Positions 1-64,000 of a stretch of DNA of 64,000 nt are shown piece after piece. Location: positions 832,001 through 896,000 of the forward strand of contig OZ250169.1 of the NCBI GenBank assembly GCA_965237955.1, in the 5' to 3' direction. The stretch comes from Candidatus Marinacidobacterales bacterium (GTDB lineage: Bacteria > Acidobacteriota > Vicinamibacteria > Marinacidobacterales > SMYC01). Every line of letters begins with the position of its first letter. The first letter of the stretch is position 1. The position numbers were made by a program, and so were the translations under genes. The notes under the pieces are model-generated. The model was not told where the DNA came from. It ran no database searches and was given only the letters and a program-made list of their open reading frames with translations.

Positions 1-1122
1 AGCATTCGCGCCGAGGGCGGTATCGTGATGGTGGGTAACCTCGATGTCGAAGTCGAGCACCAGCAACGCGTCGGCCACCTACTGAGTCCCTTGCCTCCGG
101 AAATGCGTGACGGTACGGCGTTCATGGATCGCATCCACGCCTACGCGCCAGGATGGGATTTTCCGAAGCTAAATCCGAACGAACACTTCACAGACCATTT
201 CGGATTGGTCAGCGACTTCCTGTCGGAGTGTTGGAGCCGGCTACGCACCGGCAGTCGTATCCACGTGTTACAGGGGCGAGTGAATTACGGTGGAGCACTT
301 AGCGGACGGGACATCACGGCCGTCAACAAGACAGTGAGTGGCCTGCTAAAGCTGCTGTACCCGGACCCCGAGATGACGGTTCCGGACGAGGAACTGGAAG
401 AGATGGTTCGCATCGCCCTCGAAGTCCGTCGGCGGGTCAAGGAACAACAGAAACGGGTGTTCAAGAGCGAGTTCCGAAACACGCACTTCAGCTACGCTAT
501 GGGTGAAGACGGCGTCGAACAATTCGTATCGACGCCGGAGCTGCATAGCGACGAAGCGATCGAACTAGACCCACTGCCGCCAGGACAGGTTTGGGGAATC
601 AGTCCAGGCGGACCGGAGACCGGCGCCAGCCTATACCGACTTGAGGTGACGGTCGGTAAGGGGAGCGGGGTTAAGATCCTGAATGCACCGGTTCCACCTA
701 CGTTTCGCGAGAGTGTCAGATACGCCGAGCAGAACCTGTATACAAGGTCAAAGCAACTGGTTGGAGACCGCGATCCGCGCTCTCACGAGTTTTCGTTACA
801 GCTCCGTGCTATGGATAACGATCGAAGCGGAACGTCGCTCGGCCTGCCGACACTTATGGCCCTTTGCGGCGGACTGCTTGAGAAAAGCACCAAGGGTGGT
901 CTGATCGTGGTCGGCGCACTCAATCTCGGTGGTTCAGTGGAGCCACTGGCCAATGCTGTCGGTATTATCGAGGTCGCCGTTGAGAAAGGCGCTGATACCA
1001 TGCTCATGCCAGTGTCGGCAAGGAAGCAACTGTTCCAACTCTCCGACGATATGGCGACGCGGATCAACATCCAGTTTTACTCCGACACGCCAGATGCACT
1101 ACTCAAGGCGTTGCTTGAGTGA
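1..1122 (+). CDS. brxL: BREX Lon-like protease BrxL homolog, C-terminal part (5' end outside window)
   Basis: Frame is open from base 1. It contains AAA/MCM-like segments (DTAFMDRIHAYAPGW, LSGRD..AV.KTVSGLLKLLYP, ALEVRRRVKEQQK) followed by a Lon_C-like domain (G.S.GLP.LMAL, G.LNLGG). Confidence 0.8.
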   Translation, partial: SIRAEGGIVMVGNLDVEVEHQQRVGHLLSPLPPEMRDGTAFMDRIHAYAPGWDFPKLNPNEHFTDHFGLVSDFLSECWSRLRTGSRIHVLQGRVNYGGALSGRDITAVNKTVSGLLKLLYPDPEMTVPDEELEEMVRIALEVRRRVKEQQKRVFKSEFRNTHFSYAMGEDGVEQFVSTPELHSDEAIELDPLPPGQVWGISPGGPETGASLYRLEVTVGKGSGVKILNAPVPPTFRESVRYAEQNLYTRSKQLVGDRDPRSHEFSLQLRAMDNDRSGTSLGLPTLMALCGGLLEKSTKGGLIVVGALNLGGSVEPLANAVGIIEVAVEKGADTMLMPVSARKQLFQLSDDMATRINIQFYSDTPDALLKALLE

Positions 1123-1125
1123 CAG

Positions 1126-1150
1126 GGTGCTTCCGCAATTAAGTGTTGGC
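1126..1150 (+). repeat. Solo GGTGCTTCCGC-type terminal repeat (unoccupied IS1111 target-like site)
   Basis: GGTGCTTCCGCAATTAAGTGTTGG. Related copies end at 12205, 20131 and 46621 (reverse) and start at 44953 and 63223. Confidence 0.65.
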
Positions 1151-1163
1151 GGCCAGCCCATCC

Positions 1164-1700
1164 CGTCCTGTGCCAAAACTCGGCCCTTTTGAAATAGGCC
1201 ATAAATCAGCAACTTAGTGTCTGTGTTTGCGACCGGGCCAAGGGCCGTGGGCTTTACAATCGTCTTGGGCGGGCGGGTCGTCACCATGCAGATGACCACC
1301 TAGTCGAGAGCGAATATCGAAGCGTGTGCCTGAAGCTGTTTTCACGTGGTCAAAATACTCGAACGCCCAACGGGCCAGCAGTTTGAACCTTCAGGGCTTC
1401 AAATGCCGGTAGGCCCGCAAGGTCTGGACCAGGGCATCTCCCTTCTTGGCCCAGGCCGACCGGATCATCTACAACACCGATTCGGCGGTCGGCGCCCGTC
1501 CTGTGCCAAAACTCGGCCTTTTGAGATAGACCATAAATCAGCAGCTTAGTGTCTGTGTTTACAACCGGGCGAAGGGCTGTGGACTTTACAATCGTCTGGC
1601 CCCGAGGGTGTTGTTATCTTCAGATCCATGATGACGTACCGCGTGCAATTCCTACGGCTCGTTCTGGCTGGGTCAAACCACCAACAGCAGGACGCGTGAT
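1164..1700. mobile_element. Stacked terminal fragments of the long-IR rve IS (right end at 1164, left end at 1497 with degenerate transposase start)
   Basis: Near-identical to the ends of the complete copy at 61721-63148. Confidence 0.85.
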
Positions 1701-1716
1701 AAACTCTAGTTCATTC

Positions 1717-1947
1717 ATGCTACTGATTGCCAAACTTATCGACTACTACTCCGTTGTCATCATCGTCGCGGTGATCCTCAGCTTTCTTCAGCTCCCGCCG
1801 AGCAACCAGGTAGTTCGCATCACCCGGATGATGACTGAGCCGGCTCTGGCGCCGATTCGCAGGCTGGTGCCCCCAGCGGGGAGGATCGACTTCTCGCCGT
1901 TGATTCTGCTGGTCCTCCTTCAGATTCTGGGGCGCGCGTTGATCTAG
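1717..1947 (+). CDS. YggT family membrane protein
   Basis: 76-aa hydrophobic ORF with TEP.LAPIRR..P..G.IDFSPLI motif. Confidence 0.85.
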   Translation: MLLIAKLIDYYSVVIIVAVILSFLQLPPSNQVVRITRMMTEPALAPIRRLVPPAGRIDFSPLILLVLLQILGRALI

Positions 1948-2051
1948 CACTGTTGCTATCTCGTCCTGTGCCAAAACTTGATCCACTGGCAACGTTACAA
2001 GCGAGCCGTGGACGGGGGGGCCGCGACAACCATTGAGCAGAGCTACCCTTT

Positions 2052-2554
2052 GGGCGGGTCGTCACCATGCAGATGACCACCTAGTCGAGAGCGAATATCG
2101 AAGCGTGTTTCCTTCGCCGTCGGAGATCGGCCTGGGCTCCGGTTCTTGCTGCCATCGTACTTGGCTGCGATGAGGTAGCGGTACCAGCGCAGAAGTGTAG
2201 CGGGTGTGGCAACGGACGCAATCTGGGCCAGTGCCTCGCGGCCCAAAGCCTGGGCCTTGACGGCGAGCCTGCGCCGGTCGTCGTCAGAGAGCCTGAGACG
2301 CTTGCTCCGAAGCCCGGCTCGGAGCACACGGTTCTCCTCTCGCGGGTAGTCGATCCCATCCTGCTGCTGGCGGTTGACCCAGCCAGCCAGAACGAGCAGT
2401 AGAAATTGCACGTGATACGTCCTCATGGACCTGAAGATAACACCCTCGGGCCAGACGATTGTAAAGCCCACGGCCCTTGGTCCGGTCGCAAACACAGACA
2501 CTAAGCTGCTGATTTGTGGGCTATTTCAAAAGGGCCGAGTTTTGGCACAGGACG
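2052..2554 (-). mobile_element. Internally deleted long-IR rve IS (left end, 5' part of transposase, joined to right-end interior)
   Basis: Translates to [22 protein letters not shown], matching 61849-62160. Terminus at 2554. Confidence 0.85.
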
Positions 2555-2738
2555 GGTGAAAGAACAACTGAAGAAGATGGGCTCCTTCGAGTACCACCAG
2601 ACTTCTTTCTCGTACATCGATAACGACAACCGGGAAGAGCGGTTCGTCGGCGTTCCCGAACAGGGCGGCACCGATACGATATCCACTGATCCACTTGCTC
2701 CCGGCTCGATTTACACCGCTTCCGTGGACGACCAGGGC
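2555..2738 (+). pseudogene. Fragment of a second BrxL-like gene
   Basis: RVKEQLKKMGSFEYHQTSFSY...E.FVGVPEQGG...PL.PG aligns with the RVKEQQK...FSY...FVSTPE...PLPPG segment of the gene at 1-1122. Confidence 0.7.
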
Positions 2739-2968
2739 TTTCGGGTTATGGCCCAGTTCCTGGGCGGCGCGAATCAAGAATCGGCGAAGAAGACTCATCT
2801 CAGGCTGCGTCCAGTATAATCGAAACTGGCAGGCTGGCCTGCGGGGACCACCTATGCCAAGCGCCGGTACTGTCAAGTTCACTTGACGAGGAAACGGACC
2901 CCAATATAGGTAGGCCGAGCGAACTTCGTTCACCCATATGTTGTGGTCGTGTTGGCGCGTGATCCCTC

Positions 2969-3049
2969 AACTTGACAGCAATGGCACCGCCCGTGTGGGC
3001 GGAGGTCATCGGGGAATGAACGAAATCCGTTCGTTCACTCGAAAGTACC
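2969..3049 (-). repeat. ~80-bp double-hairpin dispersed repeat (GGTACTTTCGAGTGA... family)
   Basis: Reverse complement of the copies at 11980, 13768, 54860 and 60130. Confidence 0.85.
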
Positions 3050-3345
3050 ATTGTTGGTGCTATTTGGCCCTACTCGATGCAACCAACGCGCGACCAGTCA
3101 AGATAAACCGTTATCCTTCGTCAATTTAAGAGCGCAAGGCCAACTTGTAGTTAGCGGCGCTCAGTGTTTGAGTAATAATCATTACTCTTCTCTGCCGAGG
3201 CACATCAACTGTGGCGTTCTTCCGTTCGAAACTGGTTTCGCGGGGATTCCTCAGTGGACTGACCTGCAAACTTTAACCAACAGCAACCGGCTTGCACGTG
3301 GTTCTCGACAAGTTCGAAGCGTTGAGAGCGTTCGCTCCACCAACT

Positions 3346-4620
3346 CTAGCCAACCTTTGCCGACTCTTCCTGGAAGAACTGCTTCAACAGCCGAGCGGCC
3401 ATGACCTCTTCGCCGTTCTCCATGCAGCGGGTCGGGACGTAATTTTCGAACATCACGACCCGCGGCCGGCCGTTTTTCAGTTTGTCGCGAGCTTCTTCCA
3501 GGCTCAGCGGGATGACTTGCTCGTCCCAGTCGAGTATAAGCTCGGCGAATCCCCTGGTGTTCATCTTGACCTCCGCGGTAAGGCCCTTGACGTCGCTCAA
3601 CTCCCCCGCAATGTAGCGAGCTTTCCGCAGCCATTCCGCCTCGAGGGCCTCGTGATCGAGCCGCTCGTAGCGATTCAAAGCGACGATGAAGCCGATGATC
3701 TCCTCCTTGCCGACCTTCATCCCGCGTCCCAGGTGGCTATTGGGTGAGGCCTGCATCAATGCCGCTTCGATCAGATCCTTCCGGCCGGCGAGAATTCCTG
3801 TCGACTGAGGCCCGCGAATCCCCTTTCCCCCGCTGAACACCACCAGATCCGCTCCCATCTCGCCGTAGCGGGTCAAGTTACCGGCGGGAGGAAGCTCGGA
3901 AGCGGCATCGATCAGAACCGGAACGCCGGCCCGCTTTCCGATCTCCAGAAATTCGTGGGGCTTCATGACCTCGGGCTCATCGGCTCGCACGTGCTCCTGC
4001 CGAGCCAGAACGTGAATCATTGCCGTCTTGGCGTTCACTGCATTCCGGAACTGCTCCCGGGTCTCCACGCCGACGATGGTCATGCCCGCGGCGCGATAGG
4101 CGCGGTCATAATCGAGACGGTGCGCCTTCTGGAGGAGGCATTCCACCTTCGGCCAGGTTGGATGCGGTAGCGCTTCCATCTTCTCTTCGTCCGTCCCGGT
4201 GAGGCAGGCCGCCGCGCCAAGGATCATCGCCGAAAAGGCTCCGGAGGAGACCATCGCCGCCTCGGTATGGATGACTTCGGCAATCCTGTTACCGGCGGCC
4301 ACGTTCAGCTCGTGCATGTCCACGAAGTAGCGGTTGGCTTCCCCGATGGCTTCAATGACCTCGGCGGGCATTCGCGAGCCTCCCATGGAGGTGTAGTTAT
4401 CGTGACAGGGCAGGTGAGGATGGACATCGAGGAGCCGCGTGTAGATGTTGTCCCCGTTCAGGCGATCCTCTAGCGGGGCCAAGTTGGTTGGCGCTTCCGC
4501 CCGGTTGGGCATCGCAGCTCGATCCGTGCACGCGCCAACGAGTCCTCCCATGAGCCCGGCGCCGAAGAACTGCCGCCGACTCCACATCCGTCGCCTTTGA
4601 TCTTTCATCTGGACCTCCAA
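3346..4620 (-). CDS. SelA-like / DgaE-family PLP-dependent enzyme with twin-arginine signal
   Basis: SRRQFF Tat motif, T.MGGS, DAASE, FSGGKGIRGPQSTG (PLP lysine) and GRGMKVGKEEI. Confidence 0.85.
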   Translation of the reverse strand: MEVQMKDQRRRMWSRRQFFGAGLMGGLVGACTDRAAMPNRAEAPTNLAPLEDRLNGDNIYTRLLDVHPHLPCHDNYTSMGGSRMPAEVIEAIGEANRYFVDMHELNVAAGNRIAEVIHTEAAMVSSGAFSAMILGAAACLTGTDEEKMEALPHPTWPKVECLLQKAHRLDYDRAYRAAGMTIVGVETREQFRNAVNAKTAMIHVLARQEHVRADEPEVMKPHEFLEIGKRAGVPVLIDAASELPPAGNLTRYGEMGADLVVFSGGKGIRGPQSTGILAGRKDLIEAALMQASPNSHLGRGMKVGKEEIIGFIVALNRYERLDHEALEAEWLRKARYIAGELSDVKGLTAEVKMNTRGFAELILDWDEQVIPLSLEEARDKLKNGRPRVVMFENYVPTRCMENGEEVMAARLLKQFFQEESAKVG

Positions 4621-4686
4621 CAGGTTCCGTCCTTCTCTAATCCCTCAAGGTCTCCAGCATTTCCAGTTGCTCCTCGAGCGGTTGCT

Positions 4687-5058
4687 TCAGAAACGAATCG
4701 AACGTGTCATAGAACGCTCGCTTGCTCTCCACGCCCACGTATGCCGCCAATGAGCTTCCCATCCGTTCCGCGACACCGAGGGATAGAATTTGGTGCGAAC
4801 GTCGTTAACGCTCTGAGAAGAAGACTTGTGGACCATGAATGCGAATGCCCACGCCCCGGCGTCGTAAGCCAGATGGCGGTAGTACTTCCTAACGCCAGGC
4901 TCCACCCTATCAATATCCTCCATGTCCCGAATCCCCAGCTCCGAATCTTCGACCTTATGCACGAATTCCATGGAACGTATCATGCGATCTTTGAAATGTG
5001 CCCATCCTCGCTGGCCGCCAAGATAGAACGCCAAAAACTCAGCTCCACCTTCCATCAT
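4687..5058 (-). CDS. Hypothetical protein, probably a fragment
   Basis: 123-aa ORF with protein-like composition. No family recognised. Confidence 0.35.
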   Translation of the reverse strand: MMEGGAEFLAFYLGGQRGWAHFKDRMIRSMEFVHKVEDSELGIRDMEDIDRVEPGVRKYYRHLAYDAGAWAFAFMVHKSSSQSVNDVRTKFYPSVSRNGWEAHWRHTWAWRASERSMTRSIRF

Positions 5059-5329
5059 CCACGTCGGCGTGCGCGGAAACGACCTCTAAAACACGTGGGT
5101 GTACTCATGGTCCCCATAGCCAGCCCGGTATTCCACGATCGGCGCGTTGCATGCGCTGCTGATGCCTCAGCAAATCGGGTCGGTTCATGGAGCACCCCCA
5201 TCCCGGTCAGCGGTTGGATCCAGCAAATTGGACAGCATTCTACGCCTCAAGAACTGATTTGGTCAACGAGCACATCGTTCGCTAGACTGAAGCAACAGCG
5301 TTTTCGCCCACGGGCGCGACTCCGAGGGG

Positions 5330-5437
5330 CGGACACTCCCTTTCCTCCACCCCGGACAGCGGACACCCCTTAGAGAAGGGGGTGTGTCCGATTGTCCGCC
5401 CGGACACTTAGTACACGCTGTCCGGACAAAGTGTCCG
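5330..5437. repeat. Cluster of nine CGGACA/TGTCCG hexamers (iteron/origin-like)
   Basis: Direct and inverted copies within ~110 bp, including the palindrome TGTCCGGACA. Confidence 0.6.
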
Positions 5438-5735
5438 CTCATGCAGCACCGCGCTGGGCCATACCGATGAAGCCTCCGTCAAGGACTACGAACTGCTTTT
5501 TATGACGTCGAGCCGTCCGTCTCACGGTCTCGACTCCAGCGTTGATGTCATCGGCAAGCGCTTCGGCGTTCATGGCGCCTTGGCGCAGTGGTCAGCAGTA
5601 CGCTTACTTGATTGGTCGCAAATTGGTCACCAACGGGGCTGATGGTACCTGACCCAGGAGGGAAGTTCAGGACACCCTCTCCTTGGTTTTGCTTGGAGTT
5701 ACGGCACGTAGGCTCTTCTCTGTTGGTGCTGGAGA

Positions 5736-5783
5736 TGATTCGTAATCAGCAGGTCGGCGGTTCAAATCCGCCCGTCGGCTCCA
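5736..5783 (+). tRNA. 3' half of tRNA-Thr(CGT), att-site duplication rather than a full gene
   Basis: TGATT-CGT-AATCAG anticodon arm, GGCGG-TTCAAAT-CCGCC T-arm, acceptor 3' strand and CCA. No D-arm or 5' acceptor strand upstream. Confidence 0.85.
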
Positions 5784-6005
5784 CGTAACAAACAGTCCCG
5801 CAAAAACTTACGAGCGAGTTTGTCGAAGCCCCGCGAGGACTTGTGTGCGGAATGTGTGCCTATAGTGTGCCAACCAGAAGGTACTCATCCAGACTCAGCA
5901 TTACTCAGAGCATCCTTATTAAAGAGGATGGCCACCCCTCTGTGCCAACCTCCTTGAGACACTTTGCCCCTTGAAATTAGTGTAGAGGGCGGAGGAGGAT
6001 CATGA

Positions 6006-6473
6006 ATGACTACGTTGATTGAGAGAATGACCCCGGCGGGATCGGAAGGAGCCCGTAGGGCGACTGCAGATCGCGCCGGCCGCGATGCGGCAGGGGTCCC
6101 GGATCCCGAAGTGAGTGAGCAAGCGAAGCGTCGACGCTTTACCGCAGAGTACAAGCTGCGGATAGTGCGCGAGGCCGATGCTTGCAAGGGTGACGGGGAT
6201 GTTGCGGCTCTTCTGCGTCGAGAGGGACTGTACTCGTCGCATCTTTCGAGTTGGCGTCGCCAACGTGACAAGATTGCCAAGGCGGGGTTGACATCGAGGA
6301 AGCGAGGACGGAAGGCGAAGGCAGAGGATCCACGGGTCAAGGAGCTCGAGCGCGAGAACGCGCGATTGAAGCATCGCCTGGCTCGGGTGGAGACGATGCT
6401 AGAGATCCAAAAAAAAACCTCCGAACTTCTGGGGATCCCCCTGAATCCACCAGACAGCGACGAGAACGATTGA
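6006..6473 (+). CDS. IS3-family transposase OrfA
   Basis: RRRFTAEYKLRIV HTH, LRREGLYSSHL..WR, leucine zipper. Overlaps OrfB. Putative left end TGT at 5941. Confidence 0.85.
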   Translation: MTTLIERMTPAGSEGARRATADRAGRDAAGVPDPEVSEQAKRRRFTAEYKLRIVREADACKGDGDVAALLRREGLYSSHLSSWRRQRDKIAKAGLTSRKRGRKAKAEDPRVKELERENARLKHRLARVETMLEIQKKTSELLGIPLNPPDSDEND

Positions 6474-7567
6474 TGGTGGCGGCCGAGGAGCTGGCGGGAC
6501 GAATTGGACAGACGGCGGAAGCCTGCGAGGCCCTTGGAATAGCTCGCTCCACGTTGTATCGCAGGCGCCAGACGGTAACGTCCAATGCGAAACGCCGCCC
6601 TCGGTCGCACCGAGCCCTCGATGTGACCGAACGTGAGCTGGTTCTCGGTGCCTTGCACTCCGAGCGGTTCGTCGACAAGGCGCCCGCTCAGGTGTGGGCC
6701 ACGCTCCTGGACGAGGGAATCTACTACTGCTCGATCCGCACGATGTATCGGATTCTGGCGGAGAACGGAGAGGTCCGAGAGCGCCGGAACCAGCTGCGAC
6801 ATCCGAATTATCAAAAGCCGGAGCTGCTGGCCGAAGCGCCGAACCAGGTTTGGTCGTGGGATATCACCAAGCTGCGTGGCCCCGTCAAGTGGACCTACTA
6901 CTACCTCTACGTGATTCTGGACATCTTCTCCCGTTACGTGACCGGGTGGATGTTGGCTCGACGAGAAAGCGCTGAGCTCGCTCGTCGTCTCATCAGCGAG
7001 AGCTGCCGCAAACAGAACATCGAACCAGACCAGCTCACCATCCACGCCGACCGTGGCAGCTCGATGCGAAGCAAGTCCGTAGCTATGCTCCTGGCTGACC
7101 TCGGCGTTACCAAGACCCACTCCAGACCTTACGTCTCGAACGATAACCCCTACTCCGAGTCCCAGTTCAAGACTCTGAAGTATTGCCCTCAGTTTCCGAG
7201 CCGTTTTGGTTCCATCGAAGACGGCCGGCTGTTCTGCGGCGGCTTCCTCGACTACTACAATCACGAACGCCGGCACGCGGGAATCGGCCTCATGACACCG
7301 GCCGCCGTTCACGATGGTCTCGCGGAACAGCTCACCACTGCCCGGCGCCAAATCCTCCTCGAAGCTCATCGGGCTCATCCCGAACGCTTCGTTCGCGGAA
7401 TGCCACAGCCCCCCGTTTTGCCTCCTCAGGCCTGGATCAACCCGCCGCCGGAGAAAACGACGCGCCAGGAGGCCGCCGGAGCCACTTTCTCGAGGTGGTC
7501 CACACCTGGGGTACCCCCGGATTCAGGCCAACGCGACCAGATCTCGCCTGTCCTTCATCATTATTGA
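6470..7567 (+). CDS. IS3-family transposase OrfB (3' end fused to the neighbouring IS; right IR lost)
   Basis: PNQVWSWDIT, HADRGS, SNDNPYSESQFKTLK (DDE). Confidence 0.9.
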   Translation: MMVAAEELAGRIGQTAEACEALGIARSTLYRRRQTVTSNAKRRPRSHRALDVTERELVLGALHSERFVDKAPAQVWATLLDEGIYYCSIRTMYRILAENGEVRERRNQLRHPNYQKPELLAEAPNQVWSWDITKLRGPVKWTYYYLYVILDIFSRYVTGWMLARRESAELARRLISESCRKQNIEPDQLTIHADRGSSMRSKSVAMLLADLGVTKTHSRPYVSNDNPYSESQFKTLKYCPQFPSRFGSIEDGRLFCGGFLDYYNHERRHAGIGLMTPAAVHDGLAEQLTTARRQILLEAHRAHPERFVRGMPQPPVLPPQAWINPPPEKTTRQEAAGATFSRWSTPGVPPDSGQRDQISPVLHHY

Positions 7568-8894
7568 TCCAGCGGGAATGGTACCGCTGGTGGCCCTACG
7601 ACGAACGAAGAAACCCGGGTCGGCGCGCGCGGGCACTTGCCGAGATCACGCGATCAATGGGCCGCGGAGCTGGACAACGCAATCGCGAGGGACCCCAGCA
7701 ATCGACGCGCCGCGACTAAACTGGCTCAGGCGGCGTCGCGCCATTCGTAGCGGTGGTGGAGCCCACCCACTCGCGGCAACGCGACGACTTTTGCGGTCGG
7801 TGATGGTCGGGGCGTGACGGGTCTTGAGTTCGGGGTGTCTTTGTCGAGACCCAAGTGGCAACGGTCCTCGTGGTAGTAGCTGATGTACAAGCGCATGAGC
7901 CGGACGAGATGCCGCTCACTGAGGACAACTACATGCTCTAACATCTCGCGGCGGCAGTTTCCGGTCCAGCGTTCGGCGGTACCGTTTTGCCAAGGGCTGC
8001 GATAAGAAATGCGAACAGGCTTTGTGCCCATGGCCCTGATGAACTCCACCACTGCAGGGCTGAAAATCGCGTCGCGGTCAAAGACCAAGTATCGTGGTGC
8101 CGTGTCGTATGGGAACGCCTCGCGCAGTTGTTGAATCACCCACGCTGACGTGGGGTTGTACGTCGCGTTGAAGTGCAAGATATGGCGACGGCCGTGCTCG
8201 ATGACGAAGAAGCCGTACAGCAGCCGTAGCGACGCCGTCGGTACGGCGAACAGATCCATCGCGGCGATGTCGTCCTTGTGGTTCCGCAAGAACGCAATCC
8301 ATCGCTTCACTTCGTCGGGTTCGGCTCGGCGGCGCGGCATGTATCGCGACACCGTCATCTCGCTGACAACGAATCCGAGCTTCGTCAGCTCAGCGTGGAT
8401 ACGAGGTGCACCCCAGCCGTCTTGGGCCATCGTGCGGACGAGACGACGAATCTCGGCATCAATCCGAGGTCGACCTGGATAGCGCGGACGGGAGATCCGA
8501 GCCCAGTATCGGCGGAACCGATCTCGATTCCACCGGGCGACCGTGTCGGCGTTCACGATAACGAGCCGGCTCGCCCACGCTGGCCACGAGCTTCGGAGCG
8601 CAACCCAGAATGCTCGGTCCGTGTCCTCGAGCGGTGGCCGGGGGCGCTCCTTCTTCAACGCCGTAACTTGCTGCCGCAGGGCCAGGTTTTCAATCACGAG
8701 GTCGGCTCGGCACCGACACATCGCCCGGATCGCACGGGCGCCGAGTGAGACGAGGAAGATGAGGACACGGAGCATGGCGGCAGAGTTTGCCGTCTCAAGA
8801 CCGGGATCTCAAGCGGGAGATGCGCTCGTTGGCCGAGGCGTGAACGGTGCGTAAGTCCTTGATTTCAGGAGCGGACGGATATTGATGATGCACA
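7549..8894 (-). mobile_element. Complete rve-type IS (1346 bp) with imperfect 18-bp IRs
   Basis: TGTCCTTCATCATTATTG at one end and TGTGCATCATCAATATCC at the other. IHF-like TAAGTCCTTGATT near 8852. Confidence 0.8.
7726..8775 (-). CDS. Integrase-core (rve) DDE transposase
   Basis: WGAPRIHAEL, AMDLF, FDRD, SPWQNG.AER, GGLHHRY. Confidence 0.9.
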   Translation of the reverse strand: MLRVLIFLVSLGARAIRAMCRCRADLVIENLALRQQVTALKKERPRPPLEDTDRAFWVALRSSWPAWASRLVIVNADTVARWNRDRFRRYWARISRPRYPGRPRIDAEIRRLVRTMAQDGWGAPRIHAELTKLGFVVSEMTVSRYMPRRRAEPDEVKRWIAFLRNHKDDIAAMDLFAVPTASLRLLYGFFVIEHGRRHILHFNATYNPTSAWVIQQLREAFPYDTAPRYLVFDRDAIFSPAVVEFIRAMGTKPVRISYRSPWQNGTAERWTGNCRREMLEHVVVLSERHLVRLMRLYISYYHEDRCHLGLDKDTPNSRPVTPRPSPTAKVVALPRVGGLHHRYEWRDAA

Positions 8895-9254
8895 AGTGAA
8901 TATGGACAACCCTAAACGGGCACGAAGCGGGAAAGCGCGGAAACAGCCAAGGGAGTGCGCCTACGTTCGGTCCCCTGATCTGCGAAATGCGCTGGAGCGG
9001 ATACGGCAGGTAGCCTGCCGGGATAAGGGAGCACGGTTCACAAGAAAGTGAACTGGATACTCGACGCGGACATCCGTGGATTCTTCGATGCCATCGACCA
9101 CGGATGGCTGATGAAAGTCGTCGAGCATCGAACACTGCACCCGTATCCCGAACAGCGACTGCGCGTCATGACCTGAGGTAGGAGCCCAGTGCGTTAGCAG
9201 CGCTCGCTGGGATCTGTGCGGGGGGGCGCCCGTAAGGGCGGTCCCTACCGCGAA
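8895..9254 (+). ncRNA. 3' part of a group II intron with deleted RT remnants
   Basis: Peptide remnants ALERIRQ, KVNWILDADIRGFFDAIDHGWLMKVVEHR and LHPYPEQRL. Domain V at ~9182-9214 and domain VI ending CCCTACCGCGAA. Confidence 0.85.
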
Positions 9255-9302
9255 AGATCTAAACCGCGCAATCGATGCTGGATCGACTTTTTGCGGAGCA
9301 CA

Positions 9303-9372
9303 ACTCCCACAGGAAACGGGGAGAAACCGATAGGCCGCGCCTACGGAGCACCGCGCCAGCCCTCGACCCTAC
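9303..9372 (+). ncRNA. Domain VI fragment of a second group II intron type
   Basis: Matches 54334-54404, ending CCTCGACCCTAC. Another copy at 21197-21269. Confidence 0.7.
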
Positions 9373-9380
9373 CGGGAACG

Positions 9381-9413
9381 AAAAAAGCCCGGGCCGCCTG
9401 AGCGACCCGGGCT
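9381..9413 (-). terminator. Rho-independent terminator of groEL
   Basis: GCCCGGG stem followed by T6 on the minus strand, ~18 bp after the groEL stop. Confidence 0.85.
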
Positions 9414-9430
9414 CTCGGAAAGTATGTAGC

Positions 9431-11089
<1,659 letters not shown>

Positions 11090-11105
11090 TTAAAATACCT
11101 CCAAG

Positions 11106-11396
11106 CTATTCCACGATGCCGAGTACGTCGTCCTCTTTAAGGATGAGGTACTCAGTTCCGTCCAGTTTCACTTCCGAGCCCGAGTACTTGCCGATGAGCA
11201 CTCTGTCGTCCACCTTCACCTCGAGCGCAACCTTCTTTCCGTCCTTCAAGGTCCGACCCGATCCGATAGCTATGACTTCGGCCGTCATCGGCTTTTCCTT
11301 CGCGGTGTCGGGGATGATGATGGACCCGACGTTCTTCTCGTCCCTCTCCTCGATCCGCTTTACGACAATGTTGTCCTTTATCGGTTTGATCTTCAT
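11106..11396 (-). CDS. groES: Co-chaperonin GroES
   Basis: IKP..D.IVV, IIIPDTAKEKP, KYSGSEVK..G.EYLILKEDD. Confidence 0.97.
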   Translation of the reverse strand: MKIKPIKDNIVVKRIEERDEKNVGSIIIPDTAKEKPMTAEVIAIGSGRTLKDGKKVALEVKVDDRVLIGKYSGSEVKLDGTEYLILKEDDVLGIVE

Positions 11397-11457
11397 CTCT
11401 CGATTACTCCTCCTTGTTTTTCAGGACCTGTCGGCGGGGTCGAGCTCCCGACGGCGG

Positions 11458-11906
11458 TCAACTACTGATGGGAATCTGACGGCTTTTCTCGCTCGCCTTC
11501 TTCGGTATGGTCACCGTCAGCAGAATGCCCTTCTTAAAATCGGCCTTTACTCTGTCCGTTTCGATGCTCGTCGGGAGCTCGAACGTACGATGGAACGGGC
11601 CGTAGGAACGTTCCATCGTACGAACCGTTTCTCGTTGATGGCTTCGTTGACCGGGCGCTTGCCTTACAGCGTCACTCGATCGTCGTCGATGTGAAGCTCG
11701 ATGTCGTCTTGATCTACTTCGGCGAGCTCGGCCTTGAGAACGAGGCTCTTTTCGGCTTCGTAGAGATCCACGGCGGGGGACCATGCCCCTGTGGTCGAGA
11801 ACTCCCCCTCGGAGCGCGTGCGCGACAGCGTCTGATCGATTAGCCGGTTCATCCGTTCTTGGAGAGCAAGAAGCTCACGCACGGGGTCCCAATGGGCGAG
11901 TGGCAT
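11458..11906 (-). pseudogene. Hsp20/alpha-crystallin small heat-shock protein, disrupted
   Basis: WDP.REL..LQERMNRL, WSPAVD.YE, ERSYG.F.R.F.LP. In-frame TAA at 11664-11666 plus a frameshift near 11618. Confidence 0.85.
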
Positions 11907-11930
11907 GTGTAATTCATCAACCTCGACATA

Positions 11931-11957
11931 TTAGCACTCTACACACCCGAGCGCTAA
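11931..11957. promoter_or_regulatory. CIRCE element (HrcA operator)
   Basis: TTAGCACTC-N9-GAGCGCTAA, one mismatch to consensus, ~25 bp upstream of hsp20. Confidence 0.92.
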
Positions 11958-11979
11958 TCGTACGAGATAGTAGTTATTT

Positions 11980-12059
11980 GGTACTTTCGAGTGAACGAAC
12001 GATTTCGGTCACTCCCCGATGACCTCCGCCCACGCGGGCGGTGCCATTGCTGTCAAGTT
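11980..12059 (+). repeat. ~80-bp double-hairpin dispersed repeat
   Basis: Essentially identical to 13768-13845, 54860-54939 and 60130-60209. Confidence 0.85.
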
Positions 12060-12394
12060 TTCCGCGGCCTGACGGCCACCGTGTCCTGTGCCAAAGCTCG
12101 GCCCAGCCGGTATCGACGAAAGAACTGCGCCTCTCAAAATCAGGCGAAACTCCAGCACACGAACAGGTTACGCGGCGGCTACCAACACTTGACTGCGGAA
12201 GCACCTTCGAGCGGCCTTCACGAGCTTCTCCAGGATGCCATCGCTGTCCTCGTATTGGAGGGTCAGGCGATGCCGCTCTACGTCTTCACCCGTCTTGGGA
12301 TCCGAATAGGCGTCGGAGAGTTGCGCCTCAAGGACGCGGGTGGGCTTATCACCGGCTTCGCTCAGGGCGTCACGAGCCGCACACAGCACAACGT

Positions 12395-13734
12395 CGTAGT
12401 GTGCCAAAACTCGATCAACGCCGGATGCTGAGTGTTGGCAGGTCGTTGAAGCGTCCAGGAGCAAGCCCGCCGGACTCAATGGGCGGCTAGAATCCGGACC
12501 CATGCAACCGTACCTATGGCAGTTCTTCGTCATGGCCTTCGCCGGATGGGTCAACCGGTTCCAACAGGACGCGATCGAATACCTGAAAGAAGAGAATCGC
12601 GTTCTTCGGGAACAACTGGGTGGACGCCGACTACGTTTTACCGATGCGCAGCGGCGGCGGCTCGCGGCGAAGGCGAGGACGTTGGGTAGGGATGGCCGGA
12701 AGGAAATCGCGGATCTCGTGACGCCCGATACCTTGTTGCGCTGGTACAAAAAACTGATCGCGAAAAAGTACGACGGGAGCCAGCGCCGCGGGCCAGGACG
12801 GCCTCGTGTGCTGGAAACGATACGCGCACTCGTGGTCAGGATGGCGACCGAGAATTCAACCTGGGGCTATACGAGAATTTGCGGCGCTCTTCGAAATCTC
12901 GGCCATGACGTCGGCCGCAACACCGTAAAGCGCATTCTCGCGGAGCATGGGATCGAGCCCGCGAATGAACGAAGTAAACGAATGCCCTGGAGTACGTTCC
13001 TGAAGGCTCACTGGGGAGCCATAGCTGCGACGGATTTCTTCACCGTTGAAGTGCTGACGTCTCGCGGGCTTGTTCGATACTTCGTGCTCTTCGTGATCGA
13101 CCTCAAGACGCGCCGAGTGGAGATCGCGGGCATCTGTCACCAGCCCTACGACGATTGGATGAGGCAAGTGGCCAGAAACCTGACCGACGCCATTGACGGT
13201 TTTCTTCGAGACGCGCGGTTTCTCATTCACGACCGCGACCCGCTCTTTTCAGCATCATTCTGCGCCACACTCGGTGCTGTCGGCGTGGAGACGGTGAAGC
13301 TGCCGGCGAGGAGTCCGAAATTGAACGCCTACGCCGAACGCTTTGTGCGGTCCATCAAAAGCGAGTGCCTTAGTCGGATGATTCCCTTGGGAGAGAATCA
13401 TCTCCGCGTGAGTATCCGCGCTTTCGTCGCCCATTATCATCTGGAGAGGAATCATCAAGGTCTCGATAACGAGCTCATCTGCTCGGCGCAGGATTCGCTG
13501 GGGTCCGACGGTCGCATCCGATGTCGGGAGCGCCTCGGCGGAACGCTCCGATATTACTATCGAGACGCGGCGTGAGCGGACTTTAACGCCAATATAGTTT
13601 CCCAAGCAGTTTGCCGACGGCTGGCACCCTATCAGAGTTCGCCTCGTTTCCCGACAGCCGTCTCCGCATTCTCAACGCCGAGAATGGCCTTCTAATAATG
13701 ATGGAGTCGCTCGATCGGGTTGTGGCACACAACG
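12395..13734 (+). mobile_element. Complete rve-type IS (1340 bp) with 22-bp IRs
   Basis: CGTAGTGTGCCAAAACTCGATC versus CGTTGTGTGCCACAACCCGATC. No TSD seen. Confidence 0.85.
12502..13575 (+). CDS. Integrase-core (rve) DDE transposase
   Basis: [43 protein letters not shown]. Confidence 0.92.
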
Positions 13735-13974
13735 CCCGTGGAGCAAAGGGGCCCTGCTGCACACAAGGGTACTTTCGAGTGAACGAACGATTTCGGTCAC
13801 TCCCCGATGACCTCCGCCCACGCGGGCGGTGCCATTGCTGTCAAGAAGCGAGACCAGGAAGATTTGTGGCGAGACAAATGTGCTCATCGCAAGCATCGTA
13901 GCGGAAGTCACTTACGGCTGCGGAAGATGACCGGCTGAGTTTTTGCACCATAGGAGCGGCACAGCGGCATCCAG

Positions 13975-14170
13975 TGCTCACGCACGAAATGGAGTTCGGA
14001 TGAGATGGGGACGTTTGCCTTCCTCGAAATGACACTCGGTCGCATCCCGTACGGCCGGACGCTGTTCCTCCCACAGTGTCTGCCTCGGTGAAGATCGGAA
14101 CCGACAAGGCTTGCGCTTCGTAGCCGCCTTCTGGCGATTCCTGAACGGAGAAAATGATTTCCTCAGCCAT
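13975..14170 (-). pseudogene. HicB-like antitoxin, frameshifted
   Basis: MAEEIIFSVQESPEGGYEAQA..IFTEADT continues in another frame as WEEQR.AVRDA.ECHFEEG.RP.LIR. Confidence 0.65.
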
Positions 14171-14363
14171 TTCGTCCCCCGCAGCCGATTCTACTGTGTC
14201 TAGTATCTACCCCGATCTGGCCTACCGCGCCGGCGACGAAGTCCGCGCTCAAGCCGACCGGAACGTCATTGCCGTCGTGAATGTACGCTGTGCCGTCTTT
14301 CCGCGAATATCGAAGTCCAATACTGCGGAGGTATCAGACCGATGCCGCACCTGCTTAGCCGTT

Positions 14364-14972
14364 CTAAGGAGATTTGGATAGGTGCTCTTCGTAGTAAGCG
14401 AGAGCGCTCCTAAATCCCTGAAGGAGGACTTCTTCCTTCTCCTGAAACAGGGCCTCAGGACTGAGGAACACTCTTTCCGTCGCATCATAGAGGAGGTCTT
14501 CAATCTTTCCTAACGCAAGCTTGTTCTCAAGCGTGCGTTTCACGACGTCGTTGATGAGTAGTTCGGATCGAGTACTTGGACGGACATGAAATACGGCGTT
14601 TCTGACCTTCCTCATACTGTCGAGGAGGCCGCTGCCCCTGACTGCATCGAGCTCTTCGTCAAGTTCGTCATAGCGCAATGCGGGGTTGACTTCAACGAGC
14701 GTCTTGTAGAAGCAAACTGCCGTATACAGAAGAGCTACGTGGGTGCAGATCGCCGCCTTCGAGCAATACATCGACAGTTGACGGAGATCCTTCTCAGTCA
14801 ACTGTTCAGGGATTGTCGCCTTTAGTTCTTCCTCAATCGCTGCCAGCTGGCCGCCAGCTCTGCCGCCTTCGAAAATGATCGATATCGAGCGCAGGTATGC
14901 CAGCGCCAACCTCAAGGCCTGAAAGGAGTTCAGTGAGCGCAATACGATTCCGGACCTATCTGACTTGGTCAC
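14364..14972 (-). CDS. Hypothetical alpha-helical protein with HEPN-like RNAVFH motif
   Basis: 202-aa ORF with an R-x4-H motif. Overlaps the upstream paralog. Confidence 0.6.
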   Translation of the reverse strand: MTKSDRSGIVLRSLNSFQALRLALAYLRSISIIFEGGRAGGQLAAIEEELKATIPEQLTEKDLRQLSMYCSKAAICTHVALLYTAVCFYKTLVEVNPALRYDELDEELDAVRGSGLLDSMRKVRNAVFHVRPSTRSELLINDVVKRTLENKLALGKIEDLLYDATERVFLSPEALFQEKEEVLLQGFRSALAYYEEHLSKSP

Positions 14973-15576
14973 CCAATTGCCCCAAAAACTTAGCCGCCAG
15001 CTTCACTAGGCGATTCACCATTTCTTGTGGATAGGCGTTACCCGGTGCACCACCAGCCGAGAAGAGCATCTCCATCGCGCTATCGGGTTGTCTAGAACCT
15101 CCCGGATGTAGCACCCAATCCCTCAAATTCCTTGTGGCCTCAAGACCGGCACTATTCTCCTCGATGTAGCGGTCCAGGTCGGCAAACACGAGATCGGGGT
15201 GCTGGTTCCTCAAGTATCGATACCTGTCGAGGAAAGCCCACGCGACACAGAAAAACAGTTGCATCGGGCCCCAAGCATACAGGTCAAGCTCTCGGTTCGC
15301 GTCCCAGAGCATACGAGCTTTGGGGTCTATCGACGCCTCTTGACGTACGGACTGCCTAACAGCGTGCAACATATCCTCCTGAGACGTCTTCTTGGCACGT
15401 TGGTCTTGAATCGCGTCGATATACTTTCTCATGCGAAGATTCGAGACTATGGCAAGGCCGCGCAGTAACTCGTAGTGCGACAGCATTGCTGCCTGTTCTC
15501 TTTTGAGTTGCTTCATTCGCTGTCTATCGGTGAGCGGCACCATCAAACGAGTAGCGTAGTAGGGCCGTTGGGGCAC
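14956..15576 (-). CDS. Hypothetical alpha-helical protein with HEPN-like RDWVLH motif
   Basis: 206-aa ORF with an R-x4-H motif in a context similar to the downstream gene. Confidence 0.6.
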   Translation of the reverse strand: MPQRPYYATRLMVPLTDRQRMKQLKREQAAMLSHYELLRGLAIVSNLRMRKYIDAIQDQRAKKTSQEDMLHAVRQSVRQEASIDPKARMLWDANRELDLYAWGPMQLFFCVAWAFLDRYRYLRNQHPDLVFADLDRYIEENSAGLEATRNLRDWVLHPGGSRQPDSAMEMLFSAGGAPGNAYPQEMVNRLVKLAAKFLGQLGDQVR

Positions 15577-15994
15577 GTCAAGGCAAGGCGAAGGCCGACG
15601 GTGTGCTTTCTATTTATTCATCCGCGCACACCGAACTTTAGTCTCCGGGCTTGTGCTCTGCAAAAAGTCTATCCATCGTTGATTGCGCGTTTGAGACCTG
15701 CTGTAGTCGGCTGCTTCTGGCCGATCTTCTTTTTTGCGGATCACAGCTGGCCCCGATGGCCTCCGTTGCCACACCCGCTACGCTTCTGCGCTTGATGGCC
15801 CGGTCATCGCAGGGGCGTTCTTGACTCCTGGCTCGTGGAAAGGTCCGGATGGCTTCGGTCGCCCCCACTCGAGCCTGCCGACTGCGATAGCCGGAAAGGT
15901 ATTCGCGTCTACGAAACGTCCGCCAGTGAGGCGTAAGACCGTTCGCGACAATGAGTAACGGTCGGGGAGCCGCCGCCGGAGAGTTTACGACACG

Positions 15995-17330
<1,336 letters not shown>

Positions 17331-17914
17331 AACGAAGGGCTGCGCCGCCGGGGCGATTTGACAGTCTGGTTTGACGAAGAGGCAATCGCGAACTGGAAGG
17401 CCGACAAGAGCGGTAAGCCTGGCGGTCAACGGGTCTATTCAGAGATGGCGATTGAAACGGGCCTGGTTGTCCGGATGGTGTACAAGCTTGCCTACCGCCA
17501 AACCGAAGGCTTCTTGCACTCGATCGCCTCGCTTCTCCGGCTGTGTATCGAGATCCCGTCCTGTGCCAAAACTCGGCCTTTTTGAAATAGCCCATAAATC
17601 AGCAGCTTAGTGTCTGTGTTTGCGACCGGGCCAAGGGCACCATCGCCAATATTCTGCGAGAACATGGCATCGAGCCCGCGCCGGAGCGAAGTGAGCGAAC
17701 GCCATGGCGCACGTTTCTCGCCGCCCATTGGGAAACCGTTGCTGCGACCGACTTCTTCACCGTCGAGGTCGCCACAGTTCGCAGGCTCGTGACCTACTAT
17801 GTGCTCGTCGTAGAGACGAGAGCGCGAACAAACGACGAAATCATACCAGCATGGTCCCAGCAGACCGGAGACTAATCAAGTTCCGGTGCGCACGGATGAA
17901 TAAATAGAAGGTAC
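17331..17914. mobile_element. Mosaic of IS903-group and rve IS fragments and ends
   Basis: 17331-17556 matches the IS903-type A transposase. Long-IR end at 17557. rve fragments follow, then a CGGATGAATAAATAGAAGGTACA end. Confidence 0.75.
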
Positions 17915-17992
17915 AACTCCTAAGGAGACGGAAGCGTGCGGGCCGAAGGCCACAACCCGGACCACCGCATTGATGAGCTAGAGAGACGAGCT

Positions 17993-19981
17993 TCACTCGG
18001 GCTCCTTCTTGAACAGACGAGCCGCAGCTTCAAGCGCTTCTCGATCGCCCACCAGCACGACCGCATCTCCGGCACGGAAGCCGAACGCCGGATCGCGTCG
18101 GTAGAGGGCTTTTCCCGAGCGCACGACGGCGATGACGATCGCCCCGGTGACTCTCCGCAAGTTCAGCGAGGTGGAATTCTCGCCGAGTGCCGCGGCCCCG
18201 TCCTCGACTTCGACGACGTCGAGCGCTCCGTGGATGCCGAGGTGGCGCAGCGCGTCGAGCTTCAGGTCGGCGAGAGAGCCTTCCCGAAGCACCCTATAGT
18301 GCTCGTTGCGAACCGCATCCAGCTCACGATGGATGGTGTTGGTCGGAATTTCGTAGAACTCCAGAATACGGGCGAACAGCTCGAGCGTTGCCTCGAACTC
18401 CTCGACCACGACTTCCGTTGCGCCGAGACGCATGAGCTCGTCGATCGCCGCCACGTACCGGGTGCGCACCAGGATGCGTGCCGAGGGATTGAGTCGGTGC
18501 GCGTTCGCGACGCCCCGGCGCTCCTGCGTCGGATCGGCGATGGCGAAGACCACCGCCCGCGCGTTGGTGATCCCGACTTTCTCCAGTACGGCCTGTCGCG
18601 TTCCATCGCCAAAAAGGACACGATCTCCCTCCTCTCGCCCTCGGCGTACCGCCTCGCCGTTCTGTTCGAGAACCACGTAGGTGAGACCGGCGGCGCGAAG
18701 GACACGGGCCAGGTGCTGTCCGCTCAAGCCGTAGCCCACGATGATGGCGTGGTCGTGGAGGTTGGCGAGCTCCACCTGCTCCGCGGGGTCGAGCGAGACT
18801 TCCGGGATACGCAACAACCGGGACAGTCGCTCCGTCACCGGTCGAGCCCCCGCGACGAGAAAAGGCGTCAGCATCATCGTCAGCACCGACGACGCGATGA
18901 ACAGTTGATAGTGATGGTCGACGAAGAGGTCCAGCGGGGCGGCGACGCTTGCGAGAATAAAAGAGAACTCTCCCACCTGAGCCAGAGAGATCCCGCTGAT
19001 CAGACTGGTCCGAAAGCCACGCCTCAAGGTGAGCACCGCACCGGTGGTCATCGCGATCTTGAGGAGCAGAATCGCAACGGCCGCACCCAAAACGAGGACC
19101 GGCCGAGAGCCCACGAATCCGATATCGAGAAGCATGCCGACCGAGATGAAGAAAATCCCGCTGAACGTGTCTCGAAAAGGGCGAACGTCCGAAACGGCCT
19201 GGAGTCCATACTCCGATTCTGAGATCACCAGCCCCGCGAGGAAGGTTCCGAGCGCAAGGGATAGACCGAAACTCGCGGTCACGAACGCGGCTCCGACTCC
19301 GACGAACGCAACGCATAACGTAAAGAGCTCCCTGTTCTTCAAGAGGACGACTCGATCCAGGATCCAAGGAACGGCGACCCGTCCCGCCAGCATCAGGACG
19401 GCCACCACCAGCAGGCTCGTCGCAACCTCCGCCCAGAGGCCCACCAGTGGACCCGAGCCCACCTGCGCGAAGACGGGAACGAGGAGCATCAACGGCACCA
19501 CGCAGATGTCTTGAAAGAGCAGGATCGACACCACCACGCGCCCCGGCGGGCTATCCAGCTCGACTCGGTCCGCGTAGAGCTTCAGAACGATCGCCGTCGA
19601 GGAAAGAGCAACGAGCGATCCGTAGAACATCGCACGATTCCAGGGAGCCTCAAGCCACACGCTCACCGCGATCGCCGCCGCGACGAGGGTGCCCGCCACC
19701 TGCAGAACCCCTCCCTGGAGCACGAGGCGCCCCAGTCGGACAATCCGAGTCACAGAGAATTCGAGTCCGATGGTGAAGAGGAGAAGCATCACGCCGAGCT
19801 CCGCCAGTGAGCTCACCGTCTCGGGTCGGGAAATGAGTGCAAACCCGTGCGGTCCGATCGCCAGCCCTGCGAGGAGAAACCCTGCGACCGTGGGGAGTCG
19901 GGCGCGGTGTGCGAGGGCCGCTACCGGGATCGCGACCGCCAGCAGGATCACGAGGTCACGGAGGACGGTCAGTTCGTGCAT
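17993..19981 (-). CDS. CPA2/Kef-type cation:proton antiporter with TrkA_N and TrkA_C domains
   Basis: LAELGVMLLLFTIGLE, ALSSTAIV, LLFQD, QVGEFSF, IIVGYG..G, FGDGTR. Confidence 0.92.
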   Translation of the reverse strand: MHELTVLRDLVILLAVAIPVAALAHRARLPTVAGFLLAGLAIGPHGFALISRPETVSSLAELGVMLLLFTIGLEFSVTRIVRLGRLVLQGGVLQVAGTLVAAAIAVSVWLEAPWNRAMFYGSLVALSSTAIVLKLYADRVELDSPPGRVVVSILLFQDICVVPLMLLVPVFAQVGSGPLVGLWAEVATSLLVVAVLMLAGRVAVPWILDRVVLLKNRELFTLCVAFVGVGAAFVTASFGLSLALGTFLAGLVISESEYGLQAVSDVRPFRDTFSGIFFISVGMLLDIGFVGSRPVLVLGAAVAILLLKIAMTTGAVLTLRRGFRTSLISGISLAQVGEFSFILASVAAPLDLFVDHHYQLFIASSVLTMMLTPFLVAGARPVTERLSRLLRIPEVSLDPAEQVELANLHDHAIIVGYGLSGQHLARVLRAAGLTYVVLEQNGEAVRRGREEGDRVLFGDGTRQAVLEKVGITNARAVVFAIADPTQERRGVANAHRLNPSARILVRTRYVAAIDELMRLGATEVVVEEFEATLELFARILEFYEIPTNTIHRELDAVRNEHYRVLREGSLADLKLDALRHLGIHGALDVVEVEDGAAALGENSTSLNLRRVTGAIVIAVVRSGKALYRRDPAFGFRAGDAVVLVGDREALEAAARLFKKEPE

Positions 19982-20149
19982 GCGAAAGATCGAAGTCTAC
20001 CTCTCCCCCGTCCTGTGCCAAAACTCGGCCCAGTCGGCATCGACGAAAAACCACGCCTCTCGAAATCAGGCGTAACTCTAGCACACGAACAGGTTACGCG
20101 GCGGCCACCAACACTTGACTGCGGAAGCACCTTCGAGCGCGCAGCCGGA

Positions 20150-20438
20150 CGGTAAGGTCAGGGCAAGGGCAACAACTCCCTCGAATCCTTCACCATCATC
20201 ACGACGACGGCCTCTCCAGAGCTTGCCGACATTCACCATCGACAGCCCGCAATCATCGCTCCCGACCGTTTCGACGACTGGCTCGACCCAACATCGCCGA
20301 TGCTAAGGCTACTCGACTTGGTACGTGAACCCTATGGCGGCCCTTAACGAGAAGCGTGCCGTTAGCACCAGAGTGAACAGCGTTCGGAACGACGACCCAG
20401 ACATTCTTGCCCCCAGGTCGGAGATGGGACTCTTTTGA
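20150..20438 (+). pseudogene. SOS response-associated peptidase (SRAP/YedK), C-terminal remnant
   Basis: ESFTIITT.A...ADIHHRQP.I, DWLDP, VSTRVNSVRNDD, with frameshifts. Second partial copy at 36443-36586. Confidence 0.75.
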
Positions 20439-20499
20439 CCGGCAGGGAAGAAACCATCCGTGCGGTCAAATGGAATCCCTCACGTGCTGCTCGTGACAT

Positions 20500-20683
20500 T
20501 TCCCTGTTCGCTCATCTCAATTCCCTGTTCGCCTATTTCAAATTCCCTGTTAGGTCATCTTAAATTCCCTGTTCTTTCGGAACAGGGAATTGCCATCTAA
20601 CCATTTGAAATACCGATGGTTACCACGTGAAAAAATGGCTCGATCAGCCTCAAAATGGCCCAAATTCCCTGTTTTTCCCTGTT
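20500..20683 (+). repeat. TTCCCTGTT repeat array
   Basis: Copies start at 20500, 20521, 20543, 20565, 20665 and 20675, with an inverted copy at 20581. Confidence 0.85.
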
Positions 20684-20698
20684 ATTGATGGCTGCTAG

Positions 20699-21020
20699 CC
20701 GAGACCGGATAGCTCCGAACTGCACCATCCGCCACCTAGTCTGGCCAATTGTGGCACTGCAGAGACGGGTTGGATTTTCCGCGCGGTTTGCGGGGTTTTG
20801 CAGGGGTAGGTGTCACCAGAGACGCGCTAGAAGGGCTCAACGGGCCTCATTTTCGGTTTTCGTCTCTAATCCCGATTTTCGAGTGCCACGTTTGCGCCAA
20901 AGGGGGGGAGCGGGTCGCCGACAGGGCCGTGCAGCGTCGGAAAAGAGGCCGCCCGAGGGGTCCAGAATCAAGGCCAGGGCTACCGCGGCGTAGCCGGCTA
21001 GCACGTTCTGGTCCAGGTCT
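20699..21020 (+). repeat. Non-coding ~320-bp repeat shared with 41900-42220 (terminus of serine-recombinase element, inferred)
   Basis: Colinear similarity beginning CCGAGACCGGAT..CTGCACCATCCGCCA. Partial copy at 34552-34665. Confidence 0.7.
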
Positions 21021-21501
21021 CCGCCCGGGAGCGTGGCATCGCGTTGCTGGACGGTGTTTTTGCTGCGCGTACGGGGACCCCGAATCGCCGACATCGCCTC
21101 CGACACGCCCCAGATCTGGGGCTCGCCATGGGTCGATGACGATCGAAACGGCCCGGCGCGCCAGTCTTGAGTTCGTTTGTGTTTTTGGACAGGACGGGCA
21201 CTCCCAAAGGAAACGGGGAGAAACAGATAGGCCGCGCCTACGGAGCACCGCGCCAGCCCTCGACCCTACCGGGTTCGCTGGCAATCAGCCAATCCCCAAG
21301 CTCGGCGCTCATGACGCCGCTTGATGGTCTTGACGACGTTCATGCTCGGTGCGACCCGATTGGGTACGAACTTCTCTTCGGAGAAACGGTTCTTCACTTG
21401 GACCCTCCCACTGGAGCTTCAGTCTATGCGACTTCCTTCAGCTGTGTTTGGGCCAGTTTTTGGCGGGCACACCACGGGCATCGCCTCGATGAAACGAGAT
21501 G

Positions 21502-22263
21502 TCATCCCTGGTCTTTTTTGAAATGATTCGCTCGATGCCATGCGAGCCGTTTCCGGTGCTCTTCTGTCAAGGGAATGGGATGATGCCAGCGCAGCTCGGT
21601 TCGTGCCGGCTCGCTCAGTGCAGGCGAGAACTCTGGTCTCCCGTCGTCATCGAAGGTTATTAGTCCCCTGTCAAAGGCCGCATCCCAAAGTGCTGAGAGA
21701 AGCAGTCCGTTGTGAATGTTCAGACGTTCGGCGTCGTCGGGGCAGTCCTTCCAGGGAATGATGTGCGAGGCGCGCAGCAAGTCTCGGTCCGTGATTCCGG
21801 TCAAGGGGCAGCGGCCTTGCCAGTAGGTCAGCAGACGGTCGCGAAAGATGTCTTGGCCAATGCGCTGAACGACGAGGCGCTCGGCCTCGGTGGTCTTCGG
21901 CAGGTTGCGGGTTGCGGCGCGGAAGTCTTTGAGCGGGGCTTCGGGCAACGCTACGCCAAGGGCATAGACCTTGGGCAACACTGCATAGAGTTCGGTTAGC
22001 GTGGCGAAGGTATAGCGGGCAAGACCGGGACCGGGCATGCCGGCGCGTGGATGCTCCAGTTCCTCGACGACGCCCGTGTGGTCGAGAGCGAGGAACCAGG
22101 GACCGGAAGGCCCCGTCGCGGAGAGGTAGATGGTCCCCTTCGCAGTCGTGGAGCCGTATCGTGCCCAGCCGGTCTTCTCTTTCATAGGGCGGCGATAGCC
22201 ATTCTGCCAAGCGGCCTTCCGGCATTCCTCAGCGACGACGAAGCCTTGAGGTATTTCGATCAC
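21502..22263 (-). CDS. HNH endonuclease (HNH_2 type)
   Basis: QRIGQ..FR..L..YW.G.CPLTG, LRASHIIPW, NGLLLS..WD.AFDRG. The GTG start overlaps the methylase TGA (GTGA). Confidence 0.9.
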   Translation of the reverse strand: MIEIPQGFVVAEECRKAAWQNGYRRPMKEKTGWARYGSTTAKGTIYLSATGPSGPWFLALDHTGVVEELEHPRAGMPGPGLARYTFATLTELYAVLPKVYALGVALPEAPLKDFRAATRNLPKTTEAERLVVQRIGQDIFRDRLLTYWQGRCPLTGITDRDLLRASHIIPWKDCPDDAERLNIHNGLLLSALWDAAFDRGLITFDDDGRPEFSPALSEPARTELRWHHPIPLTEEHRKRLAWHRANHFKKDQG

Positions 22264-25200
22264 AAATCGAGTTCCGTGAATTGGCCACTCACCTCCATCT
22301 GATCCCACGCGGCGAGGACGAGGCGGCGAGTGCGGTATTCGCCGTATTGGCGGACTTCCTTTTCCTTGAGTACACGGAAAGTTTCCGAGGGATAGTCGGG
22401 GCCCTTCACGTCGGCGGGGTCGAGTATATAGCGCAGCTCGTCGCGGGTCAGACCGTAGGCGCGAGCGTAGAAAGCGTCGAGATCGGCGCGCAAGTAGGCG
22501 CGGCGTTTTTCATCCCAGGCGAAGGGGGGGCCTTCATAGCCGAGGTCCCGGGCGAAGGAAGTCATTGCGTGTGAGGTATAGGTGAGTTCGAGCACCTTTG
22601 GGGTAAGAAAAGTTACGCGCTCTTGCGTGTAGAAGCTAGGAGGGAGAAGCGTAATCTGGCGCATAGTGAAGAACTTAAAGGAAGTGCCCCCAACTTTCTG
22701 GCGTGCAATGAAGTCAGTCACAAGCGAGTTCAAATTCGCATAAAGAGCCGAAACTCTTGAGGTACAGTGGTCCGGAAGCATCAATAAAAACTTGTCGTTG
22801 TAGGCAACGCGCGGAACCAAACAAGCAATCACTGTCCGCTCGTCGGTCGCCCGCGCGATATCACGCCACCCCATCAACCAGCCTCGGGACCAGCCTTTGG
22901 CAATGAGGCGCTCGTTCACTTCAGTATCCGGCACCCAATAACGGGGGGCGGGCTCGCAGGTCGGACGCTGCTTTTCCGTCTGGCCAAGGTTGGCCGAGCT
23001 TTCGCCGTCCTCGTCATAGCCCGCCCAGCGATGATCGAATTGATGGATCATCTTCGCCTCGTAGAGCGGTACATAGCGCATGGCGCGAGGCCCACTGTCC
23101 GAAAGCGGCAGGCTGCCGCCGTCAATCTTGTCACCTGCCCGCGCGCCTTGTGAGGGGCGCTGAGCGGAGCAAACCCAATCGGTGCCTTCGCGCACAAACC
23201 CCGCTTCTGCTAGCTCCCGTGCAGTGCGGAACAGGGAGGAATCGTTGGACATGTCGAACAGTCGCGCGAAGCTCACGCCCCACGGGTTACCTTGCTTCCC
23301 CTTGGATTCGTCGATGAGTATCGGGGCGTTGGCGTAGATCTTTGCCGTCAGTTCCGCATCGGTGCGGGAGCGGAAGATGGGTACCGTACGGGTGTTGGGG
23401 TTGATCGCCGCGATCTGCTCTGGGCTAAGGGGAAAGTTTCGCTCCGGTTCTGCCAGTTGCGCCGGGTCGGTCAGGAAGAAAGCAAATCGGGCGGCGCCTT
23501 CGTTCCGTCCAAGAGTCAGCAGACTAAACTTTATCCTGCTGTCTATTGGGAACAATCGATCGCGGTTCTCGAAATCCACCAGTTGTGCGAGCCGCCGCTC
23601 TTCGACCAACGCGGCGAAGAATGCCGCGGTGGTGGCATCGGTGGCGATACCAGTGGGTACGATCACCCCGGCGCGATCACGCGTGAGGCGTGAGAACAAC
23701 TCGGCAAACAGCGCATAGGTGTTCACGTCACCCCGCCCGGTCAGGACGAATCGTCCTCCTTCGTCGTCGGGGATGCGCACGAATTCGCTGGTCGCCTCGG
23801 CCTGGTGTTTAGCGTCGATGAAGGCAGCATGTAAGGCATGCTCGGTACTGTCTTTGGGAGCTATTTCCAGCGCCTTGATCAGCCGTGCGCGCGCGGCCTT
23901 ATTCTGGGCACCCGCGATCTCCGGCGAACGGGCGGCGAAGAATTCCTGCTCCTGCAGCTTTATCCGTTCCCACGGAGGGTTGCCCAGGACCACGTCGAAG
24001 CCGTCGCGCGCCATGATGTCGGGGAACTCCAGCGGCCAGTGGAAGGCTCTGGCTTGACGGGCGGCCTCGGGTGCTCCCGTCATGGATTGCCGAATCGTGC
24101 CTTGGCTCAAGGCCAGCCAGACTTCGTCGGTCGTGGGCACAGTGCGTGCCTTGGTGCTCAAGGGCGTGCCCCCGATCTTCGGCAGAAGGAAGGCCCCGAC
24201 ATAGAGGTCCGACGCGGCCCGCGCGCTTGCAAATGCCTCCTTCTCACGCAGTTCTTGAAACCGCGTTGCCTTTGCGCCGATTTGCTCGACCGTGTCTTCG
24301 GGGAGGTTGCGGAAGCCCGAAAAATCCCCCGCCAGCGGCTTTATCGCCGGCAGTACCGCTTGGCCCGTGCTGAAGTCGAACTCGCCTTGGCCTGCCGTCG
24401 CGTCGCGGTTCGCTCTGAGGTAGTACTTCGCGGTGACCTTGTCATCTCCGGTCAACGGCTTGTAGGCAGCATCGGGAATGCCGTCCTCAAGAACCTTTAG
24501 ATCAAAGATACCGAGCAGCGCATCGCCGCAGCGGACCTGCGCGTCGAAGAAGCCGAGGGGCAGACCCGGGTCCACCGTCTCGATCCAGAGCGCTACCTTG
24601 GTGAGCTCTACGGCCATGGGATTGCGGTCGACCCCGTGGATGCAGCATCGCGCGACATCGCGGAGCGCATGGCGGAAATCGGCGAGCGAAGGCGTGCCTT
24701 CGGCCCGGATGCGAGCGAGTCGTGTGGCGATGCGCCTTGCCGCCGCCAGAAGAAAGTGGCCTGAGCCGCACGCTGGGTCGATCACAGAAAGCCTGAGCAA
24801 CGCTTTCGCCGGGTCCTTCGCCTCGGCTTCGATCCGCTCGGGCACGGGGTCGAGCGCGGTGTCGAGGAGTGCTTGAACGAGGCTGTCGGGCGTGTAGTAA
24901 GAGCCGGTAGTCTTGCGCTGATTGCCCTTCTGCTCCGAGACGTCGGAGGCGAAGACCAGCGCGCGGCCATCATCCGCCAGTTGCGGCTGGAGTTCGAGGA
25001 GGGATTCATAGACCGAGCCTAGCTCCTCAGTCTCCATTGCCCGCCAGTTGACCGGCACCATACCGCTTTGGTCGGAAAGCCAGGAGAGTCGATAGACGGC
25101 CTCCATGAAGGCGCTGTTCTGCAGGCGGGCAGAGGCTAGATGCGGCAACTGGTCGGCTCCGAAGAGGCCGCCGAGGGCAGGAAGCGCGAGCGCGTCTTCA

Positions 25201-26243
25201 CCGGTCGCGAGTGCACGGAAGACCACCTTCATGCCCTCGTAGCGGTCATAGTGGCGGTCCCACGTCGCACCGCGCACGCAGTGCGCCCTGAGCATCGCAA
25301 GACCATAGCCGTCGATATAGAGCGTTCGAGCATCCCTCTTGGCGTTGGTGGGATGGAGAAGATTCCGGTCCTCGGCCACCATCAAGAAGATGAGCCGGTA
25401 GACGAGGCGCAGGAGCTCGTTGAACCAGACCGTCAACGATAGCGCGCCTGACTGAAGCCGTGCGGCGAGGCTTGGGTTTACGTCGAGGAAGCTCGAGCCA
25501 AGAACGCGGAGGGCGACCTCGACCTGGCCTGCCAGCCGGTCCCTTGCAGCCTCTCCTTCGCGCGCACCGGCTTCCCGCCAACGTTCAAGGGCGCAGTCGG
25601 TGGCGGGGGTTCCGGCCGCCCCGAAGCGGGAACGGTGAATGAGAAGCCAGAGCGCCGCGAAGGAGGCCGCGTCCTCGTTGGTGAAGATCTGGCTGAGGTC
25701 GGCCTCGATATGGGCGGGCCGAGTGAGCGAGGCATTGTCGCGCAGCAGGCGAAGATGAACGCCGTTGGTGGCAAGGCCCCAGAGCGCCTCATCATGCTCA
25801 TTCAGATAGTCCTGAAGCGAGAACATGGGAGAACGCGACCTGTCGGTCGAAAGGGTTGGGCTGCGCCTTTCGAGTGACTCCAACGGAGGCACGACGATGA
25901 TCGGTACGCGTTGGCCTCCAGCGATGCAGGTAACCATGCCCGATGTGTCCGTGAGGTCGGCGAATCCGAAGGTTTCCTTCAGGAAGTCATGCGCGAAGCG
26001 GCGCGTCGCTTCTGCCGAGGGCGTGTCTATTTTGGTGAACCCATCGAAGTGCGCCTGTCCGACACGGAAAGCGAGGGAAATTTCCTCTCTGATGGTGAGT
26101 CCCTTGCGAACCTCGTAATCGTCTTCGGTCTGCTCCGCGGCCTCACGGCGGTCGATTTTCGCGACCATCGCCGGAGCAATCAGATTCCCCTCGAGCGAAA
26201 GCGCCGGCCAAGCGGACATATCGGTGACTTGCTTGCGCGCCAT
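22260..26243 (-). CDS. Large N6-adenine DNA methyltransferase (type IIG/Eco57I-like, DrmMI-like)
   Basis: GSYYTP, DPACGSGHFL (motif I), GNPPW (motif IV) and a C-terminal TRD-like region. Confidence 0.92.
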   Translation of the reverse strand: MARKQVTDMSAWPALSLEGNLIAPAMVAKIDRREAAEQTEDDYEVRKGLTIREEISLAFRVGQAHFDGFTKIDTPSAEATRRFAHDFLKETFGFADLTDTSGMVTCIAGGQRVPIIVVPPLESLERRSPTLSTDRSRSPMFSLQDYLNEHDEALWGLATNGVHLRLLRDNASLTRPAHIEADLSQIFTNEDAASFAALWLLIHRSRFGAAGTPATDCALERWREAGAREGEAARDRLAGQVEVALRVLGSSFLDVNPSLAARLQSGALSLTVWFNELLRLVYRLIFLMVAEDRNLLHPTNAKRDARTLYIDGYGLAMLRAHCVRGATWDRHYDRYEGMKVVFRALATGEDALALPALGGLFGADQLPHLASARLQNSAFMEAVYRLSWLSDQSGMVPVNWRAMETEELGSVYESLLELQPQLADDGRALVFASDVSEQKGNQRKTTGSYYTPDSLVQALLDTALDPVPERIEAEAKDPAKALLRLSVIDPACGSGHFLLAAARRIATRLARIRAEGTPSLADFRHALRDVARCCIHGVDRNPMAVELTKVALWIETVDPGLPLGFFDAQVRCGDALLGIFDLKVLEDGIPDAAYKPLTGDDKVTAKYYLRANRDATAGQGEFDFSTGQAVLPAIKPLAGDFSGFRNLPEDTVEQIGAKATRFQELREKEAFASARAASDLYVGAFLLPKIGGTPLSTKARTVPTTDEVWLALSQGTIRQSMTGAPEAARQARAFHWPLEFPDIMARDGFDVVLGNPPWERIKLQEQEFFAARSPEIAGAQNKAARARLIKALEIAPKDSTEHALHAAFIDAKHQAEATSEFVRIPDDEGGRFVLTGRGDVNTYALFAELFSRLTRDRAGVIVPTGIATDATTAAFFAALVEERRLAQLVDFENRDRLFPIDSRIKFSLLTLGRNEGAARFAFFLTDPAQLAEPERNFPLSPEQIAAINPNTRTVPIFRSRTDAELTAKIYANAPILIDESKGKQGNPWGVSFARLFDMSNDSSLFRTARELAEAGFVREGTDWVCSAQRPSQGARAGDKIDGGSLPLSDSGPRAMRYVPLYEAKMIHQFDHRWAGYDEDGESSANLGQTEKQRPTCEPAPRYWVPDTEVNERLIAKGWSRGWLMGWRDIARATDERTVIACLVPRVAYNDKFLLMLPDHCTSRVSALYANLNSLVTDFIARQKVGGTSFKFFTMRQITLLPPSFYTQERVTFLTPKVLELTYTSHAMTSFARDLGYEGPPFAWDEKRRAYLRADLDAFYARAYGLTRDELRYILDPADVKGPDYPSETFRVLKEKEVRQYGEYRTRRLVLAAWDQMEVSGQFTELDL

Positions 26244-26246
26244 GGC

Positions 26247-29012
26247 TCACGCCTCGCTCGGCAACAGAACGAAGAGGCCGATGACGTCAGGGGGCTGGAC
26301 GCCTTCCACGCTCACGCGCGATGCCGACCCTGCAGCCGCCCGCAGTCTGGCATGGTCTTCCGCAAGCTTATCAGCACGCACGCGTACGAACTCGCCGATG
26401 GGACCGGCCACGAGGTCGGGCAGATCTTCCTGCGCGCGTTGGATGAACCGATCCCTTGCCGTTGGAGCCAGATCGGCAGCGGCGGGTGTGTCGAGGAGCG
26501 TCTTTGCGGCATCGCCCGATGCGACAATGGTGCCGTCGTGCAAGGCGACCAGCGCGGCTTCTTCCGCGAGCAGCAGGCGTTCCTTTCGGGCATGGATTGT
26601 GAGCTTGAAGCGAAGCCTCAGAAGCGCGATCCACGTCACGCGTTCCACGGCTGGGGTCGGCCATGCCCCCACACGACCGATTCCAAGGTTGGCGAGCGTT
26701 TCGGGGTCGAGCGATGCCTCGACAAGCGCCTCCGCAAGGGTTGCGGTGCGGGGGTGGGTCCGTGTGAGAAGCGCTGTCCCTGAGGGGGCTGGCTCGGACG
26801 GGGCAAGCCGCACAGACCGGGACATACCTTGTTGCGCCAGGCGCTCGCGCAGTCCGGCTTCGAGCGCATGAACGTGGGCCACGAGGACCGACCTCCGTGG
26901 CTCCAGGGGGACGCCAAAACGCGACATGGTGCGTTCGATGAAGGTGCGAGCTGCCTCCGGCGAACCGAGGAAGCTTGCAGCCTTTTTCCATTCGGGAGCC
27001 ACTTCTTGCGGCTTCATAGTGTTCTGGGCGAAGCGAGTCCGGGAGCGTTTCTCCTTCTCCGAGACGTCGCGCCAACGGGTTTCGACGAGGCGAGCACCGT
27101 CCTTGAGACGCAGATCGAGTGTCATCTGCTCCCTACCGCCCTGGCGAAGCATCATCGAAGCCATGAGGGCATCGGTGACGGGGGCCCGTTCGTCCGGGAG
27201 GGGCACGGTCACGCCAGTCACCTTACGGATCTCCTCGGCCTTGCGCAGGATGACGTCCAGGACGGCACCGTCGATCGCGCTCGCCGGCGAGAACATCATG
27301 ATCGAATGGACGAGTTCGGCGGGCTGGCCGAAACGGTCGACGCGACCCTCCCGCTGCTGATGGCGGGTCGGATTCCACGAAAGATCGTAATGAACCACCG
27401 TGTCGAAGAGCTGCTGGAGATTGATCCCCTCCGACAAGCAGTCGGTAGCGACCAGAATACGCTGGACCTCTTTCTCGTCTTCCGCAGGCGCCATATCGGC
27501 GACCCGGTCCCGTCGCTCGTCCGGTGTGAGCACTCCAGTGACGGCCTCGACGCGCAACTTCGGGAAGGATTTCCGCAGGCCGTTGCGAACGTGCTCTGCC
27601 GTGGCAAGATACCGGCAGAAGACGACCGGGTTCGCGCCCTTCTTCAGGAGGGGAGTGAGGACACCGACCAGCGCGTCGAGCTTCGGATCGGGCTCCTTCG
27701 TCAGGCGTTCAGCGTGCCGGACAAGGCTCAGGAGGGCAGGATCCGCATCGAACGCCACGCTCGGCTCGATGTCGACGGCGTCCTCGTCATCCCCATCCTC
27801 GTCGTAGATCTGAGACTCTAGACGCTCGGCTTCATGCGTCATGCGGTTACGCAGTGCGCTCAGAGCTGCGGTGGTTGACGAGCCGATGCAACGCATCAAT
27901 GCCAGCGTTCCCCAGAACGCCAGTCGGCGCTCGCGCTGGCTGGTTCCCGCACGGGAGACCACGCCCAGGCAATAGTCGAGGACGGCTTCCTGGAAATCGA
28001 GATAGGCCTTCGATAGTGGATAGGGCGTCTCCGTAGTTTCGTGCTTCGGGAAGGCACGCTCCTCGCCCCATTCGCCAGATACCAAATCGATTCTTCGCCG
28101 CTGCACGAAGTGACGGGCCAGGCGCTCCCGGTAACGGGCGTCGTCGAAGCTCAGAGAGGCAAATTCCAGGTCGACCAGGGACAGAAGGCGTGAGAACGCC
28201 TCCTCATCACCCGAATGCGGCGTGGCTGTCAGCAGGATCATGCGCCGTTGCGGATCGCGGGCGAGACCTTGGAGAAGTGCAAACCGCTGCTGCTTACCTT
28301 TATGAGTGCCCACGCAGGCATGGGCCTCATCCACGATCACGAAGTCGGGACAAGCCCGGGCGAATCCCTCTCGCCGCTTCTCAGCCTTGATGTAGTCCAG
28401 GCTGACCACCGTGTAGGGATAGGCATCGAAAAGCGTCTGCGCAACGGGAAGGCCACGCTCCAGCCGCGCGGCGGAGCCCGATGTGACCGCTACGGGGTCC
28501 ATACCGAAGCGGGATTTCAGTTCGAGCACCCATTGTTCGACGAGGTGAGGCGGGCATAGGACCGAGAAGGCATCGACCTCGCCGCGATCCAAGAATTCCC
28601 GAAGGATGAGACCAGCTTCAATCGTCTTGCCGATACCCACGTCATCCGCTATCAAGAGGCGAGGCACTTGGAGGCGAAGCGCCATCAGCAGCGGCACAAG
28701 CTGATAGGTCCGTGGCTCGAAAGCGAGCTGCGCTGCTGAGCGGAAAGGACCGGCCCCGCGCCGGAGAGTGAGGCGAAGCGCATCGGCAAGAAGAGCCGCC
28801 TTCGACTGGACCGTTGGAACGGCGTTTTCGGGCAGGTAGAAGCGGGCAGGTCCGACGGGCTCGCTCTCGAGCCGGGGGTCGAGAAGAACAGTGTCCTTCT
28901 CGTTGCCGGAAAGGGGGCGCAGCGCGAGTAGGTGGTCTCGGGGTGCTGGTAAGGCAACCCATTCCCGACCCCGGGCACGGACAAGGTCGCCTGGAGCAAA
29001 GGAAAGAGGCAT
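26247..29012 (-). CDS. SNF2/RapA-like SF2 helicase (DrmD-like)
   Basis: LLIADDVGIGKT, DEAH, TATPH, SEGINLQ, WNPTRHQQREGRVDR. Start assigned to MPLSF. Confidence 0.92.
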   Translation of the reverse strand: MPLSFAPGDLVRARGREWVALPAPRDHLLALRPLSGNEKDTVLLDPRLESEPVGPARFYLPENAVPTVQSKAALLADALRLTLRRGAGPFRSAAQLAFEPRTYQLVPLLMALRLQVPRLLIADDVGIGKTIEAGLILREFLDRGEVDAFSVLCPPHLVEQWVLELKSRFGMDPVAVTSGSAARLERGLPVAQTLFDAYPYTVVSLDYIKAEKRREGFARACPDFVIVDEAHACVGTHKGKQQRFALLQGLARDPQRRMILLTATPHSGDEEAFSRLLSLVDLEFASLSFDDARYRERLARHFVQRRRIDLVSGEWGEERAFPKHETTETPYPLSKAYLDFQEAVLDYCLGVVSRAGTSQRERRLAFWGTLALMRCIGSSTTAALSALRNRMTHEAERLESQIYDEDGDDEDAVDIEPSVAFDADPALLSLVRHAERLTKEPDPKLDALVGVLTPLLKKGANPVVFCRYLATAEHVRNGLRKSFPKLRVEAVTGVLTPDERRDRVADMAPAEDEKEVQRILVATDCLSEGINLQQLFDTVVHYDLSWNPTRHQQREGRVDRFGQPAELVHSIMMFSPASAIDGAVLDVILRKAEEIRKVTGVTVPLPDERAPVTDALMASMMLRQGGREQMTLDLRLKDGARLVETRWRDVSEKEKRSRTRFAQNTMKPQEVAPEWKKAASFLGSPEAARTFIERTMSRFGVPLEPRRSVLVAHVHALEAGLRERLAQQGMSRSVRLAPSEPAPSGTALLTRTHPRTATLAEALVEASLDPETLANLGIGRVGAWPTPAVERVTWIALLRLRFKLTIHARKERLLLAEEAALVALHDGTIVASGDAAKTLLDTPAAADLAPTARDRFIQRAQEDLPDLVAGPIGEFVRVRADKLAEDHARLRAAAGSASRVSVEGVQPPDVIGLFVLLPSEA

Positions 29013-29017
29013 TTCGG

Positions 29018-32000
29018 TCAGTCTCTCAATGCCGCAATCAATTCGGCCGGCAGGCCTTCGGATGAGTCGGCCGGCAGTTCGAAGAGGCTCCATCCCCGGT
29101 CGTCCGCTGCGGCCTTCACCGCCTCCGGAATAACGCCCGCTCTCGCGGCAACGTAATGGCTATGCCAGGTGAAAGGGAACGAAACATCGGCAAGGGTTAG
29201 ATGCCTTGCGTTCGGCGCGGGGATGCCATGTTGGTCGAAGACCTCCGACCAGCCGCCCTCAGTCACAGTGCCTTCCGGCGCAGTCGCGAGCACGACCTTT
29301 CCTCGCGCGAGATCAATCAGCAGTTGCTGTACCGCGACGCTGGCACGGTCGATCAACTCGTGATCGGGCTGGTTGAAATAGGACAGAAGACAACGATAAC
29401 AGCCCCGCACGCAGGCTTCTTCGCGTTCCTTGAGAAGGTTCGGGTCGTCTGCGGCGATGGCGGCATCGACCTCGTCGAAATGCATGAGTTCGAGGGCTTG
29501 CCTCGCAACCTGGTTCAGTGCATCCGGATCTTCAATCAGGCGGCTCAGCACGCCCGCACCGCCCTCGCTTGCCTCATAGGCAAGGACAGCGCGCCGGTTA
29601 TCCCGGCTGGGTAATGGCTCTCCAAGAATTTCGCCTTCCTCAAGCTGGAAGACCACCGCGATACCCCGCATCAGGGCATGCTGGAGTGTGGCGATGGTGC
29701 TCTGGTCATGGCTATCTTCGAACCGAAACAAGAGGGCATTTTTCCGGTCCCGAACAATCGGAACGATCCGCACCAGCCTGACCACATCGGGCCGAACCTC
29801 CACGTCCTCTGGATCCTCATCCTCAGTCTTGGCCCAGTATCCCGTGCGGGGATCGATCGCGAATCCGAGCACAGTTTTGTTGCGGCGCCGCTTCAAGCCT
29901 TTGTTGATCCGACTTATTTCTGCGCTGTTGGCGTATTGCAATTTCATCAGAGGCGTATCCCCGACTTGAAACTCGGCCTCAGTGACCTCGACACGCCCGT
30001 GCTTTCTCGGCCATGCGAAAACGGTCTGAATCTCAAAGCCCTGGCGAATCCGTTCCTCGTCATTGGCGGTGATACGCTCGGTCGGAGCCGCTTCGACATT
30101 GTCGATCCTTAGCGTACGTTTGACCGGTATCGCTCCGGCCATCGGGAACTGGCAGGCGTGACAGCGCTCGACTTCGCCATTGTGAGCCCCACCACAGTTC
30201 GGACAAATCACGATGTCCTGCGTCGCAAGCTGCTGACCATCAGCGGTCCGGACTTCGGGAGGCAGTTTCGCCTTGACGACCCGAAATGCGCGGCCTTCAT
30301 GATAGATGAGACTGCGAGGGCCGAACTCGGAGATAGCAAGAAAGCGGGAGCGCTGCAGGTAGGAACCTGACCTGCCCTCGCCCGGGACGAAGGCGTAGAG
30401 CGGCAACCGGGGAAAATTGTAGCCAGGAAGAAACCCTTCGGTCGCAAGGTAACGGTACGAGTAGAAGTCCGAGCCGTGGGTTGACTTGCCTCGTTCAAGA
30501 AGGGTGACCTGATCCGTGGCCTGCATCTGTGCAGCCTTGATCTTGCGCCGCTCGGCTCCAGATAGTCCTGGCACTTGAGACTGCTTGTTGGCCTCGATCA
30601 GTTGCGTGCGCGCGGAGTCATAAAGGTCACGCCATCGGTCGAAGGCGCTGTTGAACTCCGCAGATGCCTGGGTAGCAACCTCCTTTACATAGTCATCCGG
30701 GTCATCTATCCAGATAGGCTTCCGCTCGCCGACTGATGTGAGGACTTGCTCAAGGACACGGCGCAGCGGGGCGCAGGCCTTGTCCACCAGGGCGGGATCC
30801 CGGATGACCCCCCAAATCTCGTCCCTGAGGGGATAGCCTGGTTTCTGGAGGTCGAGGATTTCGGGAATGTCCGGCGACAGGGCCAGCCCCGCTGTGGCAA
30901 GCCAGACCGCCTGTAGATGAGAAGTGATTAGGTTCTTGTTGGTGATGTCGAGTGCTGGCGGGCGAACCGCACCGGCCACCATGTCGATGCGCCGCTCGAA
31001 AAAATACTGATCATGCGGCGACTGGGCCGCACAGTAAGTGAAAATCAAGGCCGTCTGTCCTGACCGTCCCGCGCGGCCCGCACGCTGCACATAATTGGCG
31101 GGCGTAGGCGGAACATTGCGCAGGTAGACCGTATTCAACGCCGAGATATCGACCCCCAGTTCCATGGTCGGCGTACAGAACAACGCGGGGAGAAACTGTT
31201 TCGATTCCCCGCTGGCCTTGATTTCAGCCTCGCACTCCGCGATCCGTGCTCGGTCGTCGGCTTCGAAGCGGAAACGCCATTCCCGCCATTCCCGTTGCTT
31301 GTGGTTCACCTGGGCCGTATGCTCCCGGCTCTCCATGCCGAACAACGAGCTGGTGTTTGCCTCGAGATCGTCGGCAACTCTGGTATAGAGGCCGCGGAAG
31401 TAAGGATTGCCGACAGCCGCTGCGCTCGGAGTGGCTTTACCTGCAATCAGTCGAATGGCTGAGGGTGATAGACGCCACCCTTGAAGTTCGCCTTCACTGG
31501 CCGTCAAAGTCACAAGCCCTTCTCCGGCCAGAATGGCAAGGAGATTGGTAAGGAAGGTGATGTAGTCGTCCCCACCAAGCTTGGTACCGATGATGCTCTC
31601 ATGGTTAATGAGGCGCGCTATGCGCGAACGCGGACCCGCGCGAAGGATCATCCGTTCTTCACGCAGACTGGTAACTTTCTTGCCAGGGGCTTTCAGGAAG
31701 AGGGTGGTACGCTCCCGCGTTGTTTCCTTGTCATCGATGCTCCAGGGAGCTCGCAGGACCGACCGCGATCTCTGGGCAACGGTGTCCAGAACGGCAAGAT
31801 CGAGAGCCTCGGTATCGACAGCTAAGCCTTCGAGCATGGCCGTTAGCAAAATCCTGATGACCTTCTTGCGAGCGTCATGATCCAGAGAGTCGAGCTCAGG
31901 CAGAATAGCCGCGAGTCTCCCCACGTCCGCAGCCACGTCGTCGAGCCCAACGAAATCCACATCGATCAACTTCAGCACGGAGAGGTTCGGATTAGTGAAA

Positions 32001-34186
32001 CGCCAGCCCCGACGCAAATCAATCCAAACGCGGTGCGCGAGCACTTTGGCCAACGCCCGCTCCGCGTCGCTGCGGACCACGGCCCCAGCCTCGGGACTCA
32101 ACATCCAGTGCACCCGCAGCGCCGTGTTCGCACCCGTAAAACCCAAGGCCCGCTGAACACGGAAGCCAAATTCGTCATCCCGCAGACCATCCTCACCGGC
32201 ATCGAGAACAGCCCGCAGGATGGCTCCACGCAGAAGAGTCACGAACAGAAAATCGTTGAAATGACCCACTTGAAGCGCCGCGTCCTGGCGGTTGTCGGTG
32301 AACCCAAGCAGCTTCCGCTTGTCCTCGGGAACCGCATTGTTGGGTTGGTTCAACCACTCGAGAGCGCTCGAGACGAGAAGCGTGGTCGCCGAGCTTCGCC
32401 CTTCAGCAGTAAGGCCCGCAAGCTTGCTGCGCTCGCGCATGCGGCTTGGCGGCTCATGGAGACAGCAGGCACAAAAGCCGAATTTGCCGGGGATGAACCA
32501 GAAGGGCTCACCGTCGTCGTCGGGATGACCGCTACCCGCGACTCTCACCTTCCTCGGCACGCGGGTTTTCCGGTACGGCCGCAGTTTGAGTAGCTCCTTG
32601 CGCTCTTCCGTCCAGCCTTCCGGAAAGTTCTCGAGCGTGCCGTCGAACCGGTAGTCCGGCTCCCCGAGACCGGCCGGCGTCAGATACCCGGCAACTTCCG
32701 TATCGTCGTCTCTCTCGATTGGGATGTCTTCGATGTTGCGCGGCAGGAAGAGGACACCATCCTCCTGCTCCGTTCTCGTCACCACGTAGTACTCCTGACC
32801 GCACTGGCGGCAGAAGCGAATGGGATAGAGCCGGGTTCCAGGAGCATCGGGATCCTCGAGTTGTCCCTCGAGCAGAACGGTTCGCTCCTTCAAACGCAAT
32901 GTTGCGAAGATGTCACCCGCACCCGCGATGAAACGATGCAGCTTGAAGGCCATAAACGCGTGTTCGCCACTACCACCCCGGTCCTTATCAGGGAGGCTGA
33001 CGCGAGTCAGGAAGTTCTCCAGCACCTCACCGCAGCGCTTGGGGTCGATTCCGCTATCCTGGGCAAGCAACTTGGTAGCTTCGACAAAGGTTATTGGCCG
33101 TCGCCGCTTGAGAATCTGGCCATCCTCCAGACCGAGCACCAGTTCCACCCAAACTGCCAGCGGATGAGTGACGAGCTCTGCATCGGTCAGCCGTTCGGGA
33201 AGGTCTCTCTTGAGTGCATTCGCAAGCTTCGGGACAACGTCTGCGCGCGCCAGACGCTCGTCCGTGGCCCGGCGCAGCGACTCGTCGATCACTCCGTCCA
33301 GGCCGATCGCGGTTCCAAACAGACGTGAAACCACCTTCGAGACTTCCAAGGCCCGGCTGGCACCACTGCCTTCGCTGGACATCGTCGCAGAAGTCCCAAT
33401 ACAGAGTGGAGCCTTGTTAGGCGTACAGCGATCGCGTAGCCGACGAACAAGAATGGCAACGTCAGCGCCCTGGCGGCCGCGGTAGGTATGCAACTCGTCC
33501 AGGACGATGAACTCAAGCCCCCTCGCGTTCGCCATGACTTGAGAATCGACGGGGTCTTGCCGAGTCAGCAAAAGCTCCGCCATCATGAAGTTGGTTAAGA
33601 GAATATCCGGCGGATTGTCCGCGACCCGCTGGCGTTCCTCCTGGTTCTCCTGTCCGGTGTAACGCCGGACCACCGGCCTGAGATTCTCCGAAAGGCCTGA
33701 CTGGTCGATAAATTTGTTGATTTCCTTGACCTGGCTGTTAGCGAGTGCGTTCATCGGATACACGATGATCGCCCGTGTCCTCGGCGCATCGCCAGCCTTC
33801 CGCGCACGGATAATGGCATCCACGATCGGAACGAAAAAACAGAGGGATTTGCCCGAGCCGGTCCCCGTGGTCACAACGAAACTCTGTCCCGCCCGCGCTT
33901 TGGCGAAGGCCTGTCCCTGGTGCCTGTAAAATGGAAGCCGCTTCGACCCGAACGGGAAAACCTGGGCCGTTTCCGGGCAAACGTCGCCGGAGTTGAGGAG
34001 ATCGTCAGCGGTTGGCCCCGCTTCGTATCGCGGATTCAGGGAAAGAAGAGCGTCCGGCCAGAAACGGCCTTCCTTATACTCGCGTTCAATCGCCTCACGT
34101 AGGTCGGGCGCCTTGATGGTACTGAAAGACTGGGAGAATCGAGCGTAGCTCTCGACAATGTGGCGATCAAAAAGAAAGGCCTTCAT
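29018..34186 (-). CDS. 1722-aa DEAD/DEAH-box helicase with C-terminal DUF1998-like Cys cluster (DrmA+DrmB-like / DruE-like)
   Basis: TGTGSGKS, YPMNALANSQ, DELH, SAT, TPTMELGVDI, QRAGRAGR. C-terminal E..EGGAG...C..GCYRCLLSYFNQ..H. Confidence 0.9.
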   Translation of the reverse strand: MKAFLFDRHIVESYARFSQSFSTIKAPDLREAIEREYKEGRFWPDALLSLNPRYEAGPTADDLLNSGDVCPETAQVFPFGSKRLPFYRHQGQAFAKARAGQSFVVTTGTGSGKSLCFFVPIVDAIIRARKAGDAPRTRAIIVYPMNALANSQVKEINKFIDQSGLSENLRPVVRRYTGQENQEERQRVADNPPDILLTNFMMAELLLTRQDPVDSQVMANARGLEFIVLDELHTYRGRQGADVAILVRRLRDRCTPNKAPLCIGTSATMSSEGSGASRALEVSKVVSRLFGTAIGLDGVIDESLRRATDERLARADVVPKLANALKRDLPERLTDAELVTHPLAVWVELVLGLEDGQILKRRRPITFVEATKLLAQDSGIDPKRCGEVLENFLTRVSLPDKDRGGSGEHAFMAFKLHRFIAGAGDIFATLRLKERTVLLEGQLEDPDAPGTRLYPIRFCRQCGQEYYVVTRTEQEDGVLFLPRNIEDIPIERDDDTEVAGYLTPAGLGEPDYRFDGTLENFPEGWTEERKELLKLRPYRKTRVPRKVRVAGSGHPDDDGEPFWFIPGKFGFCACCLHEPPSRMRERSKLAGLTAEGRSSATTLLVSSALEWLNQPNNAVPEDKRKLLGFTDNRQDAALQVGHFNDFLFVTLLRGAILRAVLDAGEDGLRDDEFGFRVQRALGFTGANTALRVHWMLSPEAGAVVRSDAERALAKVLAHRVWIDLRRGWRFTNPNLSVLKLIDVDFVGLDDVAADVGRLAAILPELDSLDHDARKKVIRILLTAMLEGLAVDTEALDLAVLDTVAQRSRSVLRAPWSIDDKETTRERTTLFLKAPGKKVTSLREERMILRAGPRSRIARLINHESIIGTKLGGDDYITFLTNLLAILAGEGLVTLTASEGELQGWRLSPSAIRLIAGKATPSAAAVGNPYFRGLYTRVADDLEANTSSLFGMESREHTAQVNHKQREWREWRFRFEADDRARIAECEAEIKASGESKQFLPALFCTPTMELGVDISALNTVYLRNVPPTPANYVQRAGRAGRSGQTALIFTYCAAQSPHDQYFFERRIDMVAGAVRPPALDITNKNLITSHLQAVWLATAGLALSPDIPEILDLQKPGYPLRDEIWGVIRDPALVDKACAPLRRVLEQVLTSVGERKPIWIDDPDDYVKEVATQASAEFNSAFDRWRDLYDSARTQLIEANKQSQVPGLSGAERRKIKAAQMQATDQVTLLERGKSTHGSDFYSYRYLATEGFLPGYNFPRLPLYAFVPGEGRSGSYLQRSRFLAISEFGPRSLIYHEGRAFRVVKAKLPPEVRTADGQQLATQDIVICPNCGGAHNGEVERCHACQFPMAGAIPVKRTLRIDNVEAAPTERITANDEERIRQGFEIQTVFAWPRKHGRVEVTEAEFQVGDTPLMKLQYANSAEISRINKGLKRRRNKTVLGFAIDPRTGYWAKTEDEDPEDVEVRPDVVRLVRIVPIVRDRKNALLFRFEDSHDQSTIATLQHALMRGIAVVFQLEEGEILGEPLPSRDNRRAVLAYEASEGGAGVLSRLIEDPDALNQVARQALELMHFDEVDAAIAADDPNLLKEREEACVRGCYRCLLSYFNQPDHELIDRASVAVQQLLIDLARGKVVLATAPEGTVTEGGWSEVFDQHGIPAPNARHLTLADVSFPFTWHSHYVAARAGVIPEAVKAAADDRGWSLFELPADSSEGLPAELIAALRD

Positions 34187-35055
34187 CTAGCGCTCTGGAT
34201 TCGTGCCCGGGAAATGTCTCCGGGGGCATCAGGTTTTCGCCGGGTGCCGTCCCTGATTCTTAACGGATGGAGCCTACCATGGTCAGGTGAATCAGGCGGG
34301 TACTGTCACGTTTTCCACGGCCTGACGGCCACCCTGAATGAACGAAACGCGGTAGTCTCTGGAGGTGGCACCGGCTCAACACGACGCCTGAGGGAGCTCG
34401 GTTTTGACGTCACTGCCCCCAAACGCTACACCCTGAGTTTCTTATTAGTTGGCATCGAACGAGCCAGCCGACCCTGGCCCGGTCGCAAACACAGACACTA
34501 AGCTGCTGATTGATGGTCTATTTCAAAAGGGCCGAGTTTTGGCACAGGACGGGAGCGGGCGCTGACCGGGCCGTGCGGCAGCGGAAAAGAGGCCACCTGA
34601 GAGGCCCAGAATCGAGGCCAGTGCTACCGCGGCGTAGCGGGCCTAGCAAGTTCTGGTCCAGGTGCGGCCCGGTGTGCTCCGCAAAAAGTCGATCCAGCGT
34701 TGATTGCGCGGTTTATACCGGCGTTGTTGCACGGCCCGGAGCTCGCCCCGCAGTCGATTTGAGCCAGCCGTGCGCACCCCCGGTGGGCCTGTCGCTCGCC
34801 ACCCGCAGCCAAGGGTCGTAAGTCAGCCCTGCGGCGCGAAATACCCTCGATTCTGCGCGGATTCCAAGGGCGTCTAAGCTGCTGATTTGTGGTCTATTTC
34901 AAAGGAACTTACAAAGGTAGCTTGACACGCCCGTAAGCCATTGCGTTTAAGCGTCTTCCGAATTAAAGTCCGAGCACCCCACCTCTACATATAGTGGATG
35001 CGCGTTTTAGACCCTGACTACTACATATTGTGCCGACTAGCTCCGGCGTCGCGTG

Positions 35056-35328
35056 TCAAGCGCTTTTTTTCTTGCGGAGTTGCGGGAGATGGTCGGCGGC
35101 ACATTCCTCAATTTCGAAAGTTCGCACCAGTGAGCGCACTACTGCCCTCTCGATACTGGCCTTCCCGGACCTGTGCTTTATATGTTCACCTAAAGGTAGC
35201 TGGTGGAAAAGCTTACTGCCACACTTGATGATCCATTTGTGCCTGCCTTTTTTTTTGCTGTATCCAGGAAGGCATTCATCAAGCATCTTCCAGATCTTAG
35301 TGATTAGAATCTGTCCGTAGCCAGACAT
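35056..35328 (-). CDS. Small basic protein, HicA-like toxin candidate
   Basis: 90 aa with G.H and LP...H...I...V.SL..F.I pattern. Lies directly downstream of the HicB-like gene. Confidence 0.5.
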   Translation of the reverse strand: MSGYGQILITKIWKMLDECLPGYSKKKGRHKWIIKCGSKLFHQLPLGEHIKHRSGKASIERAVVRSLVRTFEIEECAADHLPQLRKKKSA

Positions 35329-35339
35329 GCGCGAAGATT

Positions 35340-35849
35340 TTACGCAGCCGTAGCGATATAATTATCGACTCGTTCAAAGGCTTGCCTGGGTTCTCTTTTA
35401 ACTGGCCTTATGGTTAAAGCGCTTTGCCAGAAATCGTCGGTATCGCGATTGAGTGGCACTGAAGGTGTTATCTCACCGCGCCGTACTGCTGCTCGGGCCG
35501 CAACCCAATCTCTCTCTTCTGGGACATTGACCTGCCTAACGAATCCGGTCACTCTGGCCTTGAAGTCTTCGAAATCGTCGGAAAGATATGACAGCTCCGA
35601 CAAAATCTGTGCCAGAGAATTCTTGAAAGCATAGTAGGATTCGTTCAATGTGTCTCCCTCATCGGCGATCCCACCCGGCTCAACTCCATTAAACGAATAC
35701 ACGACATGATCGTCCACTTCTTCCTTGATTGACATCGCCCTGCCTTTGATGTTGACCTCGGCTACGAAATCTGGACCGATCACGGTATCCTGAAACGTGT
35801 AAAACAGGGGTAATGTTTGGAGGGCATTCTCATCCATGGACAGTTCCAT
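35340..35849 (-). CDS. Acidic protein with HicB-like motif
   Basis: PGGIADEGDTLNESY..FK.SL..IL resembles the HicB PG...G.T..EA motif. RBS-like GAGAGGGA upstream. Confidence 0.55.
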   Translation of the reverse strand: MELSMDENALQTLPLFYTFQDTVIGPDFVAEVNIKGRAMSIKEEVDDHVVYSFNGVEPGGIADEGDTLNESYYAFKNSLAQILSELSYLSDDFEDFKARVTGFVRQVNVPEERDWVAARAAVRRGEITPSVPLNRDTDDFWQSALTIRPVKREPRQAFERVDNYIATAA

Positions 35850-35902
35850 TTCTTTTCCCTCTCTTTGGGGGAAGGGAGGATATTGCGCGCCAGGTGGACT
35901 TG

Positions 35903-36157
35903 TCAAGTATGGCTTTGGCTTGGGGCGCGGCTCCAGCGTGCTTTTGCCGCTTTCTTTGCGATGAAGGAGCGTTTGGTCGCAGAGAGCTTAGCGGCACGCG
36001 CTTTGCCTCCGGCGATAGCCCTCTCAACGACTTTCGGATCATCGGGAGCCTCCGGCGGCTCGTAAGTCTCTTCGCTTTCGCCTGCGGCGATCTTGCAGAT
36101 GTGAGCGGCGAGAGCGCCAGCTCCGACTGGACGCCATTGCCCCTGTGGTCCTCTCAT
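35903..36157 (-). CDS. Small basic protein with GGKARA.KLS...RS.IAKKAA.ARW motif (commonly IS1595-associated)
   Basis: 84-aa ORF. Motif recognised from recall of IS1595 passenger genes. Confidence 0.65.
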   Translation of the reverse strand: MRGPQGQWRPVGAGALAAHICKIAAGESEETYEPPEAPDDPKVVERAIAGGKARAAKLSATKRSFIAKKAAKARWSRAPSQSHT

Positions 36158-36200
36158 CCCGTTCTTCTTGTGAAATTATGGGAATTTTCTTTTTTCGTTC

Positions 36201-36227
36201 TTGACAAACTCTTAAACTTAAGAGTTT
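36201..36227 (+). promoter_or_regulatory. -35 box TTGACA overlapping a perfect 10-bp palindromic operator
   Basis: AAACTCTTAA-AC-TTAAGAGTTT. Confidence 0.55.
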
Positions 36228-36586
36228 CATTGTATGCCATTGTATACCATTCCATATCATTACAAGTCACATTGTGCACGTTTTCATTTCAAAGTGAGAC
36301 ACTGCCCGACCTTGCCGGCGCGATCCCCGACACCACAACATGTTGTAAAGTGCGAGGCCACAACATGTGGTGGTTTGAGGAGAAGCTGTCAAGCTACCTT
36401 TGTAAGTTCCATTTCAAAAGGGCCGAGTTTTGGCACAGGACGGGCTCGACCCAACGTCGCCGGTGCCGAGACTACTCGACTTGGTGCGTGAACCCTATGG
36501 AGGCCCTTACGAGGAGTGTGCCGTTAGCACCAGAGTAAACAGCGTTCGGAATGACGACCCGGACACTATTGCTCCCAGGTCGGAGA

Positions 36587-37385
36587 GGCGTTGTTGCACC
36601 GCTCTGGCTGAGAGCGAAATCCGCCTATGGTGGTGGCCGAGGTATGTTCGAGCATGAAGTATCCCAAGCGCTGCCAGTACAAGCACGCGAAGCAGAAGAA
36701 GTACCACGTTCGCAACTGGGCGGAATACAACGAAGGGCTGCGCCGCCGGGGCGATTTGACAGTCTGGTTTGACGAGGAGGCAATCGCGAACTGGAAGGCC
36801 GACAAGACCGGTAAGCCTGGCGGTCAACGGGTCTATTCAGACATGGCGATTGAAACGGGCCTGGTTGTCCGGATGGTGTACAAGCTCGCCTACCGACAAA
36901 CCGAAGGCTTCTTGCACTCGATCGCCTCGCTTCTCGGGCTCGGTATCGAGATCCCGGACTACTCGACGTTGTGTCGGCGCTCGAGGTTGCTCCGCAAGAA
37001 GCTGCGGATTCCGAAAGAGCACTCAACCCATCCACCTGATGATCGATAGCACGGGCTTGAGGATTCATGTTGGAACCGCCCGCAAACCGCCAAAGCTGCG
37101 CGCATGGCGCAAGTTGCACATCGCCGTTGATCGCGAGACCGGGAACATTGTTGCGTCCGAACTGACGGCGTCACGAGCTCGCGACGCAACCCGAGTCCTC
37201 GCTTTGCTAACACAGATTCAAGCACCTCTAGTGTCGGTGGCGGCGGACAGTGCATACGACAAGGAAGCGGTCTACGAAGCCATCGAAGCGCACAGTCCTG
37301 GACGAAGGACGCGCGTGGTGGTTCCGACGCAACGAAACGCGACGCTCAGTCAGAATTCGAACACCGCCATGCAGGAGCGCGATCG
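36587..37385 (+). pseudogene. IS903-group type A copy, frameshifted and 3'-truncated
   Basis: IR GGCGTTGTTGCAC. Small deletion near 37017. Cut by the mini-element at 37386. Confidence 0.88.
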
Positions 37386-37514
37386 CGTCCTGTCCAAAAA
37401 CACAAACGAACTCAAGACTGGCGCGCCGGGCCGTCGCCGAGTTTCATCTATCATTATGATGGAGAGCGCAACCATCAAGGGCTTGGCAACGTGTTTGTGT
37501 TTTTGGACACGACG
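37386..37514. mobile_element. 129-bp MITE with 22-bp rve-type IRs
   Basis: CGTCCTGTCCAAAAACACAAAC ... GTTTGTGTTTTTGGACACGACG. A solo end also occurs at 21148-21196. Confidence 0.8.
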
Positions 37515-37589
37515 GCGTTGGCTATGTTGTGCAGGAGTGTTTTATCATCTGCCGAGTACCACAACCGAAAAGAAACGGAGATTGGAACA

Positions 37590-38810
37590 GTGAGCTTGAA
37601 GAAAGGCGAGCTGGTTGATTTCGAGGCTCACCTTGTCGGTCGGTCACGGAATGCCGCAAAGCCGAGGGTCAAGCGCGGCCGGAAGAGCACATTGACCGCA
37701 GACCGCATGGAGAAGCTCCTTGGGTGCGTCAGGCGCGGATTGAGTAACAAGGATGCCTGTATGGTCGCAGGTATAAGTGAGACAACATTTTACAGGTGGA
37801 TAGAAAAAGGAAAACACGCGAAGCGCGGGCTATATCGGGAATTTTGGGATTCACTCCAGGCCGCTCATGCCCACTTCCAGAAATTCCACCTCAAAGCCAT
37901 TGCGCGGAGCTCGCTGGAAGAGACGCAGAGTACCCGAGAGGTGATCGAGTACGAAGGTGGCGAGGTCGTAACCCTGCCGGACGGGAAGAGGCAGATCCGC
38001 CCTGGGAAGGTGAAGTCGGTGAGGCTAGAGATTCACACGCACCCACCGACGCCGAAGGGTTCGATGTGGCTGCTCGCGCATCGGTTCCCTGACAAATGGG
38101 GCCGGCGGCGCACAAAACTTCCGGCAGCAGATGCAAATGCATATGCAAAGATTGTGCTTTATATCCCGGACGATGGCAGGAGTCGAGATTCGCAAGTAAG
38201 CTTGAAGGAAGGCGACGTGGTTGATTTCGAGGCTCACCCTGTCGGTCGGTCACGGAATACCGCAAAGCCGAGGGCCAAGCGCGGCCGAAAGAGCAAATTG
38301 ACCACAGACCGCATGGAGATGTTCCTTGAGTGCGTCAGGTACGGATCAACCAACAAGGATGCCTGTATGGTCGCACGTATAAGTGAGACAACACTTTACA
38401 GGTGGATTGAAAAAGGAAAACACGCGAAGCGCGGGCCACATCGGAAATTTTGTGATTCACTCGAGACCGCTCTTGCCCACTTCCAGTACGTCCACCTCCA
38501 AGCCATTGAGCGGTGCTCGTTGGAAGAGACGCAGAGTACCCGAGAGGTGATCGAGTACGAAGGTGGCGAGGTCGTAACCCTGCCGGACGGGAAGAGGCAG
38601 CTCCGCCCTGGAAAGGTGAAGTCGGTGAGGCGAGAGATTCGCACGCACCCACCGACACTGCAGGGTTTGATGTGGCTGCTCGAGCGTCGGTTCCCTGACA
38701 AATGGGGCCCGCCGCGCAAAGAGCTTCCGGCAGCAGGTGCAAAGGGGAAGGCTGTGACTTATTATCTCCCGGACAATGGTAGGAGTCGAGATTCGAAGCT
38801 GAAGATCTAG
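37590..38810 (+). CDS. Internally duplicated HTH protein, phage small-terminase-like
   Basis: Two ~202-aa units (606-bp offset), each with GRKS.LT, AC..A.ISETT.YRW..KG and WLL..RFPDKWG. GTG start with GGAG RBS. Confidence 0.65.
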   Translation: MSLKKGELVDFEAHLVGRSRNAAKPRVKRGRKSTLTADRMEKLLGCVRRGLSNKDACMVAGISETTFYRWIEKGKHAKRGLYREFWDSLQAAHAHFQKFHLKAIARSSLEETQSTREVIEYEGGEVVTLPDGKRQIRPGKVKSVRLEIHTHPPTPKGSMWLLAHRFPDKWGRRRTKLPAADANAYAKIVLYIPDDGRSRDSQVSLKEGDVVDFEAHPVGRSRNTAKPRAKRGRKSKLTTDRMEMFLECVRYGSTNKDACMVARISETTLYRWIEKGKHAKRGPHRKFCDSLETALAHFQYVHLQAIERCSLEETQSTREVIEYEGGEVVTLPDGKRQLRPGKVKSVRREIRTHPPTLQGLMWLLERRFPDKWGPPRKELPAAGAKGKAVTYYLPDNGRSRDSKLKI

Positions 38811-39040
38811 GCGTAGAGCGTCTTCTCATTGGCTGGGCAATTGGCTTGGAAAAACAGCCCGATCAACCCCGTCCTGTGCCAAAACTCGGCCCTCTTGAAA
38901 TAGACCACAAATCAGCAGCTTAGACGCCCTTGGAATCCGCCGACCCTTGGGCTGCGGGGCGAGCTGCGGGCAGTGAACTGCGCACCCGGAAGTCCCTCAT
39001 TAGGCTGGACTTTATCGAGCACAAGAGCGAACGTTCGGTG

Positions 39041-39472
39041 ATGCCGCAGGATACAGGGGTTGGCCGGAACGTCGTTTTGGACGGTTTGGACTTCGCCAGC
39101 TTACGGCGGGTCTGGGAGCAGACCTTTGGGGCTGCTCCTCCAAGCTCGCTCTCGCGTGTTTTCCTGCGCCGCGTTCTCTTGCACGAACGCCAGTGCCGGA
39201 CCCATGGCGGGCTTTCGGCCGCAACCCGGCGCGCTCTGGCCGCCATGGCGAACGAGACACCAAGCTCCGGCGCTCCCGCAGGGTCCGTTTCTGCCGGCAC
39301 CCATCTCGTCCGCGAGTGGAATGGCCGGACCTACCAGGTCGAGGTAATCGACAACGGCTATCGGTTCGATGGCAAAACCTATCCGTCCCTCACTACCATC
39401 GCAAAGCGAATCACCGGCACCCACTGGTCAGGACCACGCTTTTTCGGTCTGACGCCCAAGCGCAAGGCCTAA
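39041..39472 (+). CDS. DUF2924 domain protein
   Basis: L...W...FG..PP, GT.LVREWNG..Y.V, Y.SL..IA..ITGTHWSGPRFFGL. Confidence 0.88.
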   Translation: MPQDTGVGRNVVLDGLDFASLRRVWEQTFGAAPPSSLSRVFLRRVLLHERQCRTHGGLSAATRRALAAMANETPSSGAPAGSVSAGTHLVREWNGRTYQVEVIDNGYRFDGKTYPSLTTIAKRITGTHWSGPRFFGLTPKRKA

Positions 39473-39473
39473 C

Positions 39474-41136
39474 ATGAAGAAGATCCGCTGTGCCATCTAT
39501 ACGCGAAAGAGTGCGGAAGAGGGTCTCGAACAGGAGTTCAACTCCCTCGATGCGCAGCGAGAAGCCTGCGCCGCGTATGTCGCGAGCCAGAAAGCGGAGG
39601 GCTGGGTGCTGCTGCCAACCGTCTACGAGGACGCGGGGCTCTCGGGAGGAACCCTGGAGCGCCCGGGCCTGCAGCGCTTGCTCGCCGACATCGACGCAGG
39701 TCTCGTCGACCAGATCGTGGTCTACAAGGTCGACCGGCTGACCCGTTCCCTCTCCGACTTTGCAAAGCTCGTCGAGCGGCTCGAGGCGGCCGGCGCGGTT
39801 TTCGTCTCGGTGACTCAGTCCTTCAACACCGCGACCAGCATGGGACGACTGACGCTGCATATGCTGCTGTCCTTCGCACAAATTCGAACGCGAGGTCACG
39901 GCCGAGCGGATCCGCGATAAGGTCGCTGCCTCCAAGCGCAAGGGACTATGGATGGGCGGCCGCGTACCGCTAGGCTATGAGAAGGACGGGCGCACGCTGC
40001 GCATCAACGAGGCTGAGGCCGAAACGGTCCGGACGCTCTATGCGCTGTACCGAAAGCACGAAACGCTCCGGCAGGTGAAGGCCGAGGCGGACCGTCTGAG
40101 ACTGCGTACCAAGCAACGCTTCGCCGCGGATGGAACCCGAACGGGCGGGCTGCCGTTCCGTCGCGGACACCTCCACTGCCTGCTGACCAATCCTCTCTAC
40201 GCCGGCCGCATCCGGCACCAGAGGCGTGTCTACGAGGGCCAGCATCCATCGATCATTGCTCCGGAGCTCTGGGACACGGTCCAAACGCAGCTGCAGGCAG
40301 GGGCTGCCAAACCAAGGAGACGCACGACGAAGGGCCGTGCAGCCCCCTCCCCACTGGCAGGCAAGCTCTTCGACGAGACCGGGGACCGGCTGACGCCGAG
40401 CCACACCAAAAAGAAAAACGGGCAACGGCTCCGCTACTACGTCTCCCGGCGCCTCATCCAGCACAGTGGCCAAAAGGACCTCTCCGGCTGGCGACTGCCC
40501 GCCCCGATGCTGGAACAGACCGTCGTGCATCTCATCCGACAGCATGTGGATGCCACGACCTTCTCGGCCTCGTTGATCCACACTCCGACGATGCAAGAGC
40601 TCGCCTCGGTGCGTCGCTTTTTAGACGGGCTGTGTTCCGGTAGCAATGATGATAGTGCCTCGGCAGCCCCCCTGCTCCGTCTTATCCGGCAGGTCGATAT
40701 CAGCCCCGGCTCTGTGTCCATCCTGCTCGACCGCAATGCGTTCGCTGATTGCCTGTCTATGGGACCTGACCGCATTCGCGAGGATGCACTCCGCATCCTC
40801 GCACCGTTCCGCTTGCGTCGACGCGGCGTCGAGACCAAGCTCGTTCTGGGCAACCCCACGAAATCCGTCGACCGCACACTCCTGCGCAATATCAGAAACG
40901 CCCTCTCCTGGCTCGACCGAATCAAAGCAGGCAAAACCTATGAGCAGATTGCCACCGAAAACGCCATCCCAACGGACCGCGTGCGCAAGGCAATCCGTTA
41001 TGCCTTCCTGGCTCCCGACATCGTCCGCGCCATTGTCGAAGGCCGCCAGCCCGTTGGGCTGACCTCGAGCTACCTCTTGCATCATCCGCTTCCCGACGAT
41101 TGGGAGAAACAGCGAGTGCTCGTCAAAACGCTGTGA
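39474..41136 (+). pseudogene. Large serine recombinase split by a +1 frameshift
   Basis: RCAIYTRKS, YKVDRLTRS, SFAQ|FEREVTAERIRDK with an extra A near 39882. Recombinase domain and FLAPDI...IVEGRQP tail. Confidence 0.88.
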
Positions 41137-42296
41137 GCCTGCCAGCGCCCACTTCGTGAATGGGCTCGGTTAGCAGCAAGCTGCTCTCCGACACTGGCCT
41201 CCACCAATCAGACTCAAACTGGCCCAAATTCCCTGTCATGGTTTCCAGACTCGGATAGCTCCTTGTACTGGACCGTCTGCGGAGTCATCTTCGTTTCCTC
41301 CGTAAAACTCCGCTGGATGAATTCGAGGTTTGGCTAATTCGAATTCCGCTATTCGCCTTCTCCTCAGGCGCGATCTAGGCGTTAAGCGTCTTCTCATTGT
41401 CTGCACGATTAAGCGCAAAAACGTCCCGATAAGGCCCCAAAATCGCCCCAAACTGCACGTTAATGGCCTGTTGTGCTCTGTTTCTGATCGTTTCCAGCCA
41501 CGAACCGGAAGCTCCACTCAAGCCTCCCGACTGCGATAGCCGGAAAGATGTTCCCGTCGACGAACATTCGCTGATGAGACGTAAAGCCTTTTGCGACAAT
41601 GAGTAACGGTCGGAGCCGCCTCCGGAGGGTTTACGACACGGCCCTCTTTCAAGCGTCCAGGAGGTTGAGATTGCCGTACAAGAAATTTGATTGAAGCAAA
41701 TTCGATTCCGGCTCGGAACGAGCACCCGTCGATGAGATGTGCGGGGACCAGCACGTGGTGGCTTCCGTTAAGTCACTGTAAAAAAACAGGATAGAACGCT
41801 GTGGGCATCAGGGCTTCTCTGAGTTTTCGCTACATTGCCCCAACCACGCGCACGGCCAAAAGTTCGATCCTGACTCCCAAAATTGCCAAAATACCTTTTG
41901 CCGAGACCGGATGGCTCGAGACTGCACCATCCGCCATCCAGTCTGCCCAATTGTGGCACTGCAGAGACGGGTGAGATTTTCCGCGCGCTTGGCGGGGTTT
42001 TGCAGGATCAGGTGGCACTAGAGATGCGCTAGAAAGGCTGAACGGGCCTCATTTTCGGTTTTCGTCTCTAATCGCGATTTTCGAGTGCCACGTTTGCGCC
42101 AAAGGGGGGGAGCGGGCCGCTGACAGGGCCGTGCGGCGGCGGAAAAGAGGCCACCCGAGAGGCCCAGAATCGAGGCCCGGGCTACCGCGGCGTATCGGGC
42201 TAGCACGTTCTGGTCCAGGTGCGGCCCAGGCCTGGATCCAGACTAAGCTGCTGATTTATGGCCTATTTCAAAAGGGCCGAGTTTTGGCACAGGACG

Positions 42297-43274
42297 GGGA
42301 ACAGGTGGTGGTACTCACGCGGATGGTCTTTGGAGGTGATGGACGCAACCGTAGCTCGGGCACCGTCGGCCAGGTCCTCTGCCCCGGCCTTCAGCATCAA
42401 GGCGAGCAGGCCACGACCCAATATGGACTTGCGTTTTGGCCAATCGGCCTGCAGCACCATCTCCAATGTCGGGGACGGATAGGACTCCTCGTTAAGGATG
42501 GGTACCGCATCCTCGCCAGTGTCCTCAGTCAATATGCGCCGCAGACCGCGATAGTCCTGCAAGGGATTGGTCGTCGACGACTGTTCGTAGCGGCTCGTAA
42601 GAAATGCTCGCCAGAGAAAAATTCTCAGCAAGTGCCGCGCGTTGCCCAACTGGTCTGGATGCGTGGGAAGGTACTCCCAGATGGCCGCTATGATTGGGAT
42701 CGCCGTATAACTCGGCAGGCGCTGATCATCAAAGATGCTCTCATCCTCAAGGAAGGTCACCATTCCTTGAATGCCCTTTACCACCGAATCCCACTCAGTG
42801 AGCATCCTGGTGTAATCGATCCCTCGATAGCCTGCCTGACTTGGCACGCGATCCTGTCGCAGCGCAACCACATCGAGGACAAGGCTTGGAAGATCCGCGT
42901 AGTCGGTCGCTCTCGGCACCGCCGCCGCCAAAGCATCCACGTGCTCGTGAAGCGACTTGCCGGTCTCGTCCTCTACCAGCGCAACGACGATGTCGTATGT
43001 AGAGAGCTTCACTGAGCTCGTGTTCATCTTGATGAACACATCCAGCGCTACTTCCTTCGGCGTCTTCGCCGGCAAGGCGAGGTAAGGAAGGTTGAATTCG
43101 CGAACGTTGGTCCGGAGAACACTGATCAAACCGGAAATCGTCTTGTATGCGGCGAACCTGTCCGGTGTGTCATCCGGAATAGCCTTCTCGATCCATTGGT
43201 CGATCTCGTCCCGGATGTCCTCCGGCCGCAGCAAAGAGATGGGTATGAAGCCTCTCTGCCAGGACTCGGCAGGG
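42297..43274 (-). pseudogene. DUF262/DUF1524 (GmrSD-like) restriction protein, internal fragment
   Basis: VF.KMNT..VKLS.YD and EYHHLFP. Cut at both ends by IS termini. Confidence 0.75.
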
Positions 43275-44140
43275 TGTCCTTCATCATTATTGATCCAGCG
43301 GGAATGGTACCGCTGGTGGTCCTACGACGAACGAAGAAACCCGGGTCGGCGCGCGCGGGCACTTGCCGAGATCACGCGATCAATGGGCCGCGGAGCTGGA
43401 CAACGCAATCGCGAGGGACCCCAGCAATCGACGCGCAGCGACTAAACTGGCTCAGGCGGCGTCGCGCCATTCGTAGCGGTGGTGGAGCCCACCCACTCGC
43501 GGCAACGCGACGACTTTTGCGATCGGTGATGGTCGGGGCGTGACGGGTCTTGAGTTCGGGGTGTCTTTGTCGAGACCCAAGTGGCAACGGTCCTCGTGGT
43601 AGTAGCTGATGTACAAGCGCATGAGGCGGACGAGATGCCGCTCACTGAGGACAACTACACGCTCTAACATCTCGCGGCGGCAGTTTCCGATCCAGCGTTC
43701 GGCGGTACCGTTTTGCCAAGGGCTGCGATAAGAAATGCGAACAGGCTTTGTGCCCATGGCCCTGATGAACTCCACCACTGCAGGGCTGAAAATCGCGTCG
43801 CGGTCAAAGACCAAGTATCGTGGTGCCGTGTCGTATGGGAACGCCTCGCGCAGTTGTTGAATCACCCACGCTGACGTGGGGTTGTACGTCGCGTTGAAGT
43901 GCAAGATATGGCGACGGCCGTGCTCGATGACGAAGAAGCCGTACAGCAGCCGTAGCGACGCCGTCGGTACGGCGAACAGATCCATCGCGGCGATGTCGTC
44001 CTTGTGGTTCCGCAAGAACGCAATCCATCGCTTCACTTCGTCGGGTTCGGCTCGGCGGCGCGGCATGTATCGCGACACCGTCATCTCGCTGACAACGAAT
44101 CCGAGCTTCGTCAGCTCAGCGTGGATACGAGGTGCACCCC
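43275..44140 (-). mobile_element. 5'-truncated copy of the 7549-8894 rve IS
   Basis: Near-identical to 7549-8414. Confidence 0.9.
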
Positions 44141-44617
44141 CGTCCTGTGCCAAAACTCGGCCCTTTTGAAATAGGCCATAAATCAGCAACTTAGTGTCTG
44201 TGTTTGCGACCGGGCCAAGGGCCGTGGGCTTTACAATCGTCTTGGGCGGGCGGGTCGTCACCATGCAGATGACCACCTAGTCGAGAGCGAATATCGAAGC
44301 GTGTGCCTGAAGCTGTTTTCACGCTACGCCGAGCGGGCCCACCAAGGGGCTACCGTCGCCGGCGACAATCTACGCGGCACGGCAGTAGTAGTTGAGAATG
44401 CCCCCAAGTCGCTCTCGCGACACGATGGGGCCAGCGTCATTCGCGCTTGCCGGCAGAGGTGTGAGGAGCTCGTTGCCGAGACCTTGGTGGTTCCGTTCTG
44501 TGTGATAGTGCACTACGTATTCGGTTACCGCTGTGCGCAGGTGTCGCTCACTGAGAGGTACGAAGCGGTCGAGACACTCTCGACGTATGGAGAGAACGAA
44601 TCTTTCCGCATATGCGT
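44141..44617 (-). mobile_element. Right end and 3' transposase part of the long-IR rve IS
   Basis: Reverse complement of 62673-63148. Followed by a solo IS903 left end at ~44618. Confidence 0.88.
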
Positions 44618-45053
44618 GGCGTTGTTGCACCGCTCTGGCTGAGAGCAAAATCCGCCTATGGTGGTGGCGCGCCGCGCTTGCTCCTGAGCCAGCTTGAGGA
44701 GTCCTCCGAGAGTAGGAGGAGGGGGAGCGATCATTTCAACGGCCCTCCCGCGATGTGCCAGCGACCACACGGACGGGTTCTTTCTGAGCGTTTCCCGCAC
44801 AGCCCCCCATCCGGCTTCCCCATATCGGTTGACCAATATGATCTGCACCCCGTCCTGTGCCAAAACTCGGATCTTTCGAAATAGACCATAAATCAGCAGC
44901 TTAGCAAGTTCGGTGCGCGCGGATGAATAAATAGAAGGCACACCCAAAATCGGGTGCTTCCGCCATCAAGTGATGGAATGGACTCCTCCGCTGACATAGA
45001 CGGCATCGATGTGCCAAAGTCAGTCGAATACGCATCGAAAAGGAGGAGTCCGA

Positions 45054-46085
45054 ATGAAAGATACGACGATCGCTGTGGATCTTGCAAAGAACGTCTTCGA
45101 GATTGCCATCTCGGGAGAAGCGGGGAAGGTGTCCAAGCAACTCCGTGTGAGTCGACCCAAGTTGGTGTCGTTTTTTGCCAAACAGAGCGCTGCCACCGTG
45201 CTTCTCGAAGCCTGCGGCTCTGCTCACTTCTGGGCAAGGACGTTCCGAAGGTTGGGACACGACGTCGTCCTGCTCCCACCTCACCTCGTGAGGCCCTATC
45301 GACGCGGGAGCAAGAACGACCGCGCCGACGCCAAAGCGTTGCTCGAGGCCTACAGGAACGAGGAGATTCTTCCCGTGCCCATTAAGTCCGTGCACCAGCA
45401 CAGCCTCGCCGCGCTCCATCGCCTGCGCTCAGGATGGCTCTCCACACGGACCGCACGCATCAATGCCGTACGCGGGATCCTGCGCGAACTCGGATTCATC
45501 ATCCCAAAGGGCGCTCACTTCGTCGTGCCCGCCCTCTTCGAACTCGTCGAAGACGCTGATTCTGATTTGCCCGACGTGCTCCGTTCGCATCTCCGTGATG
45601 CCTGCTCCGAGATTCGAGAACTCAAGGACAAGTGCGCTGGCATCGAGCACGAGCTCAAGGCGCTCACCAAGCAGCTTCCTGAAGTCCAACGACTTCTCGC
45701 CATTCCCGGCATCGGACTTCTGACCGCGACCGCCATCGTGGGCTTCGTCGGCGATCTTCGCCGCTTCCCATCGGGGCGCCGCTTCTCGAGCTACCTCGGC
45801 CTAGTTCCCAAGGAAAACTCCAGTGGCGACATTCGCCGCCTCGGACGCATCACCAAGCGTGGCGACTCCTACCTCCGTATGCTCCTCACCCAGGGCGGGC
45901 GCGCCGTGCTCCGCGCGGCGAACGTCAGTAAGAGCCCGCCCGACAAGCTCCGCGCCTGGGCTCGGAAGGTCCACCGCTCGCGGGGACACAACAAGGCCGT
46001 GATTGCTGTCGCCAACAAACTCGCCCGGATCGTCTGGGCCGTCTCCACCCGCGAGAGTGAATTCCAGTCGCCGATGGCCGCTTAG
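45054..46085 (+). CDS. IS110-family DEDD recombinase/transposase
   Basis: IAVDLAKNVF, LEACG, KNDRADA, IPGIG..TA, YLGLVP...SSG, G.ITKRGD.YLR, VAVANKLARI. Confidence 0.95.
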   Translation: MKDTTIAVDLAKNVFEIAISGEAGKVSKQLRVSRPKLVSFFAKQSAATVLLEACGSAHFWARTFRRLGHDVVLLPPHLVRPYRRGSKNDRADAKALLEAYRNEEILPVPIKSVHQHSLAALHRLRSGWLSTRTARINAVRGILRELGFIIPKGAHFVVPALFELVEDADSDLPDVLRSHLRDACSEIRELKDKCAGIEHELKALTKQLPEVQRLLAIPGIGLLTATAIVGFVGDLRRFPSGRRFSSYLGLVPKENSSGDIRRLGRITKRGDSYLRMLLTQGGRAVLRAANVSKSPPDKLRAWARKVHRSRGHNKAVIAVANKLARIVWAVSTRESEFQSPMAA

Positions 46086-46149
46086 ACTTAGAGGCTCCAC
46101 TTTCGTGTTTTCCTTTTTCCCTTCCAAAAGAGGCTGCGACGATACCCAT

Positions 46150-46315
46150 CCAACTGATGGCGTACCGGTCGGACCGGCGCGGGGTCAAGCCGATAGCAAC
46201 ACTGGCCCTAAGAGGTCGTTCAAAGTGATTGGCTCCTCGCGCGCGGATTTTCCATCATGGCCCGGAGCACCCAAGACGCTCCTCACTGAGGCCGAAGATA
46301 CGTTTGCAGTCTGAC
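46150..46315 (+). ncRNA. Putative bridge RNA / seekRNA of the IS1111 element
   Basis: Contains four short segments matching the target flanks and IS ends (see findings). Confidence 0.75.
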
Positions 46316-46621
46316 CCACTCGTCACGACGCGATGGATGCGCAGCTTCGATGGAAGATTTATTAAGAAAGGGGCTTGACTAGAGGAGTCCAGATATGTTG
46401 CTACGCCGTGTTTGAATGCTAATGTCAGCTGGCCTGCCTGTGTCGGCGAACGCCATTAATAAGGATGTCGGCGTGCACACGAAGGCGTCCCTGAACGTCA
46501 GGCACCGTGTGGTCAGCCCAGCCCGCATCGCCGAAAGAACTGCGTCTCTCGAAATCAGGCTCAAACTCTAGCACACGAGCGGGTTACGCGGCAGCCACCA
46601 ACACTGGATTGCGGAAGCACC

Positions 46622-47556
46622 TTCGAGCCCGCATCTCCGGCCCGATGATCGCCTTGTAACGATAGACCGCGTTCTCCACCATGCTTCGCTTGGTGTAGCC
46701 TGAGAGCTTGTACCATTCACGTCGGCCGTGTCTTTCGATTGCACGAATATGGCGATCGCGCTCCTGCATGGCGGTGTTCGAATTCTGACTGAGCGTCGCG
46801 TTTCGTTGCAGCGGAATCACCACGCGCGTCCTTCGTCCAGGACTGTGCGCTTCGATGGCTTCGTAGACCGCTTCCTTGTCGTATGCACTGTCCGCCGCCA
46901 CCGACACTAGAGGTGCTTGAATCTGTGTTAGCAAAGCGGGGACTCGGGTTGCGTCGCGAGCTCGTGACGCCGTCAGTTCGGACGCAACAATGTTCCCTGT
47001 CTCGCGATCAACGGCGATGTGCAACTTACGCCATGCGCGCTGCTTTGGCAGTTTGCGAGCGTTTCCAACATGAATCCTCAAGCCCGTGCTATCGATCATC
47101 AGGTGGATGGGTTGAGTGCTCGCGGCTTTCGGAATCCGCAGCTTCTTGCGGAGCAACCTCGAGCGCCGACACAACGTCGAGTAGTCCGGGATCTCGATAC
47201 CGAGCCCGAGCAGCGAGGCGATCGAGTGCAAGAAGCCTTCGGTTTGTCGGTAGGCGAGCTTGCACACCATCCGGACAACCAGGCCCGTTTCAATCGCCAT
47301 GTCTGAATAGACCCGTTGACCGCCAGGCTTACCGGTCTTGTCGGCCTTCCAGTTTGCGATTGCCTCCTCGTCAAACCAGACTGTCAAATCGCCCCGGCGG
47401 CGCAGCCCTTCGTTGTATTCCGCCCAGTTGCGAACGTGGTACTTCTTCTGCTTCGCGTGCTTGTACTGGCAGCGCTTGGGATACTTCATGCTCGAACATA
47501 CCTCGGCCACCACCATAGGCGGATTTCGCTCTCAGCCAGAGCGGTGCAACAACGCC
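46622..47556 (-). mobile_element. IS903-group type A copy, 3'-truncated
   Basis: IR at 47556. Transposase intact until fused to the GGTGCTTCCGC repeat at 46621. Confidence 0.88.
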
Positions 47557-47679
47557 CAGCAACCTCCAGAACTTGTTTCCACGGCCGGCAAAGTGATGGC
47601 CAAGCTCATCGGATCGCTTCCCTGGATTGATCCCGACCAGCAGGACGTCGAGGCCGTGGGAAAGGTAGTCCGGTAACAC
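47557..47679 (-). pseudogene. Mismatch-specific uracil-DNA glycosylase (Mug/TDG), N-terminal fragment
   Basis: LPDYL..GLDVLLVGINPG..S...GHHFAGRGNKFWRLL, cut by IS903. Confidence 0.8.
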
Positions 47680-47749
47680 TCGGAAAGCATAGCGCAGGGC
47701 GGTGTGCTCCGTAAAAAGTCGATCCAGCGTTGATTGCGCGGTTTAGAGC

Positions 47750-48365
47750 TGCCATGCTCGGCTGCTTCGTGCTGGTCGACCGGACGACGCCACCGGCGTC
47801 TTAGGGACGTGGAGAGGCTCGCTCTTGCGACTGTTTTCGAATATCCGGCCTATTCTCCTGGACGCCGTCGCGTTCGCTCGCAACGTATGCTGCTCGCGCA
47901 GCGCCCTCGCCGCAGAGAACTTTTCCGGAAGACGATTGCGTGCGAGCACGACTGCAAACGTGGCACAGCGGTCATTACCAAGGGGCTGAGGGATCGTCGT
48001 TCCAACACGCGCGGGTAGGATGTGTCTGCGGTATGCGGGCCAGCGTGTCGGGCAACGTGAGGCCTAGAGCGTGTCCTTCGATTCCAGCCTCTTCGAAGAG
48101 CTTTGCCAGGAACTTGCCTATCGCCTCCAGCTCGCTGAGGTTCGGGGTGAGCATCTAAAAGTGCACCACCCCCGGTGGGAGGGGCGCACGCACGCAAAGA
48201 TCCATGTCCCCACGCCCACTGTCGGCGAAGCGGGCAACGACCATCTCGTCGGGACGGAGCTCGATCCCCACACCGGGTGGGGCCGGCTCCAAGAGCCAGC
48301 GCTTCAATTGGCTGAGTCTAGACAATAGTGACCTTGTTGATCTCCTCCAATGTCGTTATGCCATC
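47750..48365 (-). pseudogene. Decayed type IV pilus / T2SS locus fragment (PilB/GspE C-terminus followed by PilM-like gene)
   Basis: DGITTLEEINKVT* then GVGIEL....VVAR...PLPPG...LTPNL...GLTLPD.LAR, with stops and frameshifts. Confidence 0.5.
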
Positions 48366-48875
48366 GAACTGTGCTCCGCAAAAATTCGATCCGGCGTTGA
48401 TTGCGTGGGTTAGACCTACCATAGTCGGCTGCTTCTGGCCGGTTTTCTTTTTTGAGGATCACACCCGGCAAACCGGAGACTAATCAAGTTCGGTGCGCGC
48501 GGATGAATAAATAGAAGGCACAGGTACCATGGTTTGTCTTCTTCCTTAAGGTCAATGGGGTTTGTCCTTTCCACTGCAGCCCGCACATCGAGCTCCGTTT
48601 CCCAAGCCAGCCACCCGAGGAGCCCAACTGCCAAGGACAGTTCTTGAAACGGTTCGCCGTCACACTCTTTGAGAGCTCGCGGCCCCAACGATGAACTACC
48701 CCACGTGAGCGCCAAGCCGCCAACTTCGAAGAGCCGCCTCTCATGATCGAGATCTACGAGCTTCAGGTACTTCGAGCGCCACTCGATGCGCTGCTCGGCG
48801 ATCCGAAGGGTGTGAACTACGCTGAGTACCGCCGCAAGCTGCACCACAGCGCGCCGGGCCATCCCAGTGCGTACC

Positions 48876-49615
48876 TTCGCGGTAGGGACCGCCCTTACGG
48901 GCGGCCCCCCGCACAGATCCCAGCGAGCGCTGCTAACGCACTGGGCTCCTACCTCAGGTCATGACGCGCAGTCGCTCCTGCCGTATCCGCTCCAGCGCGC
49001 TTTGCAGGTCAGGGGGACCGAACGTAGGCGCACTCCCTTGGCTGTTTCCGCGGTTTCTCGCTTCGTGCCCGTTTAGGGTTGTCCATATTCACTCCCTGCC
49101 CGGCGCTGTGTCCGGGACCTGATTTGCCGTAACGGATTTCCTTTGGTCAGCCCCCTTGGCTCCACCTCCTCCGCGAGCTGAGGCGCACCCCAGCCTTTGT
49201 TCAAAGGCTTCTCAGCTACTATGGGGCTGTCAGACTTCCCGCATCCGTACGTCGCTGTCGTGCTCCTTGCGGATTCACAGCGCGGACCCCGATGCCACTC
49301 AGGACCAGATGCGGGACCTCCCGGCTCCCATGTATGTCTCTTGGCGTGCGTGCGCAGGGTCTCGGACCACGCGGGGGCGGAACAGCTCTTGCGATAACGA
49401 TCTGCTCCGTGTTGCCTTCCGTGCCATACGACGCCGTCGGCCCCCCGAAGTTTATTTTACTTTCGCGGCTCAATATCCAGCCCGCACGTCTCCCTGTCAA
49501 CGCTTCGCCTTTGCTCTCGCGAACAACAACGCATGACTCGGGGCCAATCTGGTTCGCTACTCCTTCATTAGGCGGGACTTGCACCCGCGAGACTTACCGG
49601 TTTGTGCCGGCGCAC
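48876..49615 (-). ncRNA. ORF-less group II intron with both ends (~740 nt)
   Basis: 5' GTGCG at 49615. Domain V at ~48913-48948. Domain VI ends CCCTACCGCGAA. IEP reduced to LQSALERIRQ|ERLRVMT*. Confidence 0.85.
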
Positions 49616-49700
49616 CGTGAGGTCAAAACACTCATGCGGCTTCCCGATGGTAGAAACGTAGCAACCCGCCAAGCTGTTCACGGGAGCGCACCTTGCGCTC
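49616..49700 (-). mobile_element. 3' tip and terminus of an rve IS
   Basis: VRSREQLGGLLRFYHREAA* followed by GAGTGTTTTGACCTCACG. Confidence 0.75.
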
Positions 49701-49746
49701 GGACGTTAGACCCACCGGGCCTCCGGGGAGGTAAGATGTCGGGCAG

Positions 49747-50670
49747 GTGAAGTCCATGATACTCGTTTCGTACATGAAGGTCGCCTGGGTCCTGTGTACG
49801 ATTCTCTTGCTGCCAGTGACGCCATGGGCAAGCGAGGAGAAGAAGCTCGCGAGCGTCGCCTGCAGCGATACGGTGCTCCTCCGTGTCTCCGACGGCGCAT
49901 CCAGGCAGGGGAGTATCGCCATCGTCGAGGTGCGCAGCGAGACGCCACTCGACTCAGTCGATGGATTCGCCGCGGGCGAGACGCTTTTCTTCTGGCATGA
50001 CGCCGATGCTCGAGTGTTTCAGGCTCTTCTCGGGGTGGATCTTCGCAGGAGCTCCGGCACCACGTTGCTTCGCGCGCGGGTGGCTCCCAAGTTCGGAGAG
50101 CCCGTGGATTGTCGGCTGGAGCTTCCGATCGGAAAGGGGGAGTTTCCCGTTCAGCAGCTCACAGTGGCTCCCAAGTACGTGGAGCTGAGCGCGGACGACC
50201 TCGCCCGCTCGCAACGGGAGTCGAGGGAGCTCGACCGCATCTTCTCCTCGACGACCAGGGAGCGATTGTGGCGAGGGGGCTTCCAATCGCCGGTTCCCGG
50301 GAGCAAGGCCTCGGGAAGCTTCGGCAAGAGAAGAATCTTTAACAACCAGCCCCGAAGCCCGCATAGCGGGGAAGATTTCTCCGCTCCTACGGGAACGCCG
50401 GTCCTGGCTACGGCGCGGGGCCGCGTCGCACTGGCCAAGGACCTCTTCTTTCTCGGCAGAACCGTGATCCTGGACCACGGCTTCGGGTTGTACTCCTTCT
50501 ACGGTCACCTCAGCTCTTTGGGTGTCGAGCCGGGAACGAACGTCCAGAGTGGTACCGTCATCGGCAAAGTCGGAGCCACCGGAAGGGTCACCGGGCCACA
50601 CCTGCACTGGGGGGTACGACTCGGAGATGCCCGAGTCAATCCGATGGAGCTACTCGCGCTCGCCCGTTGA
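49747..50670 (+). CDS. M23 family metallopeptidase
   Basis: Signal-like N-terminus, HSGED, G..VILDHG...S.YGHL, ATGRVTGPHLHW. Confidence 0.92.
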   Translation: MKSMILVSYMKVAWVLCTILLLPVTPWASEEKKLASVACSDTVLLRVSDGASRQGSIAIVEVRSETPLDSVDGFAAGETLFFWHDADARVFQALLGVDLRRSSGTTLLRARVAPKFGEPVDCRLELPIGKGEFPVQQLTVAPKYVELSADDLARSQRESRELDRIFSSTTRERLWRGGFQSPVPGSKASGSFGKRRIFNNQPRSPHSGEDFSAPTGTPVLATARGRVALAKDLFFLGRTVILDHGFGLYSFYGHLSSLGVEPGTNVQSGTVIGKVGATGRVTGPHLHWGVRLGDARVNPMELLALAR

Positions 50671-50736
50671 CGCGCCGTCAGACGAGGTAGCAAGCTACTT
50701 TGTGCGTGCTGCTGATGTCACGAAGCTCCGGCAGGC

Positions 50737-51157
50737 TGTGCTTCGCAAAAACTCGATTCGTCGTTGATTCCGCAGTTTAGACCTGCCAGGATTGGCCGTT
50801 TCGCGGCGAATGGATGACGTGATCCGGCGTCATTGTAAACGTGGAGGTCGTCTGGTCAAAATACTCGAACGCCCAGTGGGTCAGCAGGTTGCACCTTTCC
50901 AAGGGCTGCCTGAATCCGGCATCGCGGTCGGATACGTGTTCCTTCCGGGTGCGCAGTTCGTTGCCTGCAGCTCGCCCCGCAGCCGATTTGAGCCAGCCGT
51001 GCGCACCCCCGGTAGGCCTGTCGCCCGCCACCCGCAGCCCAGGAGTCGGAAGCCAACTCTGCGACGAGAAATACCCTGGATTCTGCGCGGATTCCAAGGG
51101 CGTCTAAGCTGCTGATTTCCAGTCTATTTCAAAAGGGCCGAGTTTTGGCACAGGACG
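50737..51157. mobile_element. 421-bp non-coding MITE bounded by two different rve-type ends
   Basis: TGTGCTTCGCAAAAACTC ... GAGTTTTGGCACAGGACG. Interior pieces recur at 1347-1385, 34740-34900, 38905-38990 and 54625-54660. Confidence 0.75.
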
Positions 51158-52122
51158 GGGTCGAAGGTCATACGGCTATCCTTGCTGCCGCGCTTTCCGA
51201 CATCGAGCACGCGGTTGAGCTTTCTCAAAACGAACCCGTATTCCAATCGAGCTACAAGAAAACCCTCGCCGACCTTAGAAAGCATGTATCGTCGCTCTCG
51301 GTATCTCCCCAGACTTCTTTACGTCGTGACGTGCGATGGATTTGGGAATCGAGATTAGCGCTCAACCCTTGCCCGCTGTGCCGACAGGAGTCACCAGAAG
51401 CATTCGACCTGTTCCCACTCGCGGCGCGGCTGGAAGGTGGCCGCCGAAAGCCGGGGGTCGATGTCGTCCTGGATTTAGTCAATAGTCTTTGCCGAAACTA
51501 TGCGACGGCACGTTGGATCTTATACAAAGCCGTAGAGGATCCGCCGCTTGAATCCGATCACGTGATCACAATTGAAGGGAATCCGTCCGCCCGTCACGAG
51601 CTTTCGGTAGGGCTACTCATGTCGGCCGCCTCAGGTTTCTACGGATTGCTCGGCCAGATTGCGTTCGCACTGAACAGTTACTACCGGCTCGGCCACGATG
51701 CTCGGGACGTGACGTTTGAGAACGTGTGGGGCCAGCCAGGAAGCCGTGGTTTACCCAGCGACCGTACCATCCTGCACCCGGCTCTACAGCGGCGCTCCGT
51801 TCCTGCACTTGCGGCCTTGTATTGGCTCGCACAGTCTTTCACCCATGGGCTGGGGCGTTACGTGGATTTGAGGAAGTGTAGAAATTCATTAGAACACCAT
51901 GTTGTTTGCGCCTTCGATGCGCCTGTAGAGTCGCCCTACTATGTCGCGTTTAACCGGAGGCGGCTTGAAGAATCCACGCTTCGGCTGGGACAAATTGCAC
52001 GAGCTGCCATTTGGTACTTTGGCGGTGCCGTCTTGTACGGCGAACAGGAGCGGGCCGAACGCTCGATCCGTCGAGGATGGAAAGTTACCAAAGGGACTCG
52101 GGGAACGGTTCGGCGCACGTGA
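51158..52122 (+). pseudogene. LA2681-like HEPN domain protein, 5'-truncated
   Basis: L.LNP, FN-like ..Y..ARW.LY, Y.LL.QIA..LN.Y, L.ALYWL, RNSLEH (R-x4-H), AR.AI.Y. Confidence 0.7.
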
Positions 52123-52276
52123 TGCGGAGAGGAGAGGCGAAGGATCCGGGCTTTCCGCTAAGCGTTTGCAACTCGAAACGCCGTTATCGGCGATTCGTGA
52201 ATCAGATGGAGGATATTGCGTCAGGGAGGCAGTGATTTTCGTGCGAAACGCCATCGTTCACACTAATCGCCCGAAT

Positions 52277-52718
52277 ACGTTGCCACGTGGCGCAGCTTCG
52301 TGTATGTCGCCTTCGTCGTCGACGTCTTCGCTCGACTCATCGTCGGTTGGCGAGCGACGACATCGTTGACTGCAGGCATCGCTCTCGATGCGTTGGAGAA
52401 GGCGCTGCACGAGCGCCGACTAAACCCAGAAGATCCATTGGTGCATCACAGCGATCGCGGCGTGCAGTACGTCTCGACCCGTTACACCGAGCGGCTCGCC
52501 GAGGCGGGTATTGAGCCGTCCGTCGGCAGCCGAGGCGACTCTTACGATAACGCTTTGGCTGAATCCATCATCGGCCTCTACAAGACCGAGGTGATCCGTC
52601 GATGCGGGCCCTGGCGTGGTCCGTCGAGTACGAGACGAACTACTATCGGTCGCGGGAAGGCTCGCTAGAGATGGCGAGACTCAACTAAAACAGTCTCCGG
52701 AAAACCCGGGGCGGTTCA
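52277..52718 (+). pseudogene. IS3-family (IS51-like) 3' fragment with right IR
   Basis: YVAFVVDVFAR.IVGW, HHSDRG.QY, GDSYDNALAESIIGLYKTE. Ends GTCTCCGGAAAACCCGGGGCGGTTCA. Confidence 0.88.
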
Positions 52719-52841
52719 GGGCCGGGCGCCGGTCTGATAGCGGCTCTCGTCATAGCAGTCCATCCTTCTTTTGTCGCGACTTCTAGCGTTGCCTCACCCG
52801 ACACTCCTTACACGACCGCAGCGCTGCTCAGTCTATGGCTC

Positions 52842-54167
52842 ATGCTTATTGCACGAAATCCAATCCGCTTCGGATTGATTCAGGTCAGCCTCCTAGCCGC
52901 ACTCGCAGCGTTTCTGACTAAGTATCAAGCCCTTCCTCTGGTGGGCTTGCCCTTTCTCGTGATGTGTTTTTTCGGCCGAAGCGATCCTCGATTCGTCAGA
53001 CACTTGACCGCCGCGGCGATTCTCTCGGCGGGCGTCGCGCTTTGGCTTCATTTCATCTACGACATCTATCAAGTCCACAACATACCGTATGCGTACACCC
53101 CCAGTCTTCTGACAAAAGACAATCTGCTCATTCCGATCTCGCTCGGCGAAGGTGTGACTCGATTACTCGTGGGGCTCGAACCTCCTTATTTACTCGTTAC
53201 CGTGTTCTTTGGCCTGCTGGCCGCTTACATCCGGCCACTTGATAGAGGCCGGATGGACTGGATCGGTATCGGCCTGATCGGGCTGTTCGTCGCTTCCTTC
53301 ACTCTCTTAATGTCTCTTTTTCAGCAAGTGGCATTGAGCTATTGGCAACCGGCGATCGTTTTCCTATGTATCCTCTGGGCCATCGCGGTCGACTACGTAG
53401 CGAAACGGCTTTGCCTGATGGGTACCGGGCTGCTTCGGACGCGCGGTCTTCCTGAAGGCATTTCAGCCTGGACCGCAAGGCTCGTTCCCGGTGCGCTGAT
53501 TCTATTGCTTCTGTGGCCTCTCGCGGCGCAGAGCATGTCGCAGGCGGAATACCTCGGCCGACCCGATAGCCGGTCCGCGACGGTCGAGTGGTTTCTGGAG
53601 AATGTCCCGAGCGGAACACACATCGCGGTCGAGAACAATGCGGTCGAGTTTCTTCCCAACGCTGGCCCCCCACGATCCAAGGTCTTTTTCGTGAAAGTCA
53701 TCAACTCTATCCGAAAGGGGTCACTGCAGGGACTCGTGAGACGGGGTTTTGAGTTCGCTGTTGCCGATTCGCGTAGCGAGAACGGCCTTTTTAATGTCAA
53801 CCGATGCGAACAAAAGGCTCTCCTGGCAAAACTTGAGCCGGTCTTGGAGCTCCTCAATGACGACAGCCACCAAGGACCCGATCGGTGCATATTTCGACTC
53901 CCTAGAGTGATAGAGAATCCGATGCACATCTTCTTCGGCGAGCCCACTCCGGGACTCTTTGCCTTCAACCGGCACCAGCTACTACCGCCAGTTATTTTTC
54001 ATGGGTTCGATCTAGGAAACAACACCGTGTCGAACGGCGAGTCTCTGGAGCTGGCACTGTATTGGGACGCTCAGAGACAACTAGATGCCCGCGGGTACGA
54101 CATCGTTGCTTCGGCTGAGGGAGCCGGGCGGGACAACCGCTCTGGAACAGACGAAGCCCCTGGATAA
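52842..54167 (+). CDS. Multi-pass membrane protein, ArnT/PMT-like glycosyltransferase fragment
   Basis: Several TM segments, A...KY, DSR....EW...NVP.G, L.LYW tail. Probably truncated at both ends. Confidence 0.55.
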   Translation: MLIARNPIRFGLIQVSLLAALAAFLTKYQALPLVGLPFLVMCFFGRSDPRFVRHLTAAAILSAGVALWLHFIYDIYQVHNIPYAYTPSLLTKDNLLIPISLGEGVTRLLVGLEPPYLLVTVFFGLLAAYIRPLDRGRMDWIGIGLIGLFVASFTLLMSLFQQVALSYWQPAIVFLCILWAIAVDYVAKRLCLMGTGLLRTRGLPEGISAWTARLVPGALILLLLWPLAAQSMSQAEYLGRPDSRSATVEWFLENVPSGTHIAVENNAVEFLPNAGPPRSKVFFVKVINSIRKGSLQGLVRRGFEFAVADSRSENGLFNVNRCEQKALLAKLEPVLELLNDDSHQGPDRCIFRLPRVIENPMHIFFGEPTPGLFAFNRHQLLPPVIFHGFDLGNNTVSNGESLELALYWDAQRQLDARGYDIVASAEGAGRDNRSGTDEAPG

Positions 54168-54252
54168 AAAGCCCGCAGCGTAGCTGAGATGAAGGATATA
54201 CGTCAAGGCGAAGGCCATCCCGGTCACATAACCCTTGACGCGAAGTGTGCAG

Positions 54253-54404
54253 GAGCGCGTAGTGCGGGAAATCCGCACGCTGCGTGCGAAGAGGCGGGGG
54301 GCTGGAAACGGACTTACGGTGTGGCTAGTGAGGCACTCCCAGAGGAAACGGGGAGCAACAGATAGGCCACGCCTACGGAGCACCGCGCCAGCCCTCGACC
54401 CTAC
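54253..54404 (+). ncRNA. Group II intron domains V-VI (long domain VI type)
   Basis: GAGCGCGTAGTGCGGGAAATCCGCACGCTGCGTGCG domain V and CCTCGACCCTAC end. Confidence 0.8.
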
Positions 54405-55139
54405 CGGGCGACTCCACCATCTGCCGGCGCTCCTCCGGAGGAAGACCGGAGGTGAGAAAGTCCTGGAGCTCTCCCCTCTCGTCGATGGTCGTGATCACGC
54501 CGTGGCGGGCGCCTGACGAAGCGACTTCTCACCGAACAGGCTGAGCTTCGAAAGACATTCCTCTTCGACTGACTTCACCCAGCGCTCCGCGAACGAGTTC
54601 AAATCCGGGCTCCGTGCGGGCAGCTTTGCTGACCCGCTGGGCGTTCGAGTATTTTGACCAGACGCGCCTCAGACGTTTTTTATCTCGTCTAGATTAGAGA
54701 AACGTCCAGTTTCATAGAACTTTGACGTCATTTATTAAAGTATAACTTTAACTGTGAACGCTTATCTGCTAACATCTAGGGAAGATCTCAACTTGGCGAG
54801 ACCTCGACGGGATGATGAAGCGGTGCGCTACACACACTTGAATCCGGGCCTACTGGTCGGGCACTTTCGAGTGAACGAACGATTTCGGTCACTCCCCGAT
54901 GACCTCCGCCCACGCGGGCGGTGCCATTGCTGTCAAGTTGACGAAAAGCTAGCTGACCGACCCCCAAGATACTGGGCTCGAGCCCGTCGTGAACCCGCCA
55001 TGTTGAGCATCAGGAACAGCTCTCAGCCTCAACTTGGCAGTACCCTTCTTAACCAGGCGTTCATCGGCACGTCCTATCGTCGGAGGCCTGCGATAAGTGA
55101 GTTAGAAGACTCCTGCCGGGAGGGATGGAGGTTTTGTTG

Positions 55140-55716
55140 AAGCGTGCGGTTCCAGGCCAACCGGCTGCGCGCCAGCGAGAGCCCTCGGACGAAAACCTGC
55201 TCGACGGCCAGCTCTGTATCCAGTCCATCGCGCACGTAGCGGCTGACATCGGCCCGGAGCACACGATTCTCCTCTCGCAGGTAGTCAATCACATCCTGGT
55301 GCTGGCGATTGACCCGGACAGACAGAACGGGGTTGGCCCTGCTCATGTTCCGAATCAGCTCACGTATTTCGGGAGCGACGCTTGGCCGTCCAGGTCTACG
55401 CCGTCGGCTCTTCCAAGTCCAATATCGTCTGAACCCACAACGGTGCCAACGGACGACCGTCTCAGGTTTCACGATGACGAGGACGCTCTCCCAGTCAGTC
55501 CAGATTCTGCGCAACAGCACCCAAAACTCGCGGTCGACATTCGAGAGCCGCGGCCGTTTCACCGAACGGCGGAGGACGGCGAGCTACTGCCGAAGAGCGA
55601 CATTCTCGAGAGCCAGCTCGCGACGAGCCTTGAAGGCAGAGACGAGCGCGCGAACAAACGACGAAATCATGCAGCCATCAAGTTCGGTGCGCGCGGATGA
55701 ATAAATAGAAAGGCAC
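55140..55716 (-). mobile_element. Mosaic of rve transposase 5' fragments with a CGGATGAATAAATAGAA-type end
   Basis: ALENVALRQ*, DREFWVLL, VKPETVVRWHR, VNRQHQDVIDYLREENRVL. Confidence 0.75.
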
Positions 55717-55931
55717 ACCGCCCTTACAAGACGAGTGAGGCACGAAAATTGCGTAGAAACAAAACCAAGACCGCTCGGAGGGATGCAACCATGAACCGCC
55801 AAATCGACAACAGTGAGGCAGAACCCGAACCCAGGGGCTCATTGGGTCTCTATCACGAGGCCCAGGCAGACGGAGTCCCTTACACGGACATCGACGAAGA
55901 AGAGCCCTTCGGTCCTCCCACGCCAGCCAAG

Positions 55932-55975
55932 GGTACTTTCGAGTGAACGAACGATTTCGGTCACTCGAAAGTACC
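55932..55975. repeat. 44-bp mini-element with perfect 15-bp IRs
   Basis: GGTACTTTCGAGTGA-N14-TCACTCGAAAGTACC. Confidence 0.8.
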
Positions 55976-56225
55976 GTGCAAAACCTCTTTCGCGTCGGAC
56001 GGCATTTGTTGCAAGCGCATCATCATCGGGAGCTACGAAACCGCGCTTTCATCGTCTGGCACGAGATAACGTGTGCCGCCTGACGAGAGCAAAGGAAGTC
56101 AGGTCGACGCGATGGGTTCGCTCGATCGACGTCAACTTGACAATACCGTTGTGGCTGCTGTGGTCGGCACCGCCGGCCGCACAGGATGGCAGACGGTGAA
56201 TGCCGAAATGCGCCTTTAGGGGAGC

Positions 56226-59200
56226 ATGGTGTTGAAGCATACCCAGAAACGGTGCCTGTCCCTCGGATCCCGCGGTCAGCGTCTAGTCGCCTTCGCCGTC
56301 ACGCTGTCGGCGTTGCTGTCCGGCATCGCGGCGCCGCGGGTACACGCCCAGACCACCTGGGGAGTGGAGGTGTCGCCGACCACGCTGACCATTGACGAGG
56401 GAGAATCTCTCACCTACCGCCTGAGACTGACTGAGCCACCCCGCGCCGACGGATGGTGGGTCGTGCTGCGCGTCAACGGCTCGATGCGCGCCGACGGCCG
56501 CTACAGAGGCATCAGTTGGGTGCCGTCGGTCGGCTGGGAGTTCAATCGGGACAACTGGGACACTTGGCGGGAGGTCAGGGTAACGGCGCTTCAGGATGAA
56601 GACAGATTGGATGGGTCGGTGACCTTCACCCATGACGTGTGGGATGAGAATTCCGATTGCCCGGTGAAGGGTGAGAGCCCGGTGACGGTGCGAATCATCG
56701 ACGACGACGATGACCAGGGCAGCAGCCTGCCCACCCTGTCCATCGCGGACGCCGCGGTGGACGAAGGGGGCACGGCCGAGTTCGTCGTGACGTTGACACC
56801 GGCCAGCACCGAGCCGGTGACGGTGAACTTCGAGACGGCGGACGGGACGGCCAAGGCGGACTCGGACTACACGGAGACATCGGGGACGCTGACCTTCACA
56901 GCGGGGCAAACAACGAAGACGATCTCGGTGTCGACCGTGGACGACGACGCCCAGGAGTCGGACGAACGCTTCACGGTGACCCTGCGCAACCCGGACGGGG
57001 CCACGCTGGACGACCACACCGGGGAGGGGACGATCAGGGACAACGACGACGACGACGGCGGTGGCGGTAGAACTCCAGAGCTGTCGATCGGGGACGCGGC
57101 GGTGCAAGAGGGGGGAACGGCCGAGTTCGAGGTGACGTTGAGACCGGCCAGCGAGCAGATGGTGACGGTGCGCTACCAGACGAAGAACGGGACCGCGCTG
57201 GCGGGCTCGGACTACACGGAGACATCAGGGACGCTAACTTTCACAGCAGGGCAAACAACGAAGACGATCTCGGTGTCGACCGTGGACGACGACGCCCAGG
57301 AGTCGGATGAACGCTTCACGGTGACCCTGCGCAACCCGGACGGGGCCACGCTGGACGACCACACCGGGGAGGGGACGATCAGGGACAACGACGACGACGG
57401 CGGTGGCGGCAGAACTCCAGAGCTGTCGATCGGGGACGCGGCGGTGCAAGAGGGGGGAACGGCCGAGTTCGAGGTGACGTTGAGACCGGCCAGCGAGCAG
57501 ATGGTGACGGTGCGCTACCAGACGAAGAACGGGACCGCGCTGGCGGGCTCGGACTACACAGAGACATCGGGGACGCTAACTTTCACAGCAGGGCAAACAA
57601 CGAAGACGATCTCGGTGTCGACCGTGGACGACGACGCCCAGGAGTCGGATGAACGCTTCACGGTGACCCTGCGCAACCCGGACGGGGCCACGCTGGACGA
57701 CCACACCGGGGAGGGGACGATCAGGGACAACGACGACGACGGCGGTGGCGGCAGAACTCCAGAGCTGTCGATCGGGGACGCGGCGGTGCAAGAGGGGGGA
57801 ACGGCCGAGTTCGAGGTGACGTTGAGACCGGCCAGCGAGCAGATGGTGACGGTGCGCTACCAGACGAAGAACGGGACCGCGCTGGCGGGCTCGGACTACA
57901 CGGAGACATCGGGGACGCTAACTTTCACAGCGGGGCAAACAACGAAGACGATCTCGGTGTCGACCGTGGACGACGACGCCCAGGAGTCGAACGAACGCTT
58001 CACGGTGACCCTGCGCAACCCGGATGGGGCCACGCTGGACGACCACACCGGGGAGGGGACGATCAGGGACAACGACGGCGGGGGGGGCGGTAGCCTCCCG
58101 ACCCTGTCCATCGGCAACGCTGCGCCGGTGCCCGAAGGGGGCACGGCCACGTTCCGGGTGACGTTGAGCGCGGCGAGCGAGAACGTGGTGACCGTATCAT
58201 ACAAGACGAAGGACGGGACGGCGGTTGAAGGCTCGGACTACACGATGACCGGGGGAACGCTCCGTTTCGAGCCGAGGGAGACAACGAAGACACTCCGGGT
58301 ACCGACCGTGAACGACGACACGCCGGAGGAGACCGAAGTCTTCACCGTGGAGTTGAGCGCCCCGTCGGGGGCGACGGTGGCCGACGGAACTGGGATGGGG
58401 ACGATCACAGACGAAGACGGCGGGGGCGGTAGCCTCCCGACCCTGTCCATCGGCGACGCCGCGCCGGTGCCCGAAGGGGGCACGGCCACGTTCCGGGTGA
58501 CGTTGAGCGCGGCGAGCGAGAACGTGGTGACCGTATCATACAAGACGAAGGACGGGACGGCGGTTGAAGGCTCGGACTACACGATGGCCGGGGGAACGCT
58601 CCGTTTCGAGCCGGGGGAGACAACGAAGACACTCCGGGTACCGACCGTGAACGACGACACGCCGGAGGAGATCGAAGTCTTCACCGTGGAGCTGAGCGCC
58701 CCGTCGTGGGCGACGTTGGCGGACGACACAGGAGTGGGAACGATCACCGACGACATGGAGCGCCGCATCGGGCTGGTTAACCAGACCGTCCTTCCGGAGA
58801 TAGGGCGGGCGCTGGCTTTCAGCGCTGTCAGGTGTCGCATCGATCAGGCGTTCTCGGACGCCGCCCAGGGCAGGGCGGAGGAGCCGGTTGGCCGTCTGTC
58901 GCTATCTCTCGCGCCGACCTCCGACGGGTGGGCCGCGGCGGGCACCGAACCGCTGACCCTGGAGCAGGCGCTCGGCGATTCGTCGTTCCTGATGCCGTCG
59001 AAGGAGGAAGAGGGCGGCGCGGGGCGTTTCGCGGCGTGGGGCTGCGGCGACTACCGCAACCTGGCGGGCGGCGGCGAGGACGGCGTGGTCGCTTGGAACG
59101 GCGAGGTGTTCAGCGTGCACCTCGGGACCGATGTGCGGCTTGGTTCCAACGTGCTGGCGGGGCTGTCCGTATCCTGGTCGAGGGGTTCGTTCGACTACTA

Positions 59201-60128
59201 CGCGGGCGGCAGAGACGCCGGGGGCGGCGCGTACGAGCTGCAGCTGACGGGCGTCCATCCCTACCTGGGCTGGTCGGTGTCGTCCGACCTGGACGTGTGG
59301 GGAACGGTCGGTCACTCCTGGGGAGAAATCCGGATCGTGGACGACCTCGCCGGGGATCCCCGGACGAGCGAGGCGATGCTGGACTCTGGAGCGGTAGGCG
59401 TCAGCGGTCGGCTCCTGGCGCGCGGGACGACGAGTGTGAAGCTGAAGGGAGAGGGGGCGCTGGCGCGGCTCGACGTCGCGGGCGATGGGGAGACGTTCGG
59501 GGCGGTGACGGTCGACATGCGGCGGCTGCGGCTGAGCACCGAGGCCAGCCATGAGCACGTGTTCTCCTCCGGTGGGTCGCTCACCCCGTGGGGAGAGCTA
59601 GGTGTGCGCCATGACGGCGGCGACGGAGAGACCGGCGCCGGCCTGGAAGTTGGCGGCGGCCTGCGCTACCACAATCCGGAGGCGGGGTGGACCACCGAGG
59701 GCTACGGCCGCTGGCTGGCGGTGCACGAGGGCACGATACGGGAATGGGGCTTCGGCGCGCTGCTCCGCTTCGCTCCTGGAGCGTCCGGCCACGGCCCGTC
59801 GGTGAGCCTGATGCCGGCCTGGGGCGAGACCACGAGCGGCGTGCAGCGCCTCTGGGAGCGCGGCGCCACCGACCCGACCGTGCCCAGCGCCTTGGGCACG
59901 CGCCTGGATGCGCAGCTCGGCTACGGGTTCGCTGCGTTTCGGGAGCGGGGCGTGCTGGCTCCCTTCGGAGCCGTGAGCCTGGCCCGCGAGGAAGGACGGA
60001 GCTACCGGCTGGGCGTACGGCTGGCGGTGGGCCACTCGGCCACCGTGAGCCTGGAGGCCGAACGCCGGGAGCGCACCGCCGCGCCGATGGTCTACGCGGT
60101 CATGGTGCGCGGCGACGTGCGGTTTTAG
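56226..60128 (+). CDS. Calx-beta repeat surface protein with autotransporter-like beta-barrel
   Basis: Signal peptide (VHA|QT), six LSI.DA.V.EG...DGTA..GSDY....GTL.F repeats, RHDGGDGETGAGLEVGGG barrel motif, terminal Phe. Confidence 0.9.
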   Translation: MVLKHTQKRCLSLGSRGQRLVAFAVTLSALLSGIAAPRVHAQTTWGVEVSPTTLTIDEGESLTYRLRLTEPPRADGWWVVLRVNGSMRADGRYRGISWVPSVGWEFNRDNWDTWREVRVTALQDEDRLDGSVTFTHDVWDENSDCPVKGESPVTVRIIDDDDDQGSSLPTLSIADAAVDEGGTAEFVVTLTPASTEPVTVNFETADGTAKADSDYTETSGTLTFTAGQTTKTISVSTVDDDAQESDERFTVTLRNPDGATLDDHTGEGTIRDNDDDDGGGGRTPELSIGDAAVQEGGTAEFEVTLRPASEQMVTVRYQTKNGTALAGSDYTETSGTLTFTAGQTTKTISVSTVDDDAQESDERFTVTLRNPDGATLDDHTGEGTIRDNDDDGGGGRTPELSIGDAAVQEGGTAEFEVTLRPASEQMVTVRYQTKNGTALAGSDYTETSGTLTFTAGQTTKTISVSTVDDDAQESDERFTVTLRNPDGATLDDHTGEGTIRDNDDDGGGGRTPELSIGDAAVQEGGTAEFEVTLRPASEQMVTVRYQTKNGTALAGSDYTETSGTLTFTAGQTTKTISVSTVDDDAQESNERFTVTLRNPDGATLDDHTGEGTIRDNDGGGGGSLPTLSIGNAAPVPEGGTATFRVTLSAASENVVTVSYKTKDGTAVEGSDYTMTGGTLRFEPRETTKTLRVPTVNDDTPEETEVFTVELSAPSGATVADGTGMGTITDEDGGGGSLPTLSIGDAAPVPEGGTATFRVTLSAASENVVTVSYKTKDGTAVEGSDYTMAGGTLRFEPGETTKTLRVPTVNDDTPEEIEVFTVELSAPSWATLADDTGVGTITDDMERRIGLVNQTVLPEIGRALAFSAVRCRIDQAFSDAAQGRAEEPVGRLSLSLAPTSDGWAAAGTEPLTLEQALGDSSFLMPSKEEEGGAGRFAAWGCGDYRNLAGGGEDGVVAWNGEVFSVHLGTDVRLGSNVLAGLSVSWSRGSFDYYAGGRDAGGGAYELQLTGVHPYLGWSVSSDLDVWGTVGHSWGEIRIVDDLAGDPRTSEAMLDSGAVGVSGRLLARGTTSVKLKGEGALARLDVAGDGETFGAVTVDMRRLRLSTEASHEHVFSSGGSLTPWGELGVRHDGGDGETGAGLEVGGGLRYHNPEAGWTTEGYGRWLAVHEGTIREWGFGALLRFAPGASGHGPSVSLMPAWGETTSGVQRLWERGATDPTVPSALGTRLDAQLGYGFAAFRERGVLAPFGAVSLAREEGRSYRLGVRLAVGHSATVSLEAERRERTAAPMVYAVMVRGDVRF
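56722..58752 (+). repeat. Intragenic tandem repeats: four ~342-bp and two ~339-bp units
   Basis: Near-identical DNA units within each group. Confidence 0.92.
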
Positions 60129-60239
60129 CGGTACTTTCGAGTGAACGAACGATTTCGGTCACTCCCCGATGACCTCCGCCCACGCGGGCGGTGCCATTGC
60201 TGTCAAGTTGAGGTCTAGAGCTCGGAGCGGGCCGCTAGA

Positions 60240-60423
60240 TAATGGGGCTCGAGCAACGCGACGTACAACGAGAACACGGCCACGCGCACAGCACCGCCGT
60301 CCAGATCCCGACCCTGCAACCTCCGTAGGATGTCGAGCAGGTCGTCCCAAGTGATCGTGGAGCCGGATCCGGCGGCCCGCCGATGCTCGCACAGGCGCTG
60401 GAACAGGCGCACCAAGAAGATGC
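60240..60423 (-). pseudogene. N6-methyltransferase fragment
   Basis: IFLVRLFQRL...L.G.DLD..AVRVAVFSLY.ALLE, typical of the region after motif I. Confidence 0.55.
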
Positions 60424-61508
60424 GGCGTTGTTGCACCGCTCTGGCTGAGAGCGGACTCCACCTATGGCGGTGGTCGAGGTATGTTCGACCATGACGTATC
60501 CCAAGCGCAGCCAGTACAAGCACGCGAAGCAGAAGAAGTACCACGTTCGCAACTGGCCGGAATACAACGAAGGGCTGCGCCGCCGAGGCGATTTGACGGT
60601 CTGGTTTGACGAGGAGGCAATCGCGAATTGGAAGGCCGACAAAACCGGCAAGCCGGGCGGTCAACAGGTCTATTCAGACATGGCGATTGAAACGGGCCTG
60701 ATTGTCCGGATGGTGTACAAACTTGCCTACCGCCAAACCGAAGGCTTCTTGCACTCGATCGTCTCGCTTGTCGGGCTGTGCATCGAGATCCCGGACTACT
60801 CGACGTTTTGTCGCCGGTCGAGGCTGCTCCGCAAGAAGCTGCGGATTCCGAAAGCCGCAAGCAATCAACCAATCCACCTGATGATCGATAGCACGGGCTT
60901 GAGGATTCATGTTGGAACTGCCCGCAAACCGCCAAAGCGGCGCGCATGGCGCAAGTTGCACATCGCCGTCGATCGCAAGACTGGCAACATTGTTGCGTCG
61001 GAACTGACGGCGTCACGAGCTCGCGACGCAACGCGAGTCCCCGCTTTGCTAAGACAGATTCAAGCACCTCTAGCGTCGGTGGCGGCGGACAGTGCATACG
61101 ACAAGCAAGCGGTCTACGAAGCCATCGAAGCGCACGGCCCTGGACGAAGGACGCGCGTGGTGATTCCGCCGCAACGAAACGCGACGCTCAGTCGGAATTC
61201 GAACACCGCCATGCAGGAGCGCGATCGCCATATTCGTGCCATCGAAAGACACGGCCGACGAGAATGGTACAAGCTCTCAGGCTGCACCGAGCGAAGCATG
61301 GTGGAGAACGCGGTCTATCGCTACAAGGCGATCATCGGTCCCGAGATGCGGGCTCGAACGTTGGCGAGGCAGCGAGTTGAACACCGAATTGGATGCGAGA
61401 TCCTCAACAAGATGACCGCGCTCGGGATGCCTGATACATACTGCGCCGGGTGAAACTGCGACCGGCGCAGAGGGCTCAGCGATTTGCTCCGGGCCGTGCA
61501 ACAACGCC
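60424..61508 (+). mobile_element. Complete IS903-group type A element (1085 bp)
   Basis: IRs GGCGTTGTTGCAC at both ends. Flanks unrelated, no TSD. Confidence 0.92.
60491..61453 (+). CDS. IS5-family (IS903 group) transposase
   Basis: NW.EYN..L..RGDLTVW, PDYST..RR, IDSTG, WRKLH, ADSAYD, RS.VEN..YRYK. Confidence 0.92.
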   Translation: MTYPKRSQYKHAKQKKYHVRNWPEYNEGLRRRGDLTVWFDEEAIANWKADKTGKPGGQQVYSDMAIETGLIVRMVYKLAYRQTEGFLHSIVSLVGLCIEIPDYSTFCRRSRLLRKKLRIPKAASNQPIHLMIDSTGLRIHVGTARKPPKRRAWRKLHIAVDRKTGNIVASELTASRARDATRVPALLRQIQAPLASVAADSAYDKQAVYEAIEAHGPGRRTRVVIPPQRNATLSRNSNTAMQERDRHIRAIERHGRREWYKLSGCTERSMVENAVYRYKAIIGPEMRARTLARQRVEHRIGCEILNKMTALGMPDTYCAG

Positions 61509-61720
61509 GACCTTTGGGGCAGCTCCGCCAAGCTCGCTCTCGCGTATCTTCATGCGCCGCGTTCTCTTGCACGAACGCCAGTGCCGGACCCATGGCGGGC
61601 TTTCGGCCGCAACCCGGCGCGCTCTGGCTGCCATGGCGAACGAGACACCAAGCAACGCCGCTCCCGCAGGGTCCGTTTCTGCCGGCACCCATCTCGTCCG
61701 CGAGTGGAATGGCCGGACCT
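61509..61720 (+). pseudogene. Internal fragment of the DUF2924 gene
   Basis: Matches 39121-39332. Confidence 0.85.
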
Positions 61721-63148
61721 CGTCCTGTGCCAAAACTCGGCCCTTTTGAAATAGGCCATAAATCAGCAGCTTAGTGTCTGTGTTTGCGCCGGGGCTAAGG
61801 GCCGTAGGCTTTACAATCGTCTGGCCCGAGGGTGTTATCTTCAGCTCCATGATGACGTACCACGTGCAATTCCTACTGCTCGTTCTAGCTGGCTGGGTCA
61901 ACCGCCAGCAGCAGGATGTGATCGACTACCAGCAAGAGGAGAACCGTGTGCTCCGAGCCGGGCTTCGGGGCAAGCGTCTCAAGCTCTCTGACGACGACCG
62001 TCGTAGGCTCGCGGTCAAGGCCCAGGCTTTGGGCCGCGAGGCGCTGGCCCAGATTGCGTCCGTTGCCACACCCGCTACGCTTCTGCGTTGGTACCGCTGC
62101 CTCATCGCAGCCAAGTACGATGGCAGCAAGAACCGGAGTCCAGGCCGACCTCCGACGGCGAAGGACATCCGTGAGCTCATTGTGCGCGTGGCGCGGGAGA
62201 ACCCGACGTGGGGATATACGCGCCTGCGAGGCGCACTCAAGAACCTAGGACATGAACTCGGACGCAACACTATCAAGAGGATCCTCGCCGAGCACGGTAT
62301 CGCTCCTGCGCCGGAGCGGGGCAGGAGCATGTCGTGGAGCACCTTCATCAAGGCTCATTGGGGCGCCATCGCTGCGACAGACCTGTTCACCGTCGAGGTT
62401 GTGAACCCGTTCGGGCTCGTCCGCTACCATGTCCTGTTTGTCATCGATATCGCCACTCGCTGCGTGTGCATCGGTGGGATAACGTCGGACCCCAACGGGG
62501 AGTGGATGAAGCAGGTGGCAAGAAATCTCACTGACATGTGGGATGGTTTCCTCCTTGGCAAGCGATACCTCATCCACGACCGGGACCCACTATTCACCGA
62601 GGCGGTACGTGGGCTGTTGAGAGATTCAGGCGTGAAGCCCCTTCGCCTTCCCGCTAATAGTCCGAATCTGAACGCATATGCGGAAAGATTCGTTCTCTCC
62701 ATACGTCGAGAGTGTCTCGACCGCTTCGTACCTCTCAGTGAGCGACACCTGCGCACAGCGGTAACCGAATACGTAGTGCACTATCACACAGAACGGAACC
62801 ACCAAGGTCTCGGCAACGAGCTCCTCACACCTCTGCCGGCAAGCGCGAATGACGCTGGCCCCATCGTGTCGCGAGAGCGACTTGGGGGCATTCTCAACTA
62901 CTACTGCCGTGACGCGTAGATGGTCGCCGGCGACGGTAGCCCCTCGGCGGGCTCGACCGGCGTAGCGTGGAAACAGCTTCAGGAACACGCTTCGATATCC
63001 GCTCTCGACTAGGAGGTCATCTGCATGGTGACGACCCGCCCGCCCAAGACGATTGTAAAGCCCACGGCCCTTGGCCCGGTCGCAAACACAGACACTAAGT
63101 TGCTGATTTATGGCCTATTTCAAAAGGGCCGAGTTTTGGCACAGGACG
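61721..63148 (+). mobile_element. Complete rve-type IS with ~101-bp terminal inverted repeats (1428 bp)
   Basis: 61721-61821 is the near-perfect reverse complement of 63047-63148. Confidence 0.92.
61849..62919 (+). CDS. Integrase-core (rve) DDE transposase
   Basis: [41 protein letters not shown]. Confidence 0.93.
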
Positions 63149-63222
63149 GCCTACAACCAGGATGCTTTGGTGGTCTTCATGTAGGACGTTTTAAGAGCCG
63201 GCGTCGGCTCTACTCAGGGGTA

Positions 63223-63364
63223 GGTGCTTCCGCCATCAAGTGATGGAATGGACTCCTCCGCTGACATAGACGGCATCGATGTGCCAAAGTCAGTCGAATA
63301 CGCATCGAAAAGGAGGAGTCCGAATGAAAGATACGACGATCGCTGTGGATCTTGCAAAGAACGC
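63223..63364 (+). mobile_element. Second IS1111 left end in the same target, truncated
   Basis: Identical to 44953-45093, including the 20-bp target flank. Confidence 0.88.
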
Positions 63365-63684
63365 GTCCCTGTGCCAAAACTCGGCCCTTTTGAAATAGAC
63401 CATAAATCAGCAGCTCAGTGTCTGTATTTGCGACCGGACCAAGGGCCGTAGGCTTTACAATCGTCTGGCCCGAGGGTGTTATCTTCAGGTCCATGATGAC
63501 GTACCACGTGCAATTCCTACTGCTCGTTCTAGCTGGCTGGGTCAACCGCCAGCAGCAGGATGTGATCGACTACCAGCAAGAGGAGAACCGTGTGCTCCGA
63601 GCCGGGCTTCGGGGCAAGCGTCTCAGTCTCTCGGACGACGACCGGCGCAGGCTCGCGGTCAAGGCCCAGGCTTTGGGCCGCGAG
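63364..63684 (+). mobile_element. Left end and 5' part of the long-IR rve IS, interrupted
   Basis: Matches 61721-62040. Confidence 0.88.
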
Positions 63685-64000
63685 GGGGGATGTCCCGCCG
63701 GATGTTGAATTTGGGGTAGCGGCGGCTCCTTGGCCGGCCTAAGAATAGGTCTGCCAATAAACCGTCTCCAGAGGGGGACAAGGAGCCACCAAGGCCTAGG
63801 AAATCAAAGAAGCCAGTAAGAAAGCAAACGCACTCGCCTACGGGCAAGGTAGTTGGCCAAGTCGGTCAGATACTGCTACCGATGATAGCTGGGATCGCGG
63901 CCACGAAGGCGGATCTGACGGAATGGGTGTACGAGCAAGGACTGACAGCTCTGCACCTACTGCTCAGAGAGGACGCCGAGGAGATCGCGGGGCTCAAGGG
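63685..64000 (+). mobile_element. Probable IS256-family element, left end and transposase start
   Basis: GGGGGATGTCC terminus and QILLPM...QGL.AL..LL.EDAEEIAG.KG reading frame running off the window. Confidence 0.55.

Follow-up and report, generated by a model that had tools for sequence, protein, structure and literature searches.

Introduction

The closest described relatives of the operon reported here are the ARMADA systems, which were named in 2025 and whose means of stopping phages is, by the available text of the naming preprint, not known (Bell et al. 2025, PMC12458937). Type I is defined there by gene order: a YprA helicase, then a BrxHII-like helicase, then a PglX-like methylase (Bell et al. 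2025, bioRxiv 10.1101/2025.09.15.676423 / PMC12458937). The Type I helicase is described as carrying a fused OB-CON-DUF1998 unit and, within both its RecA2 insert and the OB region, CxxC modules that bind zinc, together with insertions of the BrxA-like, MarR-like and coiled-coil HTH kinds (PMC12458937). A Vsr nuclease is fused to the ARMADA helicase, and the Vsr of Type I is marked “active?” (Bell et al. 2025, PMC12458937, Table S2). The experimental defense data in the available text of these sources concern Type II only (PMC12458937; PMC13463889). ARMADA II gives broad, non-abortive anti-phage defense, for which the Walker and NPPW motifs are needed (Bell 2025; PMC13463889). Types I and II of another system, Druantia, also end in a Vsr domain, which is predicted to be inactivated (Bell et al. 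2025, PMC12458937).

The Operon and Its Four Genes

The window, as we call the whole stretch of 64,000 nucleotides that was analysed, contains four tightly coupled genes on the minus strand (Table 1). The coupling had been described in a first-pass annotation of this DNA, and the open reading frames and junctions confirm it, as follows. The armC–armA junction reads TGA-5 bp-ATG, the armA–armB junction reads TGA-3 bp-ATG, and armB and the HNH gene overlap at a GTGA. For armA, the start was taken as the ATG common to its relatives (921 aa), since the 948-aa version given by the ORF finder begins inside armC.

Table 1. Genes and features of the operon, in window coordinates.
Feature	Position	Strand	Description
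armC	29018..34186	minus	1722 aa; YprA-family SF2 helicase with OB-CON-DUF1998 (MZB), several CxxC, degenerate C-terminal Vsr
DUF1998/MZB zinc-binding domain of ArmC	29387..29686	minus	aa 1501–1600; Pfam PF09369, E 3.9e-10
Vsr-fold tail of ArmC	29021..29290	minus	aa 1633–1722; without S.LE, PDF and DG..H motifs
armA	26247..29012	minus	921 aa; BrxHII/RapA-like SNF2 helicase
armB	22260..26243	minus	1327 aa; PglX/DrmMI-like N6-adenine methyltransferase
Hypervariable segment of ArmB, putative target-recognition region	22644..23696	minus	about aa 850–1200
HNH endonuclease gene	21502..22263	minus	253 aa; GTG start

Pfam finds DEAD, Helicase_C and MZB/DUF1998 in ArmC, SNF2-rel and Helicase_C in ArmA, Eco57I and N6_Mtase in ArmB, and HNH_2 in the fourth protein. 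The fusion of DrmA- and DrmB-like functions proposed earlier is borne out, as one ORF of 1722 aa holds both the helicase and DUF1998. The helicase had also been called a DEAH helicase; the family and the DUF1998 assignment stand, but the motif does not, the Walker B of ArmC being DELH. The Walker A/B motifs, motif VI, DPACGSG (aa 489 of ArmB), NPPW (aa 755 of ArmB) and the HNH residues are all in place in the four proteins. At columns conserved in at least 95% of relatives, there is one mismatch each in ArmC (279 columns), ArmA (193) and ArmB (173), and none in the HNH protein (57).

A Core of ARMADA Type I

Judged by gene content and sequence, the three-gene core is ARMADA Type I, a known system. 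The window has the same three core genes in the same order (armC, armA, armB), and, of 12 contigs with helicases 67–79% identical, Table S1 of Bell et al. has at least 9 under the entry “ARMADA Type I helicase”, a lookup matched by contig accession over 34,868 of the nearly 52,000 proteins. Among the Type I entries are helicases 77%, 74%, 71% and 70% identical to the ArmC of the window. The MZB domain, with CxxC motifs at aa 459, 572, 1328, 1342 and 1592, corresponds to the OB-CON-DUF1998 feature, and a C-terminal Vsr-fold domain is present on the helicase. The nuclease is what differs. The Vsr of Type I is typically predicted to be active, whereas that of the window is without catalytic motifs and a separate HNH gene is present; the operon is therefore filed as an ARMADA I variant. 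It follows that two earlier claims, a distinct new system and a non-canonical architecture, fall, since core and order are those published for Type I. Three of the four genes (armC, armA and armB) match a system that already has a name, and the operon defines no new class of system. In the literature searched, with most subscription journals outside its coverage, we found no HNH-carrying or Vsr-dead ARMADA. The term “HNH” occurs zero times in the main text of the ARMADA preprint and zero times in the text of its supplement PDF, and in the PMC copy only in a reference title; these counts cover text, not figures.

The other candidates share parts of this layout. ARMADA Type II has homologues of ArmA, ArmB and ArmC in common with the window, but there the order is ArmA-ArmB-ArmC-ArmD, ArmD is a UvrD helicase resembling GajB, and ArmC has a predicted active Vsr and extra domains. 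Type II was rejected because armC comes first in the window and none of the four proteins matches UvrD/GajB. With DISARM class I, the operon shares an SNF2 helicase (DrmD model, E 4e-75), an N6 methylase (DrmMI model, E 2e-70) and a YprA-type helicase. The earlier description of a methylation-linked, DISARM-related operon with a predicted anti-phage role is upheld. DISARM class I, however, has separate DrmA and DrmB genes and the PLD nuclease DrmC. It was rejected because helicase and DUF1998 are fused in the window and no DrmC or PLD match is found among the four proteins. DruE of Druantia is a large YprA helicase–DUF1998 fusion, as is ArmC, for which DruE models (E 4e-79) give a closer match than DrmA does (E 3e-15). 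Druantia was rejected because the four genes include no DruA-D, DruM/F/G or DruH, and the partners of the helicase match DrmD/DpdE, DrmMI and HNH models.

PADLOC, the check suggested at the outset, was run in version 2.0, which is older than ARMADA; it returned mixed matches (DruE, DpdE/DrmD, DrmMI and HNH). No NCBIfam model scored above cut-off for the four proteins, DrmD reaching 279 vs. a cut-off of 610. Among sequences of solved structures, ArmC has three matches, over the helicase motifs only, and ArmB has none.

The Vsr Tail of ArmC

Along with the motifs missing from the tail (Table 1), about 10 residues have been deleted relative to intact ARMADA I Vsr domains. DUF559 is matched by all 14 intact tails vs. 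none of 26 tails of the dead type. A profile–profile comparison of dead with intact tails by hhalign gave an E of 0.028 and a probability of 1.7%, which is weak taken alone; in the predicted model of the ArmC tail the Vsr fold is kept. The tail is accordingly predicted, from its residues, to be catalytically dead.

The HNH Gene and the Degenerate Vsr

A scan of GTDB genomes gave 161 confirmed matches, the best 80 of which supplied 76 loci, picked by similarity to the helicase of the window. In all, 116 loci with an ArmC tail were scored, most of them chosen by similarity to the window and with the duplicates L049 and L158 left out. Dead tails number 87: the HNH gene lies downstream in 66, is absent in one, and 20 loci, mostly at contig ends, are uninformative. 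The sole informative dead-tail locus without HNH, L123, has an IS21 after armB, and among the 20 uninformative loci is L128, with its HNH gene across the plasmid origin. None of the 29 intact-tail loci has the HNH gene, in a search for the window’s HNH family only; 13 of them extend at least 4 kb past armB, two of these 13 with reversed gene order. Thus, the neighborhood survey proposed in the first-pass annotation finds HNH downstream in 66 of 67 informative loci with a dead tail vs. none of 13 with an intact Vsr. In 400 evenly drawn Pseudomonadota genomes, the HNH gene is present in all three informative dead-tail loci and in none of the five informative intact-tail loci. The HNH gene belongs with the ARMADA operon. 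This part of the earlier account stands. The idea that HNH takes the place of the DISARM PLD nuclease (DrmC) does not, as ARMADA has a fused Vsr.

The association has a limit, as follows. In helicase trees built without the tail, FastTree ones among them, the dead tail and HNH fall together in one clade (SH 99–100), and the count of independent pairs is one. A second origin by way of L128, set against a single clade for all 12 dead-tail rows, leaves the single clade not rejected (AU p 0.34). Because dead tail and HNH essentially make up one clade, the association of Vsr loss with HNH gain is not statistical proof.

The C-terminal HNH of the protein resembles that of VcaM4I (PDB 6yex), an EVE-HNH modification-dependent endonuclease; its N-terminal alpha/beta domain is weakly like MotA-CTD/YjbR. 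Orphan copies of the gene are known at L138, L139 and L140. It stands without a whole ARMADA at L140, in this same genome, and on two of three plasmids checked, those two carrying neither arm nor LmuB remnants in the 13 kb around it.

Two readings of the fourth gene have to be weighed here. The ARMADA core might be free of nuclease and bind or unwind phage DNA, with HNH a hitchhiking Type IV-like enzyme, probably modification-dependent, directed against modified phages that the core cannot stop. We hold this to be unlikely, although it is the strongest of the alternatives. A hitchhiker would not be expected to be near-universal in the dead-tail clade and not found at intact-tail loci. Nor does its divergence look independent: identity of HNH to the window’s protein follows ArmC identity (Spearman 0.78, n = 45), a co-divergence as tight as that of ArmA. 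The HNH family is also seldom found elsewhere, its matches in 401 Pseudomonadota genomes being confined to six, of which four lie beside armC (one in the centre genome), one beside armA and LmuB remnants, and one near a contig end. We consider it the more probable reading that the operon is an intact ARMADA I from a subclade found mainly in Proteobacteria, that its Vsr has lost the catalytic motifs, and that HNH likely does the DNA cutting instead. Points that tell against this reading are the single clade, the choice of loci by likeness to the window’s helicase, the search for one HNH family at intact-tail loci, the weak profile–profile match of the tails, the HNH copies without a whole ARMADA, the “active?” mark on the Type I Vsr, the restriction of experiments to Type II, and the broken state of four of five near-identical armC copies in relatives. 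HNH would then be, with about the same degree of confidence, the replacement nuclease for the dead Vsr.

A Possible Slot between armB and HNH

HNH directly follows armB, with no LmuB gene, in the window and in 16 of the 66 HNH loci. In 35 others it comes after an LmuB-like SMC ATPase (PADLOC LmuB, E 4.5e-17; Pfam DUF2326), in 13 after other genes, and in two armB is broken. Nearly all of the LmuB-carrying loci (33 of 35) also have a C-terminal extension of ArmB. Such an arrangement could mean that HNH is a back-up abortive effector, cutting host DNA when the core is inhibited or activated, under the control of the LmuB-like ATPase in many relatives. The frequency of the ATPase and its pairing with the ArmB extension speak for this, and Ambrosia, by the part of the source available, is described as a methyltransferase-plus-HNH system in which self DNA may be cut. 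We nevertheless find abortive action improbable. The loci with HNH straight after armB have no such control gene, LmuB-like genes also follow three intact-Vsr loci without the window’s HNH family, and ARMADA II is non-abortive. The replacement of Vsr by HNH remains our preferred explanation. It is tempting to go somewhat further, on balance, and to propose a widespread ARMADA I subtype in which the fused Vsr has been exchanged for an obligate, free-standing, two-domain HNH protein, with a cargo slot between armB and HNH most often filled by the Lamassu-like SMC ATPase, and with methylation specificity changed by swaps of the C-terminal ArmB segment between near-identical copies that move among related bacteria.

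The Swapped Segment of ArmB and Selection on the Operon

Compared with L001 and L004, ArmB is 90–100% identical over aa 1–800, while three of the seven 50-aa blocks of the hypervariable segment fall to 38–48% and the remaining blocks to 68–86%. In the same comparisons, dS is near 0.9 in the swapped region vs. 0.1 elsewhere. The ArmB of L005 is a mosaic too, but in other blocks. Thus, the segment is swapped between copies that are otherwise 96–100% identical. Type IIG and PglX enzymes provide the model for exchange of a target-recognition region. By analogy with them, the swapped segment would be the part that recognizes the target, which implies sequence-specific methylation by ArmB. In the REase-like N-terminal region of ArmB, the conserved PD-(D/E)xK residues are not seen.

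In pairwise comparison with relatives 98% and 80% identical, dN/dS is 0.09–0.23 for ArmC, for ArmA, for HNH and, once its variable region is set aside, for ArmB; inside that region it is 0.21–0.41 where measurable. All four genes are under purifying selection, ArmB outside its swapped region, as had been supposed.

A Proposed Mechanism

We suggest that self DNA is marked by adenine methylation, which ArmB would place at a host motif determined by its exchangeable C-terminal segment. Incoming DNA that is unmethylated would be acted on by ArmB together with the SNF2 ATPase ArmA and the YprA-type helicase ArmC. ArmC would unwind the unmarked DNA, and HNH would cut it in place of the dead Vsr. By likeness to ARMADA II, infection may be stopped without killing the cell. 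Methylation, its motif, anti-phage activity, cutting by HNH and contacts between the proteins are what we infer from the genes and their known relatives.

If the proposal is right, this minimal four-gene form splits recognition, unwinding and cutting onto separate genes, and the effector step of ARMADA becomes directly testable. With the nuclease on its own gene, this Type I form offers a clean way to ask if DNA is cut by ARMADA. Likewise, ArmB alleles found in nature, whose differences lie almost wholly in one segment, can be used to ask if self and non-self are recognized in a sequence-specific manner; for ARMADA II, a sequence-independent mode of recognition has been suggested (available text of PMC13463889).

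Relatives, Genomic Surroundings and Expression

Among the matches listed, the nearest copies, 96–99% identical, are in Candidatus Marinacidobacterales records. In the helicase tree, the clade around these copies is mostly of Alphaproteobacteria, and therefore horizontal spread of the operon is likely. Near-identical copies of armC are found, among 40 relatives, in five genomes of four genera and two families. One of the five is whole, and the others are truncated or frameshifted. A second remnant in the same genome (C1:2820168-2821595) combines the 3′ end of another armB allele with an intact HNH gene 93% identical.

Repeats border the operon on both sides and make up about 50–60% of the window. 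The first-pass annotation named the operon as the longest IS-free stretch, and no other repeat-free run of the window is as long (11.7–13.0 kb; the runner-up is 2.1–2.9 kb). As proof of selection this length was rejected, and alone it is weak evidence, because, by a k-mer method, the 8.1 Mb genome has 142 repeat-free runs of at least 12 kb, amounting to 48% of its length.

In such an IS-ridden genome, the operon might be a recently acquired passenger, non-functional or soon to decay. The four broken copies in relatives, the broken second copy elsewhere in this genome and the genome-wide frequency of repeat-free runs of this size would fit that explanation. Yet the four frames and their motifs are intact, dN/dS stays at 0.09–0.23 even against the 98% identical copies, and its window has no other long repeat-free run. 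We therefore regard a decaying passenger as very improbable, by some way the least credible of the explanations, and keep to a functional ARMADA I operon.

A scan of positions 34150–34500 found no sigma-70 promoter or terminator. Of 30 bins across the operon, 23 have short contigs in one metatranscriptome run, at a depth of up to about 5. In that run a control stretch from this genome ranges from 0 to about 100. These data, being contigs only, hint at expression weakly at best. Half or more of the sampled words of the operon are held by 19 runs.

Relatives and Remnants of the Operon

Among the 66 related loci, in which an armC with a dead Vsr tail is accompanied by a downstream HNH gene of the window's family, 35 have armB separated from the HNH gene by a Lamassu LmuB-like SMC ATPase. 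ArmB has a C-terminal extension of 170 aa in 33 of these 35, and within the 66 loci the extension is always accompanied by the ATPase. The extension gave no matches in Pfam or PADLOC; one possibility is a fused LmuA/LmuC-like adaptor.

The armB piece of the orphan remnant in the window's own genome is the 3′ end of another allele, being 60% identical to the window's ArmB over residues 1104–1327. The HNH gene beside it is intact and 93% identical to that of the window, and the break point of the remnant carries the end of a multi-copy repeat.

In an ARMADA I unrelated to that of the window (L134 and L163), Vsr is partly decayed, with the catalytic His motif absent. An EVE-domain protein and then a DUF2357 McrC-like gene are found downstream, an arrangement that is possibly an independent nuclease replacement. 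At locus L141, the Type IIG-like ORF has an apparently intact PD...ESK motif and is cut off by an IS5-like transposase.

Coordinates of the features, with E-values of domain matches
Feature	Location	E-value
Orphan armB 3′ end and HNH remnant, genome of the window	L140:14154-15595 (G000:C1, about 2820153-2821594)	
LmuB-like ATPase / ArmB extension, examples	L050:16823-18796 and L011:21900-22436	
ARMADA I unrelated to the window's	L134 and L163; NZ_CP128401.1:204031-223675	
Type IIG-like restriction-methylase ORF, separate from armB	L141:7995-10658	
BrxL-like Lon ATPase (BREX component), C-terminal part	window 25-1122	6e-49
Two small genes (90 and 188 aa), lower GC, upstream of operon	window 35056-35906	
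439-aa ORF of two similar HTH-containing repeats	window 37491-38810	
DUF2924 gene and serine recombinase	window 38930-41136	
GmrSD_N, weak match	window 42263-43234	6e-4
LA2681-like HEPN domain	window 51145-52122	2e-25
1300-aa protein, six Calx-beta repeats and autotransporter barrel	window 56226-60128	

Other Genes of the Window

The GmrSD_N and LA2681-like HEPN matches are more defence-type debris. The BrxL-like fragment sits at the left edge of the window, and repeats come next. The small gene pair, for which Pfam gave no matches, presumably resembles a HicA/HicB-like pair. The serine recombinase is broken into two ORFs; an unsplit copy of 588 aa lies at L140:17554-19320. The Calx-beta protein is probably a surface adhesin.

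Follow-up and report, generated by a model that had tools for sequence, protein, structure and literature searches.

The window, that is, the whole 64,000-nt stretch of DNA analysed, belongs to a genome of 8.13 Mb (G000) and carries an insertion sequence placed within the terminal repeat of another mobile element (Table 1). The motifs and junctions that a sequence-only reading had quoted for this locus are all found in place, including the inverted partner repeat ending at 46621. The left junction reads CATCAAG-TG-ATGGAA and the right one CCAGATA-TG-TTGCTA.

Table 1. Features of the IS1111 element and of its host element, in window coordinates.
Feature	Position	Strand	Remarks
Host terminal inverted repeat, outer 18 bp, right-end type	44953..44970	+	ends in left target half TCAAG
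IS1111 element	44971..46395	+	1425 bp, TGATGG to AGATA; without target duplication under these boundaries
Left subterminal inverted repeat TGGACTCCTC	44979..44988	+	perfect 10 bp; conserved in homologs
Recombinase gene	45054..46085	+	343 aa; D9/E52/D89/D92; GLVP----SG motif (S257)
Predicted bridge/seek RNA	46137..46320	+	covariance model; same model matches the ISPa25 3' region at 105.9 bits
TGATGG, 5' strand of family-conserved helix	46155..46160	+	predicted pairing with 46252-46257
Right-target guide TAGCAACAC	46194..46202	+	complement of G-TG-TTGCTA
Left-target guide TTCAAAGTG	46219..46227	+	AAG-TG ungapped; would pair as TCAAG-TG if one A bulges
Putative right-donor guide TTTCCATCA	46249..46257	+	overlaps conserved helix; contains TTCCATCA at 46250-46257
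Left-donor guide AGATACG	46296..46302	+	one mismatch to the AGATATG right end
TTGACT, candidate -35 box of circle-junction promoter	46375..46380	+	TTGAC in 19/33 homologs
Right subterminal inverted repeat GAGGAGTCCA	46382..46391	+	read from sequence
Rest of host, 244-bp MITE of IS1-like element	46396..46621	+	starts with right target half TG-TTGCTA
Left-type terminal repeat of host MITE	46599..46621	-	TG-TTGGTG, not targeted here
Second copy	63223..63363	+	host repeat tip plus 123 bp of IS1111 left end; cut off by another element

Anatomy of the element

The recombinase matches PF01548 and PF02371 and scores 308.9 bits against NF033542 (cut-off, 140); the motif abbreviated in Table 1 reads GLVPKENSSG in full. 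Recombinases of the IS1111 group have 330-350 aa and a GL-P----SG motif. Its start was picked by the upstream AAGGAGG and the lengths of homologs, and another in-frame ATG lies at 45009. A non-coding region of 310 bp follows the gene. Each subterminal inverted repeat consists of 10 bp plus one mismatched position, and the terminal extensions are TGATGGA on the left (7 bp when the repeat is taken to include the mismatched position beside it) and ATA on the right (3 bp). Subterminal repeats, 7- and 3-bp extensions and a downstream non-coding region are what define IS1111 elements in PMC11187229. The element at 44971-46395 belongs to the IS1111 group of the IS110 family, and its profile matches, DEDD residues, subterminal repeats and full-length frame bear out the sequence-only reading, which had taken it for an intact member.

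In contigs of public runs, exactly 1425 bp are skipped at another copy, with 2 ambiguous letters (runs X1 and X2), and the uninterrupted repeat GTGCTTCCGCCATCAAG runs directly into the right flank of the window (runs X1 and X3). The circle junction appeared neither in the assembly nor among the contig joints of the public runs, contigs being a form in which rare variants are dropped. The RNA runs likewise consist of contigs; they contain 7-31% of the words, and no expression was observed in them. The candidate junction promoter reads TTGACT-N18-TGGAAT, its -10 box lacking the A at position 2, and a promoter scan of the linear locus returned 0 sites. An Rfam search gave no match at E ≤ 1, and no relative was found in viral contigs.

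The target and its host element

G000 contains 25 left ends of the element. Full copies account for 16 of them and truncated ones for 8, and the remaining copy is interrupted; the 343-aa frame is complete in 15. TCAAG precedes every left end (25/25), in a single orientation and inside GGTGCTTCCGCCATCAAG or a close variant, so that the other copies do not sit in unrelated sequence. Of the 24 right ends, 18 continue into TG-TTGCTA and the other 6 into internal IS sequence. The left end at 63223, which had been proposed as a second one in the same site, does lie there but extends for 141 bp, up to the start of another element. Close homologs (E ≤ 1e-60) occur in 7 of 60 related genomes, and in one genome, G033, all 30 left ends lie within the host repeat.

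The MITE in the window shares the upstream (left) end of an IS1-like element (85% identity over 89 bp), and its left-type repeat truncates an IS5-family transposase gene (46584-47516, minus strand). Intact host elements measure 1200-1207 bp and have 23-bp terminal repeats (21 loci, five relatives). Their transposase, of 369 aa, finds its best match in the IS1 family (NF033558), with an E value of 5.8e-22 and 78.6 bits, below the curated cut-off of 100, and is 27-31% identical to plasmid proteins that are annotated as IS1 family (several) or hypothetical. Elements of the IS1 family encode a Zn-finger/HTH/DDE transposase and have terminal inverted repeats of about 23 bp that start with GG, and they produce target duplications of 8-9 bp (0-10 bp in the ISMhu11 subgroup). 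At the ends of the host, the duplication is 0 or 1 bp in 22/22 end pairs, and the absence of an 8-9-bp duplication could reflect later adjacent deletions.

The two ends of the host differ. The repeat 3' of the transposase reads TG-TTGCTA in 17 of the 21 intact loci (TTACTA or TGGCTA in the rest), the upstream repeat reads TG-TTGG, and the exact empty target is found directly 3' of the transposase in intact 1200-bp host elements. The target, regarded as undescribed in the sequence-only reading, thus belongs to an IS1-like element and its MITEs, of which it forms the right terminal repeat. Its interpretation as an attC or attI site was ruled out, since the right half of the target is constant and part of a transposase-carrying element. 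Three related empty sites had also been suggested at 1126, ~12185 and ~20110; the repeats there (1126, 12205 and 20131) are not true empty targets, as they are left-type repeats reading TG-TTGG.. instead of TG-TTGCTA and are unmatched by the right-target guide.

Predicted guide RNA and covariation with the flanks

The right-target guide (46194) lies 5' of the left-target guide (46219), i.e., the top-strand match comes before the bottom-strand match. TAGCAACA occupies 46194-46201 and extends to a 9/9 match when the next C is counted, and AAGTG is found at 46223-46227. Among 3000 dinucleotide shuffles of the 3' non-coding region, TAGCAACA arose in 3, TTCCATCA in 17 and both together in 0, while AAGTG arose in 357 and AGATATG with one mismatch in 578; the latter two are common enough by chance not to be significant alone and hence depend on covariation among homologs.

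The covariance model, built on 20 homologs, gave 96 hits in 100 sources. The anchors were passed by 45 of these hits; dereplication reduced them to 40, and both flanks were available for 32. For these 32 homologs, the match between the left-target guide and the flank of the same element was 4.41 out of 7 positions, versus 2.48 under permutation, and that of the right-target guide 7.0 versus 4.87; 0/5000 permutations did as well in either case, and 0/10000 in a 20-element set, kinship among the homologs being left in these tests. Two rows, one with a wrong anchor for the right-target guide (L072) and one with a possible mis-pairing (L151), were kept in, which lowered the observed score. Neither target guide is buried in a stem: in the family alignment the two occupy an internal loop, and the stem that contains it shows compensatory changes. 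In different homologs, 8 to 10 nt separate the cut from the 5' end of the right-target match, a variation that weighs against the main reading. In most homologs, AGATA or ATATA in the left-donor guide matches their own right end. The exact guide pattern misses G033, in which the stem differs by one base. The left flank of two copies outside the host repeat in the genome G012 is TTCAAG, which suggests pairing of the left guide TTCAAAG with an A bulged out.

The constancy of the site (25/25 left ends) and the covariation of guides and flanks uphold the claim that the target guides are programmed against the terminal repeat of another element. We consider it very likely that a complex of recombinase and RNA circularises the element and reinserts it where the target guides pair with TCAAG and TGTTGCTA.

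Donor loop and junction dinucleotide

A TG core had been proposed for this element. TG does stand at both of its junctions, but the same dinucleotide is shared by both junctions in just 5/32 homologs: the left one is TG in 31/35, and the right one is CG, CC, GG, TG or other. These counts were made on the homolog set without a TG requirement, given that the left-end pattern of the earlier 20-element set required TG. The TG/TG of the window element is therefore a coincidence of donor and target, and there is no conserved shared core in the clade. A left TG contributed by the donor and a right dinucleotide contributed by the target fit an insertion to the left of the dinucleotide, which is how the ends are drawn by Siddiquee et al. 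(PMC11187229), and depart from IS621, whose core is a conserved CT (PMC11208160).

The motif of the right-donor guide is present, as had been read, but part of it belongs to a conserved RNA helix and its covariation with the donor DNA is weak. In the family consensus its last six bases are paired (46155-46160 with 46252-46257), with both-sided changes at 4 of the 6 pairs in a structure-free alignment, and an alignment-free test of the right-donor segment against the 5' RNA segment gave 5.74 versus 5.15 (0/1000). In the model-fitted alignment, one pair of the helix is GC in 44 rows and CG in 43, whereas TG is retained as the donor dinucleotide in 31/35; the pair counts are biased toward the structure and inflated by clades. 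Such compensatory changes favor a submodel, not exclusive of the main explanation, in which the target loop alone guides and the putative right-donor guide is a structural stem; an 82-nt seekRNA is reported to be enough for ISEc11 (PMC11187229). The donor ends would then be read by the protein via the subterminal repeats and, at most, the left-donor guide. Against it, besides the bias of the model-fitted counts, the segment still covaries with the donor DNA (5.31 versus 5.10, 3/5000), the donor loop has a TGGCC/GGCCG frame that parallels the target loop, and single-sequence folding of the window copy gives the helix a probability of 0, with a local hairpin instead and the segment about 60% unpaired. 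Multi-loop donor regions are described for many IS1111 RNAs by Durrant et al. (PMC11208160). We regard the submodel as possible, though less likely than not.

Tandem duplications beside the copies

Next to several copies there are tandem repeats, 29-565 bp in size, which finish precisely at AGATA before starting over from an internal NG. We found them at 4 of the 16 full copies in G000, at 4 of 9 in G012 (a fifth being unclear) and at 1 of 29 in G033; Fisher's test on these frequencies gives p = 0.003 with the unclear case counted, a significance that is overstated because the copies are kin. NG follows at each of the 11 distinct right-end joints, four of which carry the internal site's own CG, GG or AG in place of TG. 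A contig from an RNA run contains one more joint, leaving 46395 backwards.

A second type of repeat, found in G000, is anchored at CATCAAG, host DNA ending in this motif being rejoined to an upstream NG. The units are of 16 bp (three loci), 79 bp and 48-62 bp, the last forming seven extra units at 2862327-2861986 of the G000 assembly. Because the array has its outer flank in common with the 16-bp loci, the number of independent loci is two. Five deletions in G000 start at the same CATCAAG point. Rather than at the host tip, these joints are located 18 bp into the host repeat, where the IS1111 element inserts.

All these duplications come from metagenome-assembled genomes, and the left-flank array lies outside the contig coverage of four public runs, as would be expected if they were long-read assembly errors or ordinary slippage. 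We find that explanation improbable, considering that the units end exactly at AGATA or, in those of 16-79 bp, at CATCAAG, that every right-end joint falls on NG with four exchanges of the dinucleotide, that three genomes have duplications, and that the RNA-run contig holds an additional joint. Tandem repeats anchored at the left donor have been described (bioRxiv 10.64898/2026.08.14.744561), transfer of the left donor to a new right target has been shown (bioRxiv 10.1101/2025.10.25.684509), half-match reactions are reported (bioRxiv 10.64898/2026.08.31.748434), and ISPpu9 has tandem ssr9 copies (PMC12288879). Duplication of host DNA anchored at the left target was not found in the literature searched, for which the supplements of the preprints may be relevant.

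Independent insertion and exhaustion of perfect targets

Thirteen of the 16 full copies in G000 have no substitution with respect to the window copy. The MITE flanks of those copies differ at 4-24 of about 200 nt, a count confined to MITE flanks, as the alignments for other host bodies were end-gap-free and spanned few columns, and two copies lie on the IS1-like element itself. Identical IS copies in divergent flanks and on other host bodies point to repeated independent insertion as the main route rather than to a single old IS1111 insertion copied around by the IS1-like transposase. Some copies in G000 share outer flanks, and these probably spread by duplication rather than insertion.

The hitch-hiking alternative, highly improbable in our view, draws on the near-perfect restoration of the host repeat by the IS1111 left end (AAGTG-ATGG versus AAGTG-TTGG; outer tip plus IS left end, 21/24 identical to the partner repeat), which would make the constancy of the site uninformative on RNA guiding, and on the several truncated copies that abut host repeats and the few with common outer flanks, but it has to face identical copies in MITE flanks up to 12% apart and in different host bodies, the guide mismatches carried by the sole empty TTGCTA repeats, and a covariation among homologs that is independent of copy number. 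As the sole cause it is largely refuted, and some copies may still stem from it.

The state of the repeats in G000 speaks for guided insertion, the reading we prefer. The perfect TCAAG-TG-TTGCTA is found in 0/160 empty repeat ends, compared with 20 occupied ends in the same scan; 11 of the empty ends keep TTGCTA with 1-2 changes in TCAAG-TG, and 33 keep TCAAG-TG with 1-2 changes in TTGCTA. One perfect 13-mer without the repeat tip, at G000:3549651, is unoccupied, which weighs against this reading, as do the sites left empty in G033. Perfect target repeats are exhausted in this genome. The number of empty 13-mers is 80 in G033 (30 copies examined), 51 in G018, 41 in G013 (no copy found), 22 in G015 and 15 in G008, and it is 0 in G012 and in four genomes without the element. 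In G012, 6/9 copies are found outside the host repeat, at partial matches (0/30 in G033), indicating that target specificity is not absolute.

A paralog with a different target

G000 also contains a paralog (93% aa, at G000:5247238) in which the donor guides are unchanged. Its target guides are TAACAATCG and GCAG-CG, and its flanks CTCCAG and TG-ATTGTTA. The reconstructed empty site forms a 114-nt hairpin with the ends GGATAAC and GTTATAC, located between two co-oriented ORFs (0/300 shuffles were as stable), and is attC-like by motif and hairpin. A search for tyrosine recombinases in G000 gave 18 matches, none of them close to the paralog. An attC-like GTTRR lies just right of the insertion in 20/32 homologs. 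In a tree of 52 proteins, the window element and the paralog form a clade (100/100) nested among attC-like homologs, the attC labels having been assigned by eye from the flanks. Since so close a paralog occupies an attC-like hairpin and differs in its target guides, the switch from attC to the IS1-like repeat is likely recent. It would have required four substitutions in one of the guides and about three in the second.

Proposed mechanism and implications

The anatomy, the site constancy, the guide-flank covariation and the occupancy are observed, and the 3' RNA likely guides the DEDD recombinase by base-pairing with both strands of TCAAG-TGTTGCTA. For expression, circle, promoter and strand order, our model follows the cited papers on characterized IS110/IS1111 systems, including PMC13626964. 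Top-strand copy-out would yield a circle joining AGATA to TGATGG, the junction promoter would form on this circle, and the element would insert to the left of the dinucleotide with no target duplication. Judging from the tree and the paralog, it may derive from attC-targeting ancestors by few guide substitutions. The junctions of the tandem repeats suggest one-sided reactions, in which the AGATA or the TCAAG left half would be joined to a nearby upstream NG to give tandem duplications or deletions.

The element is intact, has recently multiplied and is of the known RNA-guided IS1111 kind, which makes it a natural example of retargeting and not a new mechanism. The mechanism class, the homing into IS repeats and the donor-anchored duplications are already published; in our literature search, no IS1111 element was reported to target an IS1-family inverted repeat. 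The pair formed by the element and its paralog, 93% identical proteins in one genome with two targets, is a natural resource for tests of guide reading, and the 160 empty versus 20 occupied repeat ends provide a natural mismatch map of the target. For bridge editing, the leads are the tolerance to an unmatched core, the helix over the right-donor guide, and the left-target-anchored duplications as a by-product.

A broader host-parasite cycle can be put forward only tentatively, and we think it rather unlikely as a whole. An attC-homing IS1111 element, redirected to the right end of an IS1-like element through about seven substitutions in its guides, could fill every perfect site and spare the guide-mismatched ends; one-sided reactions from both left halves might then produce off-site insertions, amplification of the guide RNA and short arrays of host DNA. 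The bias to left halves would be due to a conserved helix concealing the right-donor guide, and recombination in the clade would proceed without a matching core. If this were true, the clade would be an editing scaffold less constrained than IS621.

Comparison with known systems

The best named match among plasmid sequences is ISPa25 (46.3% aa). With the IS1111-attC group (ISPa25, ISKpn4 and ISPst6; PMC11187229), the window element shares the left end TGATGG(A/G)ATGGACTCC and the ATA right extension, as well as the guide order and the nesting in the tree. It differs in its target, an IS1-like terminal repeat instead of attC, and in its left-target guide, which reads TG where 36/40 homologs have CG. 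Natural reprogramming of guides is known from ISEc11/ISXne4, according to the same text (PMC11187229).

IS621 and ISCro4, the only solved relatives (E values of 2e-8 and 5e-9), have in common with the window element the DEDD and Tnp domains and a two-loop RNA with target and donor guides. However, in the window element the RNA lies 3' of the gene, the guide order is reversed, the subterminal repeats are long and its clade has no conserved shared core (5/32).

The AGATA-anchored repeats resemble those in 10.64898/2026.08.14.744561, 10.64898/2026.08.31.748434 and the ISPpu9 ssr9 study (PMC12288879), since the tandem units keep the left-donor boundary and the reactions are one-sided. Unlike in those bioRxiv papers, whose accessible text classes boundaries by donor arms and has no LT-only class, the repeats anchored at the left target duplicate host DNA here.

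IS4321/IS5075 target the terminal repeats of Tn21, and IS1383 those of IS1384, as given by titles cited in PMC11208160. Like them, the window element enters one position of the terminal inverted repeat of another element. Compared by description, it is set apart from them by its host, an IS1-like element with MITEs, and by the targeting of the right-type repeat alone.

Nesting around the host repeats

Beside one IS1111 copy in the window's own genome (G000) lies an array of host DNA (locus L225), in which each of the eight units terminates in CATCAAG, the tip of the host repeat. Although similar to a repeat array, it looks like the product of serial left-target mis-joining, whereby CATCAAG would be rejoined to an upstream NG.

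Host repeats also frequently adjoin CCCGTCCTGTGC, the end of a third element (IS481/IS3-like, rve_3), at an identical base, and the IS1111 copy at window 63223 is truncated by this same end. The shared junction base suggests a further level of site preference. In an IS5-family transposase gene, the same GCTCGAA position is occupied by a left-type host repeat at five loci.

Host-repeat DNA and its neighbors in the window and in G000
Feature	Location	Remark
Host-DNA array, eight units of 48-62 bp	G000:C1:2862327-2861940 (L225)	Directly upstream of IS1111 copy
Host repeat next to rve_3-element end	Window 44849-44867, 1143-1170, 63364 onward	
Host repeat next to rve_3-element end	G000 704979, 743022, 744248, 3051686, 3054440	
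Left-type repeat at GCTCGAA of IS5-family gene	Window 46622, 12206, 20132	
Left-type repeat at GCTCGAA of IS5-family gene	G000 1044987, 7844956	

The IS1-like host and its MITEs (about 166, 226, 244, and 415 bp) lacked a target duplication in every end pair examined (L230-L259; G000 MITE pairs), which is unusual for IS1. Two IS1-like right ends (G000:C1:3087636 and 7995397) lack 3 bp exactly at the IS1111 insertion point, with CATCAAG-TG fused to CTACG, possibly a scar of imprecise IS1111 excision.

Variants, relatives, and genomic context

The right-target-guide DNA (window 46194-46205, minus strand) in turn forms a near-target with the sequence GCCAG-TG-TTGCTA, where no self-insertion was noticed. 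Most copies in the related genome G033 (L017-L047) measure 1445 bp, not 1425 (one is 1465 bp); the additional 20 bp follow the donor loop and precede the right end. A 62% identical relative in G009 (L006, L013) has another readable, non-attC target, GTCCAGA-CG-CAGTTG, and its guides match it. Additional retargeted members are L066-L070, L072, and L184.

Defence-island content surrounds the element (window 25-1122, 21502-34186, 42263-43234, and 51145-52122), including a BrxL-like ATPase fragment, HNH, an Eco57I-type methylase, GmrSD_N (weak), HEPN_LA2681, an SNF2 helicase, and a DEAD-box helicase with an MrfA Zn domain (DISARM-like).
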